This document shows, in pieces, positions 1 through 64,000 of a DNA stretch of 64,000 nt. This DNA comes from Cellvibrionaceae bacterium (lineage in GTDB: Bacteria > Pseudomonadota > Gammaproteobacteria > Pseudomonadales > JAILXX01): positions 1-64,000 of the forward strand of contig JAILXX010000006.1 in NCBI GenBank assembly GCA_045430295.1, written 5' to 3'. Numbering within the stretch: the stretch's first letter is position 1; every line of letters starts with the position of its first letter. The translations under genes were made by a program, and so were the position numbers. The notes under the pieces are model-generated. The model ran no database searches. It was not told the DNA's origin and worked only from the letters and a program-made list of their open reading frames with translations.

Positions 1-72
1 GCTTTACGGCTTTTACTTTAAAGTCTTTTGTATATTGCCAGGTTTTTCTTGGATGATTATATTTTGGCATAA
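1..72 (-). CDS. Partial CDS, probable IS3-family transposase OrfA (HTH) N-terminus. The gene starts at 72 and runs off the window edge.
   Basis: The minus-strand ATG at 72-70 follows a strong SD (AAAGGAGGTGG, rc of 76-86). The translation MPKYNHPRKTWQYTKDFKVKAVK fits the IS3 OrfA pattern (basic residues then Y-[ST]-x-[ED]-F-K-x-x-A-V). Only 24 codons are visible. Confidence 0.35.
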
Positions 73-123
73 GCCACCTCCTTTGTTAGTGGAGGTGTCT
101 ACTTTATCGGGGGAGGTTCAGGG

Positions 124-465
124 TCAACTGCAGGTGCTTGTTATGAGTTTTTTTGATATATGAATTAAAGCACATGCAGCAAATACCTTTGTTGCACCAA
201 TGATTATTTCCAAAGCTTGGGAGGATATTGTACTAACCCACTCACCATTCTCATTTACAGTAGACTCCGTTAGCACAGTAAATAAATTAAACCCTAAGGG
301 TATACCAACAATTCCTGCCCAAATTAATAAATCAAGAACCGCATATGAGAATATTGCGACACTTGCAATATATCCAATAACTTTCAAGTATCTAATAGCA
401 CAAAAAATAAATATAAAATCAGCTAAAAATGTTAAGGCTACTTGTATATTTTCAGATGAATCCAT
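124..465 (-). CDS. Hypothetical small hydrophobic membrane protein (113 aa). Questionable.
   Basis: ORF on the track with a hydrophobic composition, a weak RBS, in an AT-rich region beside an IS fragment and tandem repeats. Confidence 0.2.
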   Translation of the reverse strand: MDSSENIQVALTFLADFIFIFCAIRYLKVIGYIASVAIFSYAVLDLLIWAGIVGIPLGFNLFTVLTESTVNENGEWVSTISSQALEIIIGATKVFAACALIHISKKLITSTCS

Positions 466-473
466 TAAGTTTA

Positions 474-1328
474 CTCATAACGCCCAGCTCAGTGGCATTT
501 GGTATGGAGTGGCTTTTGTGTTTTTACACAAAAGGCGCGGAATACCAAATGTCCAATGCAGCTACTTGTTATGATGGCGAACCGTGATACCAAACAAGAC
601 ACGTTGCCACCATAGTTAAAAATTTAACCCGAAAAAATACTGTCTTTTCAGATTAGCCAAATTTTACTAAGAACTACCCACCGCCGAAATAGATAAACTA
701 GGCGAATGAATAAACTCTCAGATTGGCAACAGGAACGGATGGTTTTAGATAGGAATTAGCACATTCCCTGTTGCTTAGATTGCTTACTACAAGCAATTTA
801 TTATTGTTTGATTATGGGCCAACTATAGGCACTTTGGCTACAGCCAATTTCTCGGACATTTGTAAGAGTTTACTTACAAATTTAGCAGAGCCTCATAACG
901 CCGCAATAAAGGGCGTTTTTTATGGAGCTGGTTTTTGGGTAAAGTGCGAAGCACCCAAAAACCGGCGGAGTAAAAAACGTCCATTTTGATTGCCTGGTTA
1001 TGATGGCGAACCGTGATACTGAATAAGACGCGATGCCACCATAGTTAAAAATTTAACCCGAAAGAACACCGCCCTTTCAGATTAGCTAAATTTCACTAAG
1101 AACTACCCACCGCCGAAATAGACAAGCTAGGCGAATGAATAAACTCTCAGGTTGGCAACAGGAACGAGGAAGTTGAAATAGGAAACTGCACATTCCCTGT
1201 TGCTACGATTGCTTACTACAAGCAATTTATTATCGTTCAATTATGTGCCAACTACAGGCACTTTGGCTACTGCCAATTTCTAGGGCATTTGTAAGATTTA
1301 CTTACAAATTTGGTAGAGCCTCATAACA
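474..1328. repeat. Non-coding tandem direct repeat, two full units of about 425 bp (474-893 and 894-1322) plus a degenerate partial unit upstream (about 380-473).
   Basis: The segment 569-900 realigns with 998-1328 at roughly 85-90% identity (ttatgatggcgaaccgtgatac...gagcctcataacg). The 97-bp spacer 901-997 resembles 480-568. The unit boundary motif ctcataacgcc recurs at 473, 893 and 1322. Units contain internal inverted repeats (ttgcttactacaagcaa; gccaa-N-ttggc). Confidence 0.8.
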
Positions 1329-1667
1329 GCTTATTATACGTCGCGATGACGCGTTTAATTACGTCACTTTGACGTATATCCACAACCCTTTAACCTAGCT
1401 TAAAAATTTCTTTTTAAAAATCAGAAGGTTACAGGAGAAAAATACAGCGACATGTTTAATTACGTCACTTTCTAACCCATTCTTGACGAGCACCACATTT
1501 TTTACAATACTGGCCATAAATACAGGTAAATGAAATTTAATTTGAACAACCTTGTTCGAGACAGCATTCGCGCGAATGCACTACAGTATCAAAACAGAGA
1601 TTTATACCCATGTACTGAATAAAGGAGGCCGGGGTATTATCAGCCCAATAGATACTCCTCTGTAAAC

Positions 1668-2615
1668 TTAATATTTAACGCCTTCTACTCCCTGCGCTTT
1701 CGCTTTTTGATTACCACTACGCACACGAAAACGCTTATATTCCCAGCTGTATTCAGCGGGGGAGTTTTCAATACACGCTTCAACGGTTTTGTTCATTGCT
1801 ACCAATGATTTATTCACATCTTCACTATAGATGTCATCGTCAGGCTTTTGAAAAATCACCTCAAACCCTTCTTCCACTCTTTTGGTGGAACACACAATCA
1901 CCTGGCAACCACTACGCTGGATCAAGCTGTGTACAAGGGTCATAGTGAACGCGGGCTGACCAAAGAAAGTTGAGAATTCACCGCCACTGCTTTCTTCTGG
2001 AATTTGATCTGGGAGAATGCCCGTAGTACCGCCAGCTTTTAAAGTTTTGATTATCTGCAAAACCCCCCGCTTACTGGTAGGTGCAAGGCTGGATTGCGGA
2101 TAACACCTCCCTCTTTTCACAAAATTATCAACTTCTGGATCTTCATGAGGCTGATATAAATAAACCACCTCCGTGATGCTTGATAAATAAACCCCTACTA
2201 GCTCCCAATTGCAATGATGAGGCGCCACCACGATAAGCCCATCTGGATTATTTATCGCAGATGTAAACAGTGCTTCATTTTCGACCTGTTTCACTAAGTA
2301 ACCGGCCCGTTCTCTCAACCGCCAAATCACAGGAATCTCTAGTGCTGTTTTACCCGTCTCTTGCAGGCTGCGCTTAGCGAAATCCACACGCTCCGATTCG
2401 GCCATCTCCGGATAGCACACTTCCAGGTTTTTCAGGGTTGTGCGGTACTCACGGGTTTTTAACACATAGGCTAATTTTCCCAGTTGCCCGCCAATCCAAC
2501 GAGCCCAAAAGAAGGGTAATCGGGAAAATAACCGGAAAAACAGAACTTTTAGGGTACTTTTCAACGTTTTTTCTCTTTTTAGGGCTGCGCTAGCCATATA
2601 AATGAAGGCCATCAA
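1668..2615 (-). CDS. Lipid A biosynthesis lauroyl/myristoyl acyltransferase (LpxL/LpxM/HtrB family)
   Basis: 315 aa with an N-terminal TM helix and an HHCNWE (H-x4-E-type) acyltransferase motif, overall LpxL-family similarity. It occupies the position of the Pseudomonas PA0011-like gene next to glyQ. Confidence 0.8.
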   Translation of the reverse strand: MMAFIYMASAALKREKTLKSTLKVLFFRLFSRLPFFWARWIGGQLGKLAYVLKTREYRTTLKNLEVCYPEMAESERVDFAKRSLQETGKTALEIPVIWRLRERAGYLVKQVENEALFTSAINNPDGLIVVAPHHCNWELVGVYLSSITEVVYLYQPHEDPEVDNFVKRGRCYPQSSLAPTSKRGVLQIIKTLKAGGTTGILPDQIPEESSGGEFSTFFGQPAFTMTLVHSLIQRSGCQVIVCSTKRVEEGFEVIFQKPDDDIYSEDVNKSLVAMNKTVEACIENSPAEYSWEYKRFRVRSGNQKAKAQGVEGVKY

Positions 2616-2702
2616 ACCTTATAATGCTCGGCTTTGTCTCGGCAGCATTTGCCAGACACAACACACAAATACTCGTATTAGTCGATTTGGAGGCACAAGT
2701 CG

Positions 2703-3683
2703 GTGACTGAAACAGCCAAACCCGATGTCAGCACATTCCAGGGCCTGATCCTTGCCCTACAAAACTACTGGGCCCGCCAAGGGTGTGTCATTTTACAACC
2801 CTTAGACATGGAAGTGGGAGCGGGAACTTTCCATCCTGCCACTTTCCTCCGTTCCATCGGCCCTGAAACTTGGAACAGTGCCTACGTGCAACCATGCCGC
2901 CGCCCAACCGATGGCCGCTACGGAACAAATCCCAATCGTCTGCAGCACTACTATCAGTATCAGGTAGTGATGAAACCTTCCCCGGATAATATCCAAGAAC
3001 TCTACTTAGATTCTCTCCGTGAATTGGGCATCGACCCCGCTATTCACGATATCCGCTTTGTGGAAGACAACTGGGAATCACCAACACTGGGGGCCTGGGG
3101 CTTAGGCTGGGAAGTATGGCTCAACGGTATGGAAGTCACTCAGTTTACCTACTTCCAACAAGTAGGCGGTTTGGAGTGTTACCCCATTACCGGTGAAATC
3201 ACCTATGGCCTTGAGCGTATCGCCATGTACTTGCAAGGCGTCGATTCCATTTTCGATTTGGTTTGGACCGTTGGCCCAGGTGGCAAACCCGTCACTTACG
3301 GCGATGTATTCCATCAAAACGAAGTTGAAATGTCTCACTTCAACTTTGAACACGCCGATGTGGATGCCTTGTTTAAGCAATTCGATCAGTGCGAAGCAGA
3401 TTCCCAGCGTTTAATGGAACAAGGCTTGCCCCTTCCCGCTTACGAAATGGTGATGAAAGCCTCCCACGCGTTTAACTTGTTAGACGCACGCCATGCTATT
3501 TCCGTCACAGAGCGCCAACGTTTTATTTTGCGTGTACGCACATTGGCTCGCGCAGTGGCTCAAGCTTATTACGATGCCCGCGAACAATTGGGTTTCCCGC
3601 TAGCCCCCGAAGCACTGCGTGAAGAGTTGTTACAGAAAGCCAAAGAAAAAGCTGAAACCGAACAAGCAGGAGAAAATGCGTAA
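2703..3683 (+). CDS. glyQ: Glycine--tRNA ligase alpha subunit
   Basis: GTG start. Near-identity to E. coli GlyQ motifs ([18 protein letters not shown]...[15 protein letters not shown]...[39 protein letters not shown]). Confidence 0.95.
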
Positions 3684-5755
3684 TGGCTCAAGATTTTCTC
3701 GTTGAAATTGGCACTGAAGAGCTGCCACCTAAAGCATTAAAGCAGCTGTCACAAGCCTTTACCCAAGGTATTGTTGACGGTTTAAAAGCGGTTGAGTTAT
3801 CTCACGGTGCGGTAAAAAGTTACGCAGCGCCTCGCCGTTTAGCCGTTTTTATTGAAGCACTGGAAGAACAAACCCCACAGAAAGATGTAGAAGTTTGGGG
3901 CCCTCCAGCAAAAATCGCTTTTGATGCCGACGGCAATCCAACCAAAGCTGCTGAAGCTTTTGCCAAGAAAAACGGCATTGCGGTTTCCGAATTAAAAGCA
4001 GAGAGCGACGGTAAAGTTGAGAAGCTAGTTCATCGTACTCAAGCCGGTGGCGAAGCCGCCATTGAAAATTTTGAGTCTATTGTTCAAACCTCTCTCGACA
4101 AGTTACCCATTCCTAAGCGTATGCGTTGGGGCGCTCGTCGCACTGAATTTGTTCGCCCGGTTCATTGGATCGTCATGCTATTCGGTCGCGAAGTGGTGGA
4201 TGCCACCATTATGGGTTTACGAGCAAATCGTGAAACCCGCGGCCATCGCTTCCATTACAACCAAACCATTTTCCTGGATGCCCCGGCTGAATATGCCGAG
4301 AAGCTAAAAAGTCCTGGTTATGTGATTGCCGACTTCGAAGAACGCCAAGCACTGGTAAAAGAACAAGTAGCCGCCGAAGGTGAAAAAGCCGGTGGCGCTG
4401 CCGTTATTGGTGATGACCTATTAAATGAAGTAACCGCTTTGGTTGAATGGCCGGTTGCACTAACCGGTAATTTCGAAGAACGCTTCTTGGAGGTTCCTGC
4501 AGAAGCTTTGATCTCTTCCATGAAAGAACACCAAAAATATTTCCACGTTGTGGATGGCAACAATCAATTGCTGCCGAAGTTTATTACAGTGTCCAATATT
4601 GAAAGTACGGACCCTGCCCAGGTGATTGACGGTAACGAGCGCGTGATTCGCCCCCGTTTATCCGATGCCGCTTTCTTCTTCGAGACCGATAAGAAAATCA
4701 CCTTGGAACAGCAACGTGAGCGTTTAAAAAATATTGTTTTCCAAGCGCAGCTAGGAACCGTATTTGAAAAAACCGAGCGCGTTTCAAAACTGGCAACCTC
4801 TATTGCTAACAAGCTTGATGCCGATTCAGAAAAAGCTCAACGGGCAGGGGTATTGTGTAAATCTGACTTGATCACCGACATGGTGGGAGAGTTCGATAAA
4901 ATGCAAGGCATTGCCGGTTACTACTACGCCATTAACGATGGCGAAAACGAAGAAGTGGCCAAGGCATTAAATGAACAATACTTACCGCGTTTTGCTGGCG
5001 ATGCCCTTCCTGAAACCACAACCGGTACCATTATCGCCCTTGCCGATCGCCTCGACACTTTGAGTGGTATTTTCGGCATTGGCCAAAAGCCAAGTGGTTC
5101 AAAAGATCCTTTCGCATTACGCCGCGCCTCTCTCGCGGTATTGCGTCTGCTGGTTGAAAAAGATCTTAACTTGGATCTTCGTGAACTCTTAACCGAAGCG
5201 GCAAATCTACACAGCAACCTCTCTGATGAGAAGGTCGTGGACAACGCTCTTAACTATATGCTGGAACGCTTCCGCGCCTGGTATGAAGACGAGAATATCG
5301 CCCCGGAAATTTTCATGGCGGTTGCCGCTAAAAATCTTTCTGAGCCATTGGATATCAATAAGCGTGTTCATGCGGTTTCGCAATTCAGCCAGTTGCCAGA
5401 AGCTCAGGCACTGGCTGCTGCCAACAAGCGTGTTTCCAATATTTTGGAAAAGAGTGGTGGTAACAGCATTGCCACCGTAAACCCAGATCTTCTACAAGAA
5501 GACGCAGAAAAAGCGCTGGCACTGCAGGTCAGTGACAAGGCACAGCAGGTAGCGCCTCTGTTCCAAGCACGCAACTATGCAGAGGCATTATCGTCTCTGG
5601 CTTCCCTCCGCGAAGTTGTAGACAGCTTCTTCGACGATGTGATGGTAATGGCCGATGACGAAGCTCTACGCAATAACCGTATCGCGTTGCTAAGTCAGTT
5701 GAGAAATTTATTCTTGGAAGTCGCTGATATTTCTCTGCTTGTACCAGCAAAGTAA
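3683..5755 (+). CDS. glyS: Glycine--tRNA ligase beta subunit
   Basis: 690 aa. Start overlaps the glyQ stop (TAATG). GlyS N-terminus [19 protein letters not shown]. Confidence 0.95.
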   Translation: MAQDFLVEIGTEELPPKALKQLSQAFTQGIVDGLKAVELSHGAVKSYAAPRRLAVFIEALEEQTPQKDVEVWGPPAKIAFDADGNPTKAAEAFAKKNGIAVSELKAESDGKVEKLVHRTQAGGEAAIENFESIVQTSLDKLPIPKRMRWGARRTEFVRPVHWIVMLFGREVVDATIMGLRANRETRGHRFHYNQTIFLDAPAEYAEKLKSPGYVIADFEERQALVKEQVAAEGEKAGGAAVIGDDLLNEVTALVEWPVALTGNFEERFLEVPAEALISSMKEHQKYFHVVDGNNQLLPKFITVSNIESTDPAQVIDGNERVIRPRLSDAAFFFETDKKITLEQQRERLKNIVFQAQLGTVFEKTERVSKLATSIANKLDADSEKAQRAGVLCKSDLITDMVGEFDKMQGIAGYYYAINDGENEEVAKALNEQYLPRFAGDALPETTTGTIIALADRLDTLSGIFGIGQKPSGSKDPFALRRASLAVLRLLVEKDLNLDLRELLTEAANLHSNLSDEKVVDNALNYMLERFRAWYEDENIAPEIFMAVAAKNLSEPLDINKRVHAVSQFSQLPEAQALAAANKRVSNILEKSGGNSIATVNPDLLQEDAEKALALQVSDKAQQVAPLFQARNYAEALSSLASLREVVDSFFDDVMVMADDEALRNNRIALLSQLRNLFLEVADISLLVPAK

Positions 5756-5771
5756 ATTTTTCTCTCTTTAT

Positions 5772-5806
5772 CCCGCCTCACATTATGAGGCGGGATTTTA
5801 TTTTCT
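5772..5806 (+). terminator. Rho-independent terminator of glyQS
   Basis: CCCGCCTCA-catta-TGAGGCGGG hairpin followed by ATTTTATTTTCT. Confidence 0.6.
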
Positions 5807-5826
5807 GCGAGTGATTACAACTATTT

Positions 5827-6537
5827 ATGAATACGTTTCGCGGCGCATTTTTTTATTTTATTATTTACTTTACCGTTGTGCCTTACGGTATTTTTGGCCC
5901 CACGGTCTGTCGATTACTACCCTTTAAAGTTCGTTTCCCTATGCTGGTTTCATGGAACCGTTTAGTGATTTTTTTGCTACGTGTAATCTGCGGTGTGAAG
6001 GTGAATATTCAAGGGAAAGAAAATATTCCAGACAAGCCTTGCGTGGTGCTCAGCAATCACGACTCCACACTGGAAACCATCGTATTACAAACCTTGTTTA
6101 ATCCTCTGTGTACGGTGTTAAAAAGAGAACTGCTGCGAATTCCATTTTTTGGCTGGGCACTAGCAGCCTTGCTTCCCATCGCCATCGATCGCGCGTCGCC
6201 ACGAGAAGCGATTCGTCAGCTTTCCGGTAAAGGCATTTATCGCATTACGGAAAAGCAGCATAGTCTGTTAGTGTTTCCGGAAGGCACCCGAAATCCAACA
6301 AACAAACCCAATAAATGGGCCAGAGGCGGTGCCACAATCGCTATTGAATCTGGCGCCGCAATATTACCGGTTGCTCATAACTGTGGTGATTACTGGCCTT
6401 ACGATGCTATCGCGAAAAAACCAGGCACTATTACCTTTGTTATCGGTAAACCCATTCCCTCTCAAAATAGAGACAGTAAAAGTTTAACAGAAGAAGCACA
6501 GAATTGGGTTGCCGAACAACGGGCCTTAATGAACTGA
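5827..6537 (+). CDS. 1-acyl-sn-glycerol-3-phosphate acyltransferase (PlsC/LPLAT family)
   Basis: NHDSTLE (H-x4-D) and FPEGTRN motifs with an N-terminal TM segment. Positional equivalent of Pseudomonas PA0005. Confidence 0.75.
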   Translation: MNTFRGAFFYFIIYFTVVPYGIFGPTVCRLLPFKVRFPMLVSWNRLVIFLLRVICGVKVNIQGKENIPDKPCVVLSNHDSTLETIVLQTLFNPLCTVLKRELLRIPFFGWALAALLPIAIDRASPREAIRQLSGKGIYRITEKQHSLLVFPEGTRNPTNKPNKWARGGATIAIESGAAILPVAHNCGDYWPYDAIAKKPGTITFVIGKPIPSQNRDSKSLTEEAQNWVAEQRALMN

Positions 6538-6572
6538 TATCTGTATCGATGCCAAATGCTAAGCTAAGTGGC

Positions 6573-7970
6573 TTATTCTTGATAAGCCATCGATGCAGAT
6601 TTTTCCACGGGCTCGCCGGCAACACTGTCTGGTAACAGCCACACTTCCACACGGCCATTTTTGGTATTGGAAATTTTCTGACCTACCGCCGCCAATGGCA
6701 TTACCGTTCCCAACCCCAAGGTTTTATTAACCGGTATACCACTTTTAAACAGCGCTGATCTCACAGCGGTGGCTCTTAATTTAGACAGCACATCCGAACG
6801 CTTACCGGTTTGGCTTTTTACTTCATCATTAAAACCCACCAACACTAACTTTTTATGCTGATTTTCAGGCTTTGCCATAAAATTCTGTAAACGGCTAACA
6901 TCCATCAGGGCTTTATTATCTAACCGCGAACTGCCACGATTAAATCGAAAGTTTACCGATAAGCGATCGCCGTTATACATCAACTCACGATAGGCTTGTG
7001 GTGCATTCACAAAATCTTCTTGCTTCACCGCCTGAATATTTTGTGAGATGTAACCCACCTGAGCCACAACTTCCTGACCTTTTTCGCTTTGGCAAAAACT
7101 CACAAATTCACGAATGTCATCCGTAACATTACGTTCCGGGGTATAAAGGTATAAGCGGCGAGTGAGAGGGTAGTCTTCCGTGGCAACAGATAAATGACTT
7201 GGCGCTATGGCCTGGGTTCCTTCATCGGAAACAGCTAACGCTTTCGCATTTCGAATTGAGGCAATGCCAGAGAATCCTATAGCATAGGGATCTCGTGCCA
7301 CAGTATCTGAAAGCTCATCGTTAGATTCGTAGCGCTTAGCGCTATCATCTAGTTGATAAGTCTTTTTCAAGATAAGACTTTTAAATGTATCCCAAGTACC
7401 TGAGTTATTGTCTCGGGCATGGAGACTAATGGCTGCATTAACCCCACCTAATTGCTGCCAATTATTGATTTCACCAGAAAAAATTTGCGCAATCTGAGTA
7501 GTGGTTAAACTGCCAATATTATTGGTTTTGTTAACCAAAATGGCTAAGCCATCAATAGCAACAGTGTGCTCCGACGCTGTGGAACGCATGTAACCAAATC
7601 TTTCCAGTAAGCTAACTTCCTTCTCTTTAATGGGGCGAGACGACATACCAATATCCGCTACACCAGCATCTAAAGAACGGTACCCTGTACTAGAGCCGTG
7701 AGCCGCTACCCAAATAAGCGCATTCGGGCTTTCACCTTGAATGCGAAATTTATTCTCGCCAGTAATATCAATCCGTACACTGGGAATATTTTTACTTTCA
7801 AGATACGCTTTTGCGCAATGGGGAATTAATTTGGCCCCTAAAGTATTGGAACCGTGAATAGTTAAATGAAGAGCTGGCAACGTCGACGCGTTTATTGGTA
7901 ACGCCCAAGACAATAGGCTGCCAAGAATAATACGGGTAGATCGAGTTATAAACAGAGTTAAAGCTGACAT
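6573..7970 (-). CDS. Exported fusion protein: PstS-like phosphate-binding (PBP) domain plus C-terminal OmpA-like peptidoglycan-binding domain
   Basis: Signal peptide, a PstS-like core (SGIASIRNAKALAVS...), and a C-terminal OmpA_C-like segment (NFRFNRGSSRLDNKALMDVSRLQ...LVGFNDEV...GRVEVWLLP). Confidence 0.65.
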   Translation of the reverse strand: MSALTLFITRSTRIILGSLLSWALPINASTLPALHLTIHGSNTLGAKLIPHCAKAYLESKNIPSVRIDITGENKFRIQGESPNALIWVAAHGSSTGYRSLDAGVADIGMSSRPIKEKEVSLLERFGYMRSTASEHTVAIDGLAILVNKTNNIGSLTTTQIAQIFSGEINNWQQLGGVNAAISLHARDNNSGTWDTFKSLILKKTYQLDDSAKRYESNDELSDTVARDPYAIGFSGIASIRNAKALAVSDEGTQAIAPSHLSVATEDYPLTRRLYLYTPERNVTDDIREFVSFCQSEKGQEVVAQVGYISQNIQAVKQEDFVNAPQAYRELMYNGDRLSVNFRFNRGSSRLDNKALMDVSRLQNFMAKPENQHKKLVLVGFNDEVKSQTGKRSDVLSKLRATAVRSALFKSGIPVNKTLGLGTVMPLAAVGQKISNTKNGRVEVWLLPDSVAGEPVEKSASMAYQE

Positions 7971-8040
7971 GCATAAATCCTAATATTGTTAGGATTTATA
8001 GGGTAAAAAACTCATATGACAGTTTTGTTAAACAAACATT

Positions 8041-8078
8041 ACAACGCCAGACGCGTTGAACAAGGCGTCTGGCGTTGT
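8041..8078 (-). terminator. Strong rho-independent terminator ending the minus-strand operon 19784-8088
   Basis: Perfect 12-14 bp stem AACGCCAGACGC / GCGTCTGGCGTT with a 10-nt loop. The minus-strand RNA follows with GUAAUGUUUGUUUAAC. Confidence 0.6.
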
Positions 8079-8087
8079 AATGATACG

Positions 8088-8345
8088 TTAATGTTTCTCT
8101 AACACTTCTGAGAGCGCCTCAATTCTTTCTTGCATAGCTGAAGTTATTTCATCTGCTCGCAAGCGATTTACAATATTATTCAGTACCCGCTTTTCATTAT
8201 CATCAATGACTCCATCACGGGTTGCGATATCAATAATTTCATCTAGCTCCTTCTCATCTAACTTACCATCATTGGCAAAGCAATTGATGGAGTGAAAGGT
8301 CATTTCTAGATAGTCTCTACTTTCTGTCATTGTTATATCCCTCAT
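8088..8345 (-). CDS. Small acidic helical protein, tentatively TerB-like (85 aa)
   Basis: DGKLDEKELDEIIDIATRDGVIDDNEKRVLNNI pattern of paired acidic helices typical of TerB-type domains. Last gene of the operon, 3 bp after the preceding gene. Confidence 0.4.
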   Translation of the reverse strand: MRDITMTESRDYLEMTFHSINCFANDGKLDEKELDEIIDIATRDGVIDDNEKRVLNNIVNRLRADEITSAMQERIEALSEVLEKH

Positions 8346-8348
8346 TCA

Positions 8349-8915
8349 TTATTTAAGAGTTGTATTTAAGTATTGCCGAATATCGCGTTTTTCAACATGC
8401 TGATCCAGCCACTGCTTAAATTCGTCGACTTTTGTAAAATCATCCCCTAACTTTTTACGATAACGGGCTTTCAGTGTTTCTTCTTGTCGTTCTAAGCGAA
8501 TGTTTCGCTGCCAAGCATCGGTAAATATTTTTGGAAGTTTATTATGTATATCTAACTGCTGAAGCAACTTCCACTCACCTTTATCTAGCCAGGCTTCATC
8601 ACAACTTGTGCAAAGCTCTAGACGATGATTAATATCTCTTCCTATTTGAAAGCGACTCATAAATTTAGAACACTTCGGGCACAACTTTGCTTCACTGCTA
8701 TCTTCAGTAATCACATCTTCAGCTATTTCAGCAACACTGTTTTCAGCATGCTGATCAATCCAGTACCGATAATTCATTAGCGATAACAAAGAACCATCAC
8801 ATTTTGGACATACGGCTGCCAGTAGTCCTGGAGATATCTCTTTGGGCTCTAGTTGATAACCTTTGCATTGTGGGCAATCCACATTTACTCCGTTTATTAT
8901 TACTCTGGTAAACAA
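8349..8915 (-). CDS. Double zinc-ribbon protein (YfgJ/TFIIB-ribbon-like), 188 aa
   Basis: Two CxxC...CxxC ribbons (CPQC...CPKC and CPKC...CTSC). Overlaps the upstream gene by 16 bp (translational coupling). Confidence 0.55.
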   Translation of the reverse strand: MFTRVIINGVNVDCPQCKGYQLEPKEISPGLLAAVCPKCDGSLLSLMNYRYWIDQHAENSVAEIAEDVITEDSSEAKLCPKCSKFMSRFQIGRDINHRLELCTSCDEAWLDKGEWKLLQQLDIHNKLPKIFTDAWQRNIRLERQEETLKARYRKKLGDDFTKVDEFKQWLDQHVEKRDIRQYLNTTLK

Positions 8916-9733
8916 CAGCGCTTGTAACGCTTACCACTACCACATGGACAGGGGCCTTTTTTTCTCTGTCGAATGTCATCCTCTATACTGAGAACGTCTT
9001 GCTTGTAAAAATCTGATAGCCGCTGAAATAGTTTTGGATGTTTTTTCTTTAACATTTTTGGGCGCTCAAAAAAGTATTCTGAAGCTACAGCAAAGAATTC
9101 AACTTTACTCGTTCCACCATACGCTCGAATATTGCTTTTTCCCTTATCAATATCTTGTATTTTTCCCTCAATAAATGAAAACCAAGGAATCGCAAAAGCA
9201 TACTCTTTCAATCTTTCAGGAAATCCATCTGTATCACCATCAGCCATATCCACTAAATGGGCAAACTCGTGAATACCCACATTCCGCTTATCGCGAATAT
9301 TTTCAAAACCTGCGTAAAGGTCAGGCTTACTCAAGGCCATTTTTCCAGCCATAGGTCCTGAGCCCACCATACCAGTTATCATAGAATCCGGTTGTTGGCA
9401 TTCAAAATTTTCATTAAAAGCCGCTGGTAATAGATAAACGCCCTTTAAATTCAAGTAGTGCCACTTTGGAAAGCCCCATACCGGAATAATGGCACTGGCA
9501 GCAACTAGTAACCTATCTTCATCAGTAACAGAGAATTGACCAGATTCAATATCTGTCGTTTGTAAAAATAGCAAAGCTCGTTTTTGAAAAATAAGCTTGT
9601 CTTTAAAGGAAAGCTTCCGATAAAACTGTACCTTATCTTCTAAAAATTGACTCCATTCAGATTTCCATAATCCTGACTCTTGCAATTCTGGTTTATAAAA
9701 TATTTCCCAAACGCCCTTTATCCAGCTAAGCAT
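8900..9733 (-). CDS. MtfA/M90-like zinc metallopeptidase with C-terminal SEC-C metal-binding motif
   Basis: HEFAH (HExxH) motif followed by DMADGDTDG. C-terminus GPCPCGSGKRYKRCC is a SEC-C motif. Overlaps the rhomboid gene by 8 bp. Confidence 0.65.
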   Translation of the reverse strand: MLSWIKGVWEIFYKPELQESGLWKSEWSQFLEDKVQFYRKLSFKDKLIFQKRALLFLQTTDIESGQFSVTDEDRLLVAASAIIPVWGFPKWHYLNLKGVYLLPAAFNENFECQQPDSMITGMVGSGPMAGKMALSKPDLYAGFENIRDKRNVGIHEFAHLVDMADGDTDGFPERLKEYAFAIPWFSFIEGKIQDIDKGKSNIRAYGGTSKVEFFAVASEYFFERPKMLKKKHPKLFQRLSDFYKQDVLSIEDDIRQRKKGPCPCGSGKRYKRCCLPE

Positions 9734-10298
9734 GCTTTATTTCCCGAAGCCGTTTTATTTTTGTATGAAGCACAGCATATAAAATACCACTGAGTACGCC
9801 AAAAATATGGTATTCAAAAGAAACACCATTCTTTAGAGGTAACAAGCCGAGTGCCATTCCCCCATAAAATACCAGCACGACAGTTGCCATAAAGAAATGC
9901 TTTAAACTCTTATCAACCCATGCCAAAGCTATCAATAATCCCCAAAGTCCAAATATCCAACCACTAGCTCCGATGTGAATAGCAGGCCTACCAAATAACA
10001 ACACCAAAATACCACTGCTCACAATAATAAAAAGACTGGCATAACAATAGAAACGTATGGGTTTTAATAAACACAATGCACTTAATAAACTTAGTCCCGC
10101 AAGATTATTTATTAGATGAGAATGACTATTGTGTATAAAAGGTGCCGTAAATATGTGATACCAACGCTCGAATGATCTGGGAATAACGCCGAGGTATTCT
10201 ATAGGCCAAATCGCTAAAGTCTTAATGATATGCACTACCACTATGACAGTGATTAAAACCGAGAGTAGTTTTATTCTTCCGGCAAGAAATTTTGTCAT
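9726..10298 (-). CDS. Rhomboid-family intramembrane serine protease
   Basis: TM2 F-x-H-x3-H-L-x2-N motif (FIHNSHSHLINN), TM4 GASGWIFG (GxSG catalytic Ser), TM6 catalytic His (YHIFGVLSG). About 6 TM segments. Confidence 0.75.
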   Translation of the reverse strand: MTKFLAGRIKLLSVLITVIVVVHIIKTLAIWPIEYLGVIPRSFERWYHIFTAPFIHNSHSHLINNLAGLSLLSALCLLKPIRFYCYASLFIIVSSGILVLLFGRPAIHIGASGWIFGLWGLLIALAWVDKSLKHFFMATVVLVFYGGMALGLLPLKNGVSFEYHIFGVLSGILYAVLHTKIKRLREIKHA

Positions 10299-13200
10299 TC
10301 TTTACGACTTGTGATTGGTTTTGTCTCTTCTTTTTTAATATCAGCTTCCAAAATTCTTAACTGCTGAGATATGTCACCCATACGGTCATGAGTACGAAGA
10401 TCAATCTCCAGCTTTTTATCCATGGTTCGTACTAGGGGTGAAATGGTATGTTCAATGGTATCGGCCAATACTCTGAGTATTTTATCGATACCTGGAACAG
10501 GCTCATTCACTACTTGTACATTTGCCTTACTCGCCTCTACTGCTGACGTGAGTTTATCCACGACATAGAGCAAGGCATCATTGCTATCTTCATCTTTACT
10601 GTCTTGGGGTTTATCAGCGCTAGTTTTTACCATCGCGGATAGTTCATCAACACCATTTACTAGATCCATCAATTGCGCAACGATTTTTCCACCGGTGTCT
10701 GCACTGTCACCACCCATAGCTTTATTACGTAAAAAGTCCTTCTTTATTTGCTCCCAGCGCTGGTTTTCTTCCTCTGTGATATTGCCTCTTAATTCCGCTA
10801 ATTTCAGTAAGTTATCCTCGGCCCCGGTTGTCAGTAACTGTGCCTCACCCAAGTAATGATCTTGGATCATTTGCATTAATTCTTTCTCATTCATAACCGC
10901 AGAGATTTTTTCAGTCATCTTGTTCATGTTGCGATAACTACCCTGCAGCTTAAAGGCCGGTTCAGTACGGTATTGATCGTTCTGTGCGGCAGATGCGATA
11001 TATTGCTGATTGATTTTCAATACCACATCTTGGACTACAAACATTTTCTTTAAAATTTCAGTGATTTCATTAATCTCAGCACCACTGTATTGGTGACTAA
11101 GATCTGTGGTTACTGCGTCCCCGCCTTTAGCCATATCAATCAGTTTATAAACATCGGCCATTTCTCTCACCGCCAACGGTGCAAGAACTGGGTTAGAAGT
11201 GAGGGCGTTTTCCACATAACTCAATGCAAACTGCTCATCCATGCCACCCAAGATATCACCCAAATTGTAGATGTCGGCACGGTTTGCCAGCATGTCTGGT
11301 ATTTTGAATGCCTCCCCGGATTCGGTATAAGGGTTACCGGCCATAATCACACAGAACTTCCGACCACGCATATCATAGGTTTTTGTTTTCCCCTTCCACA
11401 CACCTTCAATACGACGCGTTCCATCACACAGAGAAATAAATTTCTGTAAAAACTCCGGATGCGTATGCTGAATATCATCCAGATAGAGCATCACGTTATT
11501 GCCCATTTCTAGAGCGAGGTTCAGCTTTTTCAGCTCCTGGCGTGCAGTCGCGTTCGGTGCTTGTTGTGGATCAAGGGATAGCACATCGTGTCCAAGTGAT
11601 GGACAGTTGATCTTCATAAAGATCAATCCTAATCGATTCGCCACATATTCCATCAAGGTCGTTTTACCATAACCAGGGGGCGAGATCATCATTAACAAGC
11701 CCATCAAATCCGTACGCTTGTTTTCTCCCACCGTCCCCATTTGTTTAGCCAAGTTATCCCCTATCAACGCTAAATAAGATTCATTAATCAATCGGTTCCG
11801 AACAAAAGAACTGAGGGGCCTTGGTTTAAACTCTTCTAGGCGTAAAGCTTCTCTTCGTTCACTGATAACATCCTGACGTAGCTGGTGATAACGATGAAAA
11901 CTCGGTACTACTTCATTGTGGTGCTTCTGTAATCGCAGTAAAAAATCATCCAGCGCAAAGCTCAGTTGGCGATTTTGAATAGTGGGGTGATCTCCCAACA
12001 AACCCTCAACGCTAATTTGCAAATCCACTTCAGTACTGCGACGATCAATACGCTCATCCGCATTGATCAATGCTGCGGCTTCTGGAATATACCGAGCGTA
12101 AATTTCCATGCCTTTCTCTTCTACCATAGCCTGTAACCAAGCAATGGAAAGCTTCCAACGCTCCGCAGGCCAACCCAACAATTTCTCCAAGCTTTGTTGA
12201 TAGCGACGCCAAGTAGCATCATCCATGGAGCGTTTCAACTCTTCCACAAGTTCTTGTGCATATTTACTTCCAATAAATTCAAGGCGCTCTTGGGATAGCT
12301 CGGCTACTAGATACTGAGTGGCTCGCTGGATATCTAAGCTTGAAACCTTTATTGGATGAATATCAATAAAGCGCTGCATCTCTGCTGAAACTTCTTCTTT
12401 TAATAAATTCAGTGCTGTACTGCTAGAAAACACCGCCTGCAATTGCGCTGCGGATTGCGCTCGCTCTTGCCAAGATTCGTAAGAAATATTTCCTTTATCA
12501 GTCGGAAATACACTTTTTATATTGGCCCAGAAAACTTGCGCTAGCGCTCGGCTTTTAGGATCAAAACGCAATAGATCGGCACTTTCCATTACCGGCAGAA
12601 TAGCTTGAATTAACAGGCTAGCATCGTGATCATGAATACCTTTTTCATAACCTTCTTTATAACGGGGAGCCGCAAATTGTTTTACTACATTAGCAATGCC
12701 ATCTTCTTCCAATGAGGCTGTTTTTAGAGTTTGCAACGATAGTGAATTTTGTTGTTTCTCTGCAGCTTCCAGAACTAACGAAGCTAAATATTCTGCTCGA
12801 TAGACTTCATTACTTTCAGATTCCAATGGCATTTCCCAATAGGCTTCCATAGATTGCAAGCTGTCATGGTTAATGCTCTCGTAATAGTTAGTTCCTGTTA
12901 GATGGAAATTCAACTCATGATTCCGGGGAATAATAGTCAAATCCAACTCTTGGTTATTCACAGAGAATCGATGACGCGGACCCAATTTAATAACATTGCC
13001 ACCCTCTTCAAAAATATCGCTTTTATCACGCAGTGAGCGCAATGCTTGCTCTTTAATGGCTTTGAAGCGGGATTCAATATCATCTGCTTTTACAGCACTG
13101 TCTAATTCTCGTAACTTCTCTACCTGCTCTCGGATCTTAATAACCAAAGCATCCGAGGCAAAGTAAGTATTCAAATCATCAGCGTCGGTAAACTTTAAGG

Positions 13201-15583
13201 AGCGTTTTTCAATACTGGATAATATACGCCCTGCAGCATCAGTAACCGACTGCGCCTTACGCTGCCTTTCATCCAGTAACTGCTGTTTATGGCTTTCGAA
13301 GGACTCATAGATTTCCTCACGTTTATCCATAATATCTGCGAGAAACTGATCATACTCACTGAACTGACTTTCCAGCTCTTCAAGTTGCACCAGTAAACGT
13401 GACAGCTGCTCATCACATTTTTCCGGTGTTGTCGCCAAACTCAACGCATTAGTGATGCTCTGAGAGAACAATTTGAATTGTGCTCCAAACTGCGCAATGG
13501 CTTCCTCTGAGCCAAGGTTCTTTTGCTTGTGTTTTGCTGTGGCCTTGCTTTGATTAAGCTTTGAGTAAACTTGAGAAATCGCATCAATAATGCGAGTACG
13601 CACAGTGGCATCATCCACCTTTAACGTACCCATCAGCTCAGACAATAAATCCAACCCCATAGCGGTTGATTCGATAACCTCTACAATGGGCTTCAATTGC
13701 GCAATAGTAGTAGCTTCTCCGACATCTTTATTGATACTGTCAATTTTTAATGTGTACGGTTCTAGCGCTTTATCCTCTGAGAGGAAGGAAATGGTTTCTC
13801 CACTGAGATTTTCTTCTAAGCCTCGTAAGGCTTCGCTTAGCTCTTCAATTCTTGAAACATTGATATAACGATATTCTTTAATCGTAGTTAAATGGCCACG
13901 CTGATGTCTAAGCTTAGCCAAGGCTTCCACATACTCTTCCACCGTCTGCCAACTTTCCGGGCGAATCGACTGAACTAATTGCTCCTGATCTCGCTCGGCT
14001 TCCACCATGGTTTTGGCAGACTGCTGACGAATACTTTCAACTTTCTCAAACTCATCAATAACCAGCTCAGAGGTTTCTGAAATCTCTTTCAGGGTACTGG
14101 CAATGGTTGCAGTTTCTTTATCGTCTAACCAGTAATGGTCATCGAAAATCTTTCTTGCAGCTTTACTTAACTCTTCGTATAAGCGTAACGAAACTGACTG
14201 ATTGGAGATCATACGGTAAATACCGTATAAATCTGAAACACCACGGACTAATTCCGAATTACCAATTCGGCCATAGAAACTTTTACTGGCGGGCGCCTTG
14301 CTAGCAAATTCTGTACTTTCATAAGGGGTTTGCCAGATTTGCATAGGATGAACACGTGTAGGTTCTTGTTCCGCTGAAAAAATAACTAAGCGGCCATTTT
14401 CGGCCAGTGCATAACCATGTCCATAGATAGGATTTTGTAATTCCTTTTCAATCAGGTTATAAGCAAATAAACCAACAATGCCCTCTTCTTGCTCATAAAA
14501 TACATAGAGAACATCTTCACCATTAGGGGAACGAATTACACGCTTGAATTTAAGCCCACCTGTATTTTCATCGAAGGTCTTACATTCACCCGTTTGTAAA
14601 TAATAGCCCCCAGGAAAAATTAATCCGTGGTCTTCCGGTAATTGCACACAAGACTCACCAATAGCATCTACACGGATAACACTCTCTGTGAGAGTGTTAT
14701 AAATAAGATACCGCCAATTTTCTTCTCGATAAGGACGAATCTTTAATAGAATCAGGCTTCCAACAGCAGCGTAACTGATTTGACCGTCGTCTAAAGATTG
14801 TGTTTTATCTTCTACGGGCTCTCGGTAAATGCCCAGTCCATCTTCTGTATTATTCTCAATCTTTACCGTTAAATCACCGCCAACAGTTTCTACAAACACC
14901 GTATCGAGAATATTGATATGGGGATGGCGGCCATGAATACTGTCTTCTCGACTTGTTTCGATCCATTCAAAATCATGCTTAGGTGGGAGTTGGATATCTC
15001 GCTCACCTCGATTATCAATATATTGAATAGTTTGGCCGTTTGCAGAAACCGACCAACGAAACACGCGAATATCATCTAGGCGCTCACCAATTTGAAATCC
15101 AGCAAGCAATTTTCCATTTTTAATGGTGAGCTCTATTAACTTAGTATGCTTGTAATAGCGATACAGCTCTTCAAAATCATTAACGAAACTGGCTTGCTTG
15201 AGAAAACTACCATCCAGTGACACAGGTACCATTTCATGGTGACCATTCTCTTCCTTGATATCGAAGAGGGCAAAAACATCTTCTATCTTGGTTTCTTTCT
15301 TTAACCCAATAAAGACGTTATAGCCAAATAAAAGGTGACTACCTACCTGGACAATATCACGAGCGACGCAATTATTTTCTGTACGCACCCGCACACGGGA
15401 AAGCACGTCCATATCGGAGCTACCAAACTCCTCCAAGCGTGCACGATTTAATCCGTTAATTTTTTCCTGAAGTTTATTGCCCTGCTCTTCCAAACGCTTG
15501 CGAATAATTTCATAAGCGCCGCCTTCAGCCACAGCGTTATCCACTAATTCAGCAGATTCAACACCCTTATTTTTCTCTTCCAT
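10295..15583 (-). CDS. Giant 1762-aa protein with a MoxR/AAA_5-type ATPase module (about residues 1280-1480). The long N-terminal region is of unknown type (possibly beta-rich then coiled-coil), and the C-terminal tail is acidic.
   Basis: Walker A PPGYGKTT (encoded at about 11657-11680), Walker B-like MLYLDDIQ, AAA_5-like NPYTESGEAFKIPDMLANRADIY. Overlaps the rhomboid gene by 4 bp. Confidence 0.8.
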   Translation of the reverse strand: MEEKNKGVESAELVDNAVAEGGAYEIIRKRLEEQGNKLQEKINGLNRARLEEFGSSDMDVLSRVRVRTENNCVARDIVQVGSHLLFGYNVFIGLKKETKIEDVFALFDIKEENGHHEMVPVSLDGSFLKQASFVNDFEELYRYYKHTKLIELTIKNGKLLAGFQIGERLDDIRVFRWSVSANGQTIQYIDNRGERDIQLPPKHDFEWIETSREDSIHGRHPHINILDTVFVETVGGDLTVKIENNTEDGLGIYREPVEDKTQSLDDGQISYAAVGSLILLKIRPYREENWRYLIYNTLTESVIRVDAIGESCVQLPEDHGLIFPGGYYLQTGECKTFDENTGGLKFKRVIRSPNGEDVLYVFYEQEEGIVGLFAYNLIEKELQNPIYGHGYALAENGRLVIFSAEQEPTRVHPMQIWQTPYESTEFASKAPASKSFYGRIGNSELVRGVSDLYGIYRMISNQSVSLRLYEELSKAARKIFDDHYWLDDKETATIASTLKEISETSELVIDEFEKVESIRQQSAKTMVEAERDQEQLVQSIRPESWQTVEEYVEALAKLRHQRGHLTTIKEYRYINVSRIEELSEALRGLEENLSGETISFLSEDKALEPYTLKIDSINKDVGEATTIAQLKPIVEVIESTAMGLDLLSELMGTLKVDDATVRTRIIDAISQVYSKLNQSKATAKHKQKNLGSEEAIAQFGAQFKLFSQSITNALSLATTPEKCDEQLSRLLVQLEELESQFSEYDQFLADIMDKREEIYESFESHKQQLLDERQRKAQSVTDAAGRILSSIEKRSLKFTDADDLNTYFASDALVIKIREQVEKLRELDSAVKADDIESRFKAIKEQALRSLRDKSDIFEEGGNVIKLGPRHRFSVNNQELDLTIIPRNHELNFHLTGTNYYESINHDSLQSMEAYWEMPLESESNEVYRAEYLASLVLEAAEKQQNSLSLQTLKTASLEEDGIANVVKQFAAPRYKEGYEKGIHDHDASLLIQAILPVMESADLLRFDPKSRALAQVFWANIKSVFPTDKGNISYESWQERAQSAAQLQAVFSSSTALNLLKEEVSAEMQRFIDIHPIKVSSLDIQRATQYLVAELSQERLEFIGSKYAQELVEELKRSMDDATWRRYQQSLEKLLGWPAERWKLSIAWLQAMVEEKGMEIYARYIPEAAALINADERIDRRSTEVDLQISVEGLLGDHPTIQNRQLSFALDDFLLRLQKHHNEVVPSFHRYHQLRQDVISERREALRLEEFKPRPLSSFVRNRLINESYLALIGDNLAKQMGTVGENKRTDLMGLLMMISPPGYGKTTLMEYVANRLGLIFMKINCPSLGHDVLSLDPQQAPNATARQELKKLNLALEMGNNVMLYLDDIQHTHPEFLQKFISLCDGTRRIEGVWKGKTKTYDMRGRKFCVIMAGNPYTESGEAFKIPDMLANRADIYNLGDILGGMDEQFALSYVENALTSNPVLAPLAVREMADVYKLIDMAKGGDAVTTDLSHQYSGAEINEITEILKKMFVVQDVVLKINQQYIASAAQNDQYRTEPAFKLQGSYRNMNKMTEKISAVMNEKELMQMIQDHYLGEAQLLTTGAEDNLLKLAELRGNITEEENQRWEQIKKDFLRNKAMGGDSADTGGKIVAQLMDLVNGVDELSAMVKTSADKPQDSKDEDSNDALLYVVDKLTSAVEASKANVQVVNEPVPGIDKILRVLADTIEHTISPLVRTMDKKLEIDLRTHDRMGDISQQLRILEADIKKEETKPITSRKE

Positions 15584-15607
15584 ATCACTCTCTCATCAAT
15601 GTTTGTG

Positions 15608-15628
15608 AAAAGCGGGGCCCTGCCCCGC
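15608..15628 (-). terminator. Intra-operon GC-rich hairpin plus U-tract between the flotillin and giant-ATPase genes (candidate attenuator or partial terminator)
   Basis: GCGGGGC-cct-GCCCCGC perfect stem. On the minus-strand RNA it is followed immediately by UUUU (plus-strand AAAA at 15608-15611). Confidence 0.4.
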
Positions 15629-15644
15629 AATTTCCAACAGCAAC

Positions 15645-17597
15645 TTAGCTGTTGGTTTCTTCACTAACAGAGGTGGTTGTGGCTTTAGGGCCAACAAACT
15701 TCTCGATCAAGGTTGAAATGGTATCGCTTTTATCTGCTAAACCATCCACGGCTTTACCGATGGAGAGAGATTTCGCAAAGTTGTTAAAGAAGTGATCTTC
15801 ACCACCCACAATATCGATATTGGCTTTCTGCAGAGCCACCGCCAATACTTCTGCATTTTCTTTGGCAATGTCTTTACCCGCTTCGATAGAGGCCATGGCT
15901 TCTTTCAATGCAGTTTCCAAGCTCATGCGGAATTCTTCGTGGGCACGGGCATCAGTGCTCATGCTATTCATAGCATCAAACTTCTCTACCAAACCATCTG
16001 CTTCAGCCTTAAATTGTTCGCGAGTCACGTCAGCACCCGCCATACCAATTTCTTTCTCAGACTGAGCTTGCGCAAGACCCTTCGCCGCAATTACATCGGC
16101 TTCTGCTTTACCTGTACCCAAGTGTGCATCAGCTTCTGCATCGCCTTTTGCTTTAATAACATTGGCTTCAGCAACACCTTCTTTTTCCAAGGAGTAAGCT
16201 TTGGCTTCCTGTACTTTCGCATCGGCCAAACCTGGAGCAGCTCTTTCTGCTTGAACACCTTCTGCCAATTTCTTCTTAGAGTCAGCTTCTTTTGCAGCAG
16301 CTTCCAGTTGCGCTTGGGCAAGCGTGGTGATTTCAATAGCTTTATGTTTTGCAGAAAGCTCTTCTGCTTCCGCAGCTTTTACTTGCTTAACCTTTTCTTC
16401 ATCTGCTTGTGCTTCCGCAGCCAATACTTGAGTCTGCTTAGCCCGATCCGCTTCAGAAACTTCACGTACTTCTTTAATACGTTCTTCTTCAATGGCTACC
16501 GTTTTATCAACCGCAACACGCTCGCGAATTACATTTGCAATTTCTTTCTTCTCTACTTCAACGGCTTTTTCAGCTTCAATACGTTGTAATTCAACTTCTC
16601 GCTCACGAGAAACAATTTCTAAATCGCGTGCCCTTGTCACTTTTTCCACTTCAATAGCAACAGCACGTTGGCGATTCTGTTCCGCTACTTCAATTTCTCG
16701 CTTCTGATTTTCAGTTTGTACAGACAAATCCTGCTCAACTTGAATAGTCGTCGCTTCGGCTTTACGGCGCTCTTCTTCCTGAACCTTTTTGGTTTCCGCT
16801 TCTTCTCGTGCTCGAATAGTGGCAATTTCTCGCTCTTGCTTAGCTTCTGCATCAGCTTGTTGGCGTTCAAGCTCTAACATAGCCTCTACGGTTTCAACAT
16901 TTTTCTTCTTAATGGCTAATTCTTCATCACGTTCGAAAATATTGGTTTTAACATTTTGATTAGCCGTTAGTTCAGTAATTTTTCGAATACCTTCTGCATC
17001 GAGAATATTTGAAGGATCCAATGAAGCTTTAGGCGTCTGCTCCAAATAATCAATAGCAACGTCTTCCAACACATAGCCGTTTAAATCATCGCCAATAACC
17101 TGAACAATCTTGTCTCTAAATTCCTGACGGTTTTCAAACAATTTCACAAATTCGATTTGTTTACCGACAGTCTTCAGAGCTTCTGAAAATTTTGCATTAA
17201 ATAGCTGATTTACTGCATCTTTATCCGAGGCCCGCCCTGCACCAATGGATTTTGCTACTTTTAATACATCATCAGCAGTCTCATTAACTCGTAAATAGAA
17301 AGCAACTGTGATATCTGCCCGCATGTTATCTGCACAAATCAAACCATCTTTACCACGGCGATCTACCTCCAAAGTAATCAATGAAATTTTCATTAATTCC
17401 CTTTTATAGATAATCGGATACACCAAAGCACCGGTGAAATGTACTTTCGGACGAGCTGTCATATCATTGACAATCAAAGCTGTGCCTTGCTCTACTTTCA
17501 CATAGAAAGCTTTAAACAAAGCCGCAAAGCCCATCAATATAATAAAGGTAATGCCAATTCCAGTTGCGATAGGCATTAATACAGATAAATCAGCCAT
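15645..17597 (-). CDS. Flotillin-like SPFH/band-7 protein (YqiK-like), 650 aa
   Basis: N-terminal TM helix, SPFH core, and a long E/A/K/Q-rich coiled-coil region typical of bacterial flotillins. Confidence 0.8.
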   Translation of the reverse strand: MADLSVLMPIATGIGITFIILMGFAALFKAFYVKVEQGTALIVNDMTARPKVHFTGALVYPIIYKRELMKISLITLEVDRRGKDGLICADNMRADITVAFYLRVNETADDVLKVAKSIGAGRASDKDAVNQLFNAKFSEALKTVGKQIEFVKLFENRQEFRDKIVQVIGDDLNGYVLEDVAIDYLEQTPKASLDPSNILDAEGIRKITELTANQNVKTNIFERDEELAIKKKNVETVEAMLELERQQADAEAKQEREIATIRAREEAETKKVQEEERRKAEATTIQVEQDLSVQTENQKREIEVAEQNRQRAVAIEVEKVTRARDLEIVSREREVELQRIEAEKAVEVEKKEIANVIRERVAVDKTVAIEEERIKEVREVSEADRAKQTQVLAAEAQADEEKVKQVKAAEAEELSAKHKAIEITTLAQAQLEAAAKEADSKKKLAEGVQAERAAPGLADAKVQEAKAYSLEKEGVAEANVIKAKGDAEADAHLGTGKAEADVIAAKGLAQAQSEKEIGMAGADVTREQFKAEADGLVEKFDAMNSMSTDARAHEEFRMSLETALKEAMASIEAGKDIAKENAEVLAVALQKANIDIVGGEDHFFNNFAKSLSIGKAVDGLADKSDTISTLIEKFVGPKATTTSVSEETNS

Positions 17598-17668
17598 AAT
17601 GGTTACTCCGTTTCCGTTTTTTAACGTTATAAAGGCTATTAATATTAATCAGGGAATTTCTGATTCTT

Positions 17669-18361
17669 TTATTTTCCTGCGAATTCATTTTCTGAGATAA
17701 CGCGATAGGCATTCTCCGCTTCTAGTCGCTCAAATAACACTACACGATCACCTTTGCTAAAAGTCTCTTGGTCTGTCGATCTCACTTTCAAAATAAGTCC
17801 AGCACCACCATCTTCTAATATGGCTTCGCCAAAGTTGTTATCAACCTTACTGGTTTTCACAATAGCTGTTTGACCCAGAATATGTTTTATCGTTTGCTGC
17901 TGTGCTTTTTGAAATAAAGGCCTTAGTGGCTTGATTAAAAACGCCGTAATCATCACTGCGATATACAACACACCCACTAATACGGGAATACCTGCTATAA
18001 ACTTCAATAAATTCCCGGGTATAAAGCCAAAGAAGAAGTGAACGATGTAATAGCAGATAAACCAACCAAACAAAGAAACAAACGAAATAATGACAGTAAC
18101 AGGCACACCCTGAAGACCAAAGCGCAACATTAAACCAGCTAGTACATTGGCATTGCTTAAACCGGAATCTGGATTTACATCTAAAGCGCCATCAGCATCG
18201 GGGATATCGAAATCTAATGCATCAATTTCCACAAACCCTAAAACTGCCACCAACCAGTACAAAACTGTGATTGCTAAAAAGAAGGTAAAGAAGGCTGTAG
18301 GAAATGATGAAATATTTTGGTAAAACGGGTTCATATTTTCCGATAACAATATTGCAAACAT
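17669..18361 (-). CDS. YqiJ/NfeD-like membrane protein (flotillin operon partner)
   Basis: Multi-TM N-terminal half plus a C-terminal short NfeD-type beta-barrel-like segment (GEAILEDGGAGLILKVRS...KGDRVVL). Lies immediately upstream of the flotillin gene, as yqiJ-yqiK in E. coli. Confidence 0.6.
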   Translation of the reverse strand: MFAILLSENMNPFYQNISSFPTAFFTFFLAITVLYWLVAVLGFVEIDALDFDIPDADGALDVNPDSGLSNANVLAGLMLRFGLQGVPVTVIISFVSLFGWFICYYIVHFFFGFIPGNLLKFIAGIPVLVGVLYIAVMITAFLIKPLRPLFQKAQQQTIKHILGQTAIVKTSKVDNNFGEAILEDGGAGLILKVRSTDQETFSKGDRVVLFERLEAENAYRVISENEFAGK

Positions 18362-18393
18362 TTCCTACTCCTTTTCTTTTTTTATGATCAGAC

Positions 18394-19080
18394 TTATTTC
18401 TTATTCTTCAGTCTTTCGAGAATATCATCAGCGCTTTTACCCTGTGGGGCAATACCTGCTTTCTCCAGTTTTTCCTGTAAAGAATCCCCATAACTTTCTT
18501 CCGCTAACTCATTAGCCGCTGCCATTTGTGCTGACTTTAACGACTGCTTCTCTTTAATACGCTCCAAAGAATCCATAGCAGTACGCATTTTTGAATTAGA
18601 TCCACTATGCCTTTCCGCGACTGCGGCTTGTGCTCGCTGAACACTTTCAGTGGCTTTTACAGTATCAATCTGCTGCTTGATTCGCTTTAAGTTACTTTCT
18701 GTTTGCTTGATCGCTGTACGTAACTGTTCTGCACTAGCCTCGTAACCTTTACCTGCCTCTTCTTCTTGAGCTAGCTGGTTTTCCAGGTTTGCAATTTTTT
18801 GTGCTACTTCACGGGCTAAATCTTCATCGCCTTTTTCTAGTGCTTTAATTGCATAACCTTCATTTTCTGAAATATTTTTTTTCAAATTTTTAGATTTTTC
18901 TTGGGACAGCTTTTGTCGCGCAATGATTTCTGCCAATGCATCTTTCGATTGCTTTAGTTCTTCACCAGCTTCTCGCACTTCTTGATCCAAGATTCTAAGT
19001 GCTTGGCTATCCACAATAGCTTCGCCTGCTTCATTTACACCACCCTTGAGGGCGGTCATCATTTTTGCCCAAATGTTCAT
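18394..19080 (-). CDS. PspA/IM30 (Vipp1, ESCRT-III superfamily) protein
   Basis: MNIWAKMMTALKGGVNEAGEAIVDSQALRILDQEVREA is a typical PspA N-terminus. All-helical coiled-coil, 228 aa. Strong SD AAGGAG. Confidence 0.8.
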   Translation of the reverse strand: MNIWAKMMTALKGGVNEAGEAIVDSQALRILDQEVREAGEELKQSKDALAEIIARQKLSQEKSKNLKKNISENEGYAIKALEKGDEDLAREVAQKIANLENQLAQEEEAGKGYEASAEQLRTAIKQTESNLKRIKQQIDTVKATESVQRAQAAVAERHSGSNSKMRTAMDSLERIKEKQSLKSAQMAAANELAEESYGDSLQEKLEKAGIAPQGKSADDILERLKNKK

Positions 19081-19115
19081 TGTGTAATCTCCTAATTAAA
19101 TCTATCTCTGTTTAT

Positions 19116-19748
19116 CTAACTGGCTATCTCTACTGGAAATTCTAAAAATTCTGCATAAGCTTCCGTAGCTTGAATTACATTATTTGCTAGCACTTCAATT
19201 TCAAATATCACATTCGACAATTTTGATGTTGAGCTCAACGCACCAAACATATGGTAATAATCTTCATCTTTACCCGTTTTATCCAAGCTAATTGTGGAAA
19301 GCGGGAAGTACTTATGTGTACGTAACACAGTTTCATTAAACAGTGTCACATCTGTCACTTCAGTCACCGACCAAAGTACAGACTCAGCAATAATCTGCTC
19401 TCCTGACACCGTAAGAAAAATCGGTAGCTCACCATAGTTATTCATTACTATGTGTAGCGACGATTCGACACCATCAATCAACTCAATAGTCACTGATCCA
19501 CTGGTAACTAAATCTGTTTCCTGCAATGCCTTCAATAAACTCGTTGTTGTCCAATGATTTGCCGTATCAACCATAAGGCTTTCTCCTTCTAACATATTTC
19601 CTGAAATAGGTAGCCGCAGTGACTTTTCCACCTCGGCCAGACGCCTGGCATTTTCGGGCAGTATCCATACTTCTTTCTTTACAAGTCCCTGTTCCCGCAG
19701 CCGTCGCCGGTATTCCCGTTGGTAGTGTGCTGATGATTTTTTGTTCAT
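19116..19748 (-). CDS. Hypothetical protein, first gene of the operon: basic N-terminus plus possible YjfI/DUF2170-like domain
   Basis: The ORF track gives a TTG start at 19784. The ATG at 19748 is preferred because all three operator-like palindromes then lie outside the CDS. The arrangement mirrors E. coli yjfI-yjfJ (YjfJ is the PspA paralog). Confidence 0.5.
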   Translation of the reverse strand: MNKKSSAHYQREYRRRLREQGLVKKEVWILPENARRLAEVEKSLRLPISGNMLEGESLMVDTANHWTTTSLLKALQETDLVTSGSVTIELIDGVESSLHIVMNNYGELPIFLTVSGEQIIAESVLWSVTEVTDVTLFNETVLRTHKYFPLSTISLDKTGKDEDYYHMFGALSSTSKLSNVIFEIEVLANNVIQATEAYAEFLEFPVEIAS

Positions 19749-19754
19749 GGGTCC

Positions 19755-19813
19755 ACTATAGTTAATCACATGTAATGATGTCAATAAATTACATGTAATG
19801 ATTTTACATGTAA
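19755..19813 (-). promoter_or_regulatory. Candidate sigma70 promoter (TTGACA-N18-TATAGT on the minus strand) with three copies of the 10-bp palindrome TTACATGTAA
   Basis: -10 rc at 19755-19760 and -35 rc at 19779-19784. Palindromes at 19789-19798 and 19804-19813 (perfect) and 19766-19775 (TCACATGTAA, inside the spacer). If correct, the mRNA would have a very short leader or none. Confidence 0.35.
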
Positions 19814-20089
19814 CTACCCTTGCTTATTCTCTTCAGCATTTGTGCAGCTATATAAATGAACAAATCAGGGACTGTTTACTCAAGAAAAACCAGGTGTGAG
19901 AAGGTATAACTAGTGAAAATAAAGACAATCCATCACTCCTTGATATTTATTATTGTTATAGATGACCACCTGAAATCGCTACAGGCGGTCTATATTACTC
20001 TCTATTTAACTCTTTATGCCAGATGCTTAAATCAAAACCAGTAGCCTATTTCAGCATTAAGAGCACTGCATAATGTAAGTACTTACTAC

Positions 20090-21046
20090 TCAATAGCGAT
20101 CCTGTAAGTGTACCAACATTAAAGCTGAGACGTCATCGGCTGCTGTCTCGGTTACCCAGTGACTAACCCCCTCTAAAATTTCAAAATGGTATTCGGCAAC
20201 AACATAACCCTCTGAACGCTCCATTGAAGAAATACTCACGTAGCTATCGGCGTCACCCCAGATTTGTAAGGTAGGCACTGTGATCGCGCTGGCACCATAG
20301 GTCAGAATCCAGGTCCAATCTCTAGTGCGATAATAGTTAAGGATGGCATCAACGGTTTCTACATCACCCAGTTTTTCAACATACAAATCAATGGAATCTT
20401 GCGGGGTGTCCTCATAAATCCAGCGCATGTATTCATGATCATTCGCCACAAAGGTTTCTTCAAAACCTTCAGAGGTAAAATCTGCCACATAACCCTCACG
20501 CTCAATTTCGACCACATCATTATTAGCAAAGAAGTTATCGATAATAGCTTGCGGATGAGGAACAGACATGGCGGTTAGAGTGATCACCCTATCCGGATAC
20601 ATAGCCGCAAGAATCCAGGCAGTCAACGCACCGGAATCATGGCCTGCTAAGTGGAACCGATAAATGCCCAAAGTGTTAGCCATATCGATAACATCTTGAG
20701 TCCGTAAACTCGGATGATAGGCTTCCGGATTAGAGGGGCGCATCTCGGGTGCAAAACCCCGCTGATTAGGCGCAATCACATAGTAGCCTTCTGCGGCCAA
20801 AGTTTTGATAATGTCGGTATATTGATCGGCTGTGGTAGGAAAGCCATGGAGCAGAATAACTGGAGTGCCATCCGTTGGGCCGGCCGTTAACCCATCGAAG
20901 ACGCCTTCGCTGGTAGTAATATCAATACTTTTTATATTTGTATCAAAAGCTGATGGTGAGACTGAAGGAGTAGCCTCACCACTATTATTGCCACCGCAAG
21001 ATATCAGGCACAGGCAGAAAAGAGGGAGTAAGAAACGTTTCATCAC
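20090..21046 (-). CDS. Alpha/beta-hydrolase lipoprotein of the epoxide-hydrolase/haloalkane-dehalogenase type (Asp nucleophile)
   Basis: Lipobox LISC|G; HGFPT (HGxP oxyanion motif); GHDSG (Sm-x-Nu(D)-x-Sm). Confidence 0.65.
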   Translation of the reverse strand: MMKRFLLPLFCLCLISCGGNNSGEATPSVSPSAFDTNIKSIDITTSEGVFDGLTAGPTDGTPVILLHGFPTTADQYTDIIKTLAAEGYYVIAPNQRGFAPEMRPSNPEAYHPSLRTQDVIDMANTLGIYRFHLAGHDSGALTAWILAAMYPDRVITLTAMSVPHPQAIIDNFFANNDVVEIEREGYVADFTSEGFEETFVANDHEYMRWIYEDTPQDSIDLYVEKLGDVETVDAILNYYRTRDWTWILTYGASAITVPTLQIWGDADSYVSISSMERSEGYVVAEYHFEILEGVSHWVTETAADDVSALMLVHLQDRY

Positions 21047-21107
21047 AGGGTCCTTTTTATTGAGGTGTCCCTATGTAGATGCTTCTTACTTAACCCTCCT
21101 CCAAAAA

Positions 21108-23525
<2,418 letters not shown>

Positions 23526-23701
23526 CTAACCCCGTCAATTGCAGGCGGCACAAGGGTTTGCGCCATACCTTTTCTTATCTGTACTGTTATTAATCCTAAA
23601 GGCTACTGAAACTTTTCCCTCAACCCTTAGGATTACTAACAATCTTTCTCTTTATCCTGACCTTCAACGGCCTTTCACACTGAGTCTCAACCTTAGCCGC
23701 T

Positions 23702-24823
23702 CTATTCAGTGCGGTGAAACACTTCACTAACCGCTCCATGTTCCACGTGAAACACCTTGCACTCTCCTTCTGGCCAATGATCTTCCAAGCTATCCCGTGC
23801 AACGCCAGTTACAAATAACTGCACCCCACTGTGATAGAGAAGATCAGCTACCTTCTGCCTATGATCTCCATCTAGCTCTGATGGTAGATCATCGATCAAA
23901 ACCAAAGGCTTACGCTCAGCTAAAGCAGACACCGTCTCAATCTGGGCAAGCTTCAGAGCAAACACCAACATCTTGGTTTGCCCTCGAGACAAAATTTCCT
24001 GTACTGCCCGCCCCTCTAGCTTTAACCGTAAGTCTGCGCGGTGTGGGCCTTTACGGGTATAACCTATCTCTTGGTCTTTATACTGATCTTCTTTAAGTAC
24101 TTCAGCAAAGGGCTGATCTTTAGCCCAACCCTTAAAGTAACCCAATTCCACAGACCCAAAATCAATCAGCTGTTCACAAACTTTATCGAAATGCGGCCGG
24201 AAAGCTGCCAGGTATTCCTGTCGGACCTGATCTATCTGTTCAGCCAGTGTAACCAGTTCTGTATCCCAAACTTCCAGCTGAGACACTGCGGACAAGCCCC
24301 CCATTTTACCACGCTTAAGCACGGTATTGCGCTGTTTCAGGCATCTTTGATACCGAATCCACAGGCTGTGGAACTCATGTTTCACGTGAAACACACCCCA
24401 ATCCATGAAACTTCGACGTAGCTTTGGTGAGCCTTCTAGCAACTGAAAGCTATGGGGTTCCAGCAGCTGTAAAGGAATATAGCGAGCAAGCTCCCCTACG
24501 GTAGCGAGGTTTTCTCCCCCTGCCTTCGCGGTAACTTCACCTAATTTCGTACGCTGTACACCGATTCGTATTGGAGAACTATTAGATGACGCAAAGCCAG
24601 AGAAAACACCCGAAACTACAGCATCGGATAATTCATAATTGATGACTTTTTGAAAGCTGGTGGTACGGAAGGATCGCCCCAAAGAAAGGGTATGAATGGC
24701 CTCTAAGACTGACGTTTTCCCTGCCCCGTTTTCCCCATAAAACAAATTAGTACGCAAAGCAGGAGTTAGCTTGGAAGGGCCAAGATTTCGAAAGCCAGAG
24801 AATGAAAGTTCGTGCAGAGGCAT
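23702..24823 (-). CDS. recF: DNA replication and repair protein RecF
   Basis: Walker A GENGAGKTS, with the SMC-like signature and Walker B LIDDLPSELD. Confidence 0.93.
   Translation of the reverse strand: MPLHELSFSGFRNLGPSKLTPALRTNLFYGENGAGKTSVLEAIHTLSLGRSFRTTSFQKVINYELSDAVVSGVFSGFASSNSSPIRIGVQRTKLGEVTAKAGGENLATVGELARYIPLQLLEPHSFQLLEGSPKLRRSFMDWGVFHVKHEFHSLWIRYQRCLKQRNTVLKRGKMGGLSAVSQLEVWDTELVTLAEQIDQVRQEYLAAFRPHFDKVCEQLIDFGSVELGYFKGWAKDQPFAEVLKEDQYKDQEIGYTRKGPHRADLRLKLEGRAVQEILSRGQTKMLVFALKLAQIETVSALAERKPLVLIDDLPSELDGDHRQKVADLLYHSGVQLFVTGVARDSLEDHWPEGECKVFHVEHGAVSEVFHRTE
23738..23753. promoter_or_regulatory. parS-like centromere site (TGTTCCACGTGAAACA), one mismatch
   Basis: 15/16 match to the consensus TGTTTCACGTGAAACA. 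Lies in the 3' end of recF. Confidence 0.55.
24378..24393. promoter_or_regulatory. Perfect parS site TGTTTCACGTGAAACA inside recF
   Basis: Exact 16-bp palindromic ParB-binding consensus. Confidence 0.7.
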
Positions 24824-24883
24824 TCAGTGTGTATTTTGAATTAAGGGGTTAAAAGCAGAAGGATAGAAAATCATCAGTAGAAA

Positions 24884-24908
24884 TAAAAAAGGGCAGATCA
24901 AATCTGCC
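24884..24908 (-). terminator. Hairpin plus U-tract between dnaN and recF (minus strand)
   Basis: GGGCAGAT-caa-ATCTGCCC, followed on the minus strand by UUUUUUAUUUCU. Confidence 0.5.
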
Positions 24909-24928
24909 CCCTTCACAATGCGCTGCTA

Positions 24929-26032
24929 TTAAAGCCTCATAGGCATAACAACATACACCGCATCTGAACCTTCCGGCTCTTCAATCAAGGCAGAACTATT
25001 GGAGTCTGCCAAGGTAATCTTCACCGTCTCGGATTCCAACACATTCAGTACATCCAACAGGTAACTAACGTTAAAACCAATTTCCAACTCTGAGCCGCCG
25101 TAATCTACGGTCACTTCTTCTACCGCTTCTTCTTGCTCAGGGTTATTGGCTTGAATGGTTAGGGTCCCCGCCGATAAACCGAAACGTACACCACGGTATT
25201 TTTCATTAGAGAGAATCGCAGTACGGTTAAAGGCAGACTTCAATTCTGCACGGTTACCGAATACCAACTTGTCACCACCGCGAGGTAATACACGCTCATA
25301 ATCAGGGAACTTACCATCCACCAACTTACTGGTGAAAGTGAAGTCACCGCTGGTAATACGCAGGTGGTTACTGCCCACTGAAATTTGAATATCTTCTACG
25401 ATGTCATTCACTAAGCGAGACAATTCAACAACACCTTTGCGAGGTAAAATTGCCTGCATAGACGCATCAGTTTCAATAGCTTGTTCACGAGTACACAGTG
25501 CAAGACGATGACCGTCTGTTGCCACTAAGCGTAAACTTTCTGGATTAATTTCCCACAGCATACCGTTAAGGTAATAGCGCACATCTTGCTGAGCCATAGC
25601 AAAAGCCGTGCAATGAATCAGGTGATGTAGATCTTTACCCGGTAGCGCGAATTTTAATGCGGTTGTAGATTCTTCTACGGATGGAAACTCATTGGCTGGC
25701 AGGGTTGAAAGGGTAAAGCGAGAACGCCCACTTTTAACGATAACCCGTTGATTTTCTTCAATAATTTCAATATTAGCTTCATCCGGCAAGCTGCGAACAA
25801 TGTCGAAAAGCTTACGAGCAGGTACAGTGATTTCACCATCTTCTGCCCCGGGCTGCGCCGTGGTACGCGCCGTAATTTCCACTTCCAAGTCAGTACCTGT
25901 CAGCGACAAGTTACCGTCTTGCAAAACCATTAACACATTAGCCAGAACTGGAAGTGTTTGGCGGCGCTCAACAACACCAGCCACCATCTGCAAAGGTTTT
26001 AAAAGATCTTCACGCTGCAGGGCAAATTTCAT
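24929..26032 (-). CDS. dnaN: DNA polymerase III beta sliding clamp
   Basis: 367 aa. MKFALQREDLLKPLQMVAGVVERRQTLPVL. Confidence 0.95.
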   Translation of the reverse strand: MKFALQREDLLKPLQMVAGVVERRQTLPVLANVLMVLQDGNLSLTGTDLEVEITARTTAQPGAEDGEITVPARKLFDIVRSLPDEANIEIIEENQRVIVKSGRSRFTLSTLPANEFPSVEESTTALKFALPGKDLHHLIHCTAFAMAQQDVRYYLNGMLWEINPESLRLVATDGHRLALCTREQAIETDASMQAILPRKGVVELSRLVNDIVEDIQISVGSNHLRITSGDFTFTSKLVDGKFPDYERVLPRGGDKLVFGNRAELKSAFNRTAILSNEKYRGVRFGLSAGTLTIQANNPEQEEAVEEVTVDYGGSELEIGFNVSYLLDVLNVLESETVKITLADSNSSALIEEPEGSDAVYVVMPMRL

Positions 26033-26194
26033 GATTGCTTCTCTAATTGATACTTTGAGTTATCGACTTAACTGCCGGTTGTAATTACCGGGTTTAACTA
26101 CCGAATTGAATGAAATTATTATTCTCGTATTTCGAAAAAATTAGCCATCAATTTGGGCTAAAAAAGTGCTCCGAAAAAGACGATTTATTATGTC

Positions 26195-27778
26195 TTAGGT
26201 TGTGAGCAAACGTAAGAGGTTTTTCACATCTTCTGCAATATCAGCACTGGTATCACGCAATTCTTTAATCTTACGACAAGCGTGCAAAACTGTGGTGTGA
26301 TCCCGTCCACCAAATGCATCACCAATTTCCGGCAAGCTGTGATTTGTGAGTTCTTTCGCAAGAAACATGGCCACTTGCCTGGGGCGTGCAACGGAACGGC
26401 TACGACGTTTGGAATGAATATCGCTCACCTTAATTTTGTAGTATTCAGCAACAACTTTTTGAATATTGTCGATACTCACTTGTTTATCTTGAAGTGCTAA
26501 TAAATCTTTTAGCGCATCGCGAATTAATTCGATATCAATACGACGCCCCAAGAAACGAGCATGAGCCACCACTCGTTTTAAAGCACCTTCTAACTCACGT
26601 ACATTAGAACGAATACGCTGAGCGATAAAAAATGCCGATTGATCATCCAGCTCCACCCAATCCAATGCTGCTTTCTTTTTCAAAATAGCAACACGGGTTT
26701 CCAGCTCAGGGGGTTCGACCGCAACAGGTAAACCCCAGCCGAAACGAGACTTTAACCGCTCTTCCATACCATCAATTTCTTTGGGATAGCGATCACTGGT
26801 AAGAATCATCTGCTTGCCACCTTCTAATAAAGAATTGAAGGTATGGAAAAATTCTTCTTGTGAGCGTTCTTTATTGGCAAAGAATTGAATGTCATCAATG
26901 AGTAATGCATCCACTGAACGGTAAAAACGTTTGAAATCGTTAATGGCATTCAACTGTAACGCTTTAACCATATCTGCCACAAAACGCTCAGAGTGCAGGT
27001 AAACAATTTTAGCCTCTGGGTTTTTCTCCAATAAGGCATTACCCACTGCATGCATCAAATGAGTTTTACCTAGACCAACACCACCGTAAATAAAGAGCGG
27101 GTTGTAAGCACCGCCGGGGTTATCCGCTACCTGGTTAGCTGCCGCTAAAGCCAGCTGGTTAGATTTACCCTGAACAAAGGTTTCAAAGGTAAAGTTACTG
27201 TTCAAAGAACTTTGATGCTTGAGGCCCCCTTCTACCTGAATCGTTTCAGTGCCCGGTGCCGATAACTCCGAAAGCGTCGTTGAGGTTTGTGCCAATCCAC
27301 CGCCATTTCTTACATCTGAGACAGGCTGCCCTTGTACTATAGGGTTAGGAGAATGAGAAGAAGGCTCAACTTGTGGCGAAAAAGCAGAAATTGGTGGCAA
27401 ATTTCTTCTATTATCGCCAACGGATACAGAATAGAGGTTTTCAGAAGCTTCACTAGGCGGAGAAACATTAGCAACCGTAGATACAGGCGCTGAGCTCACA
27501 CCTTGAGATACCGCCTTGGCGCCTGGATTAGAAACTTGTAGCTCCACATTATCAATGGTGCCACCGGCATATTCACGAACCAGCTCAATAATGCGATTTA
27601 AAAACTTCGACGATACCCAATCACGAACGAAGCGATTCGGTGCCGATAACGTAAGGCACTGATTGGATTCAGTAAAGTCTTCCACCTTCAAGGGGCGAAT
27701 CCAAGTATTGAATTGCTGCTGAGATAGCTCGTGCTGTAAAGAACTCACGCACTTATCCCAAACCATTTGCGCTGGCAA
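26195..27778 (-). CDS. dnaA: Chromosomal replication initiator DnaA
   Basis: AAA+ core ([15 protein letters not shown]) and a C-terminal DnaA-box binding domain. The true start may be the internal Met at 27766 (MVWDK...). Confidence 0.95.
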
Positions 27779-28233
27779 CGATCGATCCCCCGAAGAAGCG
27801 AATAAAGACTAAAAGAAGATGTATTTGAAGAGGGCTAAGTTTACGCCTTTAAATTCTAGTTATCCACATTGGCCGTGGCAGATTTGTTGAAAAAAATGTA
27901 AATTTTTTTATTGTGAATCAATAGGTTAGATGCTAGAGAATTAGTCACATATACACAGAAATCAAACTTTGAGAGATTAATTATTAGTCAATAGTTGTGG
28001 ATATCCTGTTAATACCCAGTGTCTAAACCGTGATTTTCGGCAAACTCCCAACTATTGAGTCATTCCCTAAAACCACTGTCATCAAGCTGCAAAAATTAAC
28101 CTACAAATTCCATTGATTTTACGGCCCAAAGCCTCTAGAATTCGCGACCCTTATATGGCGTTACTCATTTTAACCGTCATAGTTTAAGTTTTTAGTTAGT
28201 GTTTACCGTTTAACCGATGGCAGGGTCAGAACC
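27779..28233. other. Candidate oriC (dnaA-rpmH divergent intergenic region, Pseudomonas-type)
   Basis: DnaA box TTATCCACA at 27860-27868; ATATCCACA (rc) at 27996-28004; AT-rich tract 27885-27925 (possible DUE). Confidence 0.55.
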
Positions 28234-28368
28234 ATGAAACGCACTTTTCAACCAAGTAACCTGAAGCGTAAGCGCACTCACGGCTTCCGTGCTCGTATGG
28301 CCACCAAGAATGGCCGTAAGATCCTGGCTCGCCGTCGTGCAAAAGGCCGTAAGGAATTGTGCGCATAA
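28234..28368 (+). CDS. rpmH: 50S ribosomal protein L34
   Basis: [44 protein letters not shown], 44 aa. Below the ORF-track cutoff; translated manually. Confidence 0.92.
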
Positions 28369-28396
28369 TTAAGCTTTTCGCTTAATATGCTCAAAA

Positions 28397-28431
28397 AGCC
28401 GCAGCTGATCATACTCACTGCGGCTTTTTTG
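28397..28431 (+). terminator. Rho-independent terminator after rpmH
   Basis: AGCCGCAG...CTGCGGCT stem followed by TTTTTT. Confidence 0.55.
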
Positions 28432-28503
28432 TATCTGGCCTGTATCTGATAACTCTAGATTTAAGTCTTCCTTCATTTATATAGCTATTCACTTAGCAAG
28501 AGA

Positions 28504-28959
28504 ATGCACCTCCCCGTGAGCGACCTCTCCTTTGGTAAACAACTTCGATTATTGAATGCCGCTGATTTTAAAGCCGTATTCGATGATGCCCCCTGGCGAT
28601 CGGCACTCCCCCAGTTGTTGGTGTTATCCCGCCCCAACCCGTTGGAGCAACCTCGCTTAGGGCTGATTATTGCCAAAAAACACGTCAAACTGGCCACAGA
28701 CCGCAATCGATTGAAACGCTTGATTCGAGAGTCTTTCCGCCTCAATCAACACACCCTGCCAAAAGCGGACATCATTGTGTTAGCCCGTCCAGGGCTTGGA
28801 TCGCTGGAAAACCCGCAAGTAAGCGGACTATTGGAAAAAAGTTGGAAAAGGCTCAACAAGGTTTCAGACCCTAATTTCAAACCTAGCCCTCGGAAAAAGC
28901 ACCGTGGCAAAGATAAGAACAAGGGTAAAGCAGCGAAGCAGCCTGGTGGCCAATCGTGA
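28504..28959 (+). CDS. rnpA: RNase P protein component, with an unusual about 30-aa Lys-rich C-terminal extension
   Basis: RnpA core ([15 protein letters not shown]...[13 protein letters not shown]). An alternative GTG start lies at 28519. The tail is [21 protein letters not shown]. Confidence 0.85.
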
Positions 28960-28976
28960 ATATACTTTGTCGCTTA

Positions 28977-29288
28977 ATGAAGAAAATCGTCCTTGTGATA
29001 CTCCGCGGCTATCAACTACTGATTAGCCCGTTTCTTGGCAACAACTGCCGTTTTTACCCCAGTTGCTCAGAATATTCTATGGAAGCAATCGATAAGCATG
29101 GATTAATAAAAGGAAGCTATTTAACGGTTCGACGACTCCTGAAATGCCACCCTTGGCACTCAGGGGGTTGTGATCCTGTTCCTCCTCACAATACAGATAC
29201 AAAGGCTAAGACTGAAATAGACTCGCCGATTTACGGCTATGGAGAAAAACCCCAAGAAAATTCACTGAAAGGGCAGAAAAACCACTGA
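28977..29288 (+). CDS. yidD: Membrane protein insertion efficiency factor YidD, with an extended C-terminal tail
   Basis: [38 protein letters not shown] is the YidD signature. The upstream GTG at 28956 overlaps the rnpA stop. Confidence 0.8.
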
Positions 29289-29364
29289 ACTCTCAGTAAA
29301 ATGGCCCCCTTTCGCGCACTAACCCATCAATAGCTCCATTAACTCTAAAAAGACGACATCTCTT

Positions 29365-31074
29365 ATGGATTGGCAACGTACTTTACTCGGCGGTGGTATT
29401 CTCGTGATACTGCTTCTTTTATTAGGAGAGTGGAACACTTTCCAAGCTGAACGCCAGGCAGATAAACCTGCTCTCAGTGCCAGTGCTCCTACCCTACCCG
29501 GTGCACTTTCAACAACGCCAGCAACAATAACTGCTGAAACCAACAGTGATATTCCACAAGTTGAAACCGAAGAAGTGGAAATTCCAGAGCCTGTGGTGAT
29601 TAATCGCCAACTAGTGACTGTAAGCACCAATACACTGGAAGTTACCATCGATACCTTGGGTGGCGATATCGTTCGCGTTGCACTGCCACAACACAATGCG
29701 AAGTTAATGGATAAAGGAGAGAAGGGAGAGTCATTCGTCTTATTAAATCGTGTTGAAGATGCGGTAACCGGCGAGCAATTTACCTACGTGGCCCAAAGCG
29801 GAATTATCGGTAAAAACGCAACAGATAAAGCCAATGGTGAACGACCAACCTTTAGTGTTGAGCAAAGCCATTTCGACATGACAGATAACCAGGATACCTT
29901 GGAAGTAAAACTGTCTCTGATTGAAGGCAGCACAACCATAGTAAAAACTTTCAGCTTTACACGCGACAGCTATTTGATCGATGTAAATTACATCGTCAAT
30001 AACAACGGCAATGAAACTTGGAAAGGTAACTTCTACGGTCAAATTAAACGAGACAGTAGCCTGGTACCTATCGAAGGTGGTGCTATGGGTATGGCACCGT
30101 TTTTGGGTGCTGCGTTAACCACATCAGAGGAGCGCTATAAAAAAACAGATTTCGCTGATCTTGCAGAAGACGGCCCTATTAAAGAAAAAGTACAGGGCGG
30201 TTGGTTAGCCTTAGTTCAACACTACTTTATCAGTGCCTGGGTGCCCAATGCAGACCAAACCCATAACTACACCATTAAGAGTCGCAGTAACAGCGAAGGT
30301 TACACCATTAACCTGCTTACCTTTACCAGCCCTGCAGTGACCATTGAGCCCAGTGCTCAAGGCCGTTTAAGTGCACGTTTTTATGTGGGGCCGAAAGATG
30401 TAAAAACCTTGGAAGATATTGCTGAGTACTTAGACCTCACTGTAGATTACGGTTGGTTATGGTGGGTAGCTAAACCCCTGTTTTTATTCCTCAGTTTTAT
30501 CCAAAACATGGTCTCTAACTGGGGTCTATCCATTATTTTGCTGACTGTATGTATTAAGCTAGTCTTCTTCCCGCTGTCTGCCGCCAGTTATAAATCCATG
30601 GCGAAAATGCGTAAGCTGCAACCAAAACTGATGTCGCTAAAAGATCAGTATGGTGACGACCGCCAGCGCATGTCTCAAGAGTTGATGAAGATGTATCAAA
30701 AAGAAAAGGTAAACCCCATGGGTGGTTGTTTACCAATCTTGGTACAGATGCCTGTGTTTATTGCCTTGTACTGGGTACTGATGGAAGCCGTTGAACTACG
30801 CCATACGCCTTTCTTATACTTAGCGGATTTGTCGGTAAAAGACCCTTACTTTATTTTGCCGATTATCATGGGTGCTACCATGATCTTCCAACAACGTTTG
30901 AACCCTGTTCCTCCTGATCCAACACAAGCCGCCATTATGAAGTGGATGCCTGTCGCCTTTACCTTTTTCTTCCTCTGGTTCCCATCAGGCTTGGTGGTTT
31001 ACTGGGTGGTGAATAACGTCCTCTCCATTGCGCAACAGTGGTACATTACGAAAAAAATTGAAGCGCAAGGTTGA
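29365..31074 (+). CDS. yidC: Membrane protein insertase YidC
   Basis: 569 aa: N-terminal TM, large periplasmic domain, and a conserved C-terminal 5-TM core. Confidence 0.95.
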   Translation: MDWQRTLLGGGILVILLLLLGEWNTFQAERQADKPALSASAPTLPGALSTTPATITAETNSDIPQVETEEVEIPEPVVINRQLVTVSTNTLEVTIDTLGGDIVRVALPQHNAKLMDKGEKGESFVLLNRVEDAVTGEQFTYVAQSGIIGKNATDKANGERPTFSVEQSHFDMTDNQDTLEVKLSLIEGSTTIVKTFSFTRDSYLIDVNYIVNNNGNETWKGNFYGQIKRDSSLVPIEGGAMGMAPFLGAALTTSEERYKKTDFADLAEDGPIKEKVQGGWLALVQHYFISAWVPNADQTHNYTIKSRSNSEGYTINLLTFTSPAVTIEPSAQGRLSARFYVGPKDVKTLEDIAEYLDLTVDYGWLWWVAKPLFLFLSFIQNMVSNWGLSIILLTVCIKLVFFPLSAASYKSMAKMRKLQPKLMSLKDQYGDDRQRMSQELMKMYQKEKVNPMGGCLPILVQMPVFIALYWVLMEAVELRHTPFLYLADLSVKDPYFILPIIMGATMIFQQRLNPVPPDPTQAAIMKWMPVAFTFFFLWFPSGLVVYWVVNNVLSIAQQWYITKKIEAQG

Positions 31075-31087
31075 TAAAAAAACAAAA

Positions 31088-31116
31088 GGGGAGCAAAAAT
31101 TTGCTCCCCTTTTTTA
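31088..31116 (+). terminator. Rho-independent terminator after yidC
   Basis: GGGGAGCAAA/TTTGCTCCCC stem followed by TTTTTTAT. Confidence 0.6.
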
Positions 31117-31142
31117 TATGCAAAATAATTTCTTAAATATTG

Positions 31143-32552
31143 ATGAACGCAAATAACACTATAAATACCGATACAATTGCCGCTATTGCCACACCACCAG
31201 GTCGTGGCGGTGTTGGTATTGTGAGAATTTCTGGCCCCAAAGCTTTAACCATTGGCGAAAAAATTTGTCGGCAAAGCTTAAAAAATCGTTACGCACATTT
31301 CAGTGAATTTATTGATAGTAATGATGAAGCCCTGGATGAAGGCCTAGCCATTTATTTTCAGAATCCCAATTCATTTACCGGTGAAGATGTGGTTGAACTA
31401 CAAGGTCACGGTGGCCCTGTGATTCTCGATTGCCTTTTACGAGAAACCCTAAACTTGGGAGCACGACCTGCTAACCCGGGTGAATTTTCTGAGCGGGCAT
31501 TCTTAAACGATAAGTTAGATCTCACTCAAGCTGAAGCCATTGCAGATTTGATTGATGCCAGTTCAGAACAAGCCGCACGAAATGCTGTGCGATCACTACA
31601 GGGAAATTTCTCCAAACAAATTCATCAATTAGAAGAACAGCTGATTCAACTGCGAATCTACGTAGAAGCCGCCATCGATTTCCCTGAAGAAGAAATTGAT
31701 TTTCTCACCGATGGCAAGGTAGCCACAGACTTAAAAAACACCCTGCAACAATTGCAAAGTGTCTTTAATACGGCAAAACAAGGGGTAATTTTACAAGAAG
31801 GTATGTCCGTCGTAATTGCCGGTCGACCCAATGCGGGTAAATCCAGTTTACTCAACGCCCTTTCAGGAAGAGACAGTGCCATTGTCACGGATATCGCAGG
31901 CACCACGCGCGACGTGCTAAGGGAATATATTCAGCTAGACGGCCTACCAGTACACATTATCGATACAGCGGGACTTCGCGATGCTCCAGATGAAGTTGAA
32001 CGCATCGGTATTGAACGCGCCTGGAAAGAAATCGAGCAAGCTGACAAGGTGATACTGGTCGTAGATGCCACCACCACTGATAACTTTGACCCTCACACTA
32101 TCTGGCCGGAATTTGTGGATCGTTTACCTGAAGGTATGCCTATCACTGTCGTTGCTAATAAAGCAGATTTGTCCGGTCACAGCATTGGCTTACATAATGG
32201 TGGTTTACAAGTCACAGAGGCTTCACAGAATAAAGAACAAACACCTGTAATACATATCAGCGCCAAAAGTGGCGAAGGCTTAGCGCAATTAGAATCCCAT
32301 TTAAAACAAGCCATGGGATATCAAGGAGCCACTGAAGGCGGCTTTACGGCACGCCGCCGCCATATCCAAGCCTTGGAACAAGCACTGCAATTATTAAAAA
32401 CCGGTGAAGAACAATTACTGGGGAGTGGTGCAGGCGAACTACTGGCCGAAGACTTACGACAAGCTCAACAGTTTTTAGGAGAGATTACCGGTGAATTCAG
32501 TGCTGATGAATTGCTTGGCAGAATCTTTTCTAGTTTTTGTATTGGGAAATAA
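31143..32552 (+). CDS. mnmE: tRNA modification GTPase MnmE (TrmE)
   Basis: G1 [10 protein letters not shown]3 DTAG, C-terminal CIGK. A TTG at 31140 is also possible. Confidence 0.93.
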
Positions 32553-32569
32553 TTAAATACCACAAATTT

Positions 32570-32656
32570 TGTCATCCTGAGCGCAGTGAAGGATCTCTTA
32601 AAGGCTACTCCGGACTTTTCAAAAGATCCCTCAATTCGTCCATAGACGGGATGACA
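32570..32656. repeat. 87-bp imperfect palindromic (hairpin) element in the mnmE-mnmG intergenic region
   Basis: Outer stem TGTCATCC...GGATGACA; inner GGATCTCTT/AAAGATCC. Shares the GAGCGCAG core with the palindromic elements at 52187 and 63036. Confidence 0.5.
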
Positions 32657-33186
32657 GATGTCCACTTAACAACAAATTACCAGACTATTCCCCGCTTACC
32701 CAAATCTTATTCAATGACTTACCCACAGCTTGCTTAAAGAATCAGCAGAAAATAGCCTAAGAAGAATAAGGTGTGAATTGCAGGCTGATTAGCTCCGGAT
32801 AAATCAGCCACTTAATCACAGAGCAATGACGAGAAATGAGAAGAGTTATTTTCATCCAAGATTAATCACCAGCTAAATTGAGTATAAAAGCAAGGGATAC
32901 ACAGGCATTATCAACCGAATATTTTCTTTATAAATCAATAGGTTAATTGAGTTACTAACAGAAATCAGCCCCTTTAATAATAATAACTTCTAAATAAATA
33001 CATATATATACATTATCTATATATACATATTTTCTTTATTTAAACCCTTCTCAAGAGCCTCTTAAATCCCATCCTAAATTACCCCGTTTACTTTTTGATC
33101 ACCTGAAAAACCGCCGCTATAATGTGCGCCCTTTTTTCTAATACCTTGTGTTTCTCACAAGCTTTAGCATGACTTGAGACCCTTTC

Positions 33187-35085
33187 ATGGATTACCCAAA
33201 GAACTACGATGTGATTGTGATTGGCGGTGGCCACGCTGGTACCGAAGCTGCACTGGCAGCAGCCCGCATGGGTGTTCGTACCCTATTGCTGACCCACAAC
33301 ATCGAAACTTTAGGGCAAATGTCCTGTAATCCAGCCATTGGCGGTATTGGTAAGAGCCACCTGGTAAAAGAGATCGATGCCTTAGGTGGTGCGATGGCAA
33401 CGGCTACCGATAAAGGCGGTATTCAATTTCGGGTACTGAACAGCCGCAAAGGCCCTGCAGTGAGGGCGACTCGGGCACAGGCGGATCGTATTCTTTACAA
33501 AGCCGCCATTCGGGAGATTTTGGAAAACCAGCCAAATTTGGATATCTTCCAACAACCTGTTGTAGACCTTATGGTGGAAGGCGAAACCGTAAAAGGTGCT
33601 GTGACCCAGATGGGAGTTAAGTTCTATGCCCCTTCTGTGGTGTTAACCGCAGGCACCTTCCTGGCAGGACAAATTCATATTGGTTTAGAGAACTATGCAG
33701 GTGGTCGTGCCGGTGATCCACCTGCCAGATCACTGGCTCACCGCTTACGGGAAATGCCCTTCCGTATCGAGCGTTTAAAAACGGGAACCCCTCCGCGTAT
33801 TGATGCCCGCTCTGTGAATTTCGACGGTTTAGACGAGCAACCAGGCGATACGCCAACGCCGGTGATGTCATTTTTAGGCAAGCAGGAAGATCATCCGCAA
33901 CAAATCAGTTGTTGGATTACTCACACCAATGCCCGTACCCATGAAATTATTCAAGGTGGTTTGGATCGCTCTCCCATGTACACAGGCGTGATTGAAGGTA
34001 TTGGCCCCCGTTATTGCCCATCCATCGAAGATAAAATTCACCGTTTTGCAGACAAAGATAGCCATCAGGTATTTATCGAGCCTGAAGGTTTAACCACACA
34101 TGAGCTGTACCCTAATGGCATTTCCACCAGCTTGCCGTTTGATGTGCAGTTAGATCTTGTTCACTCCATTAAAGGTTTTGAAAATGCACACATAACCCGT
34201 CCAGGTTATGCCATTGAGTACGATTTTTTTAACCCGCAAGATTTAAAATATTCACTGGAAACCAAATTTATTTCCGGTTTATTTTTTGCAGGGCAAATTA
34301 ACGGCACCACCGGTTACGAAGAAGCCGGTGCTCAAGGTTTATTGGCGGGTTTAAACGCAGCATTACTGGTTCAGCAAAAAGACCCTTGGTGCCCACGTCG
34401 CGACGAAGCCTACATCGGTGTATTGGTAGATGATCTAATTACCTTAGGTACACAAGAACCTTACCGTATGTTTACCAGTCGTGCGGAATACCGCTTGTTG
34501 TTGCGAGAAGACAATGCGGATTTGCGTTTAACGGAAAAAGGTCGTGAACTTGGGCTAATTGACGATATTCGCTGGCAAGCATTCTGTGAAAAACGTGAAG
34601 CCATTGAGCAAGAACAGCAGCGTTTAGCTTCTACCTGGATTGTGCCCAACACACCCGAGGCAGAAAAAGTAAACGCCATGATCGACTCGCCATTGAGTCG
34701 GGAATACAGTTTGGCAGATTTATTAAAACGTCCACAGCTGAGTTATGAAAAAATCTCTGACCTTAAAGGTGAGAAAGTCTCTGACCCTCAAGTGGCTGAG
34801 CAAGTAGAAATTTCAGCAAAGTACGCGGGTTATATTGATCGTCAGCAAGAAGAAGTTGAGCGCTTGCGTCGCAGTGAAAATACTAAGATTCCACACAACT
34901 TTGACTACGAAAAAGTAAAAGGCCTTTCTAACGAAGTGAAACAAAAGTTGAAAGATGCCAAACCGGAAACCTTGGGTCGCGCTAGTCGTATTCCTGGTGT
35001 AACACCGGCAGCTGTTTCACTGGTGTTAATTTATCTTAAAAAATATGGTAACAATTGCTTAACCCAAGAGGCGGATGCTTCCTGA
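33187..35085 (+). CDS. mnmG: tRNA uridine 5-carboxymethylaminomethyl modification enzyme MnmG (GidA)
   Basis: FAD-binding [14 protein letters not shown]. 632 aa. Confidence 0.95.
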
Positions 35086-35750
35086 TGCAGGCGATTAATT
35101 CACAGCAAATAGAAAAATTACAAAAAGAATTAAACCGTGGTTGTGAAACATTGGAACTCACTCCCACGGAAGAACAAAAACGATTACTACTGAATTATTT
35201 ACAACTGTTAAATAAATGGAATAAAGCCTATAACCTCACCGCGATTCGCGATATTGAGGAAATGGTTTCTCGTCACTTGTTAGACAGTTTGGCCGTCGCA
35301 AAATTTATAAAATCCGAAAATTATATCGATGTGGGAACAGGTCCAGGTTTACCTGGTATCCCTTTAGCCATTTTATTTTCCGAAAAGCACTTTACCCTGC
35401 TAGACAGCAACAGTAAGAAAACCCGGTTTTTATTTCAGGCAAAAACTGAACTGAAATTGGACAATATTGAAGTTGTGCATAGCCGGGTAGAAAAATTTCA
35501 GCCCCCTGCCCATTTGGCAAAAGGTGGTTTCGATGGGGTGTTGAGTCGAGCTTTTGCCACCTTAGAAGATATGGTGAACTGGTGCCACCACCTCCCCCAT
35601 GAAAACGGCTGTTTCTTGGCCATGAAAGGGAAATTCCCTGAAGAAGAGATTTCTCAGTTGCCAAAAGGGGTCAAAGTCGCCCAAACTTACCCTCTTCCGG
35701 TTCCCGGCGAAGAAGGCGAAAGGCATCTGGTAGAGATCGAACGGGATTGA
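35085..35750 (+). CDS. rsmG: 16S rRNA m7G527 methyltransferase RsmG (GidB)
   Basis: ATG overlaps the mnmG stop (TGATG). SAM-binding motif [15 protein letters not shown]. Confidence 0.9.
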
Positions 35751-35786
35751 TCAAGCACTGAACCGGTGCACACGAGGCAGTTATTT

Positions 35787-36578
35787 ATGACCAAAATTCT
35801 AACCATCGCAAACCAAAAAGGCGGGGTGGGTAAAACTACCACCAGTATTAATCTGTCCGCCTCCCTGGCTGCCACCAAAAAACGCGCGTTGTTAGTGGAT
35901 CTCGATCCTCAAGGAAATGCCACTATGGGCAGCGGCGTTGATAAGCACGAATTGAATTTCTCGGTTTACGATGTGTTGGTGGGCGAATGCGGCATTGAAG
36001 ATGCCATTGTCAGTGTTGAAGAATCCGGTTTCGATGTATTGCCTGCCAATGGCGATTTAACCGCTGCAGAAGTGGAATTGCTGGAATTGGATAACCGTGA
36101 GCGCCGTCTTCGGGATGCACTGAATCAAGTGAAAAATGATTACGACTACATTGTGATCGACTGCCCACCCTCTTTGAATATGCTCACGGTAAACGGACTG
36201 TCTGCCTGTAACGGTGTCATCGTGCCTATGCAGTGTGAGTACTATGCCCTGGAGGGTTTGTCTGCCCTGTTAGAAACCATTCAACAGGTGGCTGACGTAT
36301 TGAATCCAGAGGCTCAGATCGAAGGCATTTTGAGAACCATGTACGACCCTAGGAATAGTTTGACGGCAGATGTTACAGAGCAGCTAACGGAATTCTTCGG
36401 TGACAAGCTCTATCGCACCTGTATCCCGCGCAATGTCCGCTTGGCAGAAGCACCCAGTCACGGCACTCCTGTACTTCAGTACGATAAAACCTGCAAAGGG
36501 GCTACTGCCTACCTGGCCTGGACGGGTGAAATTTTGCGCAGAGCAGAAAAGCAAGAGCCCTTGGCAGAGCCTGCTTAA
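35787..36578 (+). CDS. parA: Chromosome partitioning ATPase ParA (Soj)
   Basis: Deviant Walker A KGGVGKTT. GAGG lies 9 nt upstream of the ATG at 35787. The track start at 35766 is a GTG. Confidence 0.9.
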   Translation: MTKILTIANQKGGVGKTTTSINLSASLAATKKRALLVDLDPQGNATMGSGVDKHELNFSVYDVLVGECGIEDAIVSVEESGFDVLPANGDLTAAEVELLELDNRERRLRDALNQVKNDYDYIVIDCPPSLNMLTVNGLSACNGVIVPMQCEYYALEGLSALLETIQQVADVLNPEAQIEGILRTMYDPRNSLTADVTEQLTEFFGDKLYRTCIPRNVRLAEAPSHGTPVLQYDKTCKGATAYLAWTGEILRRAEKQEPLAEPA

Positions 36579-36628
36579 AGATTAAAACGGAACAAGTGTC
36601 ACAATTTTTATTATAAACGAGATGAATA

Positions 36629-37570
36629 ATGGCAAAGCGTAAAGGCTTGGGGAAAGGGTTAGGCGCGCTGATGAAAGGCGCGTCGGTGGCCGCATCAGCA
36701 CAGGAAAATACCAACACTTTACAGGCGGAAGCCGCCGAAGACATCAGTGTTGGCCAGGCCGTAGAAGCAGTGACCAGTAACGACCGCTTACGTGATTTGC
36801 CGGTAGAATTTTTGCAGCGGGGTAAGTATCAACCCCGTCGCGATATGCACCCAGAAGCGTTGGAAGAATTAGCGGAATCTATCCGCGCCCAAGGGGTGAT
36901 GCAGCCCATTGTGGTCCGCCCAATTAACAAGGGCAGTGGCGAAGAAAAATACGAAATTATTGCCGGTGAACGTCGCTGGCGAGCTTCACAATTAGCGGAG
37001 CTAGAGAAGGTTCCCTGTGTTATTCGTGATGTACCGGATGAAGCTGCCGTGGCTATGGCACTCATCGAGAATATTCAGCGGGAAGACCTTAACCCCATTG
37101 AAGAAGCCATGGCATTGCAAAGGCTACAGCGTGAGTTTGAACTTACTCACCAAGAAGTAGCTGAGGCTGTTGGCAAGTCCAGAACCACGGTGACAAACCT
37201 ACTGCGTCTGATGAATCTGCCGGATGATGTACGCACAATGTTGGAGCACGGTGACTTGGAAATGGGTCACGCCCGCTGCTTGCTAACACTGGATGCAGAC
37301 CAAGCTCGCAATGCTGCTCGCCAGGTTGTTTCTCGCGGTTTATCCGTTCGTCAAACAGAAGCGTTAGTGCGTCGATTACAACAAGAAAAAGAGTCACCGA
37401 CGGCAGCCCCTCAGAAGCTCGATCCCGATATTAAAGCCCTTCAAGATAAGTTATCAGAAACCATCGGTGTGCCGGTTCAAATTCAGCACGGAGCCAAAGG
37501 CAAAGGTAAGTTAGTTTTAAAATACAGCAGCTTGGATGAGCTGGATGGCATCCTTAATCACATAAAATAA
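36629..37570 (+). CDS. parB: Chromosome partitioning protein ParB (Spo0J)
   Basis: ParB box GERRWRA and an HTH. 313 aa. Confidence 0.93.
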   Translation: MAKRKGLGKGLGALMKGASVAASAQENTNTLQAEAAEDISVGQAVEAVTSNDRLRDLPVEFLQRGKYQPRRDMHPEALEELAESIRAQGVMQPIVVRPINKGSGEEKYEIIAGERRWRASQLAELEKVPCVIRDVPDEAAVAMALIENIQREDLNPIEEAMALQRLQREFELTHQEVAEAVGKSRTTVTNLLRLMNLPDDVRTMLEHGDLEMGHARCLLTLDADQARNAARQVVSRGLSVRQTEALVRRLQQEKESPTAAPQKLDPDIKALQDKLSETIGVPVQIQHGAKGKGKLVLKYSSLDELDGILNHIK

Positions 37571-37785
37571 ATTGTATAAAAAACAAGCAATGCACCATCT
37601 TGATTCATCCTATATTTGCATTGCTTATCGTACTTGTTAGACCTATAATCCGCGTCGCTTACTGCCTGCCCAAAACAGGCGTAAGTGCTATAGGTAAAAA
37701 TCAGTTGAGAGATAGTCGGCCTGGTTGGCGTTAGGAAATAACCCTAGAAAGTGAACCAGAGTGTCGGCCAAAAAGGGTAATCCTT

Positions 37786-38166
37786 ATGGCGGGCATTAAG
37801 CGGCCTCCCATTCACCGTATATTTTTTGTTCAGTTTGCAGTTTGGTGTGTTCTCCTAATTGCTCTGGTCTTTCGCGGTGAAACGGCAGTGATTTCCGGTA
37901 TCTTTGGCGGCGCCATCGCGCTAGTGCCCTCGCTGTTATTTGCCCGTTATGCGTTTCGATACATGGGAGCCAGTCAGGCTGCAGATGTCGCCAAATCTTT
38001 TTACCTCGGTGAAGGGATCAAACTGGTTGTGACCATCTTGGGTTTTGCCCTGGTGTTCAAATACATGCCCCATGTGGATGTCGCCGCATTATTTGGAATT
38101 TACGGCATTTTGATTGTGGTTCAGTTGCGTGTTGCAGCAGGCTTTAATCGAAATGCGCAAAGCTAA
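37786..38166 (+). CDS. atpI: ATP synthase protein I
   Basis: Small hydrophobic protein at the head of the atp operon. Confidence 0.7.
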   Translation: MAGIKRPPIHRIFFVQFAVWCVLLIALVFRGETAVISGIFGGAIALVPSLLFARYAFRYMGASQAADVAKSFYLGEGIKLVVTILGFALVFKYMPHVDVAALFGIYGILIVVQLRVAAGFNRNAQS

Positions 38167-38181
38167 CCACAACAGATTTAA

Positions 38182-39081
<900 letters not shown>

Positions 39082-39133
39082 GAATTTTTTAACCAGTTTT
39101 TTAATAAAAACTTAACTTTAAACTTTAACTTAA

Positions 39134-39412
<279 letters not shown>

Positions 39413-39471
39413 GATCAGACCGCAATTTAATATTAGTGAATTTTTCGATTAACTGACGAGAGGGTACAAGC

Positions 39472-39942
39472 GTGAACTTCAACGCAACTCTAATCGGCCA
39501 AACAATAGCATTTATCGTCTTCATCATTTTTTGTATGAAGTATGTGTGGCCACCTATCGTCACTGCCATGGCTGAGCGCCAAAAGAAGATTGCTGAAGGT
39601 TTGGAAGCCGCCGATCGTGCAGAGCGCGATTTGGAACTGGCCCAGCAAAAAGCGTCTGAGCAAATGCGCGAAGCTAAAGAGCAAGCGGCAGGCATTATCG
39701 ATCAAGCCAACAAACGCGCTAACCAAATCGTGGACGAAGCTAAAGAAAAAGCCCGCGAAGAAGGTGACCGCCTGAAAGCTGCCGCACAGGCAGACATTGA
39801 ACAAGAAGTGAATCGCGCTAAAGAAGAACTGCGTAGCAAAGTAGCTACTCTGGTTCTGACTGGTGCCGAGCAAGTGCTCGAATCTTCTGTTGATGCTCAG
39901 GCTCACGCGCAGTTGGTAGATAAACTGTCCGCACAGCTCTAA
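39472..39942 (+). CDS. atpF: F0F1 ATP synthase subunit b
   Basis: GTG start, N-terminal TM, long charged helix. Confidence 0.9.
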
Positions 39943-39952
39943 AGCGAGGTAG

Positions 39953-40492
39953 ATGATGGCTGAATTGACTACCTTGGCTCGCCCCTACGCAAAAGCAGCT
40001 TTTGAATTTGCAGCGGCGGGTGGCAAATTGCAAGATTGGTCGAAGCAATTGGGTTTGTTAGCAGTATTAAGTGTGGAAGACACAGTTCAAAAACTGTTGT
40101 CGGCCCCAGCGAAAACTGCAGAGCAAAAAGCTCAAGCTTTGATCGATGTGTGCGGTGACGAATTGTCTAAAGAAGCCGGCAACTTTGTTCGCAATATGGC
40201 GAGCAATAACCGCTTGGCACTGTTGCCTCAGGTATGTGGCTTGTTCGATATTTTTAAAGCGAATCAGGAAAAGTCAGTTGATGTTGAGCTGACAACTGCA
40301 TTCGAATTAAGTAGTGAGCAAGAGCAAAAACTGGCACAAGCTTTACAAACCAAGTTGGAGCGCAGCGTAAATCTGCAAGCTTCAGTTGATAAATCATTAC
40401 TTGGTGGTGTGTTAGTACGTGCAGGCGACACAGTAATTGACGGCTCCATTCGTGGTCGTTTGGCAAAATTGGCGGAAACTTTAGCCGCTTAA
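39953..40492 (+). CDS. atpH: F0F1 ATP synthase subunit delta
   Basis: [13 protein letters not shown] is the OSCP/delta N-terminus. Confidence 0.9.
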
Positions 40493-40517
40493 ATCAGGAT
40501 TTTGAGGAAACAGAGCA

Positions 40518-42062
40518 ATGCAGCAACTGAACCCCTCTGAAATCAGTGAGATCATCAAGCAGCGTATTGAGTCGCTTGATGTCGCTACTGAAGCCAAAAA
40601 TGAAGGCTCGGTAGTATCTGTATCTGACGGTATTGTTCGCATCCACGGCTTGGCCGATGTGATGTATGGTGAAATGATCGAGTTCGAAGGTGGTGTCTAT
40701 GGTATGGCACTTAACCTTGAGCGCGATTCTGTAGGTGCGGTAGTTCTGGGCAGCGCCCAGGGTCTGGCTGAAGGTCAGAAAGCTACTTGTACCGGTCGTA
40801 TTTTGGAAGTACCTATAGGCCCTGAATTATTGGGTCGCGTTGTAGACGCATTAGGTAACCCAATTGACGGAAAAGGCCCTATCGACGCGAAGTTAACCGA
40901 TGCAATTGAAAAAGTTGCCCCGGGCGTGATTGAGCGTAAGTCTGTTGATGAGCCCGTTGAAACTGGTTATAAAGCCGTTGACTCCATGGTGCCAATTGGT
41001 CGTGGTCAACGTGAGTTGATCATTGGCGACCGTCAAACCGGTAAAACAGCGGTGGCTATTGATGCCATCATCAACCAGAAGCATTCAGGCATTAAGTGTA
41101 TTTACGTTGCTATCGGTCAAAAGCAATCTTCTATTGCTAACGTTGTACGTAAGCTGGAAGAGCACGGTGCAATGGAATACACCACGGTTGTTGCCGCTGG
41201 TGCTGCTGACCCTGCTTCTATGCAGTTCTTGTCAGCCTATTCTGGTTGTACTATGGGTGAATACTTCCGCGATCGCGGTGAAGACGCTTTGATAATTTAT
41301 GATGACTTGACCAAGCAAGCTTGGGCATATCGTCAAACTTCTCTGTTGTTACGTCGTCCTCCAGGACGTGAAGCGTACCCAGGTGACGTTTTCTACTTGC
41401 ACTCTCGTCTGTTAGAGCGCGCCTCTCGCGTAAATGCTGACTACGTTGAAAAATTCACTAACGGTGAAGTAAAAGGTCAGACAGGTTCTTTGACTGCTCT
41501 GCCAATTATTGAAACCCAAGGTGGTGACGTATCTGCATTCGTACCAACTAACGTAATTTCGATTACAGACGGTCAGATCTTCTTGGAAACTGACTTGTTC
41601 AACGCCGGTATCCGTCCTGCGATGAACGCCGGTATTTCGGTATCTCGTGTAGGTGGTGCAGCGCAAACTAAAGTGATCAAGAAGTTGGGCGGTGGTATTC
41701 GTCTGGCACTGGCTCAGTATCGTGAATTGGCGGCTTTCGCACAGTTCGCATCTGACCTTGATGAAGCAACTCGTAAGCAATTGGAGCACGGTCAGCGCGT
41801 AACTGAGCTGATGAAGCAGAAGCAATATGCTCCTATGACCACGGGTGAAATCGCTATTTCTATCTTCGCGGCAGATAAAGGCTTCTTGGACGACATCGAC
41901 GTTGCCAAGATTGGTGCTTTCGAAGACGCATTGATTTCTTATATGAACAGCCAACACGCTGATCTAATGAAGAATGTAAATGAAACTGGCGCATACGATA
42001 AGGAAATCGAAGCTAGCTTCACCAGTGCTCTTGAAAACTTTAAGGCGACACAAACCTGGTAA
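40518..42062 (+). CDS. atpA: F0F1 ATP synthase subunit alpha
   Basis: Walker A GDRQTGKT. 514 aa. Confidence 0.97.
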
Positions 42063-42151
42063 GTGTGAATAAAGTGGCTTTTGTTTTAACAAATGTTTTA
42101 ACAACACAGCCACTTTATGAACAGGTTTAAAGAACATAGGTAGAGAGACTT

Positions 42152-43015
42152 ATGGCAGTCGGAGCAGAAATTAAAACGAAGATCGGCAGTGTGAAGAGCA
42201 CGCAAAAGATTACCAGTGCCATGGAAATGGTAGCTGCATCTAAAATGCGTCGTGCTCAAGATCGCATGGCTGTCGGTCGTCCCTACGCGCAGCGTATTCG
42301 CAACGTTGTAGGGCATATCGCTAACGCGACTCCGGAATACCGTCATCAATTTATGACGGAGCGCCCGGTAAAACGTGTTGGCTATATTGTGGTTTCCAGT
42401 GACCGTGGTCTTTGTGGTGGTTTGAATATCAATGTATTCAAATCTTTGATTAAAGACATGAAGCAATGGCACGACGAAAACGTAGAGATTGATCTCTGCG
42501 TAGTTGGTGCCAAAGCAGCAGCGTTTTTCAATTCATACGGTGGCAATGTAGTTGCAGCTGTTCGCGACTTGGGTGATGAGCCTTCAGCCGCAGATTTGAT
42601 TGGCTCTGTAAAGGTTATGTTGGATGCTTTCGCGGAAGGTCGTATCGACCGCTTGGATTTGGTGAGCAATGCATTTGTGAACACCATGACCCAGCAACCT
42701 ACCGTTAATCAGTTGCTACCTCTAGCAGCTGACGCGGACGATAGCTTCAAGCACCACTGGGATTATATTTACGAGCCCGATGCTCGCGAATTGTTGGATG
42801 GCTTGTTGACTCGTTACTTAGAGTCTCAGGTATACCAGGCTGTTGTTGAAAACAAAGCCTGTGAACAAGCTGCACGTATGATTGCAATGAAAAGTGCAAC
42901 CGACAACGCGGGTGAAATTATCGACGAATTGAACATGGTGTATAACAAAGCCCGTCAGGCTGCGATTACCCAGGAAATTTCTGAGATTGTTGGTGGTGCT
43001 GCGGCGATCTCTTAA
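42152..43015 (+). CDS. atpG: F0F1 ATP synthase subunit gamma
   Basis: [27 protein letters not shown]. Confidence 0.95.
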
Positions 43016-44455
<1,440 letters not shown>

Positions 44456-44479
44456 TTGGCCTGAGCGAGGCAAGAGACT

Positions 44480-44908
44480 ATGTCAGCTATGACTGTACAT
44501 TGTGACATCGTTAGCGCCGAAGAAGAGATTTTCTCCGGCCTGGTAGAGATGCTGGTAGCAGCAGGGACTGAAGGTGACCTAGGTATTAACTATGGTCATG
44601 CTCCCCTGCTAACTGCATTGAACCCTGGCCCGGTGAGAATCATCAAGCAAGGCGGTGAAGAAGAAGTTTATTACGTATCTGGTGGTTACCTAGAGGTACA
44701 ACCAAACGTGGTAAATGTTCTGGCAGACACCGCTCTGCGCGCCGACGACATGGATGAAGCCGCAGCATTGGCAGCGAAGAAAGAAGCCGAGCAAGAACTG
44801 GCTAATCAAACCGGTGAGTTTGAATACTCTAAGGCCGCTAGCCAATTGGCAGAAGCCGCAGCGCAACTGCGTACGCTTCAGCAATTGCGGAGAAAGATGG
44901 GTAAGTAA
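44480..44908 (+). CDS. atpC: F0F1 ATP synthase subunit epsilon
   Basis: [20 protein letters not shown]. Confidence 0.93.
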
Positions 44909-44932
44909 GTACAAACCCAACTTGGCATCCGA

Positions 44933-44964
44933 AAAAGGCAGCTATTTATTAGCTGCCTTTTTTC
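44933..44964 (+). terminator. Rho-independent terminator of the atp operon
   Basis: AAGGCAGCTA/AGCTGCCTT stem followed by TTTTTCTTTCT. Confidence 0.6.
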
Positions 44965-45072
44965 TTTCTGCTAGGAAATAGGGAATTAATAAGCGCGACA
45001 TTGAAGTTTTGTTATGCTGGCTTTCCCTTTAAACTAAGCCACTTAAAGACTAACGGATATAAAGAGAAAACC

Positions 45073-46431
45073 ATGGCTGTTGATGTTGTGATTCTTGCTG
45101 CGGGCAAGGGAACAAGGATGAAATCCGCCCTCCCTAAAGTCCTCCACCCCATTGCTGGTCGCCCTATGCTCCAGCATGTGATCGATACCGTTAATACTCT
45201 TCCTGATATTAATTTACACGTTGTGATTGGCCACGGCGCAGAAGCGGTACGGGAAACCATTAACGGCGATATTAATTGGCTGATGCAGGAAGAACAGTTA
45301 GGTACAGGGCACGCCGTTGCTCAAGCCCTTCCTGCAGTAACCGCCGGAAACAAATTAATGGTGCTCTATGGTGATGTGCCACTGATTCAAACGCACACAC
45401 TGGAAGCCATGCTAGACAATGTGGGTAGTAATGATTTTGCCTTGCTGACGGTAGATCTGGAGAACCCTCAGGGTTACGGTCGTATCGTGCGCGATAAAAA
45501 TGGTGATGTGATTGCCATTGTGGAGCAGAAAGATGCCAACAGTGAGCAGTTAGCCATTAATGAAGTTAACACCGGTGTGATGGCGGGTATGGCAGATGAT
45601 TTTCTTTGTTGGCTGCCTGAACTGAACAATGAAAATGCTCAGGGCGAATACTACTTAACCGATGTTATCGCCATGGCCTGTGATGAAGGCAAAACTATTA
45701 ATACGCCACAACCACAACATGAGTGGGAAGTATTGGGTGTAAATAATCGGTCCCAGCAAGCAGAATTAGAGCGTATTTATCAAGGCGAACAAGCACAGCG
45801 CCTTATGGAAAATGGTTTAACCATTCTTGACCCTGCCCGTATCGATATTCGCGGTGAATTAATTGTGGGTAACGATGTGGTTATCGATATTAATGCCGTA
45901 TTTGAAGGCCGCGTAGAATTGAAAGATGGTGTTCGTATTGGTCCTAATTGCTGTATTAAAAATAGTACAGTGGGCGAATATACGGAGATCCATGCCAATT
46001 CTATTTTGGAAGACTCACTCGTTGCAGAGAGCTGCCAAATTGGCCCCTTTGCTCGCTTGCGTCCCAATACCGAATTAAAAGCCAACGCTAAAGTCGGCAA
46101 TTTTGTTGAAACCAAAAAAACCACTGTAGGTGAAGGTAGCAAGATTAATCATCTAAGTTATGTGGGTGATGCGATTCTCGGTAAAAATGTGAATGTAGGC
46201 GCAGGCACCATTACCTGTAATTATGATGGCGTAAATAAATTTAAAACCGAAATTGGTGATGAAGCTTTTATTGGCTCTAATACTTCGCTTGTTGCGCCGG
46301 TAAAAGTTGGTGAAAAAGGCACTGTAGGCGCTGGTTCAACCATCACCAGTGAAGTGGGTAATGAAGATTTAGCGGTAGCTCGTGGTAAGCAAAGAAATAT
46401 TAGTGGTTGGAAACGACCTGTAAAGAAATAG
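45073..46431 (+). CDS. glmU: Bifunctional GlcNAc-1-P uridyltransferase / GlcN-1-P acetyltransferase
   Basis: MAVDVVILAAGKGTRM plus a C-terminal hexapeptide-repeat domain. The track ORF starts 24 codons earlier without support. Confidence 0.93.
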   Translation: MAVDVVILAAGKGTRMKSALPKVLHPIAGRPMLQHVIDTVNTLPDINLHVVIGHGAEAVRETINGDINWLMQEEQLGTGHAVAQALPAVTAGNKLMVLYGDVPLIQTHTLEAMLDNVGSNDFALLTVDLENPQGYGRIVRDKNGDVIAIVEQKDANSEQLAINEVNTGVMAGMADDFLCWLPELNNENAQGEYYLTDVIAMACDEGKTINTPQPQHEWEVLGVNNRSQQAELERIYQGEQAQRLMENGLTILDPARIDIRGELIVGNDVVIDINAVFEGRVELKDGVRIGPNCCIKNSTVGEYTEIHANSILEDSLVAESCQIGPFARLRPNTELKANAKVGNFVETKKTTVGEGSKINHLSYVGDAILGKNVNVGAGTITCNYDGVNKFKTEIGDEAFIGSNTSLVAPVKVGEKGTVGAGSTITSEVGNEDLAVARGKQRNISGWKRPVKK

Positions 46432-46446
46432 CGAAAGGAAAACACT

Positions 46447-48276
46447 ATGTGTGGCATTGTTGGCGCGGTTGCGCAACGGAATGTAACAAAAATTCTGATC
46501 GAAGGTTTAAAGCGTTTAGAGTATCGCGGTTACGATTCTGCGGGTATCTGTGTTAACGATGGCGAGCAGTTATTGTGTCGTAAAAAAGAAGGAAAAGTTG
46601 CTAACCTTGAAGAGTTACTAGGTCAACAACCTGCTCAGGGTACTTTGGGTATTGCTCATACTCGCTGGGCAACTCATGGTAAGCCCAGTGATCGAAACTC
46701 CCACCCTCACCTATCAGGTAGTGATATCGCCATTGTTCACAATGGCATTATCGAAAATCACCAGTCTCTCCGCAATGAATTGAAAGCAGAAGGCTATGAA
46801 TTTCTGTCGGATACAGACACAGAAGTTATTGTTCACTTGCTCCACAAAGCCACCAAAGACGGTACCGACTTATTAGTTGCTCTTCAGAATATTATTCCTC
46901 ATTTAGAAGGTGCCTATTCCATTGCGGCGATTCAACAGCACAATTCAAAGCGCATGGTGGTTGCGCGCAGTGGTAGCCCACTGGTAATCGGCGTGGGTAT
47001 TGAAGAAAATTTTATTGCTTCAGACCAACTGGCCCTGCGCCAAGTCACCGATCGTATTATCTTTTTAGAAGAAGGTGATGTGGCCAATTTAACCTGCGAC
47101 GAAATCACCATCTACGATAAAAGTGGTGAAAACGTTGCCCGTGAAATCGAGCATTTGAAAGATCAGGCAGATAGTGCAGACAAGGGCCACTATCGCCACT
47201 ACATGCTTAAAGAAATTTTTGAGCAGCCTCGCGTGATTAAGCAAACTATTGAAGGCCGCATTAGTGATAGCCAGGTTTTAACTCAATCCTTTGGTACAGA
47301 AGCCCAAGAGATTTTTTCGAAAGTTAAGAATGTACAGATTATTGCCTGTGGTACCAGCTATCACGCTGGTTATGTAGCCAAGTATTGGTTAGAAGACTGG
47401 GCGGGTATTCCTTGCAATATTGAAGTGGCCTCGGAATATCGTTATCGCAAAGTCGTTGTTGCCCCTGATACCTTGTTTATCACTATTTCCCAGTCAGGTG
47501 AAACCGCAGATACCTTGGCAGCTTTGCGAAAATCTAAAGAGCTTGGTTATCTCGGTAGCCTTTGTATTTGTAATGTACCTAACAGTTCATTGGTACGTGA
47601 AAGTGATCTTTGCTTGATGACGTTGGCCGGTGCCGAAATCGGTGTTGCTAGCACTAAAGCCTTTACCACCCAGTTGGTTGCCTTGCAGATTTTGGCTTTG
47701 GCCTTGGGTTCTCATCACGGCTTAGAGAAGGAAAAACATGCTGCTATTGTACAAGCGTTACATCAGTTACCAGACATTTGTGATGCGGTTCTGAAGCTAG
47801 ATGTGGATATTGAAAAAGTGTCTGAAGCTTTTGTGGATAAACACCATACCTTGTTCTTAGGTCGCGGAGTTCAATATCCAGTCGCCATGGAAGGTGCTCT
47901 GAAGTTAAAAGAGATTTCTTATATTCATGCAGAAGCCTATCCGTCTGGTGAGTTGAAACACGGTCCACTCGCCCTGGTAGACGATGATATGCCTGTAGTG
48001 GCTGTGGCGCCCGGTGATGAGCTGCTGGATAAATTGAAATCCAACCTGGAAGAAGTTCACGCCCGTGGCGGAAAGCTATTTGTGTTTGCCGAAGAAAAAA
48101 CCGGCTTTGAAAGTGGTAACGGTATGACAGCCATGGCGATTCCGAAGGTTCCGGAAAGCTTGGCACCGATCGTCTATACCCTACCGCTGCAGCTATTGTC
48201 TTATCACGTAGCTGTGATGCGGGGTACGGATGTGGATCAGCCGCGTAACTTGGCGAAATCGGTTACGGTGGAATAA
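46447..48276 (+). CDS. glmS: Glutamine--fructose-6-phosphate aminotransferase
   Basis: MCGIVGAV (N-terminal Cys nucleophile), two SIS domains, C-terminal ...SVTVE. Confidence 0.95.
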
Positions 48277-48299
48277 TTGAAGCAATTGAGAGGCTAACA

Positions 48300-48893
48300 A
48301 TGAACCCACTGCTACTACTGCTGCTGGTGCTATCGATAAATTCTTATGCTGACGATGGAGTGAAGAAAGTAATGAATGATAAGCAAGAAATACCCGCAGA
48401 AGTATTAGCATACATCTCAGGTGCAACCTTACCGGAACACCAAGAATTTGATTTTTTGATTGGTGAATGGAAGGTTAAGGGTAATCGCCTATTACCTAAT
48501 GGCCAGAGTATGGATTATGAAGGTGAGTGGAAGGCTGACTACATAAATGACAAAAGAATGATCATGGATGAGTTCAAGATTCATTCGCCTACTGGTCAGC
48601 CAGTTTCTTCCTATGTGACATTACGCAGCTATTCGCCACTGAGTCAGCGTTGGGAGCTAACGGGCCTGGCAGCATTGATGCCTGCACATACCTTGAGTGA
48701 GTGGTATGGCAATATGGATGGTAAAGAAATGGTGCTAACGGCAAAGGGAGTAACGCCAGATGGTAAAGACTTTATCAATAAAATTCAGTTTCACGAGATT
48801 GGAACCGACAGCTTTAGCTGGAAGAGCTCACTAAGTTTCGATAAAGGTGAAAACTGGATTAAGAATGGTCAGCTAGTAGCTGAAAGGCTGTAA
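48300..48893 (+). CDS. Hypothetical secreted protein (197 aa) with a signal peptide
   Basis: Signal peptide MNPLLLLLLVLSINSYA. No confident family assignment. Confidence 0.5.
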   Translation: MNPLLLLLLVLSINSYADDGVKKVMNDKQEIPAEVLAYISGATLPEHQEFDFLIGEWKVKGNRLLPNGQSMDYEGEWKADYINDKRMIMDEFKIHSPTGQPVSSYVTLRSYSPLSQRWELTGLAALMPAHTLSEWYGNMDGKEMVLTAKGVTPDGKDFINKIQFHEIGTDSFSWKSSLSFDKGENWIKNGQLVAERL

Positions 48894-48914
48894 GTAGCTT
48901 AAGCGGTAGATGCC

Positions 48915-49778
48915 TTAGTCATCTGAAGTATCTACCCGCAAGTTTTCCAAATTGGTATGAATCTCAGCCAAGTGGCGTTCTAGCTTATCGCCGCGATGTT
49001 GAGCTACGCCAATAGCTAGGGCATCAATTAATACCATCTGTGTAATACGAGACGTCACTGGCGCATAAATGCGAGTATCGTCGGTGGTATCAATTGGAAT
49101 ACAAATCGAGGCAGATTTCGCTACCGGTGAATCCTGAGGTGCAATAGCGATAGAGGTTGCTCCAGAGACGTGAACTTTATCCAACGACTTGATTAACGCC
49201 CGTGTGCGGCCAGAATGGGAAATCGCTACCACTACATCCCCTTCATTTAGGGACAGTGCCGCCATGGTCTGTAGGTGTGGGTCAGAGTAATAAGCTGTAG
49301 GAATCATCAAACGGAAGAACTTGTGCTGGGCATCGGCAGCAACAGCAGCAGATGCACCAAAGCCGTAGAAGTCTACTCGTTTGGCAGTAGTTAAGGTTGT
49401 TACCGCCAAATTGATTGAGCCGTGGGGCACCAGCTGATCTCGCATACGCATCAGCTGCTCAATGGTGGAATCAAACACCTTACGAGTAGTGTCCTCTAAG
49501 GAGTCCCATTCGTACACATCATCCGCAGAGATACGTGGATTAGAGGCCATCTCTTGAGCCAGGGCCAGTTTAAAGCTCTGGAAGCCATCAAAACCCAAAG
49601 CGCGACAAAAGCGCACAACCGTGGGTTCACTTACCGTTGCTTGGCTAGCGAGATCCACAATACGCATATGCACAATATCTTGAGGATTGGCACTGACAAA
49701 GTCGGCAACCTTCTTTTCAGACTTGCGCAGATCCGGCCCGATGGCGGTAATGCGTTGTAGAATGGATAAATTACTCAT
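48915..49778 (-). CDS. RpiR/MurR/HexR-family transcriptional regulator (HTH_6 plus SIS domain)
   Basis: N-terminal HTH (VDLASQATVSEPTVVRFCRALGFDGF) and a C-terminal SIS domain. Confidence 0.8.
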   Translation of the reverse strand: MSNLSILQRITAIGPDLRKSEKKVADFVSANPQDIVHMRIVDLASQATVSEPTVVRFCRALGFDGFQSFKLALAQEMASNPRISADDVYEWDSLEDTTRKVFDSTIEQLMRMRDQLVPHGSINLAVTTLTTAKRVDFYGFGASAAVAADAQHKFFRLMIPTAYYSDPHLQTMAALSLNEGDVVVAISHSGRTRALIKSLDKVHVSGATSIAIAPQDSPVAKSASICIPIDTTDDTRIYAPVTSRITQMVLIDALAIGVAQHRGDKLERHLAEIHTNLENLRVDTSDD

Positions 49779-49808
49779 GGCCGTACTCTACCTTGTTTTT
49801 TCCATTAG

Positions 49809-49824
49809 CTGAATAGCACGACAG
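49809..49824. promoter_or_regulatory. Candidate LexA/SOS box upstream of uvrD (CTGAATAGCACGACAG)
   Basis: CTG-N10-CAG with an ACAG 3' half, about 117 bp upstream of the uvrD ATG. One mismatch to the CTGT-N8-ACAG core. Confidence 0.3.
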
Positions 49825-49940
49825 CAGAAAGCTGACTGGAATGAAGGAATTTTAATGCCGATAACACCCACTAGGAGAAGGCGAACAAAAACGGGATATG
49901 GGATAGAATAACCGGCTCGAATTTCAGCACACTCTTAATC

Positions 49941-52166
49941 ATGAATACTGCCGTAGACACCATCTTACAGGGCTTAAACGAAGCCCAATATGAAGCCGTG
50001 ACCGCCGATAGCCCTAACCTGCTCGTGTTAGCGGGTGCGGGTTCTGGAAAGACCAGGGTGTTAGTGCATCGCATTGCTTGGTTGATACAAGAGCATGGTG
50101 TTAGTCCACATGCCATTATGGCGGTGACCTTTACCAATAAAGCGGCTAGAGAAATGCGTGGCCGTTTGGAAGAAACCCTACAGGTGAATACTCGCGGTAT
50201 GTGGGTAGGCACTTTTCATGGTTTAGCCCATCGCTTTTTGAAACAGCATTTTATGCAGGCAAAATTGCCGCAGAATTTTCAGATACTTGATAGCGATGAT
50301 CAGCTGCGAATTATCAAGCGTATTTATCAGGGCTTGAATATTGACGATACTCGTTGGCCGCCGAAACAAGCGCAGAGTTTTATCAACGCACAAAAAGATG
50401 AAGGTGTTCGAGCACAATATACCAGCGATGGTCCTGATCCTTATCAGCGCACCATGCACCAGATTTACAGTGCCTATGAGGAAGAATGTCAGCGCGGTGG
50501 ATTGGTAGATTTTGGTGAGCTTCTACTTCGGGCCCATGAGTTATTACGTGATAACCCGGAGCTATTACAGCATTATCAAGAGCGTTTCCGCCATATTTTG
50601 GTGGACGAGTTCCAAGATACTAATACTATTCAATACGCTTGGCTGCGTGTTCTCAGTGGTGGTTTAGTACCGGTTACAGCAGTCGGTGATGATGACCAAT
50701 CCATTTATGGCTGGCGCGGTGCCAAAATTGAAAACATCCAGCGTTATGGCAAGGATTTCCCTCATTGCCATACGGTGAGGCTTGAACAAAATTATCGTTC
50801 TACCAGTACCATTCTCGATGCCGCCAATGCAGTGATCGCCAACAACAGTGATCGTTTAGGGAAAAATCTTTGGACTACCGGTGAAGAAGGCGAGCCCATT
50901 AGCTTATACAGCGCCTATAACGAGCAGGATGAAGCTCGCTTTATTGTGGACACCATTCAAAGTAAGTTGAATAGCGGTGATAATAGTTATCAACGGATTG
51001 ATATGGCGATTCTTTATCGCTCCAATGCACAGTCGCGGATTTTAGAAGAAGCCTTATTGAGAGCGAATGTTCCCTATCGGATTTATGGTGGTCAGCGATT
51101 CTATGAGCGTTTAGAAATTAAAAACGCTCTCGCCTATTTACGCTTGATGTTACATCCTAATAATGATGCCGCCTTTGAGCGTGTGGTCAACGTGCCCCCA
51201 AGAGGTATTGGCAATAAAACTATTGAGCAACTGCGCTTTATTGCTCGCGATCAAGGTTTTTCATTGTGGGAAGCGGCCAAGCACAGTATTGAACATAAAG
51301 CCTTAACGGCTAGAGCCTTAAATTCCCTGCAAACTTTTTTATCGTTAATTGACGATCTTGCTCAAGGCAGTGAACAAGAGCTAGAAGAGATCGCAGAACA
51401 GGTTTTACAACAAACTGGTTTACTGGTGTATCACGGCGCGGAAAAAGGCGAGAAAGGTCAGGCACGGGTCGAAAACTTAAAAGAATTGGTTAATGCGTTT
51501 GCCAGTTTTGAGAATGAAGACGAAGAGATTGCGGATTTACAGGCGTTTTTAGATCAAGCAGCGTTAGATGCCGGGGAAACCCAAGCGGATCCCTACGAAG
51601 ACGCTATCCAAATGATGACTTTACATTCTGCAAAAGGTTTGGAATTTCCCATCGTGTTTCTTGCGGGGATGGAAGAGCAATTATTCCCCCATAAAATGTC
51701 TATGAATGATGCCAGTGGTCTAGCCGAAGAGCGTCGCTTAGCTTATGTGGGTATTACTCGCGCCATGGAAAAATTATTCCTCACTCATGCAGAAGCACGT
51801 CGCTTATATGGCAGTGATAACTACAACAGCATTTCCCGTTTTATTCGAGAAATTCCCGATCAGTTAGTTGATGAAGTGCGTATTAAAAGTGAAGTCACTC
51901 GACCTGGCGCTGGCAGTTTTGGTCAGTCAAAATTTGGTCGATCTGCAGAAGATTTTTTGGCACAAAAAAAATCTAAACCAGCACTGAGTGATTCAGGAGA
52001 AGGTACAGGTATTGGCTTGGGTCAACGAGTGAGACACAGTATCTTTGGTGAAGGCACGGTATTACACTTTGAAGGCTCTGGTGCCCATGCGCGCGTGCAA
52101 ATTAACTTCGATGATGAAGGCAGTAAGTGGCTGGTGATGGCTTACGCTAAATTGGAAGCTTTGTAA
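49941..52166 (+). CDS. uvrD: DNA helicase II UvrD
   Basis: 741 aa, collinear with E. coli UvrD including Walker A AGAGSGKTRVL and the C-terminal LGQRVRH.IFGEGTV motif. Confidence 0.9.
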   Translation: MNTAVDTILQGLNEAQYEAVTADSPNLLVLAGAGSGKTRVLVHRIAWLIQEHGVSPHAIMAVTFTNKAAREMRGRLEETLQVNTRGMWVGTFHGLAHRFLKQHFMQAKLPQNFQILDSDDQLRIIKRIYQGLNIDDTRWPPKQAQSFINAQKDEGVRAQYTSDGPDPYQRTMHQIYSAYEEECQRGGLVDFGELLLRAHELLRDNPELLQHYQERFRHILVDEFQDTNTIQYAWLRVLSGGLVPVTAVGDDDQSIYGWRGAKIENIQRYGKDFPHCHTVRLEQNYRSTSTILDAANAVIANNSDRLGKNLWTTGEEGEPISLYSAYNEQDEARFIVDTIQSKLNSGDNSYQRIDMAILYRSNAQSRILEEALLRANVPYRIYGGQRFYERLEIKNALAYLRLMLHPNNDAAFERVVNVPPRGIGNKTIEQLRFIARDQGFSLWEAAKHSIEHKALTARALNSLQTFLSLIDDLAQGSEQELEEIAEQVLQQTGLLVYHGAEKGEKGQARVENLKELVNAFASFENEDEEIADLQAFLDQAALDAGETQADPYEDAIQMMTLHSAKGLEFPIVFLAGMEEQLFPHKMSMNDASGLAEERRLAYVGITRAMEKLFLTHAEARRLYGSDNYNSISRFIREIPDQLVDEVRIKSEVTRPGAGSFGQSKFGRSAEDFLAQKKSKPALSDSGEGTGIGLGQRVRHSIFGEGTVLHFEGSGAHARVQINFDDEGSKWLVMAYAKLEAL

Positions 52167-52186
52167 TATTGAGAAATTTAATATCC

Positions 52187-52322
52187 GTCATTCCCGCGCA
52201 TGCCTCCATGGATGGAGGTAGTAGAGCGGCGCAGGACGCCAAAGCCGAGGCGGGAATCTATCCCATTATTTAAGTAGATACCCGCCTGAGCTTCGCTGCT
52301 CTTACGAGTTGCGGGTATGACG
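52187..52322. repeat. 136-bp composite palindromic element (REP/BIME- or MITE-like) with terminal inverted repeats CGTCAT(T/A)CCCGC
   Basis: Inner inverted repeats ATTCCCGC...GCGGGAAT and ATACCCGC...GCGGGTAT; central CCTCCATGGATGGAGG palindrome. Lies between uvrD and the TRAP substrate-binding gene. Confidence 0.55.
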
Positions 52323-52355
52323 TAGAAATAGAATAAAGTTTAAGGATAGAAAAAA

Positions 52356-53480
52356 ATGAAAAACCCCTACCCCCCAATCATTATTGGCTTAGTGGCTGTA
52401 CTGGTATTTGTTTTTTCTCTTTTAGTGATGGATCGCGCTGAAGATTATCAAGGCGCGGTGAATACGGTTGAGAGTACACAGCAGAGTGAAAAGCAATTTC
52501 GCTGGCGCATGGTGACCACTTGGCCGAAGAATTTTCCCGGTGTGGGAATGGGAGCAGAAAATTTCGCTGAAGCGGTAAATAAGCTCAGCGATGGACGATT
52601 ACAAGTGCAAGTTTACGGTGCTGGTGAAATTGTTCCTGCGTTTGGTGTGTTTGGGGCAGTGTCCGCAGGTACTGTTGAAATGGGCCACAGTTCTGCCTAT
52701 TACTGGAAAGGAAAAATTCCAGCGGCGCCCTTTTTTACGACCATCCCTTTTGGCATGAACGCGCAAGAAATGAATGCCTGGTTATATGAAGGGGAAGGCA
52801 TGACTCTGTGGCGTGAAATGTATGCGCCCTTCAATTTAATTCCTTTTCCCGCAGGTAATACCGGTGTGCAAATGGCGGGTTGGTTTAATAAGGAAATTAA
52901 TTCTCTGGAAGATATCCAAGGTTTGAATATGCGCATTCCGGGTTTGGGAGGAGAAGTTTTTAGTCGAGCCGGTGGTACGCCAGTGAATATTCCCGGCGCT
53001 GAATTATATACCGCGCTTCAAACGGGACGTATTGATGCTACAGAGTGGGTGGGTCCTTACAATGATTTAACCTTTGGTTTCCACCAAATTGCCAAGTACT
53101 ACTATTACCCCGGTTGGCACGAACCTGGTTCAACCATGGAAGTGATCGTTAACAAAGATGCTTATAATCAATTACCTGGCGATCTTAAAACTATTGTGCA
53201 GCAGGCTGCTCGTAGCGCAAATCAGATGATGCTGGATGAGTATACCGCTGCCAATAACCGTGCGCTGAAGGAATTAGTGAATGTTCATAAGGTAGAGTTG
53301 AGACGCTTACCGGATGATGTTATAGACCGCTTAAAAGAAATTGCTTTCACTATGTACGATGAACTGGCGGCGGAAGATGAAGATTTTGCTCGAGTATATA
53401 AATCCTATAGAAGCTTTAAAGATAGCATGCAGGATTATCATAAGATTTCGGAACAAGCTTATTACGAATTGCGGGAGTAA
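52356..53480 (+). CDS. TRAP transporter substrate-binding protein (DctP family), membrane-anchored N-terminus
   Basis: DctP-family similarity. N-terminal hydrophobic anchor rather than a cleavable signal. Reads convergently toward dctQM across two unrelated genes. Confidence 0.6.
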   Translation: MKNPYPPIIIGLVAVLVFVFSLLVMDRAEDYQGAVNTVESTQQSEKQFRWRMVTTWPKNFPGVGMGAENFAEAVNKLSDGRLQVQVYGAGEIVPAFGVFGAVSAGTVEMGHSSAYYWKGKIPAAPFFTTIPFGMNAQEMNAWLYEGEGMTLWREMYAPFNLIPFPAGNTGVQMAGWFNKEINSLEDIQGLNMRIPGLGGEVFSRAGGTPVNIPGAELYTALQTGRIDATEWVGPYNDLTFGFHQIAKYYYYPGWHEPGSTMEVIVNKDAYNQLPGDLKTIVQQAARSANQMMLDEYTAANNRALKELVNVHKVELRRLPDDVIDRLKEIAFTMYDELAAEDEDFARVYKSYRSFKDSMQDYHKISEQAYYELRE

Positions 53481-53502
53481 TATTCTAAGCTCGCTGTGAA
53501 TA

Positions 53503-53531
53503 GTCGGCCTGAAGGCCGACCTACCCCTTTT
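53503..53531 (+). terminator. Terminator hairpin after the TRAP substrate-binding gene (first of two)
   Basis: GTCGGCC-tgaa-GGCCGAC followed by a CTACCCCTTTT run. Confidence 0.5.
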
Positions 53532-53556
53532 CTATCCCTTTGTGAATATCCCTTAA

Positions 53557-53587
53557 CCCAGATCAATTTATTGGTCTGGGTTTTTCT
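53557..53587 (+). terminator. Second tandem terminator after the TRAP substrate-binding gene
   Basis: CCCAGA...TCTGGG stem followed by TTTTTCT. Confidence 0.5.
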
Positions 53588-53642
53588 ATTTAATAGCCCC
53601 ATCAAATTTACAGTTGTTAAGAAATTGATGAGGACATAAATC

Positions 53643-54359
53643 ATGGGCATGAAAAAACTGGGCTTAGCTGTGGCCGTTGCGGCTGCTGTATTCTCTGCAC
53701 AACAAACTCTGGCGCAAAATGCCGGTGATATTAGTGTAAGGGTTGGTGCAACGACTGTTGACCCTCAGGAAAGTAGTAGCGATGTTGCACTAAATGGCAC
53801 GGCTTTAAATTTGGCTGGTGATACAACGGGCTTAGGTTTAGATAGTAATACGCAGTTAGGTTTGACGCTGGAATATGCTTTGGATAGCAATTGGAGTATT
53901 GAAGTCTTAGCTGCAACTCCGTTTAGCCATACAGCTGCTGCGACCGGAGAATTGGCAAACCTGCTAAATGGCTTAGATGTTGCGGATACTAAGCACTTAC
54001 CCCCAACTGTTAGCGCTATTTATCGTTTTGGTTCTGGTAATGCCGATGTTCAGCCGTATGTCGGTGCCGGTTTAAATTACACCGTATTCTTTAGCGAAGA
54101 TACCACCACTGATGCTGATGCTGCATTTGCAGGTTTGGGTTTAACGGGTGGTAGTGTAGATATTGATGATTCTTTTGGTTTGGCGCTGCAAGCCGGTGTA
54201 GATTTTAAACTTAATGATAAGTGGTCAATTAACACATCAGTACGTTGGATTGATATTGATACGGAAGCCACGATTACTTTTGATAGTGGTGATAAAGTTT
54301 CTGCTGATATTGATATCGACCCAATGGTTTACAGTGTAATGGTTGGTTATAAGTTCTAA
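53643..54359 (+). CDS. OmpW-family outer membrane beta-barrel protein
   Basis: Signal peptide, alternating beta-strand pattern, C-terminal ...MVGYKF (OmpW-like terminal aromatic). Confidence 0.75.
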   Translation: MGMKKLGLAVAVAAAVFSAQQTLAQNAGDISVRVGATTVDPQESSSDVALNGTALNLAGDTTGLGLDSNTQLGLTLEYALDSNWSIEVLAATPFSHTAAATGELANLLNGLDVADTKHLPPTVSAIYRFGSGNADVQPYVGAGLNYTVFFSEDTTTDADAAFAGLGLTGGSVDIDDSFGLALQAGVDFKLNDKWSINTSVRWIDIDTEATITFDSGDKVSADIDIDPMVYSVMVGYKF

Positions 54360-54434
54360 ACTTTTTGTTATTAGAATTTAGCCCTAACCTTTTAACAGAA
54401 CAAACCGGGTTCCCCTATCCGGTTTGTTTGCCAT

Positions 54435-54472
54435 AAAAAAGCCCGCTACTGGTAAGAGTGCGGGCTTTTTTT
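54435..54472. terminator. Bidirectional terminator between ompW-like(+) and thioesterase(-)
   Basis: AAAAAAGCCCGC...GCGGGCTTTTTTT. Confidence 0.6.
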
Positions 54473-54503
54473 ATGCGTGTTTTTAATTTACAGCTAAACG
54501 CTA

Positions 54504-54905
54504 TTAGCTGGCATCGAAGGAGCGGGTATTGCCTTTATCGTCAATGGCAACGAAGACAAATTCACCTTCGGTCACTTTAATTTTTTCTGGGTTGTCTGCG
54601 AGAGAAATCCATACATCAACCAACACGCGAACAGAGGTTCGACCTGATTCTACAATATCGCAATAACAGCTAACGATAGAGCCAACAGGAATAGGACGAA
54701 GGAAAGTCATATCCCCTACCGCTACGGTGGTAATGCGGCCTTTTGTTAAACGTCGTGCCATCATGGCACCAGCTAAATCCATTTGTGCCAACAGCCAGCC
54801 ACCAAAAATATCGCCATTGGGGTTGGTATCTGCAGGCATAGCCAAAGTTTGCAGTGTTAACTCGCCGGTTGGTTCCGGAATGTCATCATCAAAATCAGTG
54901 CTCAT
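54504..54905 (-). CDS. Acyl-CoA thioester hydrolase, YciA-like hotdog fold
   Basis: LTLQTLAMPADTNPNGDIFGGWLLAQMDLAG is near-identical to the E. coli YciA motif. Confidence 0.8.
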   Translation of the reverse strand: MSTDFDDDIPEPTGELTLQTLAMPADTNPNGDIFGGWLLAQMDLAGAMMARRLTKGRITTVAVGDMTFLRPIPVGSIVSCYCDIVESGRTSVRVLVDVWISLADNPEKIKVTEGEFVFVAIDDKGNTRSFDAS

Positions 54906-54967
54906 GTTTTACTCTGAAGATTTTGTTAGTGGCGTTAAATAAGGATGAAAATAGCAACCCAGCAAAA

Positions 54968-56332
54968 CTAATTTAGGGTCTGTGGAAGAACCGTGGCGAT
55001 ATTGGGCCACAGCGCCAGCACAAGTAACGCTAGTAATTGAATCACGATAAAGGGAATAACGCCACGATAAATTGCACTGGTGGGTACAGAATCTGGCGCT
55101 ACGCCGCGCAAATAAAACAGCGAAAAGCCAAAGGGCGGTGTTAGGAATGAACACTGTAAATTCACCGCCAGCATGACTCCCAACCAAATGGGGTTTAGCC
55201 CCATAGCCAATAAAATTGGGCCAACAATGGGCACGACGACAAAAGTGATTTCAATAAAGTCGAGGATAAAGCCCAGTAAGAAGATCAGCAGCATCACCAC
55301 CAACATGGCACCTACGATACCGCCAGGTAAGTCACTGAGAAATTGTTCAATTAAGTGTTCACCGCCAAAGCCACGGAACACTAACGAGAATAAAGACGCA
55401 CCGATGAGAATGCCAAATACCATGGTGGTGATATGAGTGGTGGAGGTAAGGGCTTCTCGTAGATTGGTTTTGGTGAGCTTACCCTTTTGCCAAGTAAGCA
55501 CAGCGGCCCCTAGGGCGCCCACTGCCGCGGCTTCTGTTGGCGTGGCAATGCCCATAAGGATGGAGCCCAGCACAACCACGATTAACCCTAGCGGGGGAAT
55601 TAAACTACTGAAGATTTCACGGCGATCAGGGGTTTCCACATTCTCAATGGCTGGGGCGCGGTGTGGCTGCAACCAGGCAACGGTGAGCATGTAGATGAGG
55701 TATGCCAACACCAGTAAGACGCCAGGGATAATGGCCCCGATAAATAAGTCGCCTACAGATACCGGAGTTGCGTCGAAAATACCCTTGGACAACATGGCCT
55801 TCTGGTAGGCGTGAGATAACACATCCCCCAGCAGTACCAAGGCAAGAGATGGCGGGATAATCTGCCCCAAAGTGCCGGTGGCACAGATGGTGCCGCAGGC
55901 CAGAGCAGGGTCGTAGCCACGCTTGAGCATGGCAGGGAGGGACATCAATCCCATGGTGACCACGGTGGCGCCCACAATACCAGTGCTGGCCGCCAGCAGC
56001 ATACCCACTAGAATCACCGAAATACCCAAACCACCGGGAAGTCGGCCACAGAGCCTACCCATGGTATCCAATAGTTCTTCCGCTAAACGGGATTTCTCCA
56101 ATAAGACCCCCATGAGGACAAACAACGGTACTGCCAGCAGAGTAAAGTTGCTCATGATGCCGTAGAGGCGGTCGGGGAAGGCCTTCAATAGGCTGGGGTC
56201 GAACTGCCCTATGACGATGCCGATACCGGCAAAAATCAATGACACTCCGCCCAGGGTAAAGGCTACGGGGTAGCCCAGCATTAACAGGGCACAAATAGCG
56301 GCGAAGAGAACTAAGGGAATCCACTCGATCAT
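54968..56332 (-). CDS. dctM: TRAP transporter large permease subunit
   Basis: 454 aa polytopic permease of the DctM family. Confidence 0.88.
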   Translation of the reverse strand: MIEWIPLVLFAAICALLMLGYPVAFTLGGVSLIFAGIGIVIGQFDPSLLKAFPDRLYGIMSNFTLLAVPLFVLMGVLLEKSRLAEELLDTMGRLCGRLPGGLGISVILVGMLLAASTGIVGATVVTMGLMSLPAMLKRGYDPALACGTICATGTLGQIIPPSLALVLLGDVLSHAYQKAMLSKGIFDATPVSVGDLFIGAIIPGVLLVLAYLIYMLTVAWLQPHRAPAIENVETPDRREIFSSLIPPLGLIVVVLGSILMGIATPTEAAAVGALGAAVLTWQKGKLTKTNLREALTSTTHITTMVFGILIGASLFSLVFRGFGGEHLIEQFLSDLPGGIVGAMLVVMLLIFLLGFILDFIEITFVVVPIVGPILLAMGLNPIWLGVMLAVNLQCSFLTPPFGFSLFYLRGVAPDSVPTSAIYRGVIPFIVIQLLALLVLALWPNIATVLPQTLN

Positions 56333-56826
56333 TGTTCATACCCCAATATCTTCATATTGCGAAGACATTCCGCAATGGCTTGCAGTGCCAGCAGCACCGC
56401 CATAATAGGAATCAAGGTTTTAAAGAGAAACACCGTGGGAAGCCCCCCAGGTTGAACACTGACCTCGCGAATGGCCCAGGAGGTTTCCACGAAGTCGAGG
56501 CTAATAAGCAAGATAAACACGGCGATAGGTAGGGTTAACACCAGACTGCCGAGAGCATTAACCCAGGCTTTGGTGCGAATGGGTCTGCGGCGATAGAACA
56601 CGTCTACACGGACATGCTCATCCTTATACAGGTTGAAGCCCATGGCTAACAGGAATACGGCACTGTGACAGTAGAGGGTAGCTTCTTGGAGTGCGGTGGC
56701 ATTCACGGTAGCAATATTAAGGACTAGGGTGAGGCACTGGAGGGCCATAACCACCAGCACCAGCCAACCTAATTTGTTGCCGATAGACCGGGTCAAGCCG
56801 TCGATGCCTTTGATTAAGGTATCCAT
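56329..56826 (-). CDS. dctQ: TRAP transporter small permease subunit
   Basis: 165 aa with 4 TM segments. Overlaps the dctM start by 4 bp. Confidence 0.75.
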   Translation of the reverse strand: MDTLIKGIDGLTRSIGNKLGWLVLVVMALQCLTLVLNIATVNATALQEATLYCHSAVFLLAMGFNLYKDEHVRVDVFYRRRPIRTKAWVNALGSLVLTLPIAVFILLISLDFVETSWAIREVSVQPGGLPTVFLFKTLIPIMAVLLALQAIAECLRNMKILGYEQ

Positions 56827-56956
56827 AAGTTATTGATTTCTAGTGATTTTAGGCAAGCTTACCGGTTTCTAAATTGATAAAACAGGGAGAAGGCAGATTC
56901 TGAGCCCCTATGACACAAAATACATCATGAAGGATAAGTGACAATATGACATAGAG

Positions 56957-56974
56957 TTGTCATATAGGTGTAAC
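56957..56974. promoter_or_regulatory. Pho-box-like site upstream of pstS (TTGTCAT-ATAG-GTGTAAC)
   Basis: 7-4-7 direct-repeat architecture with one mismatch per half-site against CTGTCAT-N4-CTGT(A/C)A(C/T). About 85 bp upstream of the pstS ATG. Confidence 0.3.
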
Positions 56975-57058
56975 AAAGCCCCCCTACTATGCTCCCATCA
57001 AATAAAGATGCTATTTCAAATTTCAGCCACGAATTGGACATCATTTGTCGGAGTGACC

Positions 57059-58153
57059 ATGACCATGAAAAAGACGATTTTAACCGCAGCACTGGCTGCA
57101 ACGACTATGGCTTCAGCGCAATACGCTGCTGCTGCACGTGACTACATCAGCATCGTAGGTTCTTCTACGGTTTACCCATTCGCGACGGTTGTTGCCGAAA
57201 AATTTGGTAAGAGCTCTAGTTTCAAAACCCCAAAAATTGAATCTACCGGTTCAGGTGGTGGCATGAAGCTGTTCTGTTCTGGTGTTGGTGTTGAGCACCC
57301 AGACATTACTAACGCTTCTCGCCGTATCAAGAAGTCTGAGTTCGACAAGTGCCAGAACAACGGGGTTAAAGATATCGTTGAAGTACTAATCGGTTACGAC
57401 GGAATCGTATTGGCTAACTCCAAGAAAACTAAGTTGATGGCGTTAACCCGCAAAGACCTGTTCTTGGCTTTAGCAAAAGATATCCCCAACCCAGACGGCT
57501 CTGAGACTCTGGTTCCTAACCCGAACAAGACTTGGAAAGACGTAAATCCAGCATTGCCTGCCACTAAGATTGAAGTGCTGGGCCCACCACCAACCTCTGG
57601 TACTCGCGACGCATTCGCTGAGTTAGGCCTGGAAGGTGGTTGTAAGAAGTTTGGCTGGATCAAAGGTATCAAGAAAGCGTCTAAGAAAGCCAAGAAAGCT
57701 GGTGACAAAGCCACAGCTAAGCAGTTGAAGAGCAAGTACAAGGCGATCTGCCACTCTGTACGTGAAGACGGCGCTTACATCGAAGCAGGTGAGAACGATA
57801 ATTTGATCGTTCAAAAGCTAGTCGCTAACCCTAACGCTCTGGGTGTATTCGGCTTCAGCTTCCTGGAAGAAAACAGCGACAAGGTTCAAGGTTCCAAGAT
57901 TGAAGGCCAGCTGCCGACTTTCGAGACCATCGCTGACAAGTCTTACCCGGTATCTCGTCCACTGTACTTCTATGTTAAGAAGGCACATATGGGTGTGATT
58001 CCAGGTATCGAGCAGTACCTCACTGAGTTCACTAGCGAAAAAGCTTGGGGCGAAGAGGGTTACCTAGCCGACCGCGGCATGATCCCAATGGGTGAAGCTA
58101 AGCGCAAGGAAATCGGCGCAGCAGTGAAAGAGAAGAAAAATTTGGCTCTCTAA
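57059..58153 (+). CDS. pstS: Phosphate ABC transporter substrate-binding protein (PstS family, Pseudomonas-type)
   Basis: GGAG 5 nt before the ATG at 57059, signal peptide, PstS-family core (SIVGSSTVYPF). The track ORF begins 34 codons earlier with no RBS. Confidence 0.88.
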   Translation: MTMKKTILTAALAATTMASAQYAAAARDYISIVGSSTVYPFATVVAEKFGKSSSFKTPKIESTGSGGGMKLFCSGVGVEHPDITNASRRIKKSEFDKCQNNGVKDIVEVLIGYDGIVLANSKKTKLMALTRKDLFLALAKDIPNPDGSETLVPNPNKTWKDVNPALPATKIEVLGPPPTSGTRDAFAELGLEGGCKKFGWIKGIKKASKKAKKAGDKATAKQLKSKYKAICHSVREDGAYIEAGENDNLIVQKLVANPNALGVFGFSFLEENSDKVQGSKIEGQLPTFETIADKSYPVSRPLYFYVKKAHMGVIPGIEQYLTEFTSEKAWGEEGYLADRGMIPMGEAKRKEIGAAVKEKKNLAL

Positions 58154-58182
58154 TCGCACTATTTTCACTGCAAATTGACAGG

Positions 58183-58220
58183 CAAAGGCTGAGCGTGAAG
58201 CTCGGCCTTTGTTTGTTTAT
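58183..58220 (+). terminator. Hairpin plus T-tract after pstS (attenuator or terminator)
   Basis: AAAGGCTGAGC...GCTCGGCCTTT followed by GTTTGTTTAT. Confidence 0.45.
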
Positions 58221-58314
58221 AATTGCGGCCGTTTTGTCATTGTGACAGTTAAATTACGCCCCGTAGTTATTATGACGACTACGGTTAATCACCTACTTTT
58301 AGTGTTGTAAAAGC

Positions 58315-59724
58315 ATGGATATCTCTACCCTACTGTTGGCCCTGATAGTTGTTGTTGCCGTAACCTACTATCGGGCTCAATCCCGTTCCTATGCACTGGC
58401 TCCAGAAGTGGGTGGTGTACGCTACCTCAATTCCCTGCCGTTTTACTATGGTATGCAAGCCGCCTTAATGAGCTGTCTACCAGCAATTGGTGTCTTACTG
58501 CTGTGGCTTATTTTCGACGACTCCATTATCAATGCCATGGTGTTGGCCCAGTTACCGGTTGATATCCAGGCCCTTCCCGCCAATGAGCTGGGTTTGGTGA
58601 TGAACAGTATTGGTAACATTGCTGCCGGCGCCGCCATGGGTGACGTGACTGCGGAATACCAGCAAGCCGCTGATACCCTGAATGCTTTGAAAAATACCAG
58701 CAGCTTGGCTCTAGGGGCGGTGTGTTTAAGTGTGGCTTGTGTTGGCGCCATTTGGGGCTGGATGCGTGTGTCCCCGACTCTCCATGCCCGTACCCAAGTA
58801 GAGAAGGTATTCACCTGGTTGTTGATGGGCTGTTCTATGATCGCGATCCTCACCACCGTGGGTATCGTTTTTTCCGTATTGTTTGAGTCTCTGCAATTCT
58901 TCCAGCATGTGAGTCCGCTGGAATTTTTATTTAGTCCAGAGTGGAGCCCACAAATGGCTATCCGCGCTGACCAAGCGGGTGCTTCTGGTGCCTTCGGTGC
59001 AATTCCTCTGTTTGCAGGCACCATGATGATCACGGTATTGGCCATGATGATTGCGGTACCTGTGGGTTTGATGTCGGCTATTTATCTAGCTGAATATGCC
59101 AACAAGCGTTTCCGCAGTGTAGCCAAGCCGATTTTGGAAATTCTCGCCGGTATCCCAACGGTTGTTTACGGATTCTTTGCCGCTTTAACCGTTGCCCCCT
59201 GGGTGCGCGACTTAACCACAGCCATCGATGAAACCTTGGGTATGGGAGGCGCGTTGGCGGCTTCTTCCGAGAGTGCGTTAGCGGCAGGTATGGTCATGGG
59301 TATTATGATTATCCCGTTCGTGTCTTCGCTTTCCGACGATGTAATTACCGCAGTCCCTCAATCCCTGCGGGATGGCTCCTACGGTTTGGGTGCCACTAAA
59401 TCTGAAACGGTACGCCAAGTCATTATTCCAGCTGCCCTACCCGGTATTGTGGGCGGCATTATGCTGGCGGTATCTCGAGCCATTGGTGAAACCATGATTG
59501 TGGTGATGGCTGCAGGTCTTGCTGCAAACCTTACCGCCAATCCACTGGATTCTGTAACCACTGTAACGGTGCAGATTGTGACTTTACTAGTGGGTGACCA
59601 AGAATTTGATAGTCCGAAAACATTAGCAGCTTTCGCTTTAGGGTTATTACTATTTGTTGTGACCTTAACCCTCAACTTTATTGCGCTGCACGTGGTGAAA
59701 AAATACCGCGAGCAGTATGACTAG
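58315..59724 (+). CDS. pstC: Phosphate ABC transporter permease PstC
   Basis: 469 aa, long-form PstC with an ABC transmembrane EAA-type loop. Confidence 0.9.
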   Translation: MDISTLLLALIVVVAVTYYRAQSRSYALAPEVGGVRYLNSLPFYYGMQAALMSCLPAIGVLLLWLIFDDSIINAMVLAQLPVDIQALPANELGLVMNSIGNIAAGAAMGDVTAEYQQAADTLNALKNTSSLALGAVCLSVACVGAIWGWMRVSPTLHARTQVEKVFTWLLMGCSMIAILTTVGIVFSVLFESLQFFQHVSPLEFLFSPEWSPQMAIRADQAGASGAFGAIPLFAGTMMITVLAMMIAVPVGLMSAIYLAEYANKRFRSVAKPILEILAGIPTVVYGFFAALTVAPWVRDLTTAIDETLGMGGALAASSESALAAGMVMGIMIIPFVSSLSDDVITAVPQSLRDGSYGLGATKSETVRQVIIPAALPGIVGGIMLAVSRAIGETMIVVMAAGLAANLTANPLDSVTTVTVQIVTLLVGDQEFDSPKTLAAFALGLLLFVVTLTLNFIALHVVKKYREQYD

Positions 59725-59739
59725 GGAGAGGTTAAAACC

Positions 59740-61062
59740 ATGAGTGACGTTATGAATCAGTCCGATCAAAACCAGCAAGCTTCCGTTGGTTCTACCCGTG
59801 CCAAAGTGCAGGCGAGTTTGAAAAAGCGCTATAGCGCAGAAAAACGTTTTCAATTGTTTGGCATTGCCTCTGTGGGTTTTGGCATGCTGTGTTTGGTAAT
59901 TTTGTTCACCGATATTATTGGTAAAGGCCACGGTGCGTTTTTGCAGGCAGAAATGCAGCTAACGGTGAACTTTGATAGCGACACCTTAGATATTTCAGAT
60001 ATCACGGATGAGCAGCAGTTAATGTCTGCAAATTATATGGGGCTGTTAAAGAAAACGTTGCGAAAGCGTTTTCCCGATGTCAGCGGTCGAAAAAACAAGA
60101 AACGTTTGTATCAACTTATTAGTGACGGTGCTGAATATCAATTGCGAGATATGTTGAAGGCAAATCCTCAATGGTTGGGCACTACTCAAACCATTTGGGT
60201 GTGGGCAGACGACAGCGTTGATACCGTGATGAAAGGCAAGTTAGGCCGAGATATTCCAGAAGCCGAGCGTCCACTCAATAACATGCAGCTAGATTGGCTG
60301 GATGAAATGACAGCAAAGGGCGAACTTCGGAAAAGCTTTAACACTAACTTCTTTAGCAATGGTGCATCTCGTAACCCTGAAGAAGCCGGTATTAAAGGCG
60401 CAGTGGTGGGTTCATTGCTAACCTTGATGGTTACCCTGGCGTTGTCATTCCCTATTGGTGTGGCAGCGGCAATCTATCTGGAAGAATTTGCGCCGAAAAA
60501 TAAATTTACCGACATTATCGAAGTGAACATTAATAACCTGGCTGCGGTACCTTCTATTATTTTCGGCCTCTTGGGTTTGGCAATCTTCCTCAATTTTTTC
60601 GAGATGCCTCGTTCCGCTCCGCTAGTGGGTGGTTTGGTACTCACCTTAATGACTTTGCCTACCATTATTATTTCTAGTCGTGCTGCTATTAAAGCCGTAC
60701 CGCCGAGTATTCGCGAAGCGGCATTGGGTATTGGTGCGTCCAAAATGCAAATGGTGATGCATCATGTTTTGCCATTGGCTATGCCAGGTATGCTTACCGG
60801 TACCATTATCGGTATGGCGCAAGCGCTGGGTGAAACAGCCCCCCTGCTAATGATTGGTATGGTGGCCTTTATTGTAGATATTCCAGGTGGTGTCACTGAT
60901 CCGGCAACCGTATTACCTGTACAAATTTTCTTGTGGGCGGACAGTCCTGAGCGTGCATTCGTTGAACGTACCTCCGCTGCCATTATGATTTTGGTGGGTG
61001 TATTAATCACTATGAACACCATTGCGGTGGTATTGCGTAAACGCCTTGAGCGTCGTTGGTAA
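59740..61062 (+). CDS. pstA: Phosphate ABC transporter permease PstA
   Basis: 440 aa with an N-terminal extension and C-terminal permease core. Confidence 0.9.
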   Translation: MSDVMNQSDQNQQASVGSTRAKVQASLKKRYSAEKRFQLFGIASVGFGMLCLVILFTDIIGKGHGAFLQAEMQLTVNFDSDTLDISDITDEQQLMSANYMGLLKKTLRKRFPDVSGRKNKKRLYQLISDGAEYQLRDMLKANPQWLGTTQTIWVWADDSVDTVMKGKLGRDIPEAERPLNNMQLDWLDEMTAKGELRKSFNTNFFSNGASRNPEEAGIKGAVVGSLLTLMVTLALSFPIGVAAAIYLEEFAPKNKFTDIIEVNINNLAAVPSIIFGLLGLAIFLNFFEMPRSAPLVGGLVLTLMTLPTIIISSRAAIKAVPPSIREAALGIGASKMQMVMHHVLPLAMPGMLTGTIIGMAQALGETAPLLMIGMVAFIVDIPGGVTDPATVLPVQIFLWADSPERAFVERTSAAIMILVGVLITMNTIAVVLRKRLERRW

Positions 61063-61111
61063 GGTTAAAAATCCGTATTGAACTACAATTTAGTGACGGT
61101 AGGTAACAGTG

Positions 61112-62014
61112 ATGAATACAGTGGCAGATAACGCAGCGACCACGACGTCGAACAGTAACGAAACAAATACAGAACAAACTTCTAAACAGACAGTAACTCC
61201 TATGATGGAAAATGATACTTCAGCGGCTTCAGAGACCGTAGGCCAACCATTCAGTGACAATGCGGCAATTTCCGTACGTAACTGCAACGTTTTTTATGGT
61301 GATAAACAGGCCATCTTCAATGCGAATATTGATATCGCTCGAAACCAAGTGATCGCGATGATTGGTCCGTCGGGTTGTGGTAAATCTACTTTCCTGCGTT
61401 GTTTAAATCGTATGAATGACACTATCGACATCTGTCGTGTAAAAGGCGATATCACCTTGGAAGGCCAAGATATTTATACAAAGTCTTTGGATGTGGTTGA
61501 GTTGCGGGCAACGGTGGGCATGGTATTCCAAAAACCAAACCCCTTCCCGAAATCCATATACGACAATGTTGCTTATGGTCCGAAATTACATGGTTTGGCG
61601 AGCCGACGCTCTGAGTTAGATGAGATTGTAGAAAAGAGTTTGCAGCGTGCAGGTCTTTGGAATGAAGTAAAAGATCGTTTGCATCAACCGGGTACCGGCC
61701 TTTCTGGTGGTCAGCAACAGCGTTTGTGTATTGCGCGTACTATTGCCGTAAACCCGGAAGTGATTCTGATGGACGAACCCTGTTCTGCATTGGACCCGAT
61801 TGCGACGGCAAAAATTGAAGAATTGATCGATGAGCTCAGCGCAAACTACACCATTGCTATTGTGACGCACTCCATGCAACAGGCAGCACGGGTTTCAAAT
61901 CGCACGGCTTATTTTCACATGGGTAAATTAATTGAAGTGAATGATACGGAAAAAGTCTTTACTAATCCGGATCACAAGTTGACTGAAGATTATATTACTG
62001 GCCGCTTCGGCTAA
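61112..62014 (+). CDS. pstB: Phosphate ABC transporter ATP-binding protein PstB
   Basis: Walker [10 protein letters not shown], signature LSGGQQQR, Walker B ILMDEP. Has an N-terminal S/T/N-rich extension. Start is uncertain (GTG at 61109, ATG at 61112, or a later Met at 61202). Confidence 0.9.
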
Positions 62015-62053
62015 GAACCGCTAAGCGCCAGCTTAATAAAAGAATAGGAGAGA

Positions 62054-62770
62054 ATGATGGATTTCACTCAAGCAAAACACACCAGTCAGCGTTTCGATGA
62101 AGACTTGCAAGCGATTAAATCCAGTTTGATGGAGTTGGGTGGTCGTGTAGAAAAGCAAGTTATCGATGCTGTTAATGCCCTGGAAAAAGCCGATAAAGAA
62201 TTGGCAGAAAAAGTCATTATTAGTGATGATAAAGTTAACCAGCGTGAAATGCGTTTGGATGAAGACTGCACCAAAATTCTGGTAAAGCGTCAGCCAGCAG
62301 CTGGCGATATGCGTTTTGTGGTGGCAGTGATGCGCGCTGCTCACGATTTAGAGCGTATGGGCGACGAAGCCAAAAAAATTGCCAAGATGTCTATGAAATT
62401 AGGAGAAGCAGGCGAAGAAGCACCACAAGGTTACACCGAGATACGCCATATTGCCGCTGGCGTTAGCCGTATGGTTAACGAGTCTTTGGATTCTTTTGCC
62501 CGCTTTGATGCGGAACTTGCATTAACCGTGGTTGAACAAGATCAAATTATCGACCGTGAATACACGTCCGCCTTGCGTGAACTCATGACTTACATGATGG
62601 AAGACCCTCGCAGTATTAAACGAGTGATGCGTATTTTATGGGCCTTGCGTTCATTAGAACGTATTGGCGACCATGCACAAAATATTGCAGAGCACGTTAT
62701 CTATATTGTGAAAGGCAAGGACGTTCGTCATAGCTCTCTGGAAGAAGTCAACGAAATCGTTGGCAAATAA
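62054..62770 (+). CDS. phoU: Phosphate signalling complex protein PhoU
   Basis: Duplicated PhoU helical repeats (ERIGDHAQNIAE). Confidence 0.92.
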   Translation: MMDFTQAKHTSQRFDEDLQAIKSSLMELGGRVEKQVIDAVNALEKADKELAEKVIISDDKVNQREMRLDEDCTKILVKRQPAAGDMRFVVAVMRAAHDLERMGDEAKKIAKMSMKLGEAGEEAPQGYTEIRHIAAGVSRMVNESLDSFARFDAELALTVVEQDQIIDREYTSALRELMTYMMEDPRSIKRVMRILWALRSLERIGDHAQNIAEHVIYIVKGKDVRHSSLEEVNEIVGK

Positions 62771-63039
62771 TGCCTAAGCAATTTTACCGTTTTTCTTTTT
62801 TCCTGCTTTGCTGTTTCTTGGCCGCCTGTAGTCGCGGCGGCCCCATGGCAACGATGTCGCAAGAAGAATTACTCCAGCGGTATCATCACTGTGTGACCGC
62901 AAAGCCCACAACGCCTGCCTATGTTACTGCCTGTGGCAATATTGAGCGGGAATGTGAGATGCGGGAAACAGAACAGGGAAAAGAGGTTTGTGTTGTTGCT
63001 GTGCCGAAGGAGTCGGAGGTAACGCCGAAGCAACCGTAG
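62770..63039 (+). CDS. Small lipoprotein (89 aa), translationally coupled to phoU
   Basis: Start overlaps the phoU stop (TAATG). Lipobox LAAC, Cys-rich. Confidence 0.5.
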   Translation: MPKQFYRFSFFLLCCFLAACSRGGPMATMSQEELLQRYHHCVTAKPTTPAYVTACGNIERECEMRETEQGKEVCVVAVPKESEVTPKQP

Positions 63040-63188
63040 CCCGCGATTAAAAATTGCTCCTGCATTTTTTATGTACCTTTCATCCATGGAAGGCAAGAGC
63101 GCAGCGGCACGCGGGAATTTCTGTTTTTCAATTGCTCTCTTCTGCGTAAACTGTCCCGCGTGCCGCTTTGCTCTACGCGGGCTACCCA
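63036..63188. repeat. Nested palindromic element (REP/MITE-like): outer inverted repeat GTAGCCCGCG...CGCGGGCTAC, inner 13-bp inverted repeat GCGGCACGCGGGA...TCCCGCGTGCCGC
   Basis: Inverted repeats read directly. Shares the ATTCCCGCG and GAGCGCAG cores with the elements at 52187 and 32570. Confidence 0.5.
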
Positions 63189-63203
63189 AAAACAAAAATA
63201 AAA

Positions 63204-63626
63204 TTACTTACCCTGCGACGAATATAATTCCACTTGTTTTTTCTCTTCTGCTGTTAACTCGCCATAAAGTCGTGGATACGGCCAGCCATACCCCCAGCGA
63301 AAATCTGTGGGCCAAAATGCAGAACCGCCGACAAACACTCCAGCTTGCATCAAAGCCCCAATAAATGGCTCTCCTAAACCGGAAACGCATTGTCGTAACC
63401 GGTTATCGGAATCAAGCCGTTGTTCATAGGTGCCGCCCTTCCAATAATCGTAATCGTGTTGTGTGCAGCATGTCAGCCACAGTTGGTTTTCTTCCAAGGT
63501 ACCTTCGGGAAAAGCACTGCAGCCGTCACTGATAAAAGGCTTGAGAGTGTCGGAATAGGCTGGGAGTGATGTTAATAGCACTGTTGCGAACACAGTTAGT
63601 GCAATTGGGGAGATACGGAGAAACAT
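63204..63626 (-). CDS. Secreted protein with a prokaryotic/group-XIV-like phospholipase A2 motif (DGCS ... C-x-x-H-D-x-x-Y)
   Basis: Signal peptide; FISDGCSAFPEG followed 20 aa later by CCTQHDYDYWKGG (compare the S. violaceoruber PLA2 motif C-x-R-H-D-F-G-Y-R-N). Confidence 0.4.
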   Translation of the reverse strand: MFLRISPIALTVFATVLLTSLPAYSDTLKPFISDGCSAFPEGTLEENQLWLTCCTQHDYDYWKGGTYEQRLDSDNRLRQCVSGLGEPFIGALMQAGVFVGGSAFWPTDFRWGYGWPYPRLYGELTAEEKKQVELYSSQGK

Positions 63627-63864
63627 GGGGTGATAATAGCAAGAAGAACCAGTTAAATATCAGACTGTTAAATTCAAATTTACTGAATCTAATATAATAA
63701 ATAACAGGCCAGGAAAATATAATTTATTTTATATCAATATCTTAGGCTAAATAAAAGGTCAAATATTTTGAATATATCGTTCATTTTTTGGCGGTTATTC
63801 AGCGAATCAGGCAGGCTTACAATGTCTTCAACGTAATGAAAATACTGAATTGGAGACAGTGATT

Positions 63865-64000
63865 ATGAAAGCATTGGTTGAGAAAATAACGGGCACAAAC
63901 GCAGGTTTTGACACTCTGGCTATTCGGCTGGCTGCCGGTGTGATTTTTATGGCTCATGGTGCGCAAAAGCTATTTGGCTGGTTTGGTGGCTATGGACTGG
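63865..64000 (+). CDS. DoxX-family membrane protein, 5' partial (runs off window)
   Basis: GGAG 9 nt upstream. ...[28 protein letters not shown] is DoxX-like. Confidence 0.55.

Follow-up and report, generated by a model that had tools for sequence, protein, structure and literature searches.

Do the genes that separate gyrB from plsC in this Cellvibrionaceae genome represent one acquired element, or several independent units that share a locus? In the 64,000-nucleotide stretch of DNA analysed here (the window), eleven minus-strand genes occupy 14.5 kb (6573-21046) between gyrB (21108-23522, minus strand), the end of the dnaA-dnaN-recF-gyrB cluster, and a plsC-like 1-acyl-glycerol-3-phosphate acyltransferase gene (5827-6537, plus strand; Pfam Acyltransferase E=4.9e-22), with glyS, glyQ and lpxL upstream of plsC. 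The preliminary description regarded this block as one accessory insertion into a widespread gyrB-plsC-glySQ order. Its gene content and coordinates were borne out by gene calls and domain searches, and its premise holds: a plsC homologue lies downstream of gyrB in 28 of 80 gammaproteobacterial gyrB loci, with a gap of 518 bp or less in 16 of these 28 and with glyS-glyQ-lpxL usually next. Identity between the window's GyrB and 80 GyrB proteins of Gammaproteobacteria is 70-80%, and none of the block's eleven genes was found within 10 kb of gyrB in any of the 80 loci. Twelve other genomes hold unrelated, ordinary cargo of 1-9.5 kb at the gyrB|plsC junction, and none of the largest ORFs tested there is a mobility gene. 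We put the probability at roughly 60% that the interval between gyrB and plsC has long been a flexible locus, in which three independent units, not one island, have been reshaped by deletions, and that its operon is an envelope/membrane-stress module. The core of the block is a nine-gene operon homologous to the PspA-type bacABCDEF operon of P. aeruginosa, and the locus is thus largely ordinary.

The two outer units are single genes. A lipoprotein alpha/beta hydrolase gene (20090-21046, minus strand; Abhydrolase_1 E=2.9e-22) starts 62 bp past gyrB and has a core-like GC3 of 0.43; it is present as a tandem duplicate at the same flank in the nearest relative (contig L092; 72% and 77% identity), and paralogues of 63-67% occur at other places. 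At the opposite end, a PstS-like periplasmic binding domain is fused to an OmpA peptidoglycan-binding domain (6573-7970, minus strand; PBP_like_2 E=1.3e-32, OmpA E=6.6e-11) in a gene that forms its own transcription unit, with a GC3 of 0.38. This PstS-OmpA protein is family-wide in Cellvibrionales at ~50% identity, and its gene adjoins plsC in the two nearest relatives, L093 (82%) and L094 (72%).

Between them lies the operon, about 11.8 kb from promoter to terminator (~8028-19813), with all nine genes on the minus strand. The first gene encodes BacA (YjfI/DUF2170; 19116-19748), whose start is placed at a conserved ATG at 19748 (210 aa) in replacement of a TTG at 19784. It scores 316.5 bits (cutoff 300) with the equivalog model NCBIfam NF050185 (positions 1-203 of 206) and matches PF09938 with E=2e-51, and it has a CesT/Tir-like fold; the match to PDB 8q8o (E=2e-41) is limited to residues 63-203, and the basic N-terminal domain of ~45 aa is almost invariant in 8 sequences. 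The second gene (18394-19080) encodes a BacB-like PspA/IM30 protein (Pfam PspA_IM30, PF04012, E=4.6e-48, 164 bits, cutoff 33.9), which matches the TIGR02977 PspA model far below cutoff (E=0.0077). Gene 3 (17669-18361) encodes a YqiJ/NfeD-like multi-pass membrane protein of 230 aa. Its YqiJ_N match is weak and below threshold (E=0.025) and its correspondence to BacC is by position; the protein that the megaplasmid pQBR103 encodes at the equivalent position shares 39% identity with it, and its place is that of the YqiJ/YuaF component described in PMC11237479. Gene 4 (15645-17597, 650 aa) gave no Pfam match and only a weak FloT match below cutoff (E=5.8e-4), and its product shares 50% identity over 621 aa with a pQBR103 RefSeq "SPFH domain-containing protein" and is 83-89% identical across genera. 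Judged from its sequence, this product is probably an SPFH/flotillin-like scaffold that is anchored in the membrane and has a long coiled coil, the BacD counterpart by position.

Gene 5 (10295-15583), the BacE counterpart by position, encodes a giant AAA+ ATPase of 1762 aa with an N-terminal DUF3686 domain (PF12458, 690.8 bits, E=8e-208), described as a beta-propeller by Ravi et al. (PMC11237479), then DUF7902 (E=2e-27), a coiled-coil region and a C-terminal AAA+ domain (PF00004 at residues 1298-1417, E=2e-9). More than 6600 homologues were scored from the best 8000 candidates of 5.8 billion proteins, and no solved structure was found for it. The remaining genes encode a rhomboid intramembrane serine protease (9726-10298; Pfam Rhomboid E=1.5e-15), an MtfA-like zinc peptidase of the M90 family that carries a SEC-C metal-binding motif at its C-terminus (8900-9733; Peptidase_M90 E=2e-57, SEC-C E=8e-6; PDB relatives 3dl1 and MtfA 9srw), a TFIIB-type Zn-ribbon protein (8349-8915; Pfam Zn_ribbon_TFIIB E=7e-7) and an 85-aa protein with no recognised domain (8088-8345). 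The rhomboid is present in L082, L083, L084, L086 and L089, and the PspA operon of pQBR103 has one that is 39% identical to that of the window; the Zn-ribbon protein is conserved in L082, L083, L084, L086 and L094, and orthologues of the small protein (78-83 aa, 56-80% identity) occupy the same place in L082, L083, L084 and L094. A search for anti-phage defence with PADLOC models gave only weak coiled-coil and SEC-C noise (all E>=3e-4).

The operon has its own transcription signals. A sigma-70-like promoter, TTGACA-18-TATAGT (11 of 12 positions matched in a promoter scan), overlaps three TYACATGTRA palindromes at 19755-19813 (minus strand), and the BacA ATG lies 6 nt past the -10 element. The 64 kb window has 3 copies of the palindrome (0.33 expected); two of them show no variation across 7 genomes, and pQBR103 carries it as well. 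Invariant TTACATGTAA palindromes stand within the operon promoter. Directly past the gene 9 stop is a hairpin terminator (8028-8091, minus strand) with 31-nt arms, a predicted RNA folding energy of -32.9 kcal/mol (z=-6.2) and a following U-rich tract.

The composition comparison proposed in the preliminary description gave a divided answer. The operon does deviate, with a GC3 of 0.337 versus 0.455 (Mann-Whitney p=6.5e-6) and a codon-usage distance of 0.100 that lies outside all 500 random subsets, but the hydrolase does not, and the low GC3 recurs, relative to their own neighbours, in orthologous operons of three other genomes. Because orthologues elsewhere show the same bias, low GC3 is probably a property of the operon rather than a mark of recent import. 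Divergence is equal for operon proteins (74-78% identity to relatives) and GyrB (76-78%); it matches that of DnaN as well, and the quartet pattern agrees with those of dnaN and recF. Outside the window's own species, the more than 6600 homologues that were scored from the best 8000 candidates include no copy above 81% identity to that of the window, which makes any transfer old.

The operon lies directly past gyrB in Teredinibacter sp. KSP-S5-2 (L084), Gilvimarinus sp. SDUM040013 (L089) and a Logan contig (L082), which represent three other genus-level lineages and carry it without the hydrolase or PstS-OmpA. In L094, followed from the DUF3686 gene to plsC, the order reads DUF3686-M90-ZnR-small protein-Band_7-NfeD-LysR-glyoxalase-FMN_red-PstS-OmpA-plsC, and its DUF3686 protein is sister to that of the window with 100% bootstrap. 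The nearest relative is represented by L092 and L093, which together give the order ABH-ABH'-Band_7-NfeD-PstS-OmpA-plsC-glyS-glyQ-lpxL; considering that their overlap is ~90% identical with a short repeat indel, they may come from two strains. L092 starts with homology to the hydrolase and to the intergenic region upstream of it, which reaches ~20 nt short of the window's gyrB stop, with gyrB itself off the contig; past the operon, homology resumes in the 3' arm of the terminator, at ~8063 (blastn). A Band_7-NfeD pair stands there in place of the operon, which is consistent with differential deletion, and Band_7 and NfeD of L092 and L094 are orthologous (91% and 81%). Identities of plsC and PstS-OmpA give the order ((window, L093), L094), and the presence of the operon in the window and L094 therefore places it in their common ancestor. 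This sporadic presence, with the operon missing at the locus of the closest relative and found in L094 and at gyrB in three other genera, would by phylogeny favour its loss in the nearest relative. The gyrB tree is star-like and gives no order of gain and loss events.

These data leave little of the view that the entire 14.5 kb was acquired recently as one genomic island, which we regard as highly improbable. It would explain why a widely conserved adjacency is interrupted, why all eleven genes share one strand and why GC is lower across much of the block. However, the block is a mosaic of three units that differ in composition and distribution: the closest relative has the hydrolase and PstS-OmpA without the operon, Teredinibacter, Gilvimarinus and L082 have the operon without either, and transcription signals inside the block, a terminator and a separate promoter, split it. 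Mobility features are absent too, as the preliminary description had observed: no integrase, recombinase or transposase was found by Pfam, NCBIfam or PHROGs over the eleven genes, an integrase and an IS110 of relatives used as tblastn queries had no match inside the block, the whole 64 kb window contains zero tRNA or tmRNA genes, and the flanks show only short imperfect two-copy matches at chance level. The deep divergence from all relatives, with no near-identical donor, likewise contradicts one recent island. What stands of the term accessory insertion is that the interval is expanded relative to gyrB|plsC-glySQ, with a content that varies among relatives, no mobility genes and a deviating operon; a single insertion is not supported. 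The data agree in part with the ancestral block that the preliminary description had set against its own reading, in which all close relatives share the genes with core-like composition: several relatives have the genes at this locus, others lack them, and the composition differs from that of core genes.

A less improbable, though still doubtful, alternative is that the operon module alone (~11.8 kb) is accessory, having been exchanged horizontally among marine Gammaproteobacteria and having landed independently past gyrB in several lineages, either through homologous recombination within flanking core genes or along another route, with the hydrolase and PstS-OmpA as residents. Carriage is indeed patchy among close relatives, since the operon is missing near gyrB in L004 (close to L089), L014 (close to L084) and L016 (close to L082), and the ancestral scenario consequently has to assume loss or relocation several times. 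Taxonomy is contradicted by the DUF3686 tree, in which genera of Cellvibrionaceae group with other families or orders in three or more clades (98-100% bootstrap); this mixing indicates that horizontal transfer of the module has happened, as older exchange. The distinct codon usage is kept across hosts, the module also occurs at three other chromosomal sites (L083, L086, L088) and on pQBR103, and between genera the conservation of operon proteins exceeds that of DnaN, RecF or PlsC, the flotillin-like protein (87-89%) surpassing even GyrB (76-78%). Among 72,556 plasmid records, however, just 13 contain the operon, which is absent from phages; it has neither boundary repeats nor a recombinase, and its quartet pattern and the age of any transfer, noted above, speak against independent landing. 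In addition, the window and L094 copies are sisters with a shared PstS-OmpA-plsC flank even though L093 is closer to the window in the species tree, which favours inheritance followed by loss. Unlikely, in our view, is a third explanation, that of chromosome rearrangement, in which an inversion or translocation around the replication origin, and not an insertion, brought the operon and its neighbours to this place. In its favour, many Cellvibrionaceae have a synteny breakpoint downstream of gyrB, with unrelated core genes there in L002-L008 (including aroE, dprA, a TonB-dependent receptor and GH20), and tblastn revealed a 23-aa integrase remnant at 1594-1662, beside lpxL and outside the block. 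Yet the gyrB and plsC-glySQ-lpxL flanks keep their ancestral relative orientation around the block, which is the signature of insertion and deletion rather than inversion.

In the long-lived flexible locus that we prefer, the operon would be a self-contained module, from promoter/operator to terminator, that already stood between gyrB and PstS-OmpA-plsC in the common ancestor that the window species shares with the two closest relatives sampled, and probably in an older Cellvibrionaceae ancestor too. The window lineage would then have lost the stomatin-type Band_7-NfeD pair, the nearest relative would have lost the operon and duplicated the hydrolase, and in other genera the DNA beyond the operon would have been rearranged. 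As for function, polymers of PspA, a member of the ESCRT-III superfamily, may be organised on a membrane platform of the SPFH/flotillin and YqiJ proteins and remodelled by the giant AAA+ ATPase, and the rhomboid, M90 peptidase, Zn-ribbon and 85-aa proteins may form a lineage-extended proteolytic or regulatory tail. The TTACATGTAA palindromes and the conserved N-terminal domain of BacA suggest autorepression of the operon, in which BacA would most likely act through binding of this domain to the palindromes.

The block resembles integrative genomic islands in that conserved synteny is interrupted, presence varies among relatives and a part has deviant codon usage; unlike classical integrase-borne islands, it has no integrase, tRNA or att-like repeats, and it is a mosaic of old divergence. 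Flexible hotspots between core genes, or regions of genomic plasticity, are a known concept of bacterial pangenomes. The gyrB|plsC junction is like these in its differing, mostly ordinary cargo in the 12 other genomes, but the largest cargo item here, the operon, is conserved at the site across several genera and is thus more stable than typical hotspot content. With regard to the operon itself, the block contains no sigma-54 activator and no PspB or PspC domain of the classical E. coli pspFABCDE system. E. coli yjfIJ (DUF2170 and a PspA paralogue) and yqiJK (NfeD-like and flotillin-like), compared by description, belong to the same families (PMC11237479, PMC10948618), but they are separate loci without a DUF3686 ATPase, whereas here these families are joined in one operon. 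Ravi et al. 2024 (PMC11237479) defined computationally, without an established mechanism, a class of operons that combine CesT/Tir (DUF2170)-PspA with band-7/flotillin, an AAA+ ATPase with coiled-coil/beta-propeller regions and YqiJ/YuaF. All five components seem to be present here in the same combination, the YqiJ and SPFH matches being weak; the rhomboid and the M90/Zn-ribbon tail are unmentioned in that study, and the phospholipase D that it reports in some operons is not found here. The P. aeruginosa "biofilm-associated cluster" bacABCDEF (PA3732-PA3727; PMC2587700, PMC10948618) differs in that a sigma-54 site has been proposed there instead of a sigma-70-like promoter with TTACATGTAA palindromes, and the operon here adjoins gyrB and has nine genes, with the rhomboid, M90 peptidase, Zn-ribbon and 85-aa proteins as probable additions. 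Nevertheless, the first gene is a BacA equivalog above cutoff, the second is PspA/IM30, and the order of membrane protein, SPFH/flotillin-like protein and large ATPase fits the described class, with BacC to BacE matched by position only. In P. aeruginosa, BacA has a negative regulatory role, and BacB to BacF over-accumulate 6-13-fold in a bacA mutant (PMC10948618).

Between the plsC-like acyltransferase gene (5827-6537, plus strand) and gyrB (21108-23522, minus strand) lie eleven minus-strand genes (6573-21046), as the preliminary description had it. In order from plsC, they encode a PstS-OmpA fusion protein, an 85-aa protein, a Zn-ribbon protein, an M90 peptidase with an SEC-C motif, a rhomboid protease, a 1762-aa DUF3686/DUF7902/AAA+ protein, a 650-aa SPFH/flotillin-like protein, a YqiJ-like membrane protein, PspA/IM30, a DUF2170 protein, and an alpha/beta hydrolase. 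The reported lack of an integrase, tRNA, or direct-repeat boundary was borne out: searches of the block for a tRNA, flanking repeat, integrase, or transposase found none. Furthermore, an Rfam search of positions 1-30000 gave no match, and PADLOC and PHROGs gave neither a defence nor a phage signal. The same locus is present in a second assembly, GCA_041156585.1 (99.6% DNA identity). None of the GyrB proteins of 80 retrieved loci exceeds 80% identity to that of the window, the best matches being in Cellvibrionaceae, Endobugula, Gilvimarinus, and Microbulbifer. Overall, this is an ordinary flexible region, old, mosaic, and non-mobile, such as commonly occurs between core genes, and it is no longer a candidate island.

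The earlier reading of a single accessory insertion holds only in part, since by structure and composition the block is not one piece but a mosaic of three units: the hydrolase, a nine-gene operon (about 8028-19813), and PstS-OmpA. A strong hairpin with a U-rich tail (8028-8091, -32.9 kcal/mol, z=-6.2) follows the last operon gene and divides the operon from PstS-OmpA. At the other end, a sigma-70-like promoter (TTGACA-18-TATAGT, 19784-19755) lies ahead of the first operon gene, and a unique spacer of about 275 bp separates the promoter region from the hydrolase. A heptamer upstream of PstS-OmpA, CTGTCAT, was considered as a Pho box and dropped, only a half-site being evident. Codon usage, for which a comparison with flanking genes had been proposed, and GC3 split the block along the same lines. 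Mean GC3 is 0.337 in the nine operon genes and 0.455 in the window's remaining 42 (Mann-Whitney p=6.5e-6), and their pooled codon-usage distance is 0.100 as compared to 0.049 +/- 0.011 for random subsets (maximum 0.095), whereas the hydrolase is typical (GC3 0.43, rank 17 of 42); PstS-OmpA is low-normal (0.38). The orthologous operons of three other loci (L082, L083, and L084) are also low in GC3 relative to their own neighbours. Thus, the low GC3 is intrinsic to the operon and gives no sign of recent import.

The premise that gyrB, plsC, and glySQ are neighbours proved sound. A plsC homologue is found downstream of gyrB in 28 of 80 gammaproteobacterial gyrB loci, with a gap of only 28-518 bp in 16 of these and glyS-glyQ-lpxL typically next. 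Unrelated cargo of 1-9.5 kb fills the gap in the other 12, among it sigma-54 activators, two-component systems, AhpF, a GMC oxidoreductase with an MFS transporter, DUF808, and a small OMP; no integrase was found among the ten largest cargo ORFs tested. Not one of the eleven block genes was found within 10 kb of gyrB in any of the 80 loci, and in several Cellvibrionaceae (L002-L008) the DNA past gyrB is wholly unlike, carrying RR-TPR/aroE/dprA, a sigma-54 activator, or a TonB-dependent receptor with GH20. The varied cargo and the differing DNA past gyrB therefore mark the gyrB 3' flank as a recurrent gene-gain site and synteny breakpoint.

Synteny, the other check that had been proposed, gives a mixed answer. 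The operon directly follows dnaA-dnaN-recF-gyrB in three cases, namely the Logan contig L082, Teredinibacter sp. KSP-S5-2 (L084/L085), and Gilvimarinus sp. SDUM040013 (L089), the last with a version of six genes, but is absent from this position in the closest relative. These gyrB-adjacent copies come without hydrolase or PstS-OmpA, and the genes past the operon differ in each. In Teredinibacter, a truncated phage-type integrase, an IS110 transposase, and a run of low-GC small ORFs lie immediately past the operon (L084 17604-24000), and this is real mobile DNA abutting it. Elsewhere, the operon is located after pheST-ihfA-merR (L083), after pqiABC (L086), and at another site in Pseudoteredinibacter (L088). 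Hydrolase paralogues at 63-67% identity stand in unrelated contexts, and PstS-OmpA occurs throughout Cellvibrionales, with identities of about 50%. A metagenome scan with PstS-OmpA gave only distant matches (at most 41%), with no useful synteny among them.

The closest relative, GCA_041156805.1, shares 92% (GlyS), 96% (GlyQ), 84-85% (PlsC, by tblastn and pairwise alignment), and 82% (PstS-OmpA) identity with the window. Its contig L092 starts about 20 nt past the position of the gyrB stop and reads hydrolase-second hydrolase-Band_7-NfeD-PstS-OmpA (N-terminus), and the overlapping L093 continues PstS-OmpA-plsC-glyS-glyQ-lpxL-integrase. Homology between the window and L092 breaks off where the hydrolase ends, at its stop codon (about 20088), and restarts at about 8063; therefore, a 1.4 kb Band_7-NfeD segment in this relative stands where the window has the 12 kb operon segment. 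A contig of another relative that is somewhat further away, L094 (PlsC 73% and PstS-OmpA 70% identical to the window), has the order DUF3686-M90-Zn-ribbon-small protein-Band_7-NfeD-LysR-glyoxalase-FMN_red-PstS-OmpA-plsC, in which Band_7 and NfeD are orthologues of the L092 pair (91% and 81%).

Several further features were seen in these contigs. The hydrolase in L092 is a tandem duplicate (48-2054, copies 72% identical) directly upstream of the stomatin-type Band_7-NfeD pair, and the single hydrolase of the window sits upstream of the flotillin/NfeD-containing operon. This may reflect a functional link between lipoprotein hydrolase and SPFH systems, or coincidence. Just past the PstS-OmpA signal peptide (L092 3690-3760, L093 160-190, window about 7880) there is an in-frame repeat polymorphism in units of CATTTAGATATT, encoding HLDI, with four units in L092, two in L093, and one HLTI in the window; it falls at the L092/L093 assembly break. 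On the far side of glySQ-lpxL, a 23-codon remnant beside lpxL in the window (1594-1662) matches, at 91% identity, the C-terminal end of the integrase abutting lpxL in L093, and the DNA past it (1-1600) is low in GC (0.38-0.40), with only small ORFs and no domains. This suggests an integrative element there, decayed or replaced.

By pairwise identity the relatives group as ((window, L093), L094), and in the DUF3686 tree the window and L094 proteins are sisters with 100% bootstrap. In the simplest reading, the ancestor would have carried gyrB-(hydrolase)-operon-Band_7-NfeD-...-PstS-OmpA-plsC, with the operon later deleted in the L092/L093 lineage and Band_7-NfeD in that of the window; the gyrB NJ tree is star-like and gives no order for gains and losses. 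Compared with other genera, DUF3686 (74-78%) and PspA (74-82%) diverge about as GyrB does (76-78%), and L084-L089 is the closest pair for DnaN, RecF, PspA, and the flotillin-like protein alike. Among the best 8000 candidates scored from 5.8 billion proteins, no copy outside the window species exceeds 81% identity. Together with the recurrent low GC3, these sequence comparisons are consistent with old residence.

Alternatively, the operon may have been captured at gyrB independently in several lineages, which we consider possible but rather unlikely. In its favor, the operon is missing from gyrB in close relatives of all the gyrB-adjacent carriers, and the flotillin-like protein (15645-17597), 83-89% identical to its orthologues in six other operon-bearing loci, reaches 87-89% in the three that also carry gyrB, above the less conserved GyrB. 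The DUF3686 tree also conflicts with taxonomy (homologues P0018/P0020, P0034, P0049, P0085, P0091, and P0096), joining Pseudoteredinibacter with Oceanospirillales (100% bootstrap), Teredinibacter and Gilvimarinus with a Parahaliea MAG (100%), and Exilibacterium, Aurantivibrio, and Cellvibrionaceae MAGs with Alkalimarinus (98%), which indicates that the module has passed between families of marine Gammaproteobacteria. Moreover, a hybrid version resides on the megaplasmid pQBR103. The patchy carriage, the tree conflict, the flotillin conservation, and this plasmid copy therefore show that the module has moved horizontally, over long time scales. Phages were found to carry no operon, and plasmids carry it in 13 of 72,556 records, several of them megabase-scale records or megaplasmids.

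At 316.5 bits, the first operon gene, that of the DUF2170 protein, clears the BacA equivalog cutoff of NCBIfam (300). Upstream of it, seven operon copies share an invariant order of TTACATGTAA, TTGAC, TYACATGTAA, -10 element, and ATG 6-8 nt on, and this short distance suggests a leaderless-like bacA transcript. The TTACATGTAA palindromes overlap the sigma-70-like promoter in the seven genomes (window 19748-19813; upstream regions of L082-L089). The palindrome occurs three times in 64 kb, all at 19766-19813 (0.33 expected), and again upstream of the distant pQBR103 homologue (L102 1340-1440); we found no mention of it in the relevant literature. It may be the BacA operator. The N-terminal domain of BacA, about 45 aa long, is basic and almost invariant (residues 1-45, window 19614-19748, KSSAHYQREYRRRLREQGLVKKEVWILPEN...), and its sole family match is the MazE-like PF11455, below threshold (E=0.071); a single-sequence structure model of BacA reached a pLDDT of 32.7, too low to be usable. 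The crystallised BacA (PDB 8q8o, 146 aa) is without this domain, and the published protein may be an N-terminally truncated annotation. In Pseudomonas aeruginosa, the other Bac proteins over-accumulate 6-13-fold in a bacA mutant (PMC2587700; PMC10948618). The conserved palindromes, the N-terminal domain, and this de-repression point to probable direct autorepression by BacA, the best-supported part of the mechanism, and offer a concrete, testable account of its reported negative control. We regard as improbable the much broader proposition that the operon is a recombinase-free promoter-to-terminator cassette, swapped among marine Gammaproteobacteria and repeatedly captured at the origin-proximal gyrB 3' flank, which everywhere carries a previously unrecognised BacA-N-terminal-domain/TTACATGTAA circuit over a near-leaderless sigma-70 promoter. 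The remaining interest of the locus lies mainly in the operator and N-terminal domain and in the recurrent gyrB adjacency.

As to function, PspA polymers would assemble on an SPFH/YqiJ membrane platform and be remodelled by the giant AAA+ ATPase, for which an ESCRT-III/Vps4 analogy has been drawn (PMC11237479), while the rhomboid and M90 proteases and the Zn-ribbon protein might process or regulate components. The flotillin-like protein matched neither a Pfam model nor a PDB sequence. The DUF3686 protein, wrongly labelled 'DNA repair ATPase' in databases, has more than 6600 homologues among the best 8000 candidates scored.

The operon belongs to a family that is known but poorly characterised; its components matched no known defence system. 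It matches, by position for BacC to BacE, P. aeruginosa bacABCDEF, mutants of which are defective in biofilm formation (PMC2587700; PMC10948618), so that a widespread, barely studied PspA/ESCRT-III-like membrane system is now tied to an experimentally studied operon and is seen in an extended nine-gene form that includes two proteases. Its five-gene core, with putative YqiJ/YuaF and band-7/flotillin members, also matches the class of Ravi et al. 2024 that combines CesT/Tir(DUF2170)-PspA with YqiJ/YuaF, band-7/flotillin, and a novel coiled-coil and beta-propeller AAA+ ATPase (PMC11237479). That description makes no mention of the tail of rhomboid, M90 peptidase, Zn-ribbon, and small protein, which is conserved in L082, L083, L084, L086, and, without the rhomboid, L094. 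A rhomboid also stands beside PspA in the hybrid operon of pQBR103, a 425-kb Pseudomonas megaplasmid (NC_009444.1 84437-97641; L101/L102), which reads YjfI-PspA-rhomboid-DUF2491-DUF350-DUF1190-glutathionylspermidine synthase-like-YqiJ-like-SPFH-DUF3686 and thus merges two PspA operon classes that Ravi et al. described separately.

Follow-up and report, generated by a model that had tools for sequence, protein, structure and literature searches.

The 64,000-nucleotide stretch of Cellvibrionaceae DNA that we analyzed (the window) contains nine ORFs that run in the same direction on the minus strand (Table 1), and their positions and tight junctions were found as described in a first-pass annotation made from the sequence alone. 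Consecutive genes are separated by 35 nt (genes 1 and 2), 32 nt (2 and 3), 71 nt (3 and 4), 61 nt (4 and 5), and 3 nt (8 and 9), or overlap by 4 nt (5 and 6), 8 nt (6 and 7), and 16 nt (7 and 8). These start/stop overlaps are predicted to couple translation across genes 5-6-7-8, and a promoter and terminator scan found no strong internal promoter or terminator between those genes. The operator-bearing promoter and the strong terminator that had been proposed for the two ends are both present, the former as a σ70-type promoter with palindromes. The nine-gene block is one tightly packed operon, and it adjoins dnaA-dnaN-recF-gyrB beside oriC, a housekeeping setting with no tRNA or mobile element within the window. 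Its predicted products are membrane-associated remodeling and scaffolding proteins, together with two proteases whose catalytic residues are intact.

Table 1. Features of the nine-gene operon, in order of transcription
Feature	Coordinates	Strand	Description
Three TYACATGTRA operators	19813-19804, 19798-19789, 19775-19766 (span 19766..19813)	-	Palindromes flanking and inside the promoter
σ70-type promoter	19755..19784	-	-35 TTGACA (19784-19779), 18-nt spacer, -10 TATAGT (19760-19755)
Gene 1	19116..19748	-	BacA-type protein, 210 aa; NCBIfam BacA equivalog, 316 bits
Gene 2	18394..19080	-	PspA/IM30 family, BacB orthologue; PF04012, 4.6e-48
Gene 3	17669..18361	-	YqiJ/short-NfeD-like membrane protein, BacC orthologue; YqiJ_N at E=0.025 only
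Gene 4	15645..17597	-	Flotillin, BacD/PaFlo3 orthologue; TM, divergent SPFH, coiled coil
Hairpin within the operon	15608..15628	-	GCGGGGC-AGG-GCCCCGC plus TTTT, between the flotillin and giant genes
Gene 5	10295..15583	-	BacE orthologue, 1762 aa; DUF3686 (N-terminal), DUF7902/coiled coil, helical region, AAA+
Gene 6	9726..10298	-	Minimal 6-TM rhomboid intramembrane serine protease; PF01694, 1.5e-15
Gene 7	8900..9733	-	M90 (MtfA-like) HExxH zinc peptidase with C-terminal SEC-C; PF06167, 2e-57; PF02810
Gene 8	8349..8915	-	Soluble; two zinc ribbons and a helical tail; PF13453, two stretches
Gene 9	8088..8345	-	TerB-like/EF-hand-like, 85 aa; two DG-x-hD-xx-E units
Intrinsic terminator	8031..8082	-	18-bp perfect stem, then GTTTGTTT; RNAfold ΔG -32.9 kcal/mol

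Pfam and NCBIfam profile searches of the nine products upheld most of the earlier domain assignments (DUF2170, PspA, AAA, rhomboid, M90, SEC-C, and zinc ribbon), with weaker matches for flotillin, YqiJ, and TerB. Gene 1 matched DUF2170 at 2e-51 and exceeded the 300-bit cutoff of the BacA equivalog model, and gene 5 matched DUF3686 at 8e-208, as well as DUF7902 and AAA/AAA_5. The product of gene 4 had no Pfam match even at E<=10, and its FloT match was weak. We assigned genes 3 and 4 because they gave tblastn matches at the corresponding positions of Pseudomonas paraeruginosa (L030), taken as BacC (45% identity) and PaFlo3/BacD (66% identity; PMC13086221); PA14_16160 has been named a short NfeD (PMC13086221). 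By these comparisons, genes 1–5 are orthologues of P. aeruginosa bacA–E, in the same order and with 45–66% identity to the P. paraeruginosa proteins.

The annotation knew of no described system that joins PspA, flotillin, and NfeD to a giant AAA+ protein and two different proteases. For the core, such systems had already been reported, both as bacABCDEF of P. aeruginosa (Mace 2008, PMC2587700; Wallart 2024, PMC10948618) and as a wider operon class; the core is a described membrane-stress operon that is widely conserved in Gammaproteobacteria. The bac operon (PA3732-PA3727 [PMC10948618]; PA14_16140-16200) is co-transcribed, is induced by hyperosmotic shock and phage infection, and is derepressed 6-13-fold upon disruption of bacA; normal biofilm, rhamnolipid production, swarming, and virulence all depend on it. 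The class defined by Ravi et al. (2024, mSystems) comprises CesT/Tir-PspA, band-7/flotillin, AAA+ (coiled-coil, β-propeller), and YqiJ/YuaF components; this five-component core is matched exactly here, and the "abbreviated" form that lacks PspA corresponds to 27 of our sampled loci. What differs is the tail. We infer that BacF is the PLD-like gene 3' of the giant gene in P. paraeruginosa; no PLD/BacF gene was found in the window, where the rhomboid, M90/SEC-C, double zinc-ribbon, and TerB-like genes stand instead. Ravi et al. give PLD as the only extra component and mention no rhomboid, peptidase, or TerB, nor the promoter/operator region or the N-terminal domain of the CesT-like protein. The earlier view that the two proteases had not been described as part of such a system was right. 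The four-gene tail is a new, clade-specific addition to the core.

We compared the operon with 80 GTDB reference loci and with metagenome loci anchored on the M90 gene. Gene 3 is present in 72 of the 80 reference loci and gene 4 in 77 (54-88% identity), so that the giant, YqiJ, and flotillin are linked in 72-77. A gene 2 homologue adjoins gene 1 in 45 loci, so that about 55% have the BacA-PspA pair, and 27 loci encode the giant without any PspA. The remaining genes are optional and vary in position (rhomboid, 25 loci; PLD, 24; the 85-aa protein, 17; zinc ribbon, 15). The annotation had asked whether the block is conserved as a unit: the YqiJ-flotillin-giant core is, whereas the exact nine-gene order recurs in Teredinibacter (L081), and genes 1–8 follow one another on six metagenome contigs (L091, L096, L100, L103, L105, and L157), two of which (L103 and L105) also carry gene 9. 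In Teredinibacter and several of the metagenome contigs this order is kept at only 60-78% protein identity.

The giant protein has more than 6,600 homologues, with 68-78% identity across genera and no variation in Walker A (GYGKT), Walker B (DD), or the sensor-1 Asn. Its AAA+ fold was confirmed; sequence and fold searches returned only generic AAA+ similarity and did not place it in the MoxR/AAA_5 type named in the annotation or in any other AAA+ clade, and the structure search found no solved relative. An analogy with ESCRT-III/Vps4 (CdvB/CdvC) had been drawn. It holds insofar as a PspA-family protein and an AAA+ ATPase share one operon, but the giant has neither an MIT domain nor the architecture of Vps4, and the ATPase tracks flotillin and YqiJ even where PspA is missing. 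Because this linkage persists in the 27 loci without PspA, the SPFH scaffold is more likely than PspA to be the giant's primary partner. The giant might otherwise be a DNA-repair ATPase, in an operon that ties DNA transactions to the membrane, as the PF12458 description and most source names ("DNA repair ATPase") imply; single-HKD PLD proteins can be nucleases, an SF1 helicase gene follows PLD in some Pseudomonas, and the operon adjoins recF-gyrB both here and in Teredinibacter. We give this reading very little credence: we found no experiment behind the name, and a literature search on "DUF3686" returned no paper; both of its invariant partners are membrane proteins; a Pfam search detected no nucleic-acid-binding domain; and adjacency to gyrB is not conserved outside the clade, as judged from one comparison, with P. 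aeruginosa PA3732-PA3727 (PMC10948618).

Three palindromes of the TTACATGTAA type lie at 19813-19766. The promoter matches the consensus at 11 of 12 positions and is the top σ70 match of the region; two conserved TYACATGTRA operators bracket its -35 box, and the P. aeruginosa bac system has the same promoter architecture. Among 42 loci with gene 1 (1.03 Mb), 72 of 77 occurrences of TYACATGTRA fall within 200 nt upstream of that gene, and none was found upstream of the operon in the 27 loci that lack it; in this sample the operators are confined to operons with BacA. The TTG at 19784, previously taken as the start of gene 1, is the -35 hexamer itself. The true start, conserved across 38 loci, is an ATG at 19748 that aligns with the first position of the BacA model. 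With only 6 nt between the end of the -10 box and this ATG, the mRNA is probably leaderless; the distance is 6-7 nt in 28 of the 38 loci, and an SD-like motif precedes gene 1 in only one.

BacA consists of a basic, conserved N-terminal domain of 47 aa, a variable linker, and a DUF2170/CesT-like chaperone domain. No other part of the protein is as conserved as the N-terminal domain, which is translated, as judged by codon-position entropy (0.75/0.47/1.45). This domain is missing from the published crystal structure (PDB 8Q8O), which aligns with residues 63-203 only; structure prediction was of low confidence (pLDDT 43-57), and a structure search found no solved relative. MazE-like PF11455 was matched by 18 of 29 such domains, all below the Pfam gathering score. 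Because these matches are sub-threshold and no solved relative was found, we only infer DNA binding. Taken together, the co-occurrence of the operators with BacA, the leaderless promoter, and the conserved N-terminal domain suggest that BacA is a DNA-binding autorepressor. Further downstream, the hairpin between the flotillin and giant genes is a probable attenuator, and terminator-like hairpins with T tracts are found in the same spacer in several relatives (L081, L112, L018, L027, L032, and L034).

Within the tail, the rhomboid shares H56/H61/N65, G110-x-S112-G113, and H164-xx-G-xxx-G with all of the 22 orthologues compared, and its gene mostly lies immediately 3' of the giant gene. The HEFxH motif of the gene 7 peptidase is likewise invariant. 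Gene 8 is directly 3' of the M90 gene in 20 of 65 loci. Gene 9, found after the giant gene or between the flotillin and giant genes, matched TerB below threshold (E=0.06), and within its family 10 of 15 members matched TerB (best 5.8e-5) and 8 of 15 matched EF-hand_5. The M90/SEC-C peptidase joins the operon in a marine clade: it is absent from all 80 GTDB reference loci, but Teredinibacter and 17 of the 53 assessable M90-anchored metagenome loci have it as part of the operon. In the other 36, close homologues are encoded elsewhere, and because these make up about two thirds, the peptidase may act independently of the operon. The block could on this account be two abutting units, the bac core (genes 1–5) and an independent M90/zinc-ribbon(/TerB-like) module plus rhomboid, mechanistically unconnected with the core. 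An M90-zinc-ribbon pair without the giant in L095, the optional and variably placed accessory genes, and the terminator-like hairpin ahead of the giant gene all fit such a division, but genes 5-6-7-8 overlap with no strong promoter or terminator among them, the gene order is repeated despite the divergence of the proteins, and the rhomboid, zinc-ribbon, and 85-aa genes each co-occur with the giant in distant lineages, among them Pseudomonas, Hahella, Cellvibrio, and Xenorhabdus. We therefore consider a division into two units unlikely.

The other recurring neighbors of the core are membrane-stress genes (MscS, TelA, DUF2721, and PLD). The annotation had also suggested an abortive-infection-type defense. 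On such a reading, envelope damage would trigger the proteases, along with PLD in relatives, as effectors. The P. aeruginosa orthologues PA3728-PA3732 are induced in every sample infected with phage (PMC12041424), a PLD-superfamily hydrolase is encoded in relatives (with an SF1 helicase gene overlapping the end of the PLD gene in Pseudomonas), and in Teredinibacter the operon is closely followed by genes for an integrase and an IS110 transposase. Phage induction, however, is expected of any phage-shock-type stress response. Searches of the nine proteins against 5,027 PADLOC models returned only coiled-coil and SEC-C noise, the setting beside oriC is a housekeeping one, and the giant, with its thousands of homologues, is highly conserved, unlike patchy, fast-evolving defense genes. 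A role in anti-phage conflict thus seems quite improbable.

We propose, with a probability of about 0.62, that the block is a clade-specific extended form of the bac-type, Psp-like operon for membrane stress and membrane maintenance. Flotillin and its YqiJ/NfeD partner would assemble into an SPFH scaffold at the inner membrane, on which, or on whose clients, the giant β-propeller/coiled-coil/AAA+ protein would act as an ATP-driven assembly or remodeling factor; the PspA-family protein, where present, would supply ESCRT-III-like membrane sealing. BacA would bind PspA through its CesT-like domain and, through its basic N-terminal domain, the two operators on either side of the -35 box, so repressing its own operon until membrane stress draws PspA, and hence BacA, away. 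The hairpin 3' of the flotillin gene would reduce expression of the distal genes. The tail would provide membrane-proximal proteolysis and regulation: the rhomboid would cut a transmembrane client or a scaffold component, the SEC-C zinc motif would tether the M90 peptidase, which the adjacent double zinc-ribbon protein possibly controls, and the TerB-like protein may be a metal-dependent or membrane-dependent modulator. Counting against this proposal are the marginal phenotype of the P. aeruginosa paFlo3 mutant (PMC13086221), the published bac model, which has a σ54 promoter and not a σ70 promoter with operators, and, for the ATP-driven step, a Walker B motif that reads DD rather than DE.

Parts of the operon resemble E. 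coli yjfIJ and yqiJK and B. subtilis yuaF-floT and pspA-ydjGHI, in which DUF2170 accompanies PspA and NfeD/YqiJ accompanies flotillin, but neither the giant AAA+ protein nor the proteases are encoded there. At about 133 aa, E. coli YjfI should lack the conserved BacA N-terminal domain. The mitochondrial SLP2-PARL-YME1L (SPY) complex combines an SPFH protein, a rhomboid, and an AAA+/zinc metallopeptidase, the same set of activities as here. The likeness is one of analogy, not homology. In this operon the AAA+ module and the zinc peptidase lie on two separate proteins that are unrelated to each other (DUF3686-AAA+ and M90, in place of FtsH/M41). HflK/C-FtsH and the archaeal stomatin PH1511 with the NfeD protease PH1510 likewise pair an SPFH scaffold with a protease, either at the gene level or in the assembled complex (PMC13086221). 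B. subtilis YdjG, which has two zinc ribbons and is encoded in a pspA-SPFH operon, pspA-ydjGHI (samGHI) (PMC11237479, PMC8581546), is a possible analogue of gene 8.

Nine minus-strand ORFs were found exactly where the first-pass annotation had placed them, separated by gaps of 35, 32, 71, 61, and 3 nt or overlapping by 4, 8, and 16 nt. HMM searches bore out most of its domain calls, with weaker outcomes for four (flotillin, YqiJ, TerB-like, and MoxR-type). Gene 1 contains a DUF2170 domain, matched PDB 8Q8O at 2e-41, and scored 316.2 bits against NCBIfam NF050185 (biofilm formation regulator BacA; cutoff 300) over model positions 1–203 of 206. Gene 2 matched PF04012 (PspA_IM30) at 4.6e-48; because it scored 16 bits against the PspA equivalog TIGR02977 (cutoff 243), it is a member of the PspA family and not a PspA orthologue. 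A Pfam profile search gave no match for gene 4 (flotillin), and gene 3 matched YqiJ_N only at E = 0.025; these two were identified because tblastn matched them (66% and 45% identity, respectively) to the corresponding positions of the Pseudomonas paraeruginosa bac locus, where the genes are taken as those for PaFlo3/BacD and for BacC, a short NfeD protein (PMC13086221). Gene 5, the giant, contains DUF3686 (8e-208), DUF7902, and an AAA domain, and gene 8 contains the two predicted zinc ribbons (PF13453).

Genes 1–5 as a whole were collinear with the P. paraeruginosa locus at 54, 54, 45, 66, and 58% identity, and they share with P. aeruginosa bacABCDEF the order BacA-BacB-BacC-BacD-BacE on a single strand. 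This cluster was described as the "biofilm-associated cluster" PA3732–PA3729 (Mace 2008, PMC2587700), and RT-PCR together with proteomics widened it to bacABCDEF (Wallart 2024, PMC10948618); its phenotypes, all from P. aeruginosa, are in biofilm formation, rhamnolipid production, swarming, and virulence, and it is induced by osmotic shock (PMC2587700, PMC10948618). A PLD-like gene follows the giant in P. paraeruginosa, which identifies BacE as the giant and BacF as the PLD-like product. This sixth gene, an inferred PLD-superfamily hydrolase, is absent from the window, where the best tblastn match to a PLD homologue had E = 6.2. Judged by homology and gene order, genes 1–5 are the bac operon, and also the operon system of Ravi et al., who reported the PLD hydrolase in some Proteobacteria and found abbreviated forms without PspA to be more widespread. 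The first-pass annotation knew of no such system. This no longer holds for the core, but it does for the tail (genes 6–9), as Ravi et al. nowhere mention a rhomboid, a peptidase, or TerB; the protease-bearing operon is real, yet its core had already been described.

We examined the neighborhood at 80 loci from GTDB species representatives with the giant as the anchor (at least 581 confirmed loci exist). The sample included Cellvibrionales, Pseudomonas, Xanthomonadales, Alteromonadales, Enterobacterales, two Burkholderiales, a Zetaproteobacteria MAG, and Longimicrobium. All nine proteins were scored at each locus by tblastn, and at some high-GC loci tblastn coordinates were used, since spurious antisense ORFs spoiled ORF calling. 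The giant was present at 80 of 80 loci, the flotillin at 77, YqiJ at 72 (absences were mostly at contig ends), PspA at 45, BacA at 44, the rhomboid at 25 (mostly immediately after the giant), the 85-aa protein at 17, the Zn-ribbon protein at 15, and the M90 peptidase at none. Across these loci YqiJ-flotillin-giant is invariant, with BacA-PspA and the tail genes optional; the full order was found in Teredinibacter. It is the flotillin/NfeD scaffold, not PspA, to which the giant is tied. With thousands of homologues, and many gammaproteobacterial orders in this sample, the core operon is widespread.

A 229-aa PLDc_2 protein was encoded after the giant or the rhomboid at 24 of the 80 loci, including that of P. 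paraeruginosa. Other same-strand neighbors were MscS-type channels, DUF2721 proteins, and TelA, all membrane-stress genes, whose placement adds weight to the theme of membrane and osmotic stress. A Metallophos phosphoesterase was also seen, and in some Pseudomonas loci an SF1 helicase (AAA_11/AAA_12; 903–914 aa) follows the PLD-like gene with stop and start touching. The PLD protein and the helicase are a nuclease-helicase-like pair added to the operon.

We favor, with a probability of about 60%, the interpretation that the operon is a Psp-like system for membrane stress and membrane maintenance. An SPFH scaffold and the giant ATPase would be its invariant engine, PspA and BacA an optional module for sealing and regulation, and the membrane-proteolysis tail a gain in the window's clade. 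Phage infection (PMC12041424) and hyperosmotic shock (PMC2587700) each switch on the P. aeruginosa orthologues, which is the behavior of a phage-shock-type stress response. The canonical Psp system (pspF-pspABC) has a PspA_IM30 protein in common with this operon, but its PspB, PspC, and PspF were matched by none of the nine products in profile searches, and it has a sigma54 promoter and the PspF activator where a sigma70-like promoter is found here. The B. subtilis pspA-SPFH operon encodes YdjG, which has two zinc ribbons (Ravi et al.) and may be analogous to the gene 8 product. The suggested likeness to ESCRT-III/Vps4 is weakened: no MIT domain was found in the ATPase, which has a DUF3686 + DUF7902 + AAA architecture instead and is not tied to PspA (27 loci have the giant without PspA).

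It had also been suggested that the operon serves defense or abortive infection. Against PADLOC-DB 2.0, the nine proteins gave only coiled-coil matches (JetC/LmuB, E ≥ 3e-4) and SEC-C-motif noise. The operon is flanked on one side by dnaA, dnaN, recF, gyrB, and an alpha/beta hydrolase gene, and on the other by genes for a PBP/OmpA protein, an acyltransferase, glyQS, and a lipid A acyltransferase; the window contains neither a tRNA nor a mobile element, and the giant is conserved at 68–78% identity across genera. A defense function is therefore very unlikely, and the operon has the look of housekeeping stress machinery, not of a defense island. The cumulative GC skew turns near 32–34 kb, which makes this the origin region. 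Just past the terminator lies a gene for a protein with PBP_like_2 and OmpA domains, a pair that Ravi et al. found in some PspA/Snf7-AAA+ operons.

Positions of the features discussed, in the window and in compared loci
Feature	Sequence	Position	Remark
Origin region (dnaA-dnaN-recF-gyrB, then yidC)	Window	20090–35000	yidC on opposite strand; operon ~6.5 kb from dnaA
Alpha/beta hydrolase gene	Window	20090–21046	Between operon and gyrB
Operators and promoter	Window	19755–19813	Two or three palindromes also upstream of gene 1, where present, in L001–L081
Promoter TTGACA-18-TATAGT	Window	19784–19755	
TTG of the −35 hexamer	Window	19784	
−10 end to ATG of gene 1	Window	19748–19760	
ATG of gene 1	Window	19748	
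BacA N-terminal domain	Window	19608–19748	Codons 1–47
BacA N-terminal domain	L030 (P. paraeruginosa)	5722–5899	
Hairpins in flotillin-giant spacer	Window	15608–15655	Also L081, L112, L018, L027, L032, L034
Giant ATPase gene	Window	10295–15583 (−)	1762 aa
Walker B LYLDDIQH	Window	11470–11480 region	Residues 1366–1373
85-aa gene	Window	8088–8345	
85-aa gene	L022	9521–9796	Also compared: L024, L029, L040, L077, L060, L072
PBP_like_2 + OmpA gene	Window	6573–7970 (−)	
PLD-like gene and SF1 helicase gene	L022 (Pseudomonas)	15781–19181	Also L024, L077
MscS-type channel, DUF2721, or TelA gene	L008	15680–16843	Directly 3' of giant
MscS-type channel, DUF2721, or TelA gene	L020	15343–16590	Directly 3' of giant
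MscS-type channel, DUF2721, or TelA gene	L072	16035–17132	Directly 3' of giant
Phage-type integrase and IS110 transposase genes	L081 (Teredinibacter)	15604–19915	After nine-gene operon

In the tail, the first-pass reading of gene 6 as a rhomboid protease is supported by PF01694 (58 bits) and by a full set of catalytic motifs (H-x4-H-x3-N, GxSG, and HxxGxxxG); each of 22 orthologues keeps S112, H164, H56, H61, and N65. Assignment as a rhombosortase was rejected (30 bits; cutoff 84). Gene 7 matched PF06167 (Peptidase_M90; 195 bits) and has, in addition, a C-terminal SEC-C motif; the earlier MtfA/M90-like assignment is thus upheld for M90 and SEC-C but not for the MtfA equivalog (NF011939, 51 bits vs 400). 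Its zinc site, H155-E156-x-x-H159 (HEFxH), is invariant in 18 homologues. Gene 9 fell short of TerB (E = 0.061, 14 bits; cutoff 24.4), and among its orthologues 10 of 15 matched TerB (best 5.8e-5) and 8 of 15 matched EF-hand models.

Teredinibacter sp. KSP-S5-2 has the identical nine-gene set in the same order, also directly after recF-gyrB, and the presence of M90 in the operon is not an artefact of one genome. Many homologues of M90/SEC-C and of the giant come from contigs of matching length. In a second census, anchored on M90 in metagenome contigs, the giant lay upstream at 17 of 53 assessable loci. The rhomboid was an immediate neighbor at 16 of 61 loci, and at 20 of 65 the Zn-ribbon gene came directly after M90; six contigs carried genes 1–8 in the window order, and two of the six also carried gene 9. 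Most close M90/SEC-C homologues are located elsewhere, indicating that M90 is a recruited accessory. That two units are merely adjacent here, which the scattering of M90 might suggest and the recurrence of the complete set does not, seems unlikely. M90 did not take the place of PLD in this clade, as both are present in the metagenome loci L089–L092, L103, L105, L111, and L131. The Teredinibacter operon, unlike that of the window, is followed by integrase and transposase genes.

The core, already linked to P. aeruginosa biofilm formation and virulence, includes an ATPase 1,700–1,800 residues long. The Walker A motif (GYGKT), a DD Walker B motif, and the sensor-1 Asn of the giant are invariant in 20 aligned homologues; in Walker B, Asp-Asp replaces the usual Asp-Glu in 20 of 20. 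No solved structural relative of the giant was found, and the best matches in a PDB profile search were at the level of Walker A only (E ≥ 0.03). We predicted the structure of residues 1190–1700 from an alignment of eight sequences; the mean pLDDT was poor (55), with the AAA+ core at 75–88, and Foldseek matched this low-confidence model to MCM, ClpA, Lon, RuvB, and the MoxR-type CbbQ/NorQ in the PDB (E ~1e-3, TM ~0.2). These generic AAA+ matches confirm the fold without pointing to one clade. For the MoxR-type class, AAA_5 matched at 27 bits (cutoff 22) and PF00004 higher, at 38 bits; a vWA gene is absent among the nine genes, and the motif after sensor-1 resembles MoxR when judged by eye only. 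A literature search on "DUF3686" found nothing, and an eLife "Arc" paper was set aside as irrelevant, since PA3729 appears there only as immunoprecipitation background. That the giant is a DNA-repair ATPase, a name given by most databases and against which its flotillin/NfeD linkage stands, is highly improbable.

Across 12 kb, no sigma70 match was better than the predicted promoter, and the terminator was borne out as a strong one (18-bp stem, dG −32.9 kcal/mol). The TTG taken as the start of gene 1 is actually part of the −35 hexamer, and the start is an ATG downstream. Three TTACATGTAA-type palindromes lie at the promoter in the window. Loci bearing gene 1 have two TYACATGTRA boxes at ~ −48 and ~ −25 from the ATG, flanking the TTGAC −35 box, and this pair is kept across Cellvibrionales, Pseudomonas, Lysobacter, and Burkholderiales. 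Within 1.03 Mb from 42 loci with gene 1, 72 of 77 occurrences of the motif lie no more than 200 nt ahead of that gene; it occurs upstream of the operon in 0 of 27 loci without gene 1. At 28 of 38 loci, the −10 hexamer ends 6–7 nt before the ATG; an SD-like motif precedes gene 1 in 1 of 38. From this geometry, the operon mRNA is probably leaderless. Such mRNAs are uncommon in Gammaproteobacteria and are known from repressor genes, lambda cI among them. The published model of the P. aeruginosa bac promoter is sigma54; no sigma54 consensus within three mismatches was found near the gene 1 start in P. paraeruginosa, and in the window, by eye, there is only a poor sigma54-like TGGCAT-N5-GTTA ~270 nt upstream.

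Residues 1–47 are the most conserved part of BacA (M..KSSA.YQR..R.RLREQGLVKKEVWILPE....L...E..LR) and are followed by a variable linker. Codon-position entropies of 0.75, 0.47, and 1.45 indicate that this region is translated. No solved relative of the domain was found; 18 of 29 N-terminal domains matched the MazE-like antitoxin family (Pfam), all below threshold, and an AF2 model from 33 homologues gave a confident DUF2170 domain and an N-terminal helix-strand-helix at pLDDT 43–57. The domain is missing from the crystal structure 8Q8O (residues 63–203 only), from PA3732 as annotated (16 kDa; PMC2587700), and from gene 1 in the window's own record (152 aa). In P. paraeruginosa, the short start is preceded, by ~180 nt, by the conserved one. 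In a bacA mutant, BacB-F are derepressed 6- to 13-fold (PMC10948618), and a BacA-BacB interaction has been predicted (PMC13092808). Combining these reports with the operators and the N-terminal domain, the simplest model is that BacA is an autorepressor whose inferred DNA binding is coupled to PspA. The operators, the leaderless geometry, and the N-terminal domain are new regulatory observations, and full-length BacA acting on TYACATGTRA operators at a leaderless promoter is a concrete regulatory hypothesis, which suggests that the P. aeruginosa crystal structure and promoter assignment were built on an N-terminally truncated gene model.

More tentatively, and with the odds against it, a bifunctional BacA circuit may operate together with a membrane-proteolysis hub. 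The MazE-like N-terminal domain would bind the two operators of the leaderless promoter while the CesT-like domain of BacA holds the PspA-like protein, so that a chaperone/partner-switch circuit would set operon expression by sensing the engagement of PspA with the membrane; if true, this would supersede the sigma54 model published for P. aeruginosa. The bacterial hub would consist of the flotillin scaffold, the giant, the rhomboid, and a SEC-C-tethered M90 and, although its parts are unrelated, would be a functional analogue of the mitochondrial SLP2-PARL-YME1L complex. Natural candidates for what bacterial flotillin assemblies bind or have as substrates are found in the protease-bearing variant.

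The 85-aa gene shifts its place between lineages: Pseudomonas and some Lysobacter have it in the flotillin-giant interval, and Cellvibrionales have it behind the giant or as the last gene of the operon. The flotillin-giant spacer of the window and of six compared loci contains terminator-like GC hairpins with T tracts. These are probably attenuators that set stoichiometry, despite the read-through detected by RT-PCR in P. aeruginosa, and the hairpin after the flotillin gene probably lowers the dose of the distal genes.

Follow-up and report, generated by a model that had tools for sequence, protein, structure and literature searches.

We analysed a window of 64,000 nucleotides from a Cellvibrionaceae contig, on the minus strand of which an operon is arranged around the gene for a giant ATPase. 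In the order of transcription, the features of this operon are:

19116-19784, minus strand: BacA / DUF2170 protein (YjfI, CesT/Tir-like; NF050185, 316 bits, and PF09938)
18394-19080, minus strand: PspA/IM30 family protein of the YjfJ/BacB type (PF04012, 164 bits)
17669-18361, minus strand: YqiJ/YuaF-like multi-TM protein, 230 aa, its gene conserved in 67 of 70 loci just before that of the flotillin-like protein
15645-17597, minus strand: flotillin-like scaffold of the SPFH family, 650 aa; 68 of 70 giant-ATPase loci have an orthologue
10295-15583, minus strand: giant ATPase, 1762 aa (DUF3686, DUF7902 and AAA by Pfam)
9726-10298, minus strand: rhomboid protease, 190 aa (PF01694)
8900-9733, minus strand: M90 peptidase, 277 aa (PF06167 and a C-terminal SEC-C)
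8912-8950, minus strand: SEC-C motif of the M90 peptidase, C262-P-C264-GSGKRYKR-C273-C274 (PF02810, CxCx8CC variant)
8349-8882, minus strand: double Zn-ribbon protein, about 177-188 aa (PF13453, 29 bits)
8088-8345, minus strand: p85, an acidic protein of 85 aa and a recurrent accessory gene of the operon

The giant ATPase has an N-terminal DUF3686 domain, a DUF7902 domain and a C-terminal AAA+ domain with the Walker A motif SPPGYGKT. The start codon of the rhomboid gene lies over the stop codon of the giant gene in a 4-bp ATGA overlap, and the rhomboid and M90 genes share an 8-bp overlap, ATGCTTAG. Both overlaps had been described in an earlier note on this DNA and were confirmed from the open reading frames. 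The rhomboid and M90 genes are both members of the giant ATPase's operon; short overlaps are frequent within operons, and the overlap by itself points to operon membership and probable coupling and is nothing unusual. The true start of the BacA gene is probably the ATG at 19748. The Zn-ribbon gene probably starts at the GTG at 8882, which is preceded by GGAG at 8891-8888, and not at the TTG at 8915, so that an overlap of the M90 gene with the Zn-ribbon gene is probably to be discounted.

The core of the operon is a known membrane-stress system of the Bac type, and the apparent novelty at this locus is the protease add-on. The core was described by Ravi et al. 2024 (PMC11237479, class 1), who also name the YqiJ/YuaF type for this protein class, and a homologous system is bacABCDEF of P. 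aeruginosa (PMC10948618). The window shares with the Bac system the gene order and the five core families, and its BacA, at 316 bits, is above the 300-bit equivalog cut-off of NF050185, 'biofilm formation regulator BacA'. The flotillin-like and YqiJ-like proteins of the window had no Pfam match of their own; PF01145 (Band_7) was present in the L168 orthologue of the flotillin-like protein. BacE and BacF of P. aeruginosa are probably the giant ATPase and a PLD protein, judging from the related Pseudomonas loci L012 and L014. Relatives of the Bac system may carry PLD as an optional addition; the window copy lacks it, and its ATPase gene is instead followed by genes for the rhomboid, the M90-SEC-C peptidase, the Zn-ribbon protein and the 85-aa protein. 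No protease or peptidase is mentioned in the main text of either paper, and literature searches on DUF3686, on operons combining rhomboid, flotillin and PspA, and on M90 with SEC-C returned nothing relevant; the protease pair at the operon end is apparently an optional, so far undescribed add-on. A sigma-54 promoter has been reported for P. aeruginosa only, and upstream of the window's bacA no -24/-12 element (TGGCAC-N5-TTGC, at most 2 mismatches, minus strand) was found; such a promoter is probably not a defining feature of these operons. Anti-phage defence with variable effectors (PLD, proteases) was also considered and rejected, as PADLOC-DB gave only SEC-C-tail and coiled-coil noise (E >= 3e-4).

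The rhomboid assignment of the earlier note was borne out by PF01694 (MEROPS S54), which matched at 58.1 bits (E 1.5e-15, Pfam cut-off 22.6). The Ser/His dyad, made up in this family of GxSG on TM4 and a His on TM6, is present, with the catalytic Ser112 in GASG (codon 9965-9963) and His164 at codon 9809-9807, and TM2 carries H56, H61 and N65, of which H61 and N65 form the HxxxN motif. Across 30 homologues of 32-51% identity, S112, H164, H56, H61, N65, R104 and H108 were all invariant. The AF2 model had a pLDDT of 93.5 and a pTM of 0.89, and when it was compared with the PDB by Foldseek the top 30 matches were all GlpG (best E 7e-5, TM-score 0.60-0.71); the PDB search by sequence had given noise only. 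According to the model, the protein consists of the six-TM core with no extra domains, and from its conserved residues it looks catalytically competent. In being a small six-TM rhomboid of ~190 aa from a gammaproteobacterium it resembles a rhombosortase, but it scored 30.1 bits against the cut-off of 84 for TIGR03902 and is not a member of that family, and no GlyGly-CTERM link was seen for it.

The second protease matched PF06167 (Peptidase_M90) at 195 bits (E 2.1e-57, cut-off 26.2) over profile positions 15-243 of 243. The gluzincin zinc site is defined by HEXXH and the glutamate of a downstream EXXA (PMC13482132); in the window protein we found HEFAH (H155-E-F-A-H159) at codons 9271-9257 and a third-ligand motif, E212-F-F-A, the glutamate of which aligns with the ligand Glu of MtfA. 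H155, E156, H159 and E212 were invariant in 26 orthologues. MtfA (PDB 3dl1/3khi) was matched both by sequence (E 1.6e-12) and by Foldseek (E 1.7e-6, prob 1.0, query model pLDDT 64), with anthrax lethal factor next in the fold search; the model is of moderate confidence, and the fold match has moderate weight accordingly. The TM scan revealed no hydrophobic segment. The protein thus looks like a catalytically competent cytoplasmic gluzincin. A missing M90 fold or a missing Ser/His dyad would have counted against the earlier note, and the analysis found neither to be missing. The description of it as 'MtfA-like' in the earlier note was right for family and fold and wrong if taken as orthology, since the profile of MtfA proper, the DgsA anti-repressor (NF011939), matched the C-terminal half only, at 51.1 bits against a cut-off of 400. 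MtfA of E. coli and Klebsiella (3dl1, 3khi, 9srw) has the M90 family membership and the HEXXH and EXXA motifs in common with the window protein and is its best fold match, but the two are ~24% identical, MtfA has no SEC-C tail and its genomic context is another one. No ROK-family gene is present in the operon. The window protein, whose exact sequence is not on record, belongs to a separate subfamily of M90 peptidases with SEC-C, members of which occur mostly in unrelated genomic contexts.

The SEC-C tail, which the earlier note had also recognised, is present as CPCGSGKRYKRCC and matched PF02810 at 26.1 bits (cut-off 20.4). Its residues C262, C264, S266, K268, Y270, C273 and C274 were invariant in the 26 orthologues, and a PDB sequence search matched the tail to the C-terminal peptides of SecA (1sx0) and YchJ (9l6b). 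Metal-binding domains of the SecA type, defined by CxCx8C[HC], bind SecB and ribosomes, are required for the co-purification of phospholipid and are also found on some methionine aminopeptidases (bioRxiv 10.1101/613315). The domain occurs on YecA and YchJ as well as on SecA, and the window tail shares with it CxCx8CC and the conserved Ser, Lys and Tyr (10.1101/613315), its core being almost identical to CPCGSGKKYKQCH of SecA. The window copy differs in being fused to an M90 peptidase, for which SecB, the ribosome or lipid would be a putative partner. By analogy, the Cys4 tail probably places the peptidase at the inner-membrane surface, the ribosome or SecB.

We then consider how the two proteases are distributed over giant-ATPase loci. 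Homologues of the giant ATPase formed 424 clusters at 50% identity (E<=1e-30), and GTDB species genomes contain more than 585 loci for it. Of 79 genome loci, nearly all kept the triad of YqiJ-like, flotillin-like and giant genes, and in the 70 loci found via the ATPase the three stood in the same order in 67-68. The rhomboid was present in 10 of 70 diverse giant-ATPase loci, and M90 in none of the 70. The M90 search, run over 79 diverse giant-ATPase genome loci, found none with an orthologue HMM that, being derived from close relatives, might overlook M90s of great divergence; a Pfam scan of ten unassigned downstream ORFs likewise gave no M90. Rhomboid and M90 are optional shell genes and not core parts, and from these counts the system can do without either of them in most lineages. 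Where the rhomboid does occur, its junction with the giant gene is tight: the spacing was -4 nt in four loci (L005, L010, L018, L036), -11 to +11 nt in five further loci and 310 nt in Xenorhabdus. The nine close-spaced loci belong to Pseudomonas, Aquipseudomonas, Entomomonas, Limnobaculum, Oleiphilaceae and Cellvibrionaceae. From the side of the peptidase, about 20 close M90 orthologues (>=62% identity) were found, of which 12 lie behind the giant ATPase and 13 adjoin this rhomboid, in either gene order, with a 4-bp overlap from rhomboid to M90 in 9 of 12 orthologous pairs. The giant/rhomboid and rhomboid/M90 junctions are therefore both conserved. Three rhomboid-M90 pairs (L088, L095, L103) lie outside the operon in unrelated housekeeping contexts, and this adjacency, which includes stand-alone pairs and both gene orders, supports a functional link between the two proteases, as the earlier note had proposed. 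Three further close orthologues (L085-L087) were found without either partner. Of 59 more distant M90-SEC-C genes, about 57 have an unrelated gene neighbourhood that is not conserved, and more distant ones also recur behind the operon (L127, L116).

The patchiness of these counts is what would be expected if the proteases had no specific link to the system, that is, if general housekeeping proteases had in some gammaproteobacteria been captured where the operon varies, at its 3' end, and were riding on its transcript. The 3' slot is indeed highly variable, its further occupants being PLD, MscS-like channels, TelA, DUF808 and an alpha/beta hydrolase; solitary homologues of the rhomboid exist in Providencia and one further genome, and the majority of M90-SEC-C genes are located elsewhere. 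Yet the same rhomboid subfamily is found in the same position, with the conserved stop/start overlap, across several orders, the rhomboid-M90 pair stays together outside the operon in both orders, M90-SEC-C genes of two levels of divergence stand behind the operon, and a membrane-stress theme is common to all other occupants of the slot, which favours selection over random capture. We therefore regard capture without function as improbable.

A further argument against capture is that an unrelated intramembrane protease can take the rhomboid's slot. In L037 a Peptidase_M50B intramembrane metalloprotease gene overlaps the stop of the giant ATPase gene, and in L168 one lies downstream of the giant ATPase; In these two genomes M50B thus stands where the rhomboid is found elsewhere, as a non-homologous replacement. 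M50B homologues also close a second type of DUF2170-PspA operon (L166, L167, L169, L170), which has no flotillin and has only DUF2170 and PspA in common with the first. M50 is the classic family of proteases for regulated intramembrane proteolysis (RIP), and two intramembrane-protease families end two operon types that share only DUF2170 and PspA. This fits a regulatory role, in which the rhomboid or M50B would carry out RIP of a membrane-anchored regulator or sensor, or M90 would titrate or inactivate a protein such as BacA, so that the operon or the PspA machine is switched and no damage is cleared. The sole established role of MtfA is binding of the repressor Mlc, its peptidase substrate not being known (PMC13482132), and loss of BacA in P. 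aeruginosa raises all Bac proteins, for which BacA was proposed as a negative regulator (PMC10948618). However, the operon encodes no membrane-anchored regulator, BacA and PspA being without a TM segment, the M90 protein is far under the MtfA equivalog cut-off (51 against 400 bits), BacA is mostly not near M90 genes, and the invariant catalytic residues of M90 favour real peptidase activity over pure titration. Regulatory proteolysis is accordingly an unlikely explanation, if a somewhat better one than capture.

The proteins encoded with the proteases were then compared as possible substrates. The earlier note had suggested a proteolytic relay acting on PspA, the flotillin or the giant protein. 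In the TM scan, helices among the operon core proteins were found only in the flotillin-like protein, which has one N-terminal TM helix at residues about 10-28, and in the YqiJ-like protein; PspA, the giant ATPase and BacA had no hydrophobic or TM segment, so that PspA and the giant ATPase are poor candidates for cleavage by the rhomboid. As one of the two TM-bearing proteins of the operon, the flotillin-like protein is a candidate substrate or platform of the rhomboid. The closest form of the relay is self-processing of the scaffold, in which the rhomboid would clip the flotillin-like anchor or a TM helix of the YqiJ-like protein for release or turnover and M90 would trim the new N-terminus. 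Like typical rhomboid substrates, the flotillin-like protein has a short anchor with Pro and Gly among its residues (MPIATGIG). Stomatin is cleaved in archaea by NfeD/STOPP, a protease encoded with it in one operon; proteins of the YqiJ type resemble NfeD without having its protease domain, and aminopeptidase activity has been reported for MtfA. Against this, the N-terminal TM helix of flotillin did not differ between rhomboid-positive and rhomboid-negative loci, the N-termini being essentially identical with or without a rhomboid (window compared with L009, L011 and L029), and no co-variation thus marks the flotillin-like protein as a substrate. Furthermore, two of the rhomboid-M90 pairs (L088, L103) have no flotillin gene within 10 kb, and M50B ends an operon type without flotillin. 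We give self-processing little chance. In addition, rhomboid-positive loci mostly carry PLD instead of M90, which indicates that a rhomboid-M90 relay is not general.

We favour the reading that the pair is an optional 3' module of a Bac-type operon, serving cleavage and clearance of membrane proteins where the system works, and we put its probability at about 0.45. The rhomboid, made together with the ATPase, would cut a TM segment, be it in a membrane protein that is damaged or orphaned or in one of the operon's own anchors, the flotillin-like or the YqiJ-like protein; the membrane-embedded product would be handled by the AAA+ ATPase, the PspA polymer or both, and M90 would trim or degrade whatever arrives at the cytoplasmic face. 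The gene structure, intact catalytic sites, predicted folds, operon membership and conserved adjacency come from the analysis above, whereas any physical complex, this order of events and every substrate are inferred. The reading draws on the intact active sites and folds, on the known core operon, on the position of the rhomboid after the giant ATPase in several lineages, on the rhomboid-M90 adjacency, on the more distant M90-SEC-C genes behind the operon, on the replacement by M50B, on what SecA-type domains bind and on two precedents. Arguing against it are the patchy occurrence, the prevalence of PLD over M90 in rhomboid-positive loci, the location of distant M90s elsewhere, the three close orthologues without partners, the lack of co-variation in the flotillin helix and the moderate confidence of the M90 model (pLDDT 64). 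Moreover, the rhomboid active site lies at the periplasmic leaflet and M90 in the cytoplasm, so that a hand-over would require an extra dislocation step.

The first precedent is the rhomboid YqgP of B. subtilis, which acts with FtsH, an AAA+ ATPase with an M41 HExxH peptidase, in membrane-protein quality control (PMC7231995). The window has the same set of rhomboid, AAA+ ATPase and HExxH zinc peptidase; its ATPase (DUF3686-AAA+) and peptidase (M90), however, are separate, unrelated proteins, its rhomboid is without the extra domains of YqgP, and an interaction between these proteins is putative. The second is the mitochondrial SLP2-PARL-YME1L proteolytic hub (Wai et al. 2016, as cited in PMC7966987), which, as outlined there, likewise unites an SPFH scaffold, a rhomboid, an AAA+ ATPase and a zinc peptidase in one membrane system; its components are not orthologous to those of the window, and the likeness, seen on the window side in the genes, is one of composition only. 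A bolder form of the cleavage-and-clearance reading is possible but doubtful. Intramembrane proteolysis would be a recurrent and hitherto unrecognised arm of DUF2170-PspA membrane-stress systems, supplied interchangeably by a dedicated rhomboid subfamily or M50B, and in the window the flotillin-like protein, the rhomboid, the giant AAA+ protein and a SEC-C-targeted M90 would form a hub for extracting and degrading membrane proteins where PspA has repaired lesions, analogous to YqgP-FtsH and SLP2-PARL-YME1L but encoded by split genes.

To our knowledge, neither substrate nor role is known for most bacterial rhomboids. With an orphan rhomboid subfamily repeatedly coupled to an operon for flotillin, PspA and an AAA+ ATPase, its partners and substrates can be sought among a few co-encoded proteins, and the subfamily gains a testable cellular context. 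The search is narrowed likewise for the paired M90-SEC-C peptidase, as no M90 of the MtfA type has a known physiological substrate. The presence of M50B in the rhomboid slot suggests intramembrane proteolysis as a selected function of these PspA systems; neither this replacement nor M50B at the end of the second PspA operon type is mentioned in the main comparative PSP study. The Bac system of P. aeruginosa, which is linked to biofilm and virulence, offers a culturable and genetically tractable relative, and other carriers are Aquipseudomonas alcaligenes and Xenorhabdus.

The two small genes that end the operon recur as well. Orthologues of the Zn-ribbon gene were present in 9 of 70 giant-ATPase loci and stood behind M90 in 10 loci. 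Those of p85 were found in 10 of 70 loci, either 3' of the giant gene or separating it from the flotillin-like one, and in the window a weak terminator-like hairpin lies 3' of p85 at 8058-8042.

Two overlapping protease genes were found directly behind the gene for the giant ATPase, an AAA+ protein, as the earlier note had claimed:

10295-15583, minus strand: giant ATPase ORF, 1762 aa, with DUF3686, DUF7902 and AAA domains (Pfam)
9726-10298, minus strand: rhomboid ORF, 190 aa
8900-9733, minus strand: M90 ORF, 277 aa

The giant and rhomboid genes overlap by 4 bp, with the TGA stop of the giant gene made by the last bases of the rhomboid ATG, and M90 starts 8 bp ahead of the rhomboid stop. Pfam assigned the shorter protein to Rhomboid (58.1 bits versus a cut-off of 22.6) and the 277-aa protein to Peptidase_M90 (195 versus 26.2), with a C-terminal SEC-C motif (26.1 versus 20.4); each was 100% identical to Cellvibrionaceae MAG entries. 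The ORF overlaps and Pfam assignments thus confirmed the earlier observation.

The same strand carries, 5′ of the giant gene and in this order, BacA/DUF2170 (NCBIfam 'biofilm formation regulator BacA', 316 bits versus a cut-off of 300), PspA, a 230-aa multi-TM YqiJ-like protein and a 650-aa flotillin-like protein with one N-terminal TM helix. The operon belongs to the class of Ravi et al. 2024, which combines CesT/Tir(DUF2170)-PspA, band-7/flotillin, a YqiJ/YuaF-type TM protein, a novel AAA+ ATPase and sometimes PLD (PMC11237479), and it is homologous to Pseudomonas aeruginosa bacABCDEF (PMC10948618). The main texts of these two papers are silent on rhomboids, MtfA, SEC-C, and proteases or peptidases of any kind. 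In the window, the flotillin-like (15645-17597, minus strand) and YqiJ-like (17669-18361, minus strand) proteins had no Pfam-A match at E≤0.01; their orthologues are kept in nearly all loci compared, one of which (L168, a Thiodiazotropha genome) matches Band_7, and the two would be divergent family members overlooked by domain-based annotation. Two small genes follow M90:

8349-8915: double Zn-ribbon gene, a recurrent accessory of the giant-ATPase operon; start probably GTG 8882
8088-8345: gene for an 85-aa acidic protein, likewise a recurrent accessory

A weak hairpin resembling a terminator comes next; 117 nt beyond the operon lies a gene for a PBP_like_2 and OmpA protein (6573-7970, minus strand) with a signal-peptide-like N-terminus. 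The latter gene was not seen in related loci; OmpA and PBP domains occur in other PspA/Snf7-AAA+ neighbourhoods (Ravi et al., PMC11237479). By eye, a repeated D-G-x-(L/I)-D-x-x-E motif in the 85-aa protein recalls TerB-like domains.

Judging from alignments, the catalytic sites of both proteases are complete. In 30 rhomboid homologues (32-51% identity), the GASG serine S112, TM6 H164 and TM2 H56/H61/N65 were invariant, as were the family-specific R104 and H108, so that the Ser/His dyad on which the earlier note depended is present. The AlphaFold model (pLDDT 93.5) had six TM helices, and the top of the PDB fold search held GlpG structures only. The rhomboid is an integral membrane protein, and positive charges at both ends suggested that both termini are cytoplasmic, as in GlpG. 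Rhombosortase identity was rejected (30 bits versus a cut-off of 84). Across 26 M90 orthologues, the HEFxH residues (H155, E156, H159), the downstream E212-F-F-A ligand motif, and the four cysteines plus S266, K268 and Y270 of SEC-C were invariant. The closest PDB relatives by sequence were MtfA (3dl1/3khi at E 1.6e-12; 9srw), and the fold search, using a model of only moderate confidence (pLDDT 64), placed MtfA best and then anthrax lethal factor. The expected M90 fold was therefore recovered and the description 'MtfA-like' holds for sequence and fold; it does not extend to orthology, which was rejected (51 bits, with an equivalog cut-off of 400). MtfA is a gluzincin without a known physiological substrate (PMC13482132). 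It is unlikely that the pair works in regulatory proteolysis or titrates a regulator in the manner of MtfA. SecA-type metal-binding domains (CxCx8C[HC]), which methionine aminopeptidases also bear, bind SecB and ribosomes and are required for phospholipid co-purification (bioRxiv 10.1101/613315).

We then considered what follows the giant ATPase elsewhere. A giant-ATPase profile gave 80 loci in species-representative genomes from Gamma-, Beta- and Zetaproteobacteria, Myxococcota, Actinomycetota and one Clostridia MAG; all ORFs were scanned with HMMs and phmmer, and 3′ genes were counted in the 70 loci that extend 3 kb or more beyond the ATPase. The YqiJ-flotillin-giant triad was near-universal (67-68/70) and BacA-PspA was present in 38/70. 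The slot after the ATPase is variable, with these genes found there:

PLD: 16/70 loci
window-type rhomboid: 10/70 loci
85-aa protein: 10/70 loci
Zn-ribbon protein: 9/70 loci

The scan found M90 in 0/70. Rhomboid-bearing loci were gammaproteobacterial only (Pseudomonas, Aquipseudomonas, Limnobaculum, Xenorhabdus, Oleiphilaceae and Cellvibrio/Cellvibrionaceae), with Entomomonas, on a shorter contig outside the set of 70, also positive. The giant-to-rhomboid spacing was -4 nt in four loci, fell within -11 to +11 nt in another five and reached 310 nt in Xenorhabdus; in one locus the rhomboid lay upstream and was divergent. Other slot genes, by Pfam, encoded MscS/MscK-like channels, TelA, DUF808 (TerC-like), an alpha/beta hydrolase and Peptidase_M50B. 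The non-protease occupants are all membrane-stress themed:

L006:15680-16843
L044:15479-18967
L045
L032:16035-17132
L064
L011:15914-16855
L048:15636-16532

A ~250-aa family without assignment occupies the same slot in Xanthomonadales (L024, L032, L034, L040). Some Betaproteobacteria have the Zn-ribbon gene ahead of the giant ATPase, and some Pseudomonas, as well as a Lysobacter MAG, carry the 85-aa gene after the flotillin-like gene and before the giant one. In Xenorhabdus szentirmaii (L002:3427-8369) the giant ATPase appears as two ORFs (912 and 710 aa), which may reflect a frameshift or a pseudogene, and a 315-aa ORF without assignment precedes the rhomboid. Providencia rustigianii (L003:9073-10564) has a solitary homologous rhomboid directly after a split ROK-family gene, ~9 kb from gyrB. 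Mlc, the partner of MtfA, belongs to the ROK family; this adjacency may be coincidence.

A profile of M90-SEC-C orthologues gave 80 metagenome loci, about 20 of them with M90 at ≥62% identity. The giant ATPase lay immediately upstream of M90 in 12 of these close loci, arranged as Giant-Rhom-M90 (n=8), Giant-M90-ZnR (the Zn-ribbon gene) without rhomboid (n=3) and Giant-M90-Rhom (n=1). One close locus was a 5′-truncated Rhom-M90-ZnR, three held the rhomboid-M90 pair alone amid housekeeping genes (after GST and aldolase genes in L088 and L095; in reversed order after leuA and a GNAT gene in L103), three had M90 without either partner (L085-L087), and the rest were too short for judging context. 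The rhomboid stop and M90 start overlapped by 4 bp in 9/12 pairs. An independent full context (L001) reads BacA-PspA-YqiJ-Flot-Giant-Rhom-M90-ZnR-p98-PLD-p89. The 59 distant M90-SEC-C genes (45-60% identity) had diverse contexts with none conserved, except L127 (YqiJ-Flot-Giant-M90) and L116 (YqiJ-Flot-...-M90). As close loci mostly lie behind the giant gene and distant ones in diverse contexts, M90-SEC-C is a widespread family, and one of its clades has been recruited to the tail of the Bac-type operon (DUF2170/BacA to giant ATPase), in most cases together with the rhomboid. In the window, the genes are tightly packed with zero intergenic space. Plain co-transcription with no specific link, while conceivable, is rather improbable.

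The M50B family consists of intramembrane metalloproteases that are not related to rhomboids. An M50B-like ORF with an HELSH motif, from a Ca. Thiodiazotropha MAG (L037:15237-15881), overlaps the giant stop by 11 nt, and a second Thiodiazotropha genome (L168:9001-9642) has a 57%-identical homologue after the giant ATPase. Homologues of ~50% identity are the last gene in four loci (L166, L167, L169, L170; 9001-9669) of another DUF2170-PspA operon type, comprising a spermine-synthase-like protein, DUF2170, PspA, two small proteins, an RCK K+ channel, a 300-aa protein, DUF350 and M50B; one homologue had an unrelated context (L165). With PspA operons making up 6/7 M50B contexts examined, alongside the rhomboid loci, DUF2170-PspA operons repeatedly have at their 3′ end an intramembrane protease from one of two unrelated families.

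We infer function here from gene neighbourhoods throughout. Our preferred reading, with a probability of about 0.45, is that the protease module adds membrane-protein cleavage and clearance to a PspA/flotillin/AAA+ membrane-maintenance machine; confidence in any one substrate is much lower. The rhomboid would cut inside the membrane, the giant ATPase and/or PspA would deal with the membrane-embedded product, and M90, tethered through SEC-C, would work on the cytoplasmic side. The Bacillus subtilis rhomboid YqgP acts together with the AAA+/HExxH protease FtsH (PMC7231995), and mitochondria have a hub of PARL, YME1L and the SPFH protein SLP2 (PMC7966987). No hydrophobic segment was found in M90, PspA, BacA, the giant ATPase, the Zn-ribbon protein or the 85-aa protein; a single TM helix is present in the flotillin-like protein and several in the YqiJ-like protein. 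PspA and the giant ATPase, proposed earlier as targets, are poor rhomboid substrates because they have no TM segments, but could in principle be cut by M90. The nearest form of the proteolytic relay suggested in the earlier note is self-processing of the flotillin-like or YqiJ-like anchor. The flotillin N-terminal helix is alike in loci with and without the rhomboid, so no co-variation singles this protein out, and we hold such self-processing to be quite improbable.

The core operon was already known and each protease is in a known family. The searchable literature yielded neither this rhomboid subfamily and M90-SEC-C with a Bac-type operon nor M50B with DUF2170-PspA operons; as it leaves out most subscription journals, absence from it does not prove novelty. 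The association gives an orphan rhomboid subfamily and an M90 peptidase a concrete, testable context.

Upstream of bacA, we found three copies of a palindrome (TTACATGTAA / TTACATGTGA) at window positions 19766-19813, spaced by 15 and 23 bp and lying just upstream of and overlapping the probable bacA start ATG 19748. They gave 5 strand-hits where 0.37 would be expected, which makes them a candidate operator. The region showed no sigma-54 -24/-12 element. The G+C content of the operon (0.39-0.42, window 8001-20000) is lower than that of its flanks (0.44-0.49), and the operon adjoins gyrB and recF (21108-24823), a region normally near the replication origin. From its lower G+C and this location, the operon may have been horizontally acquired.
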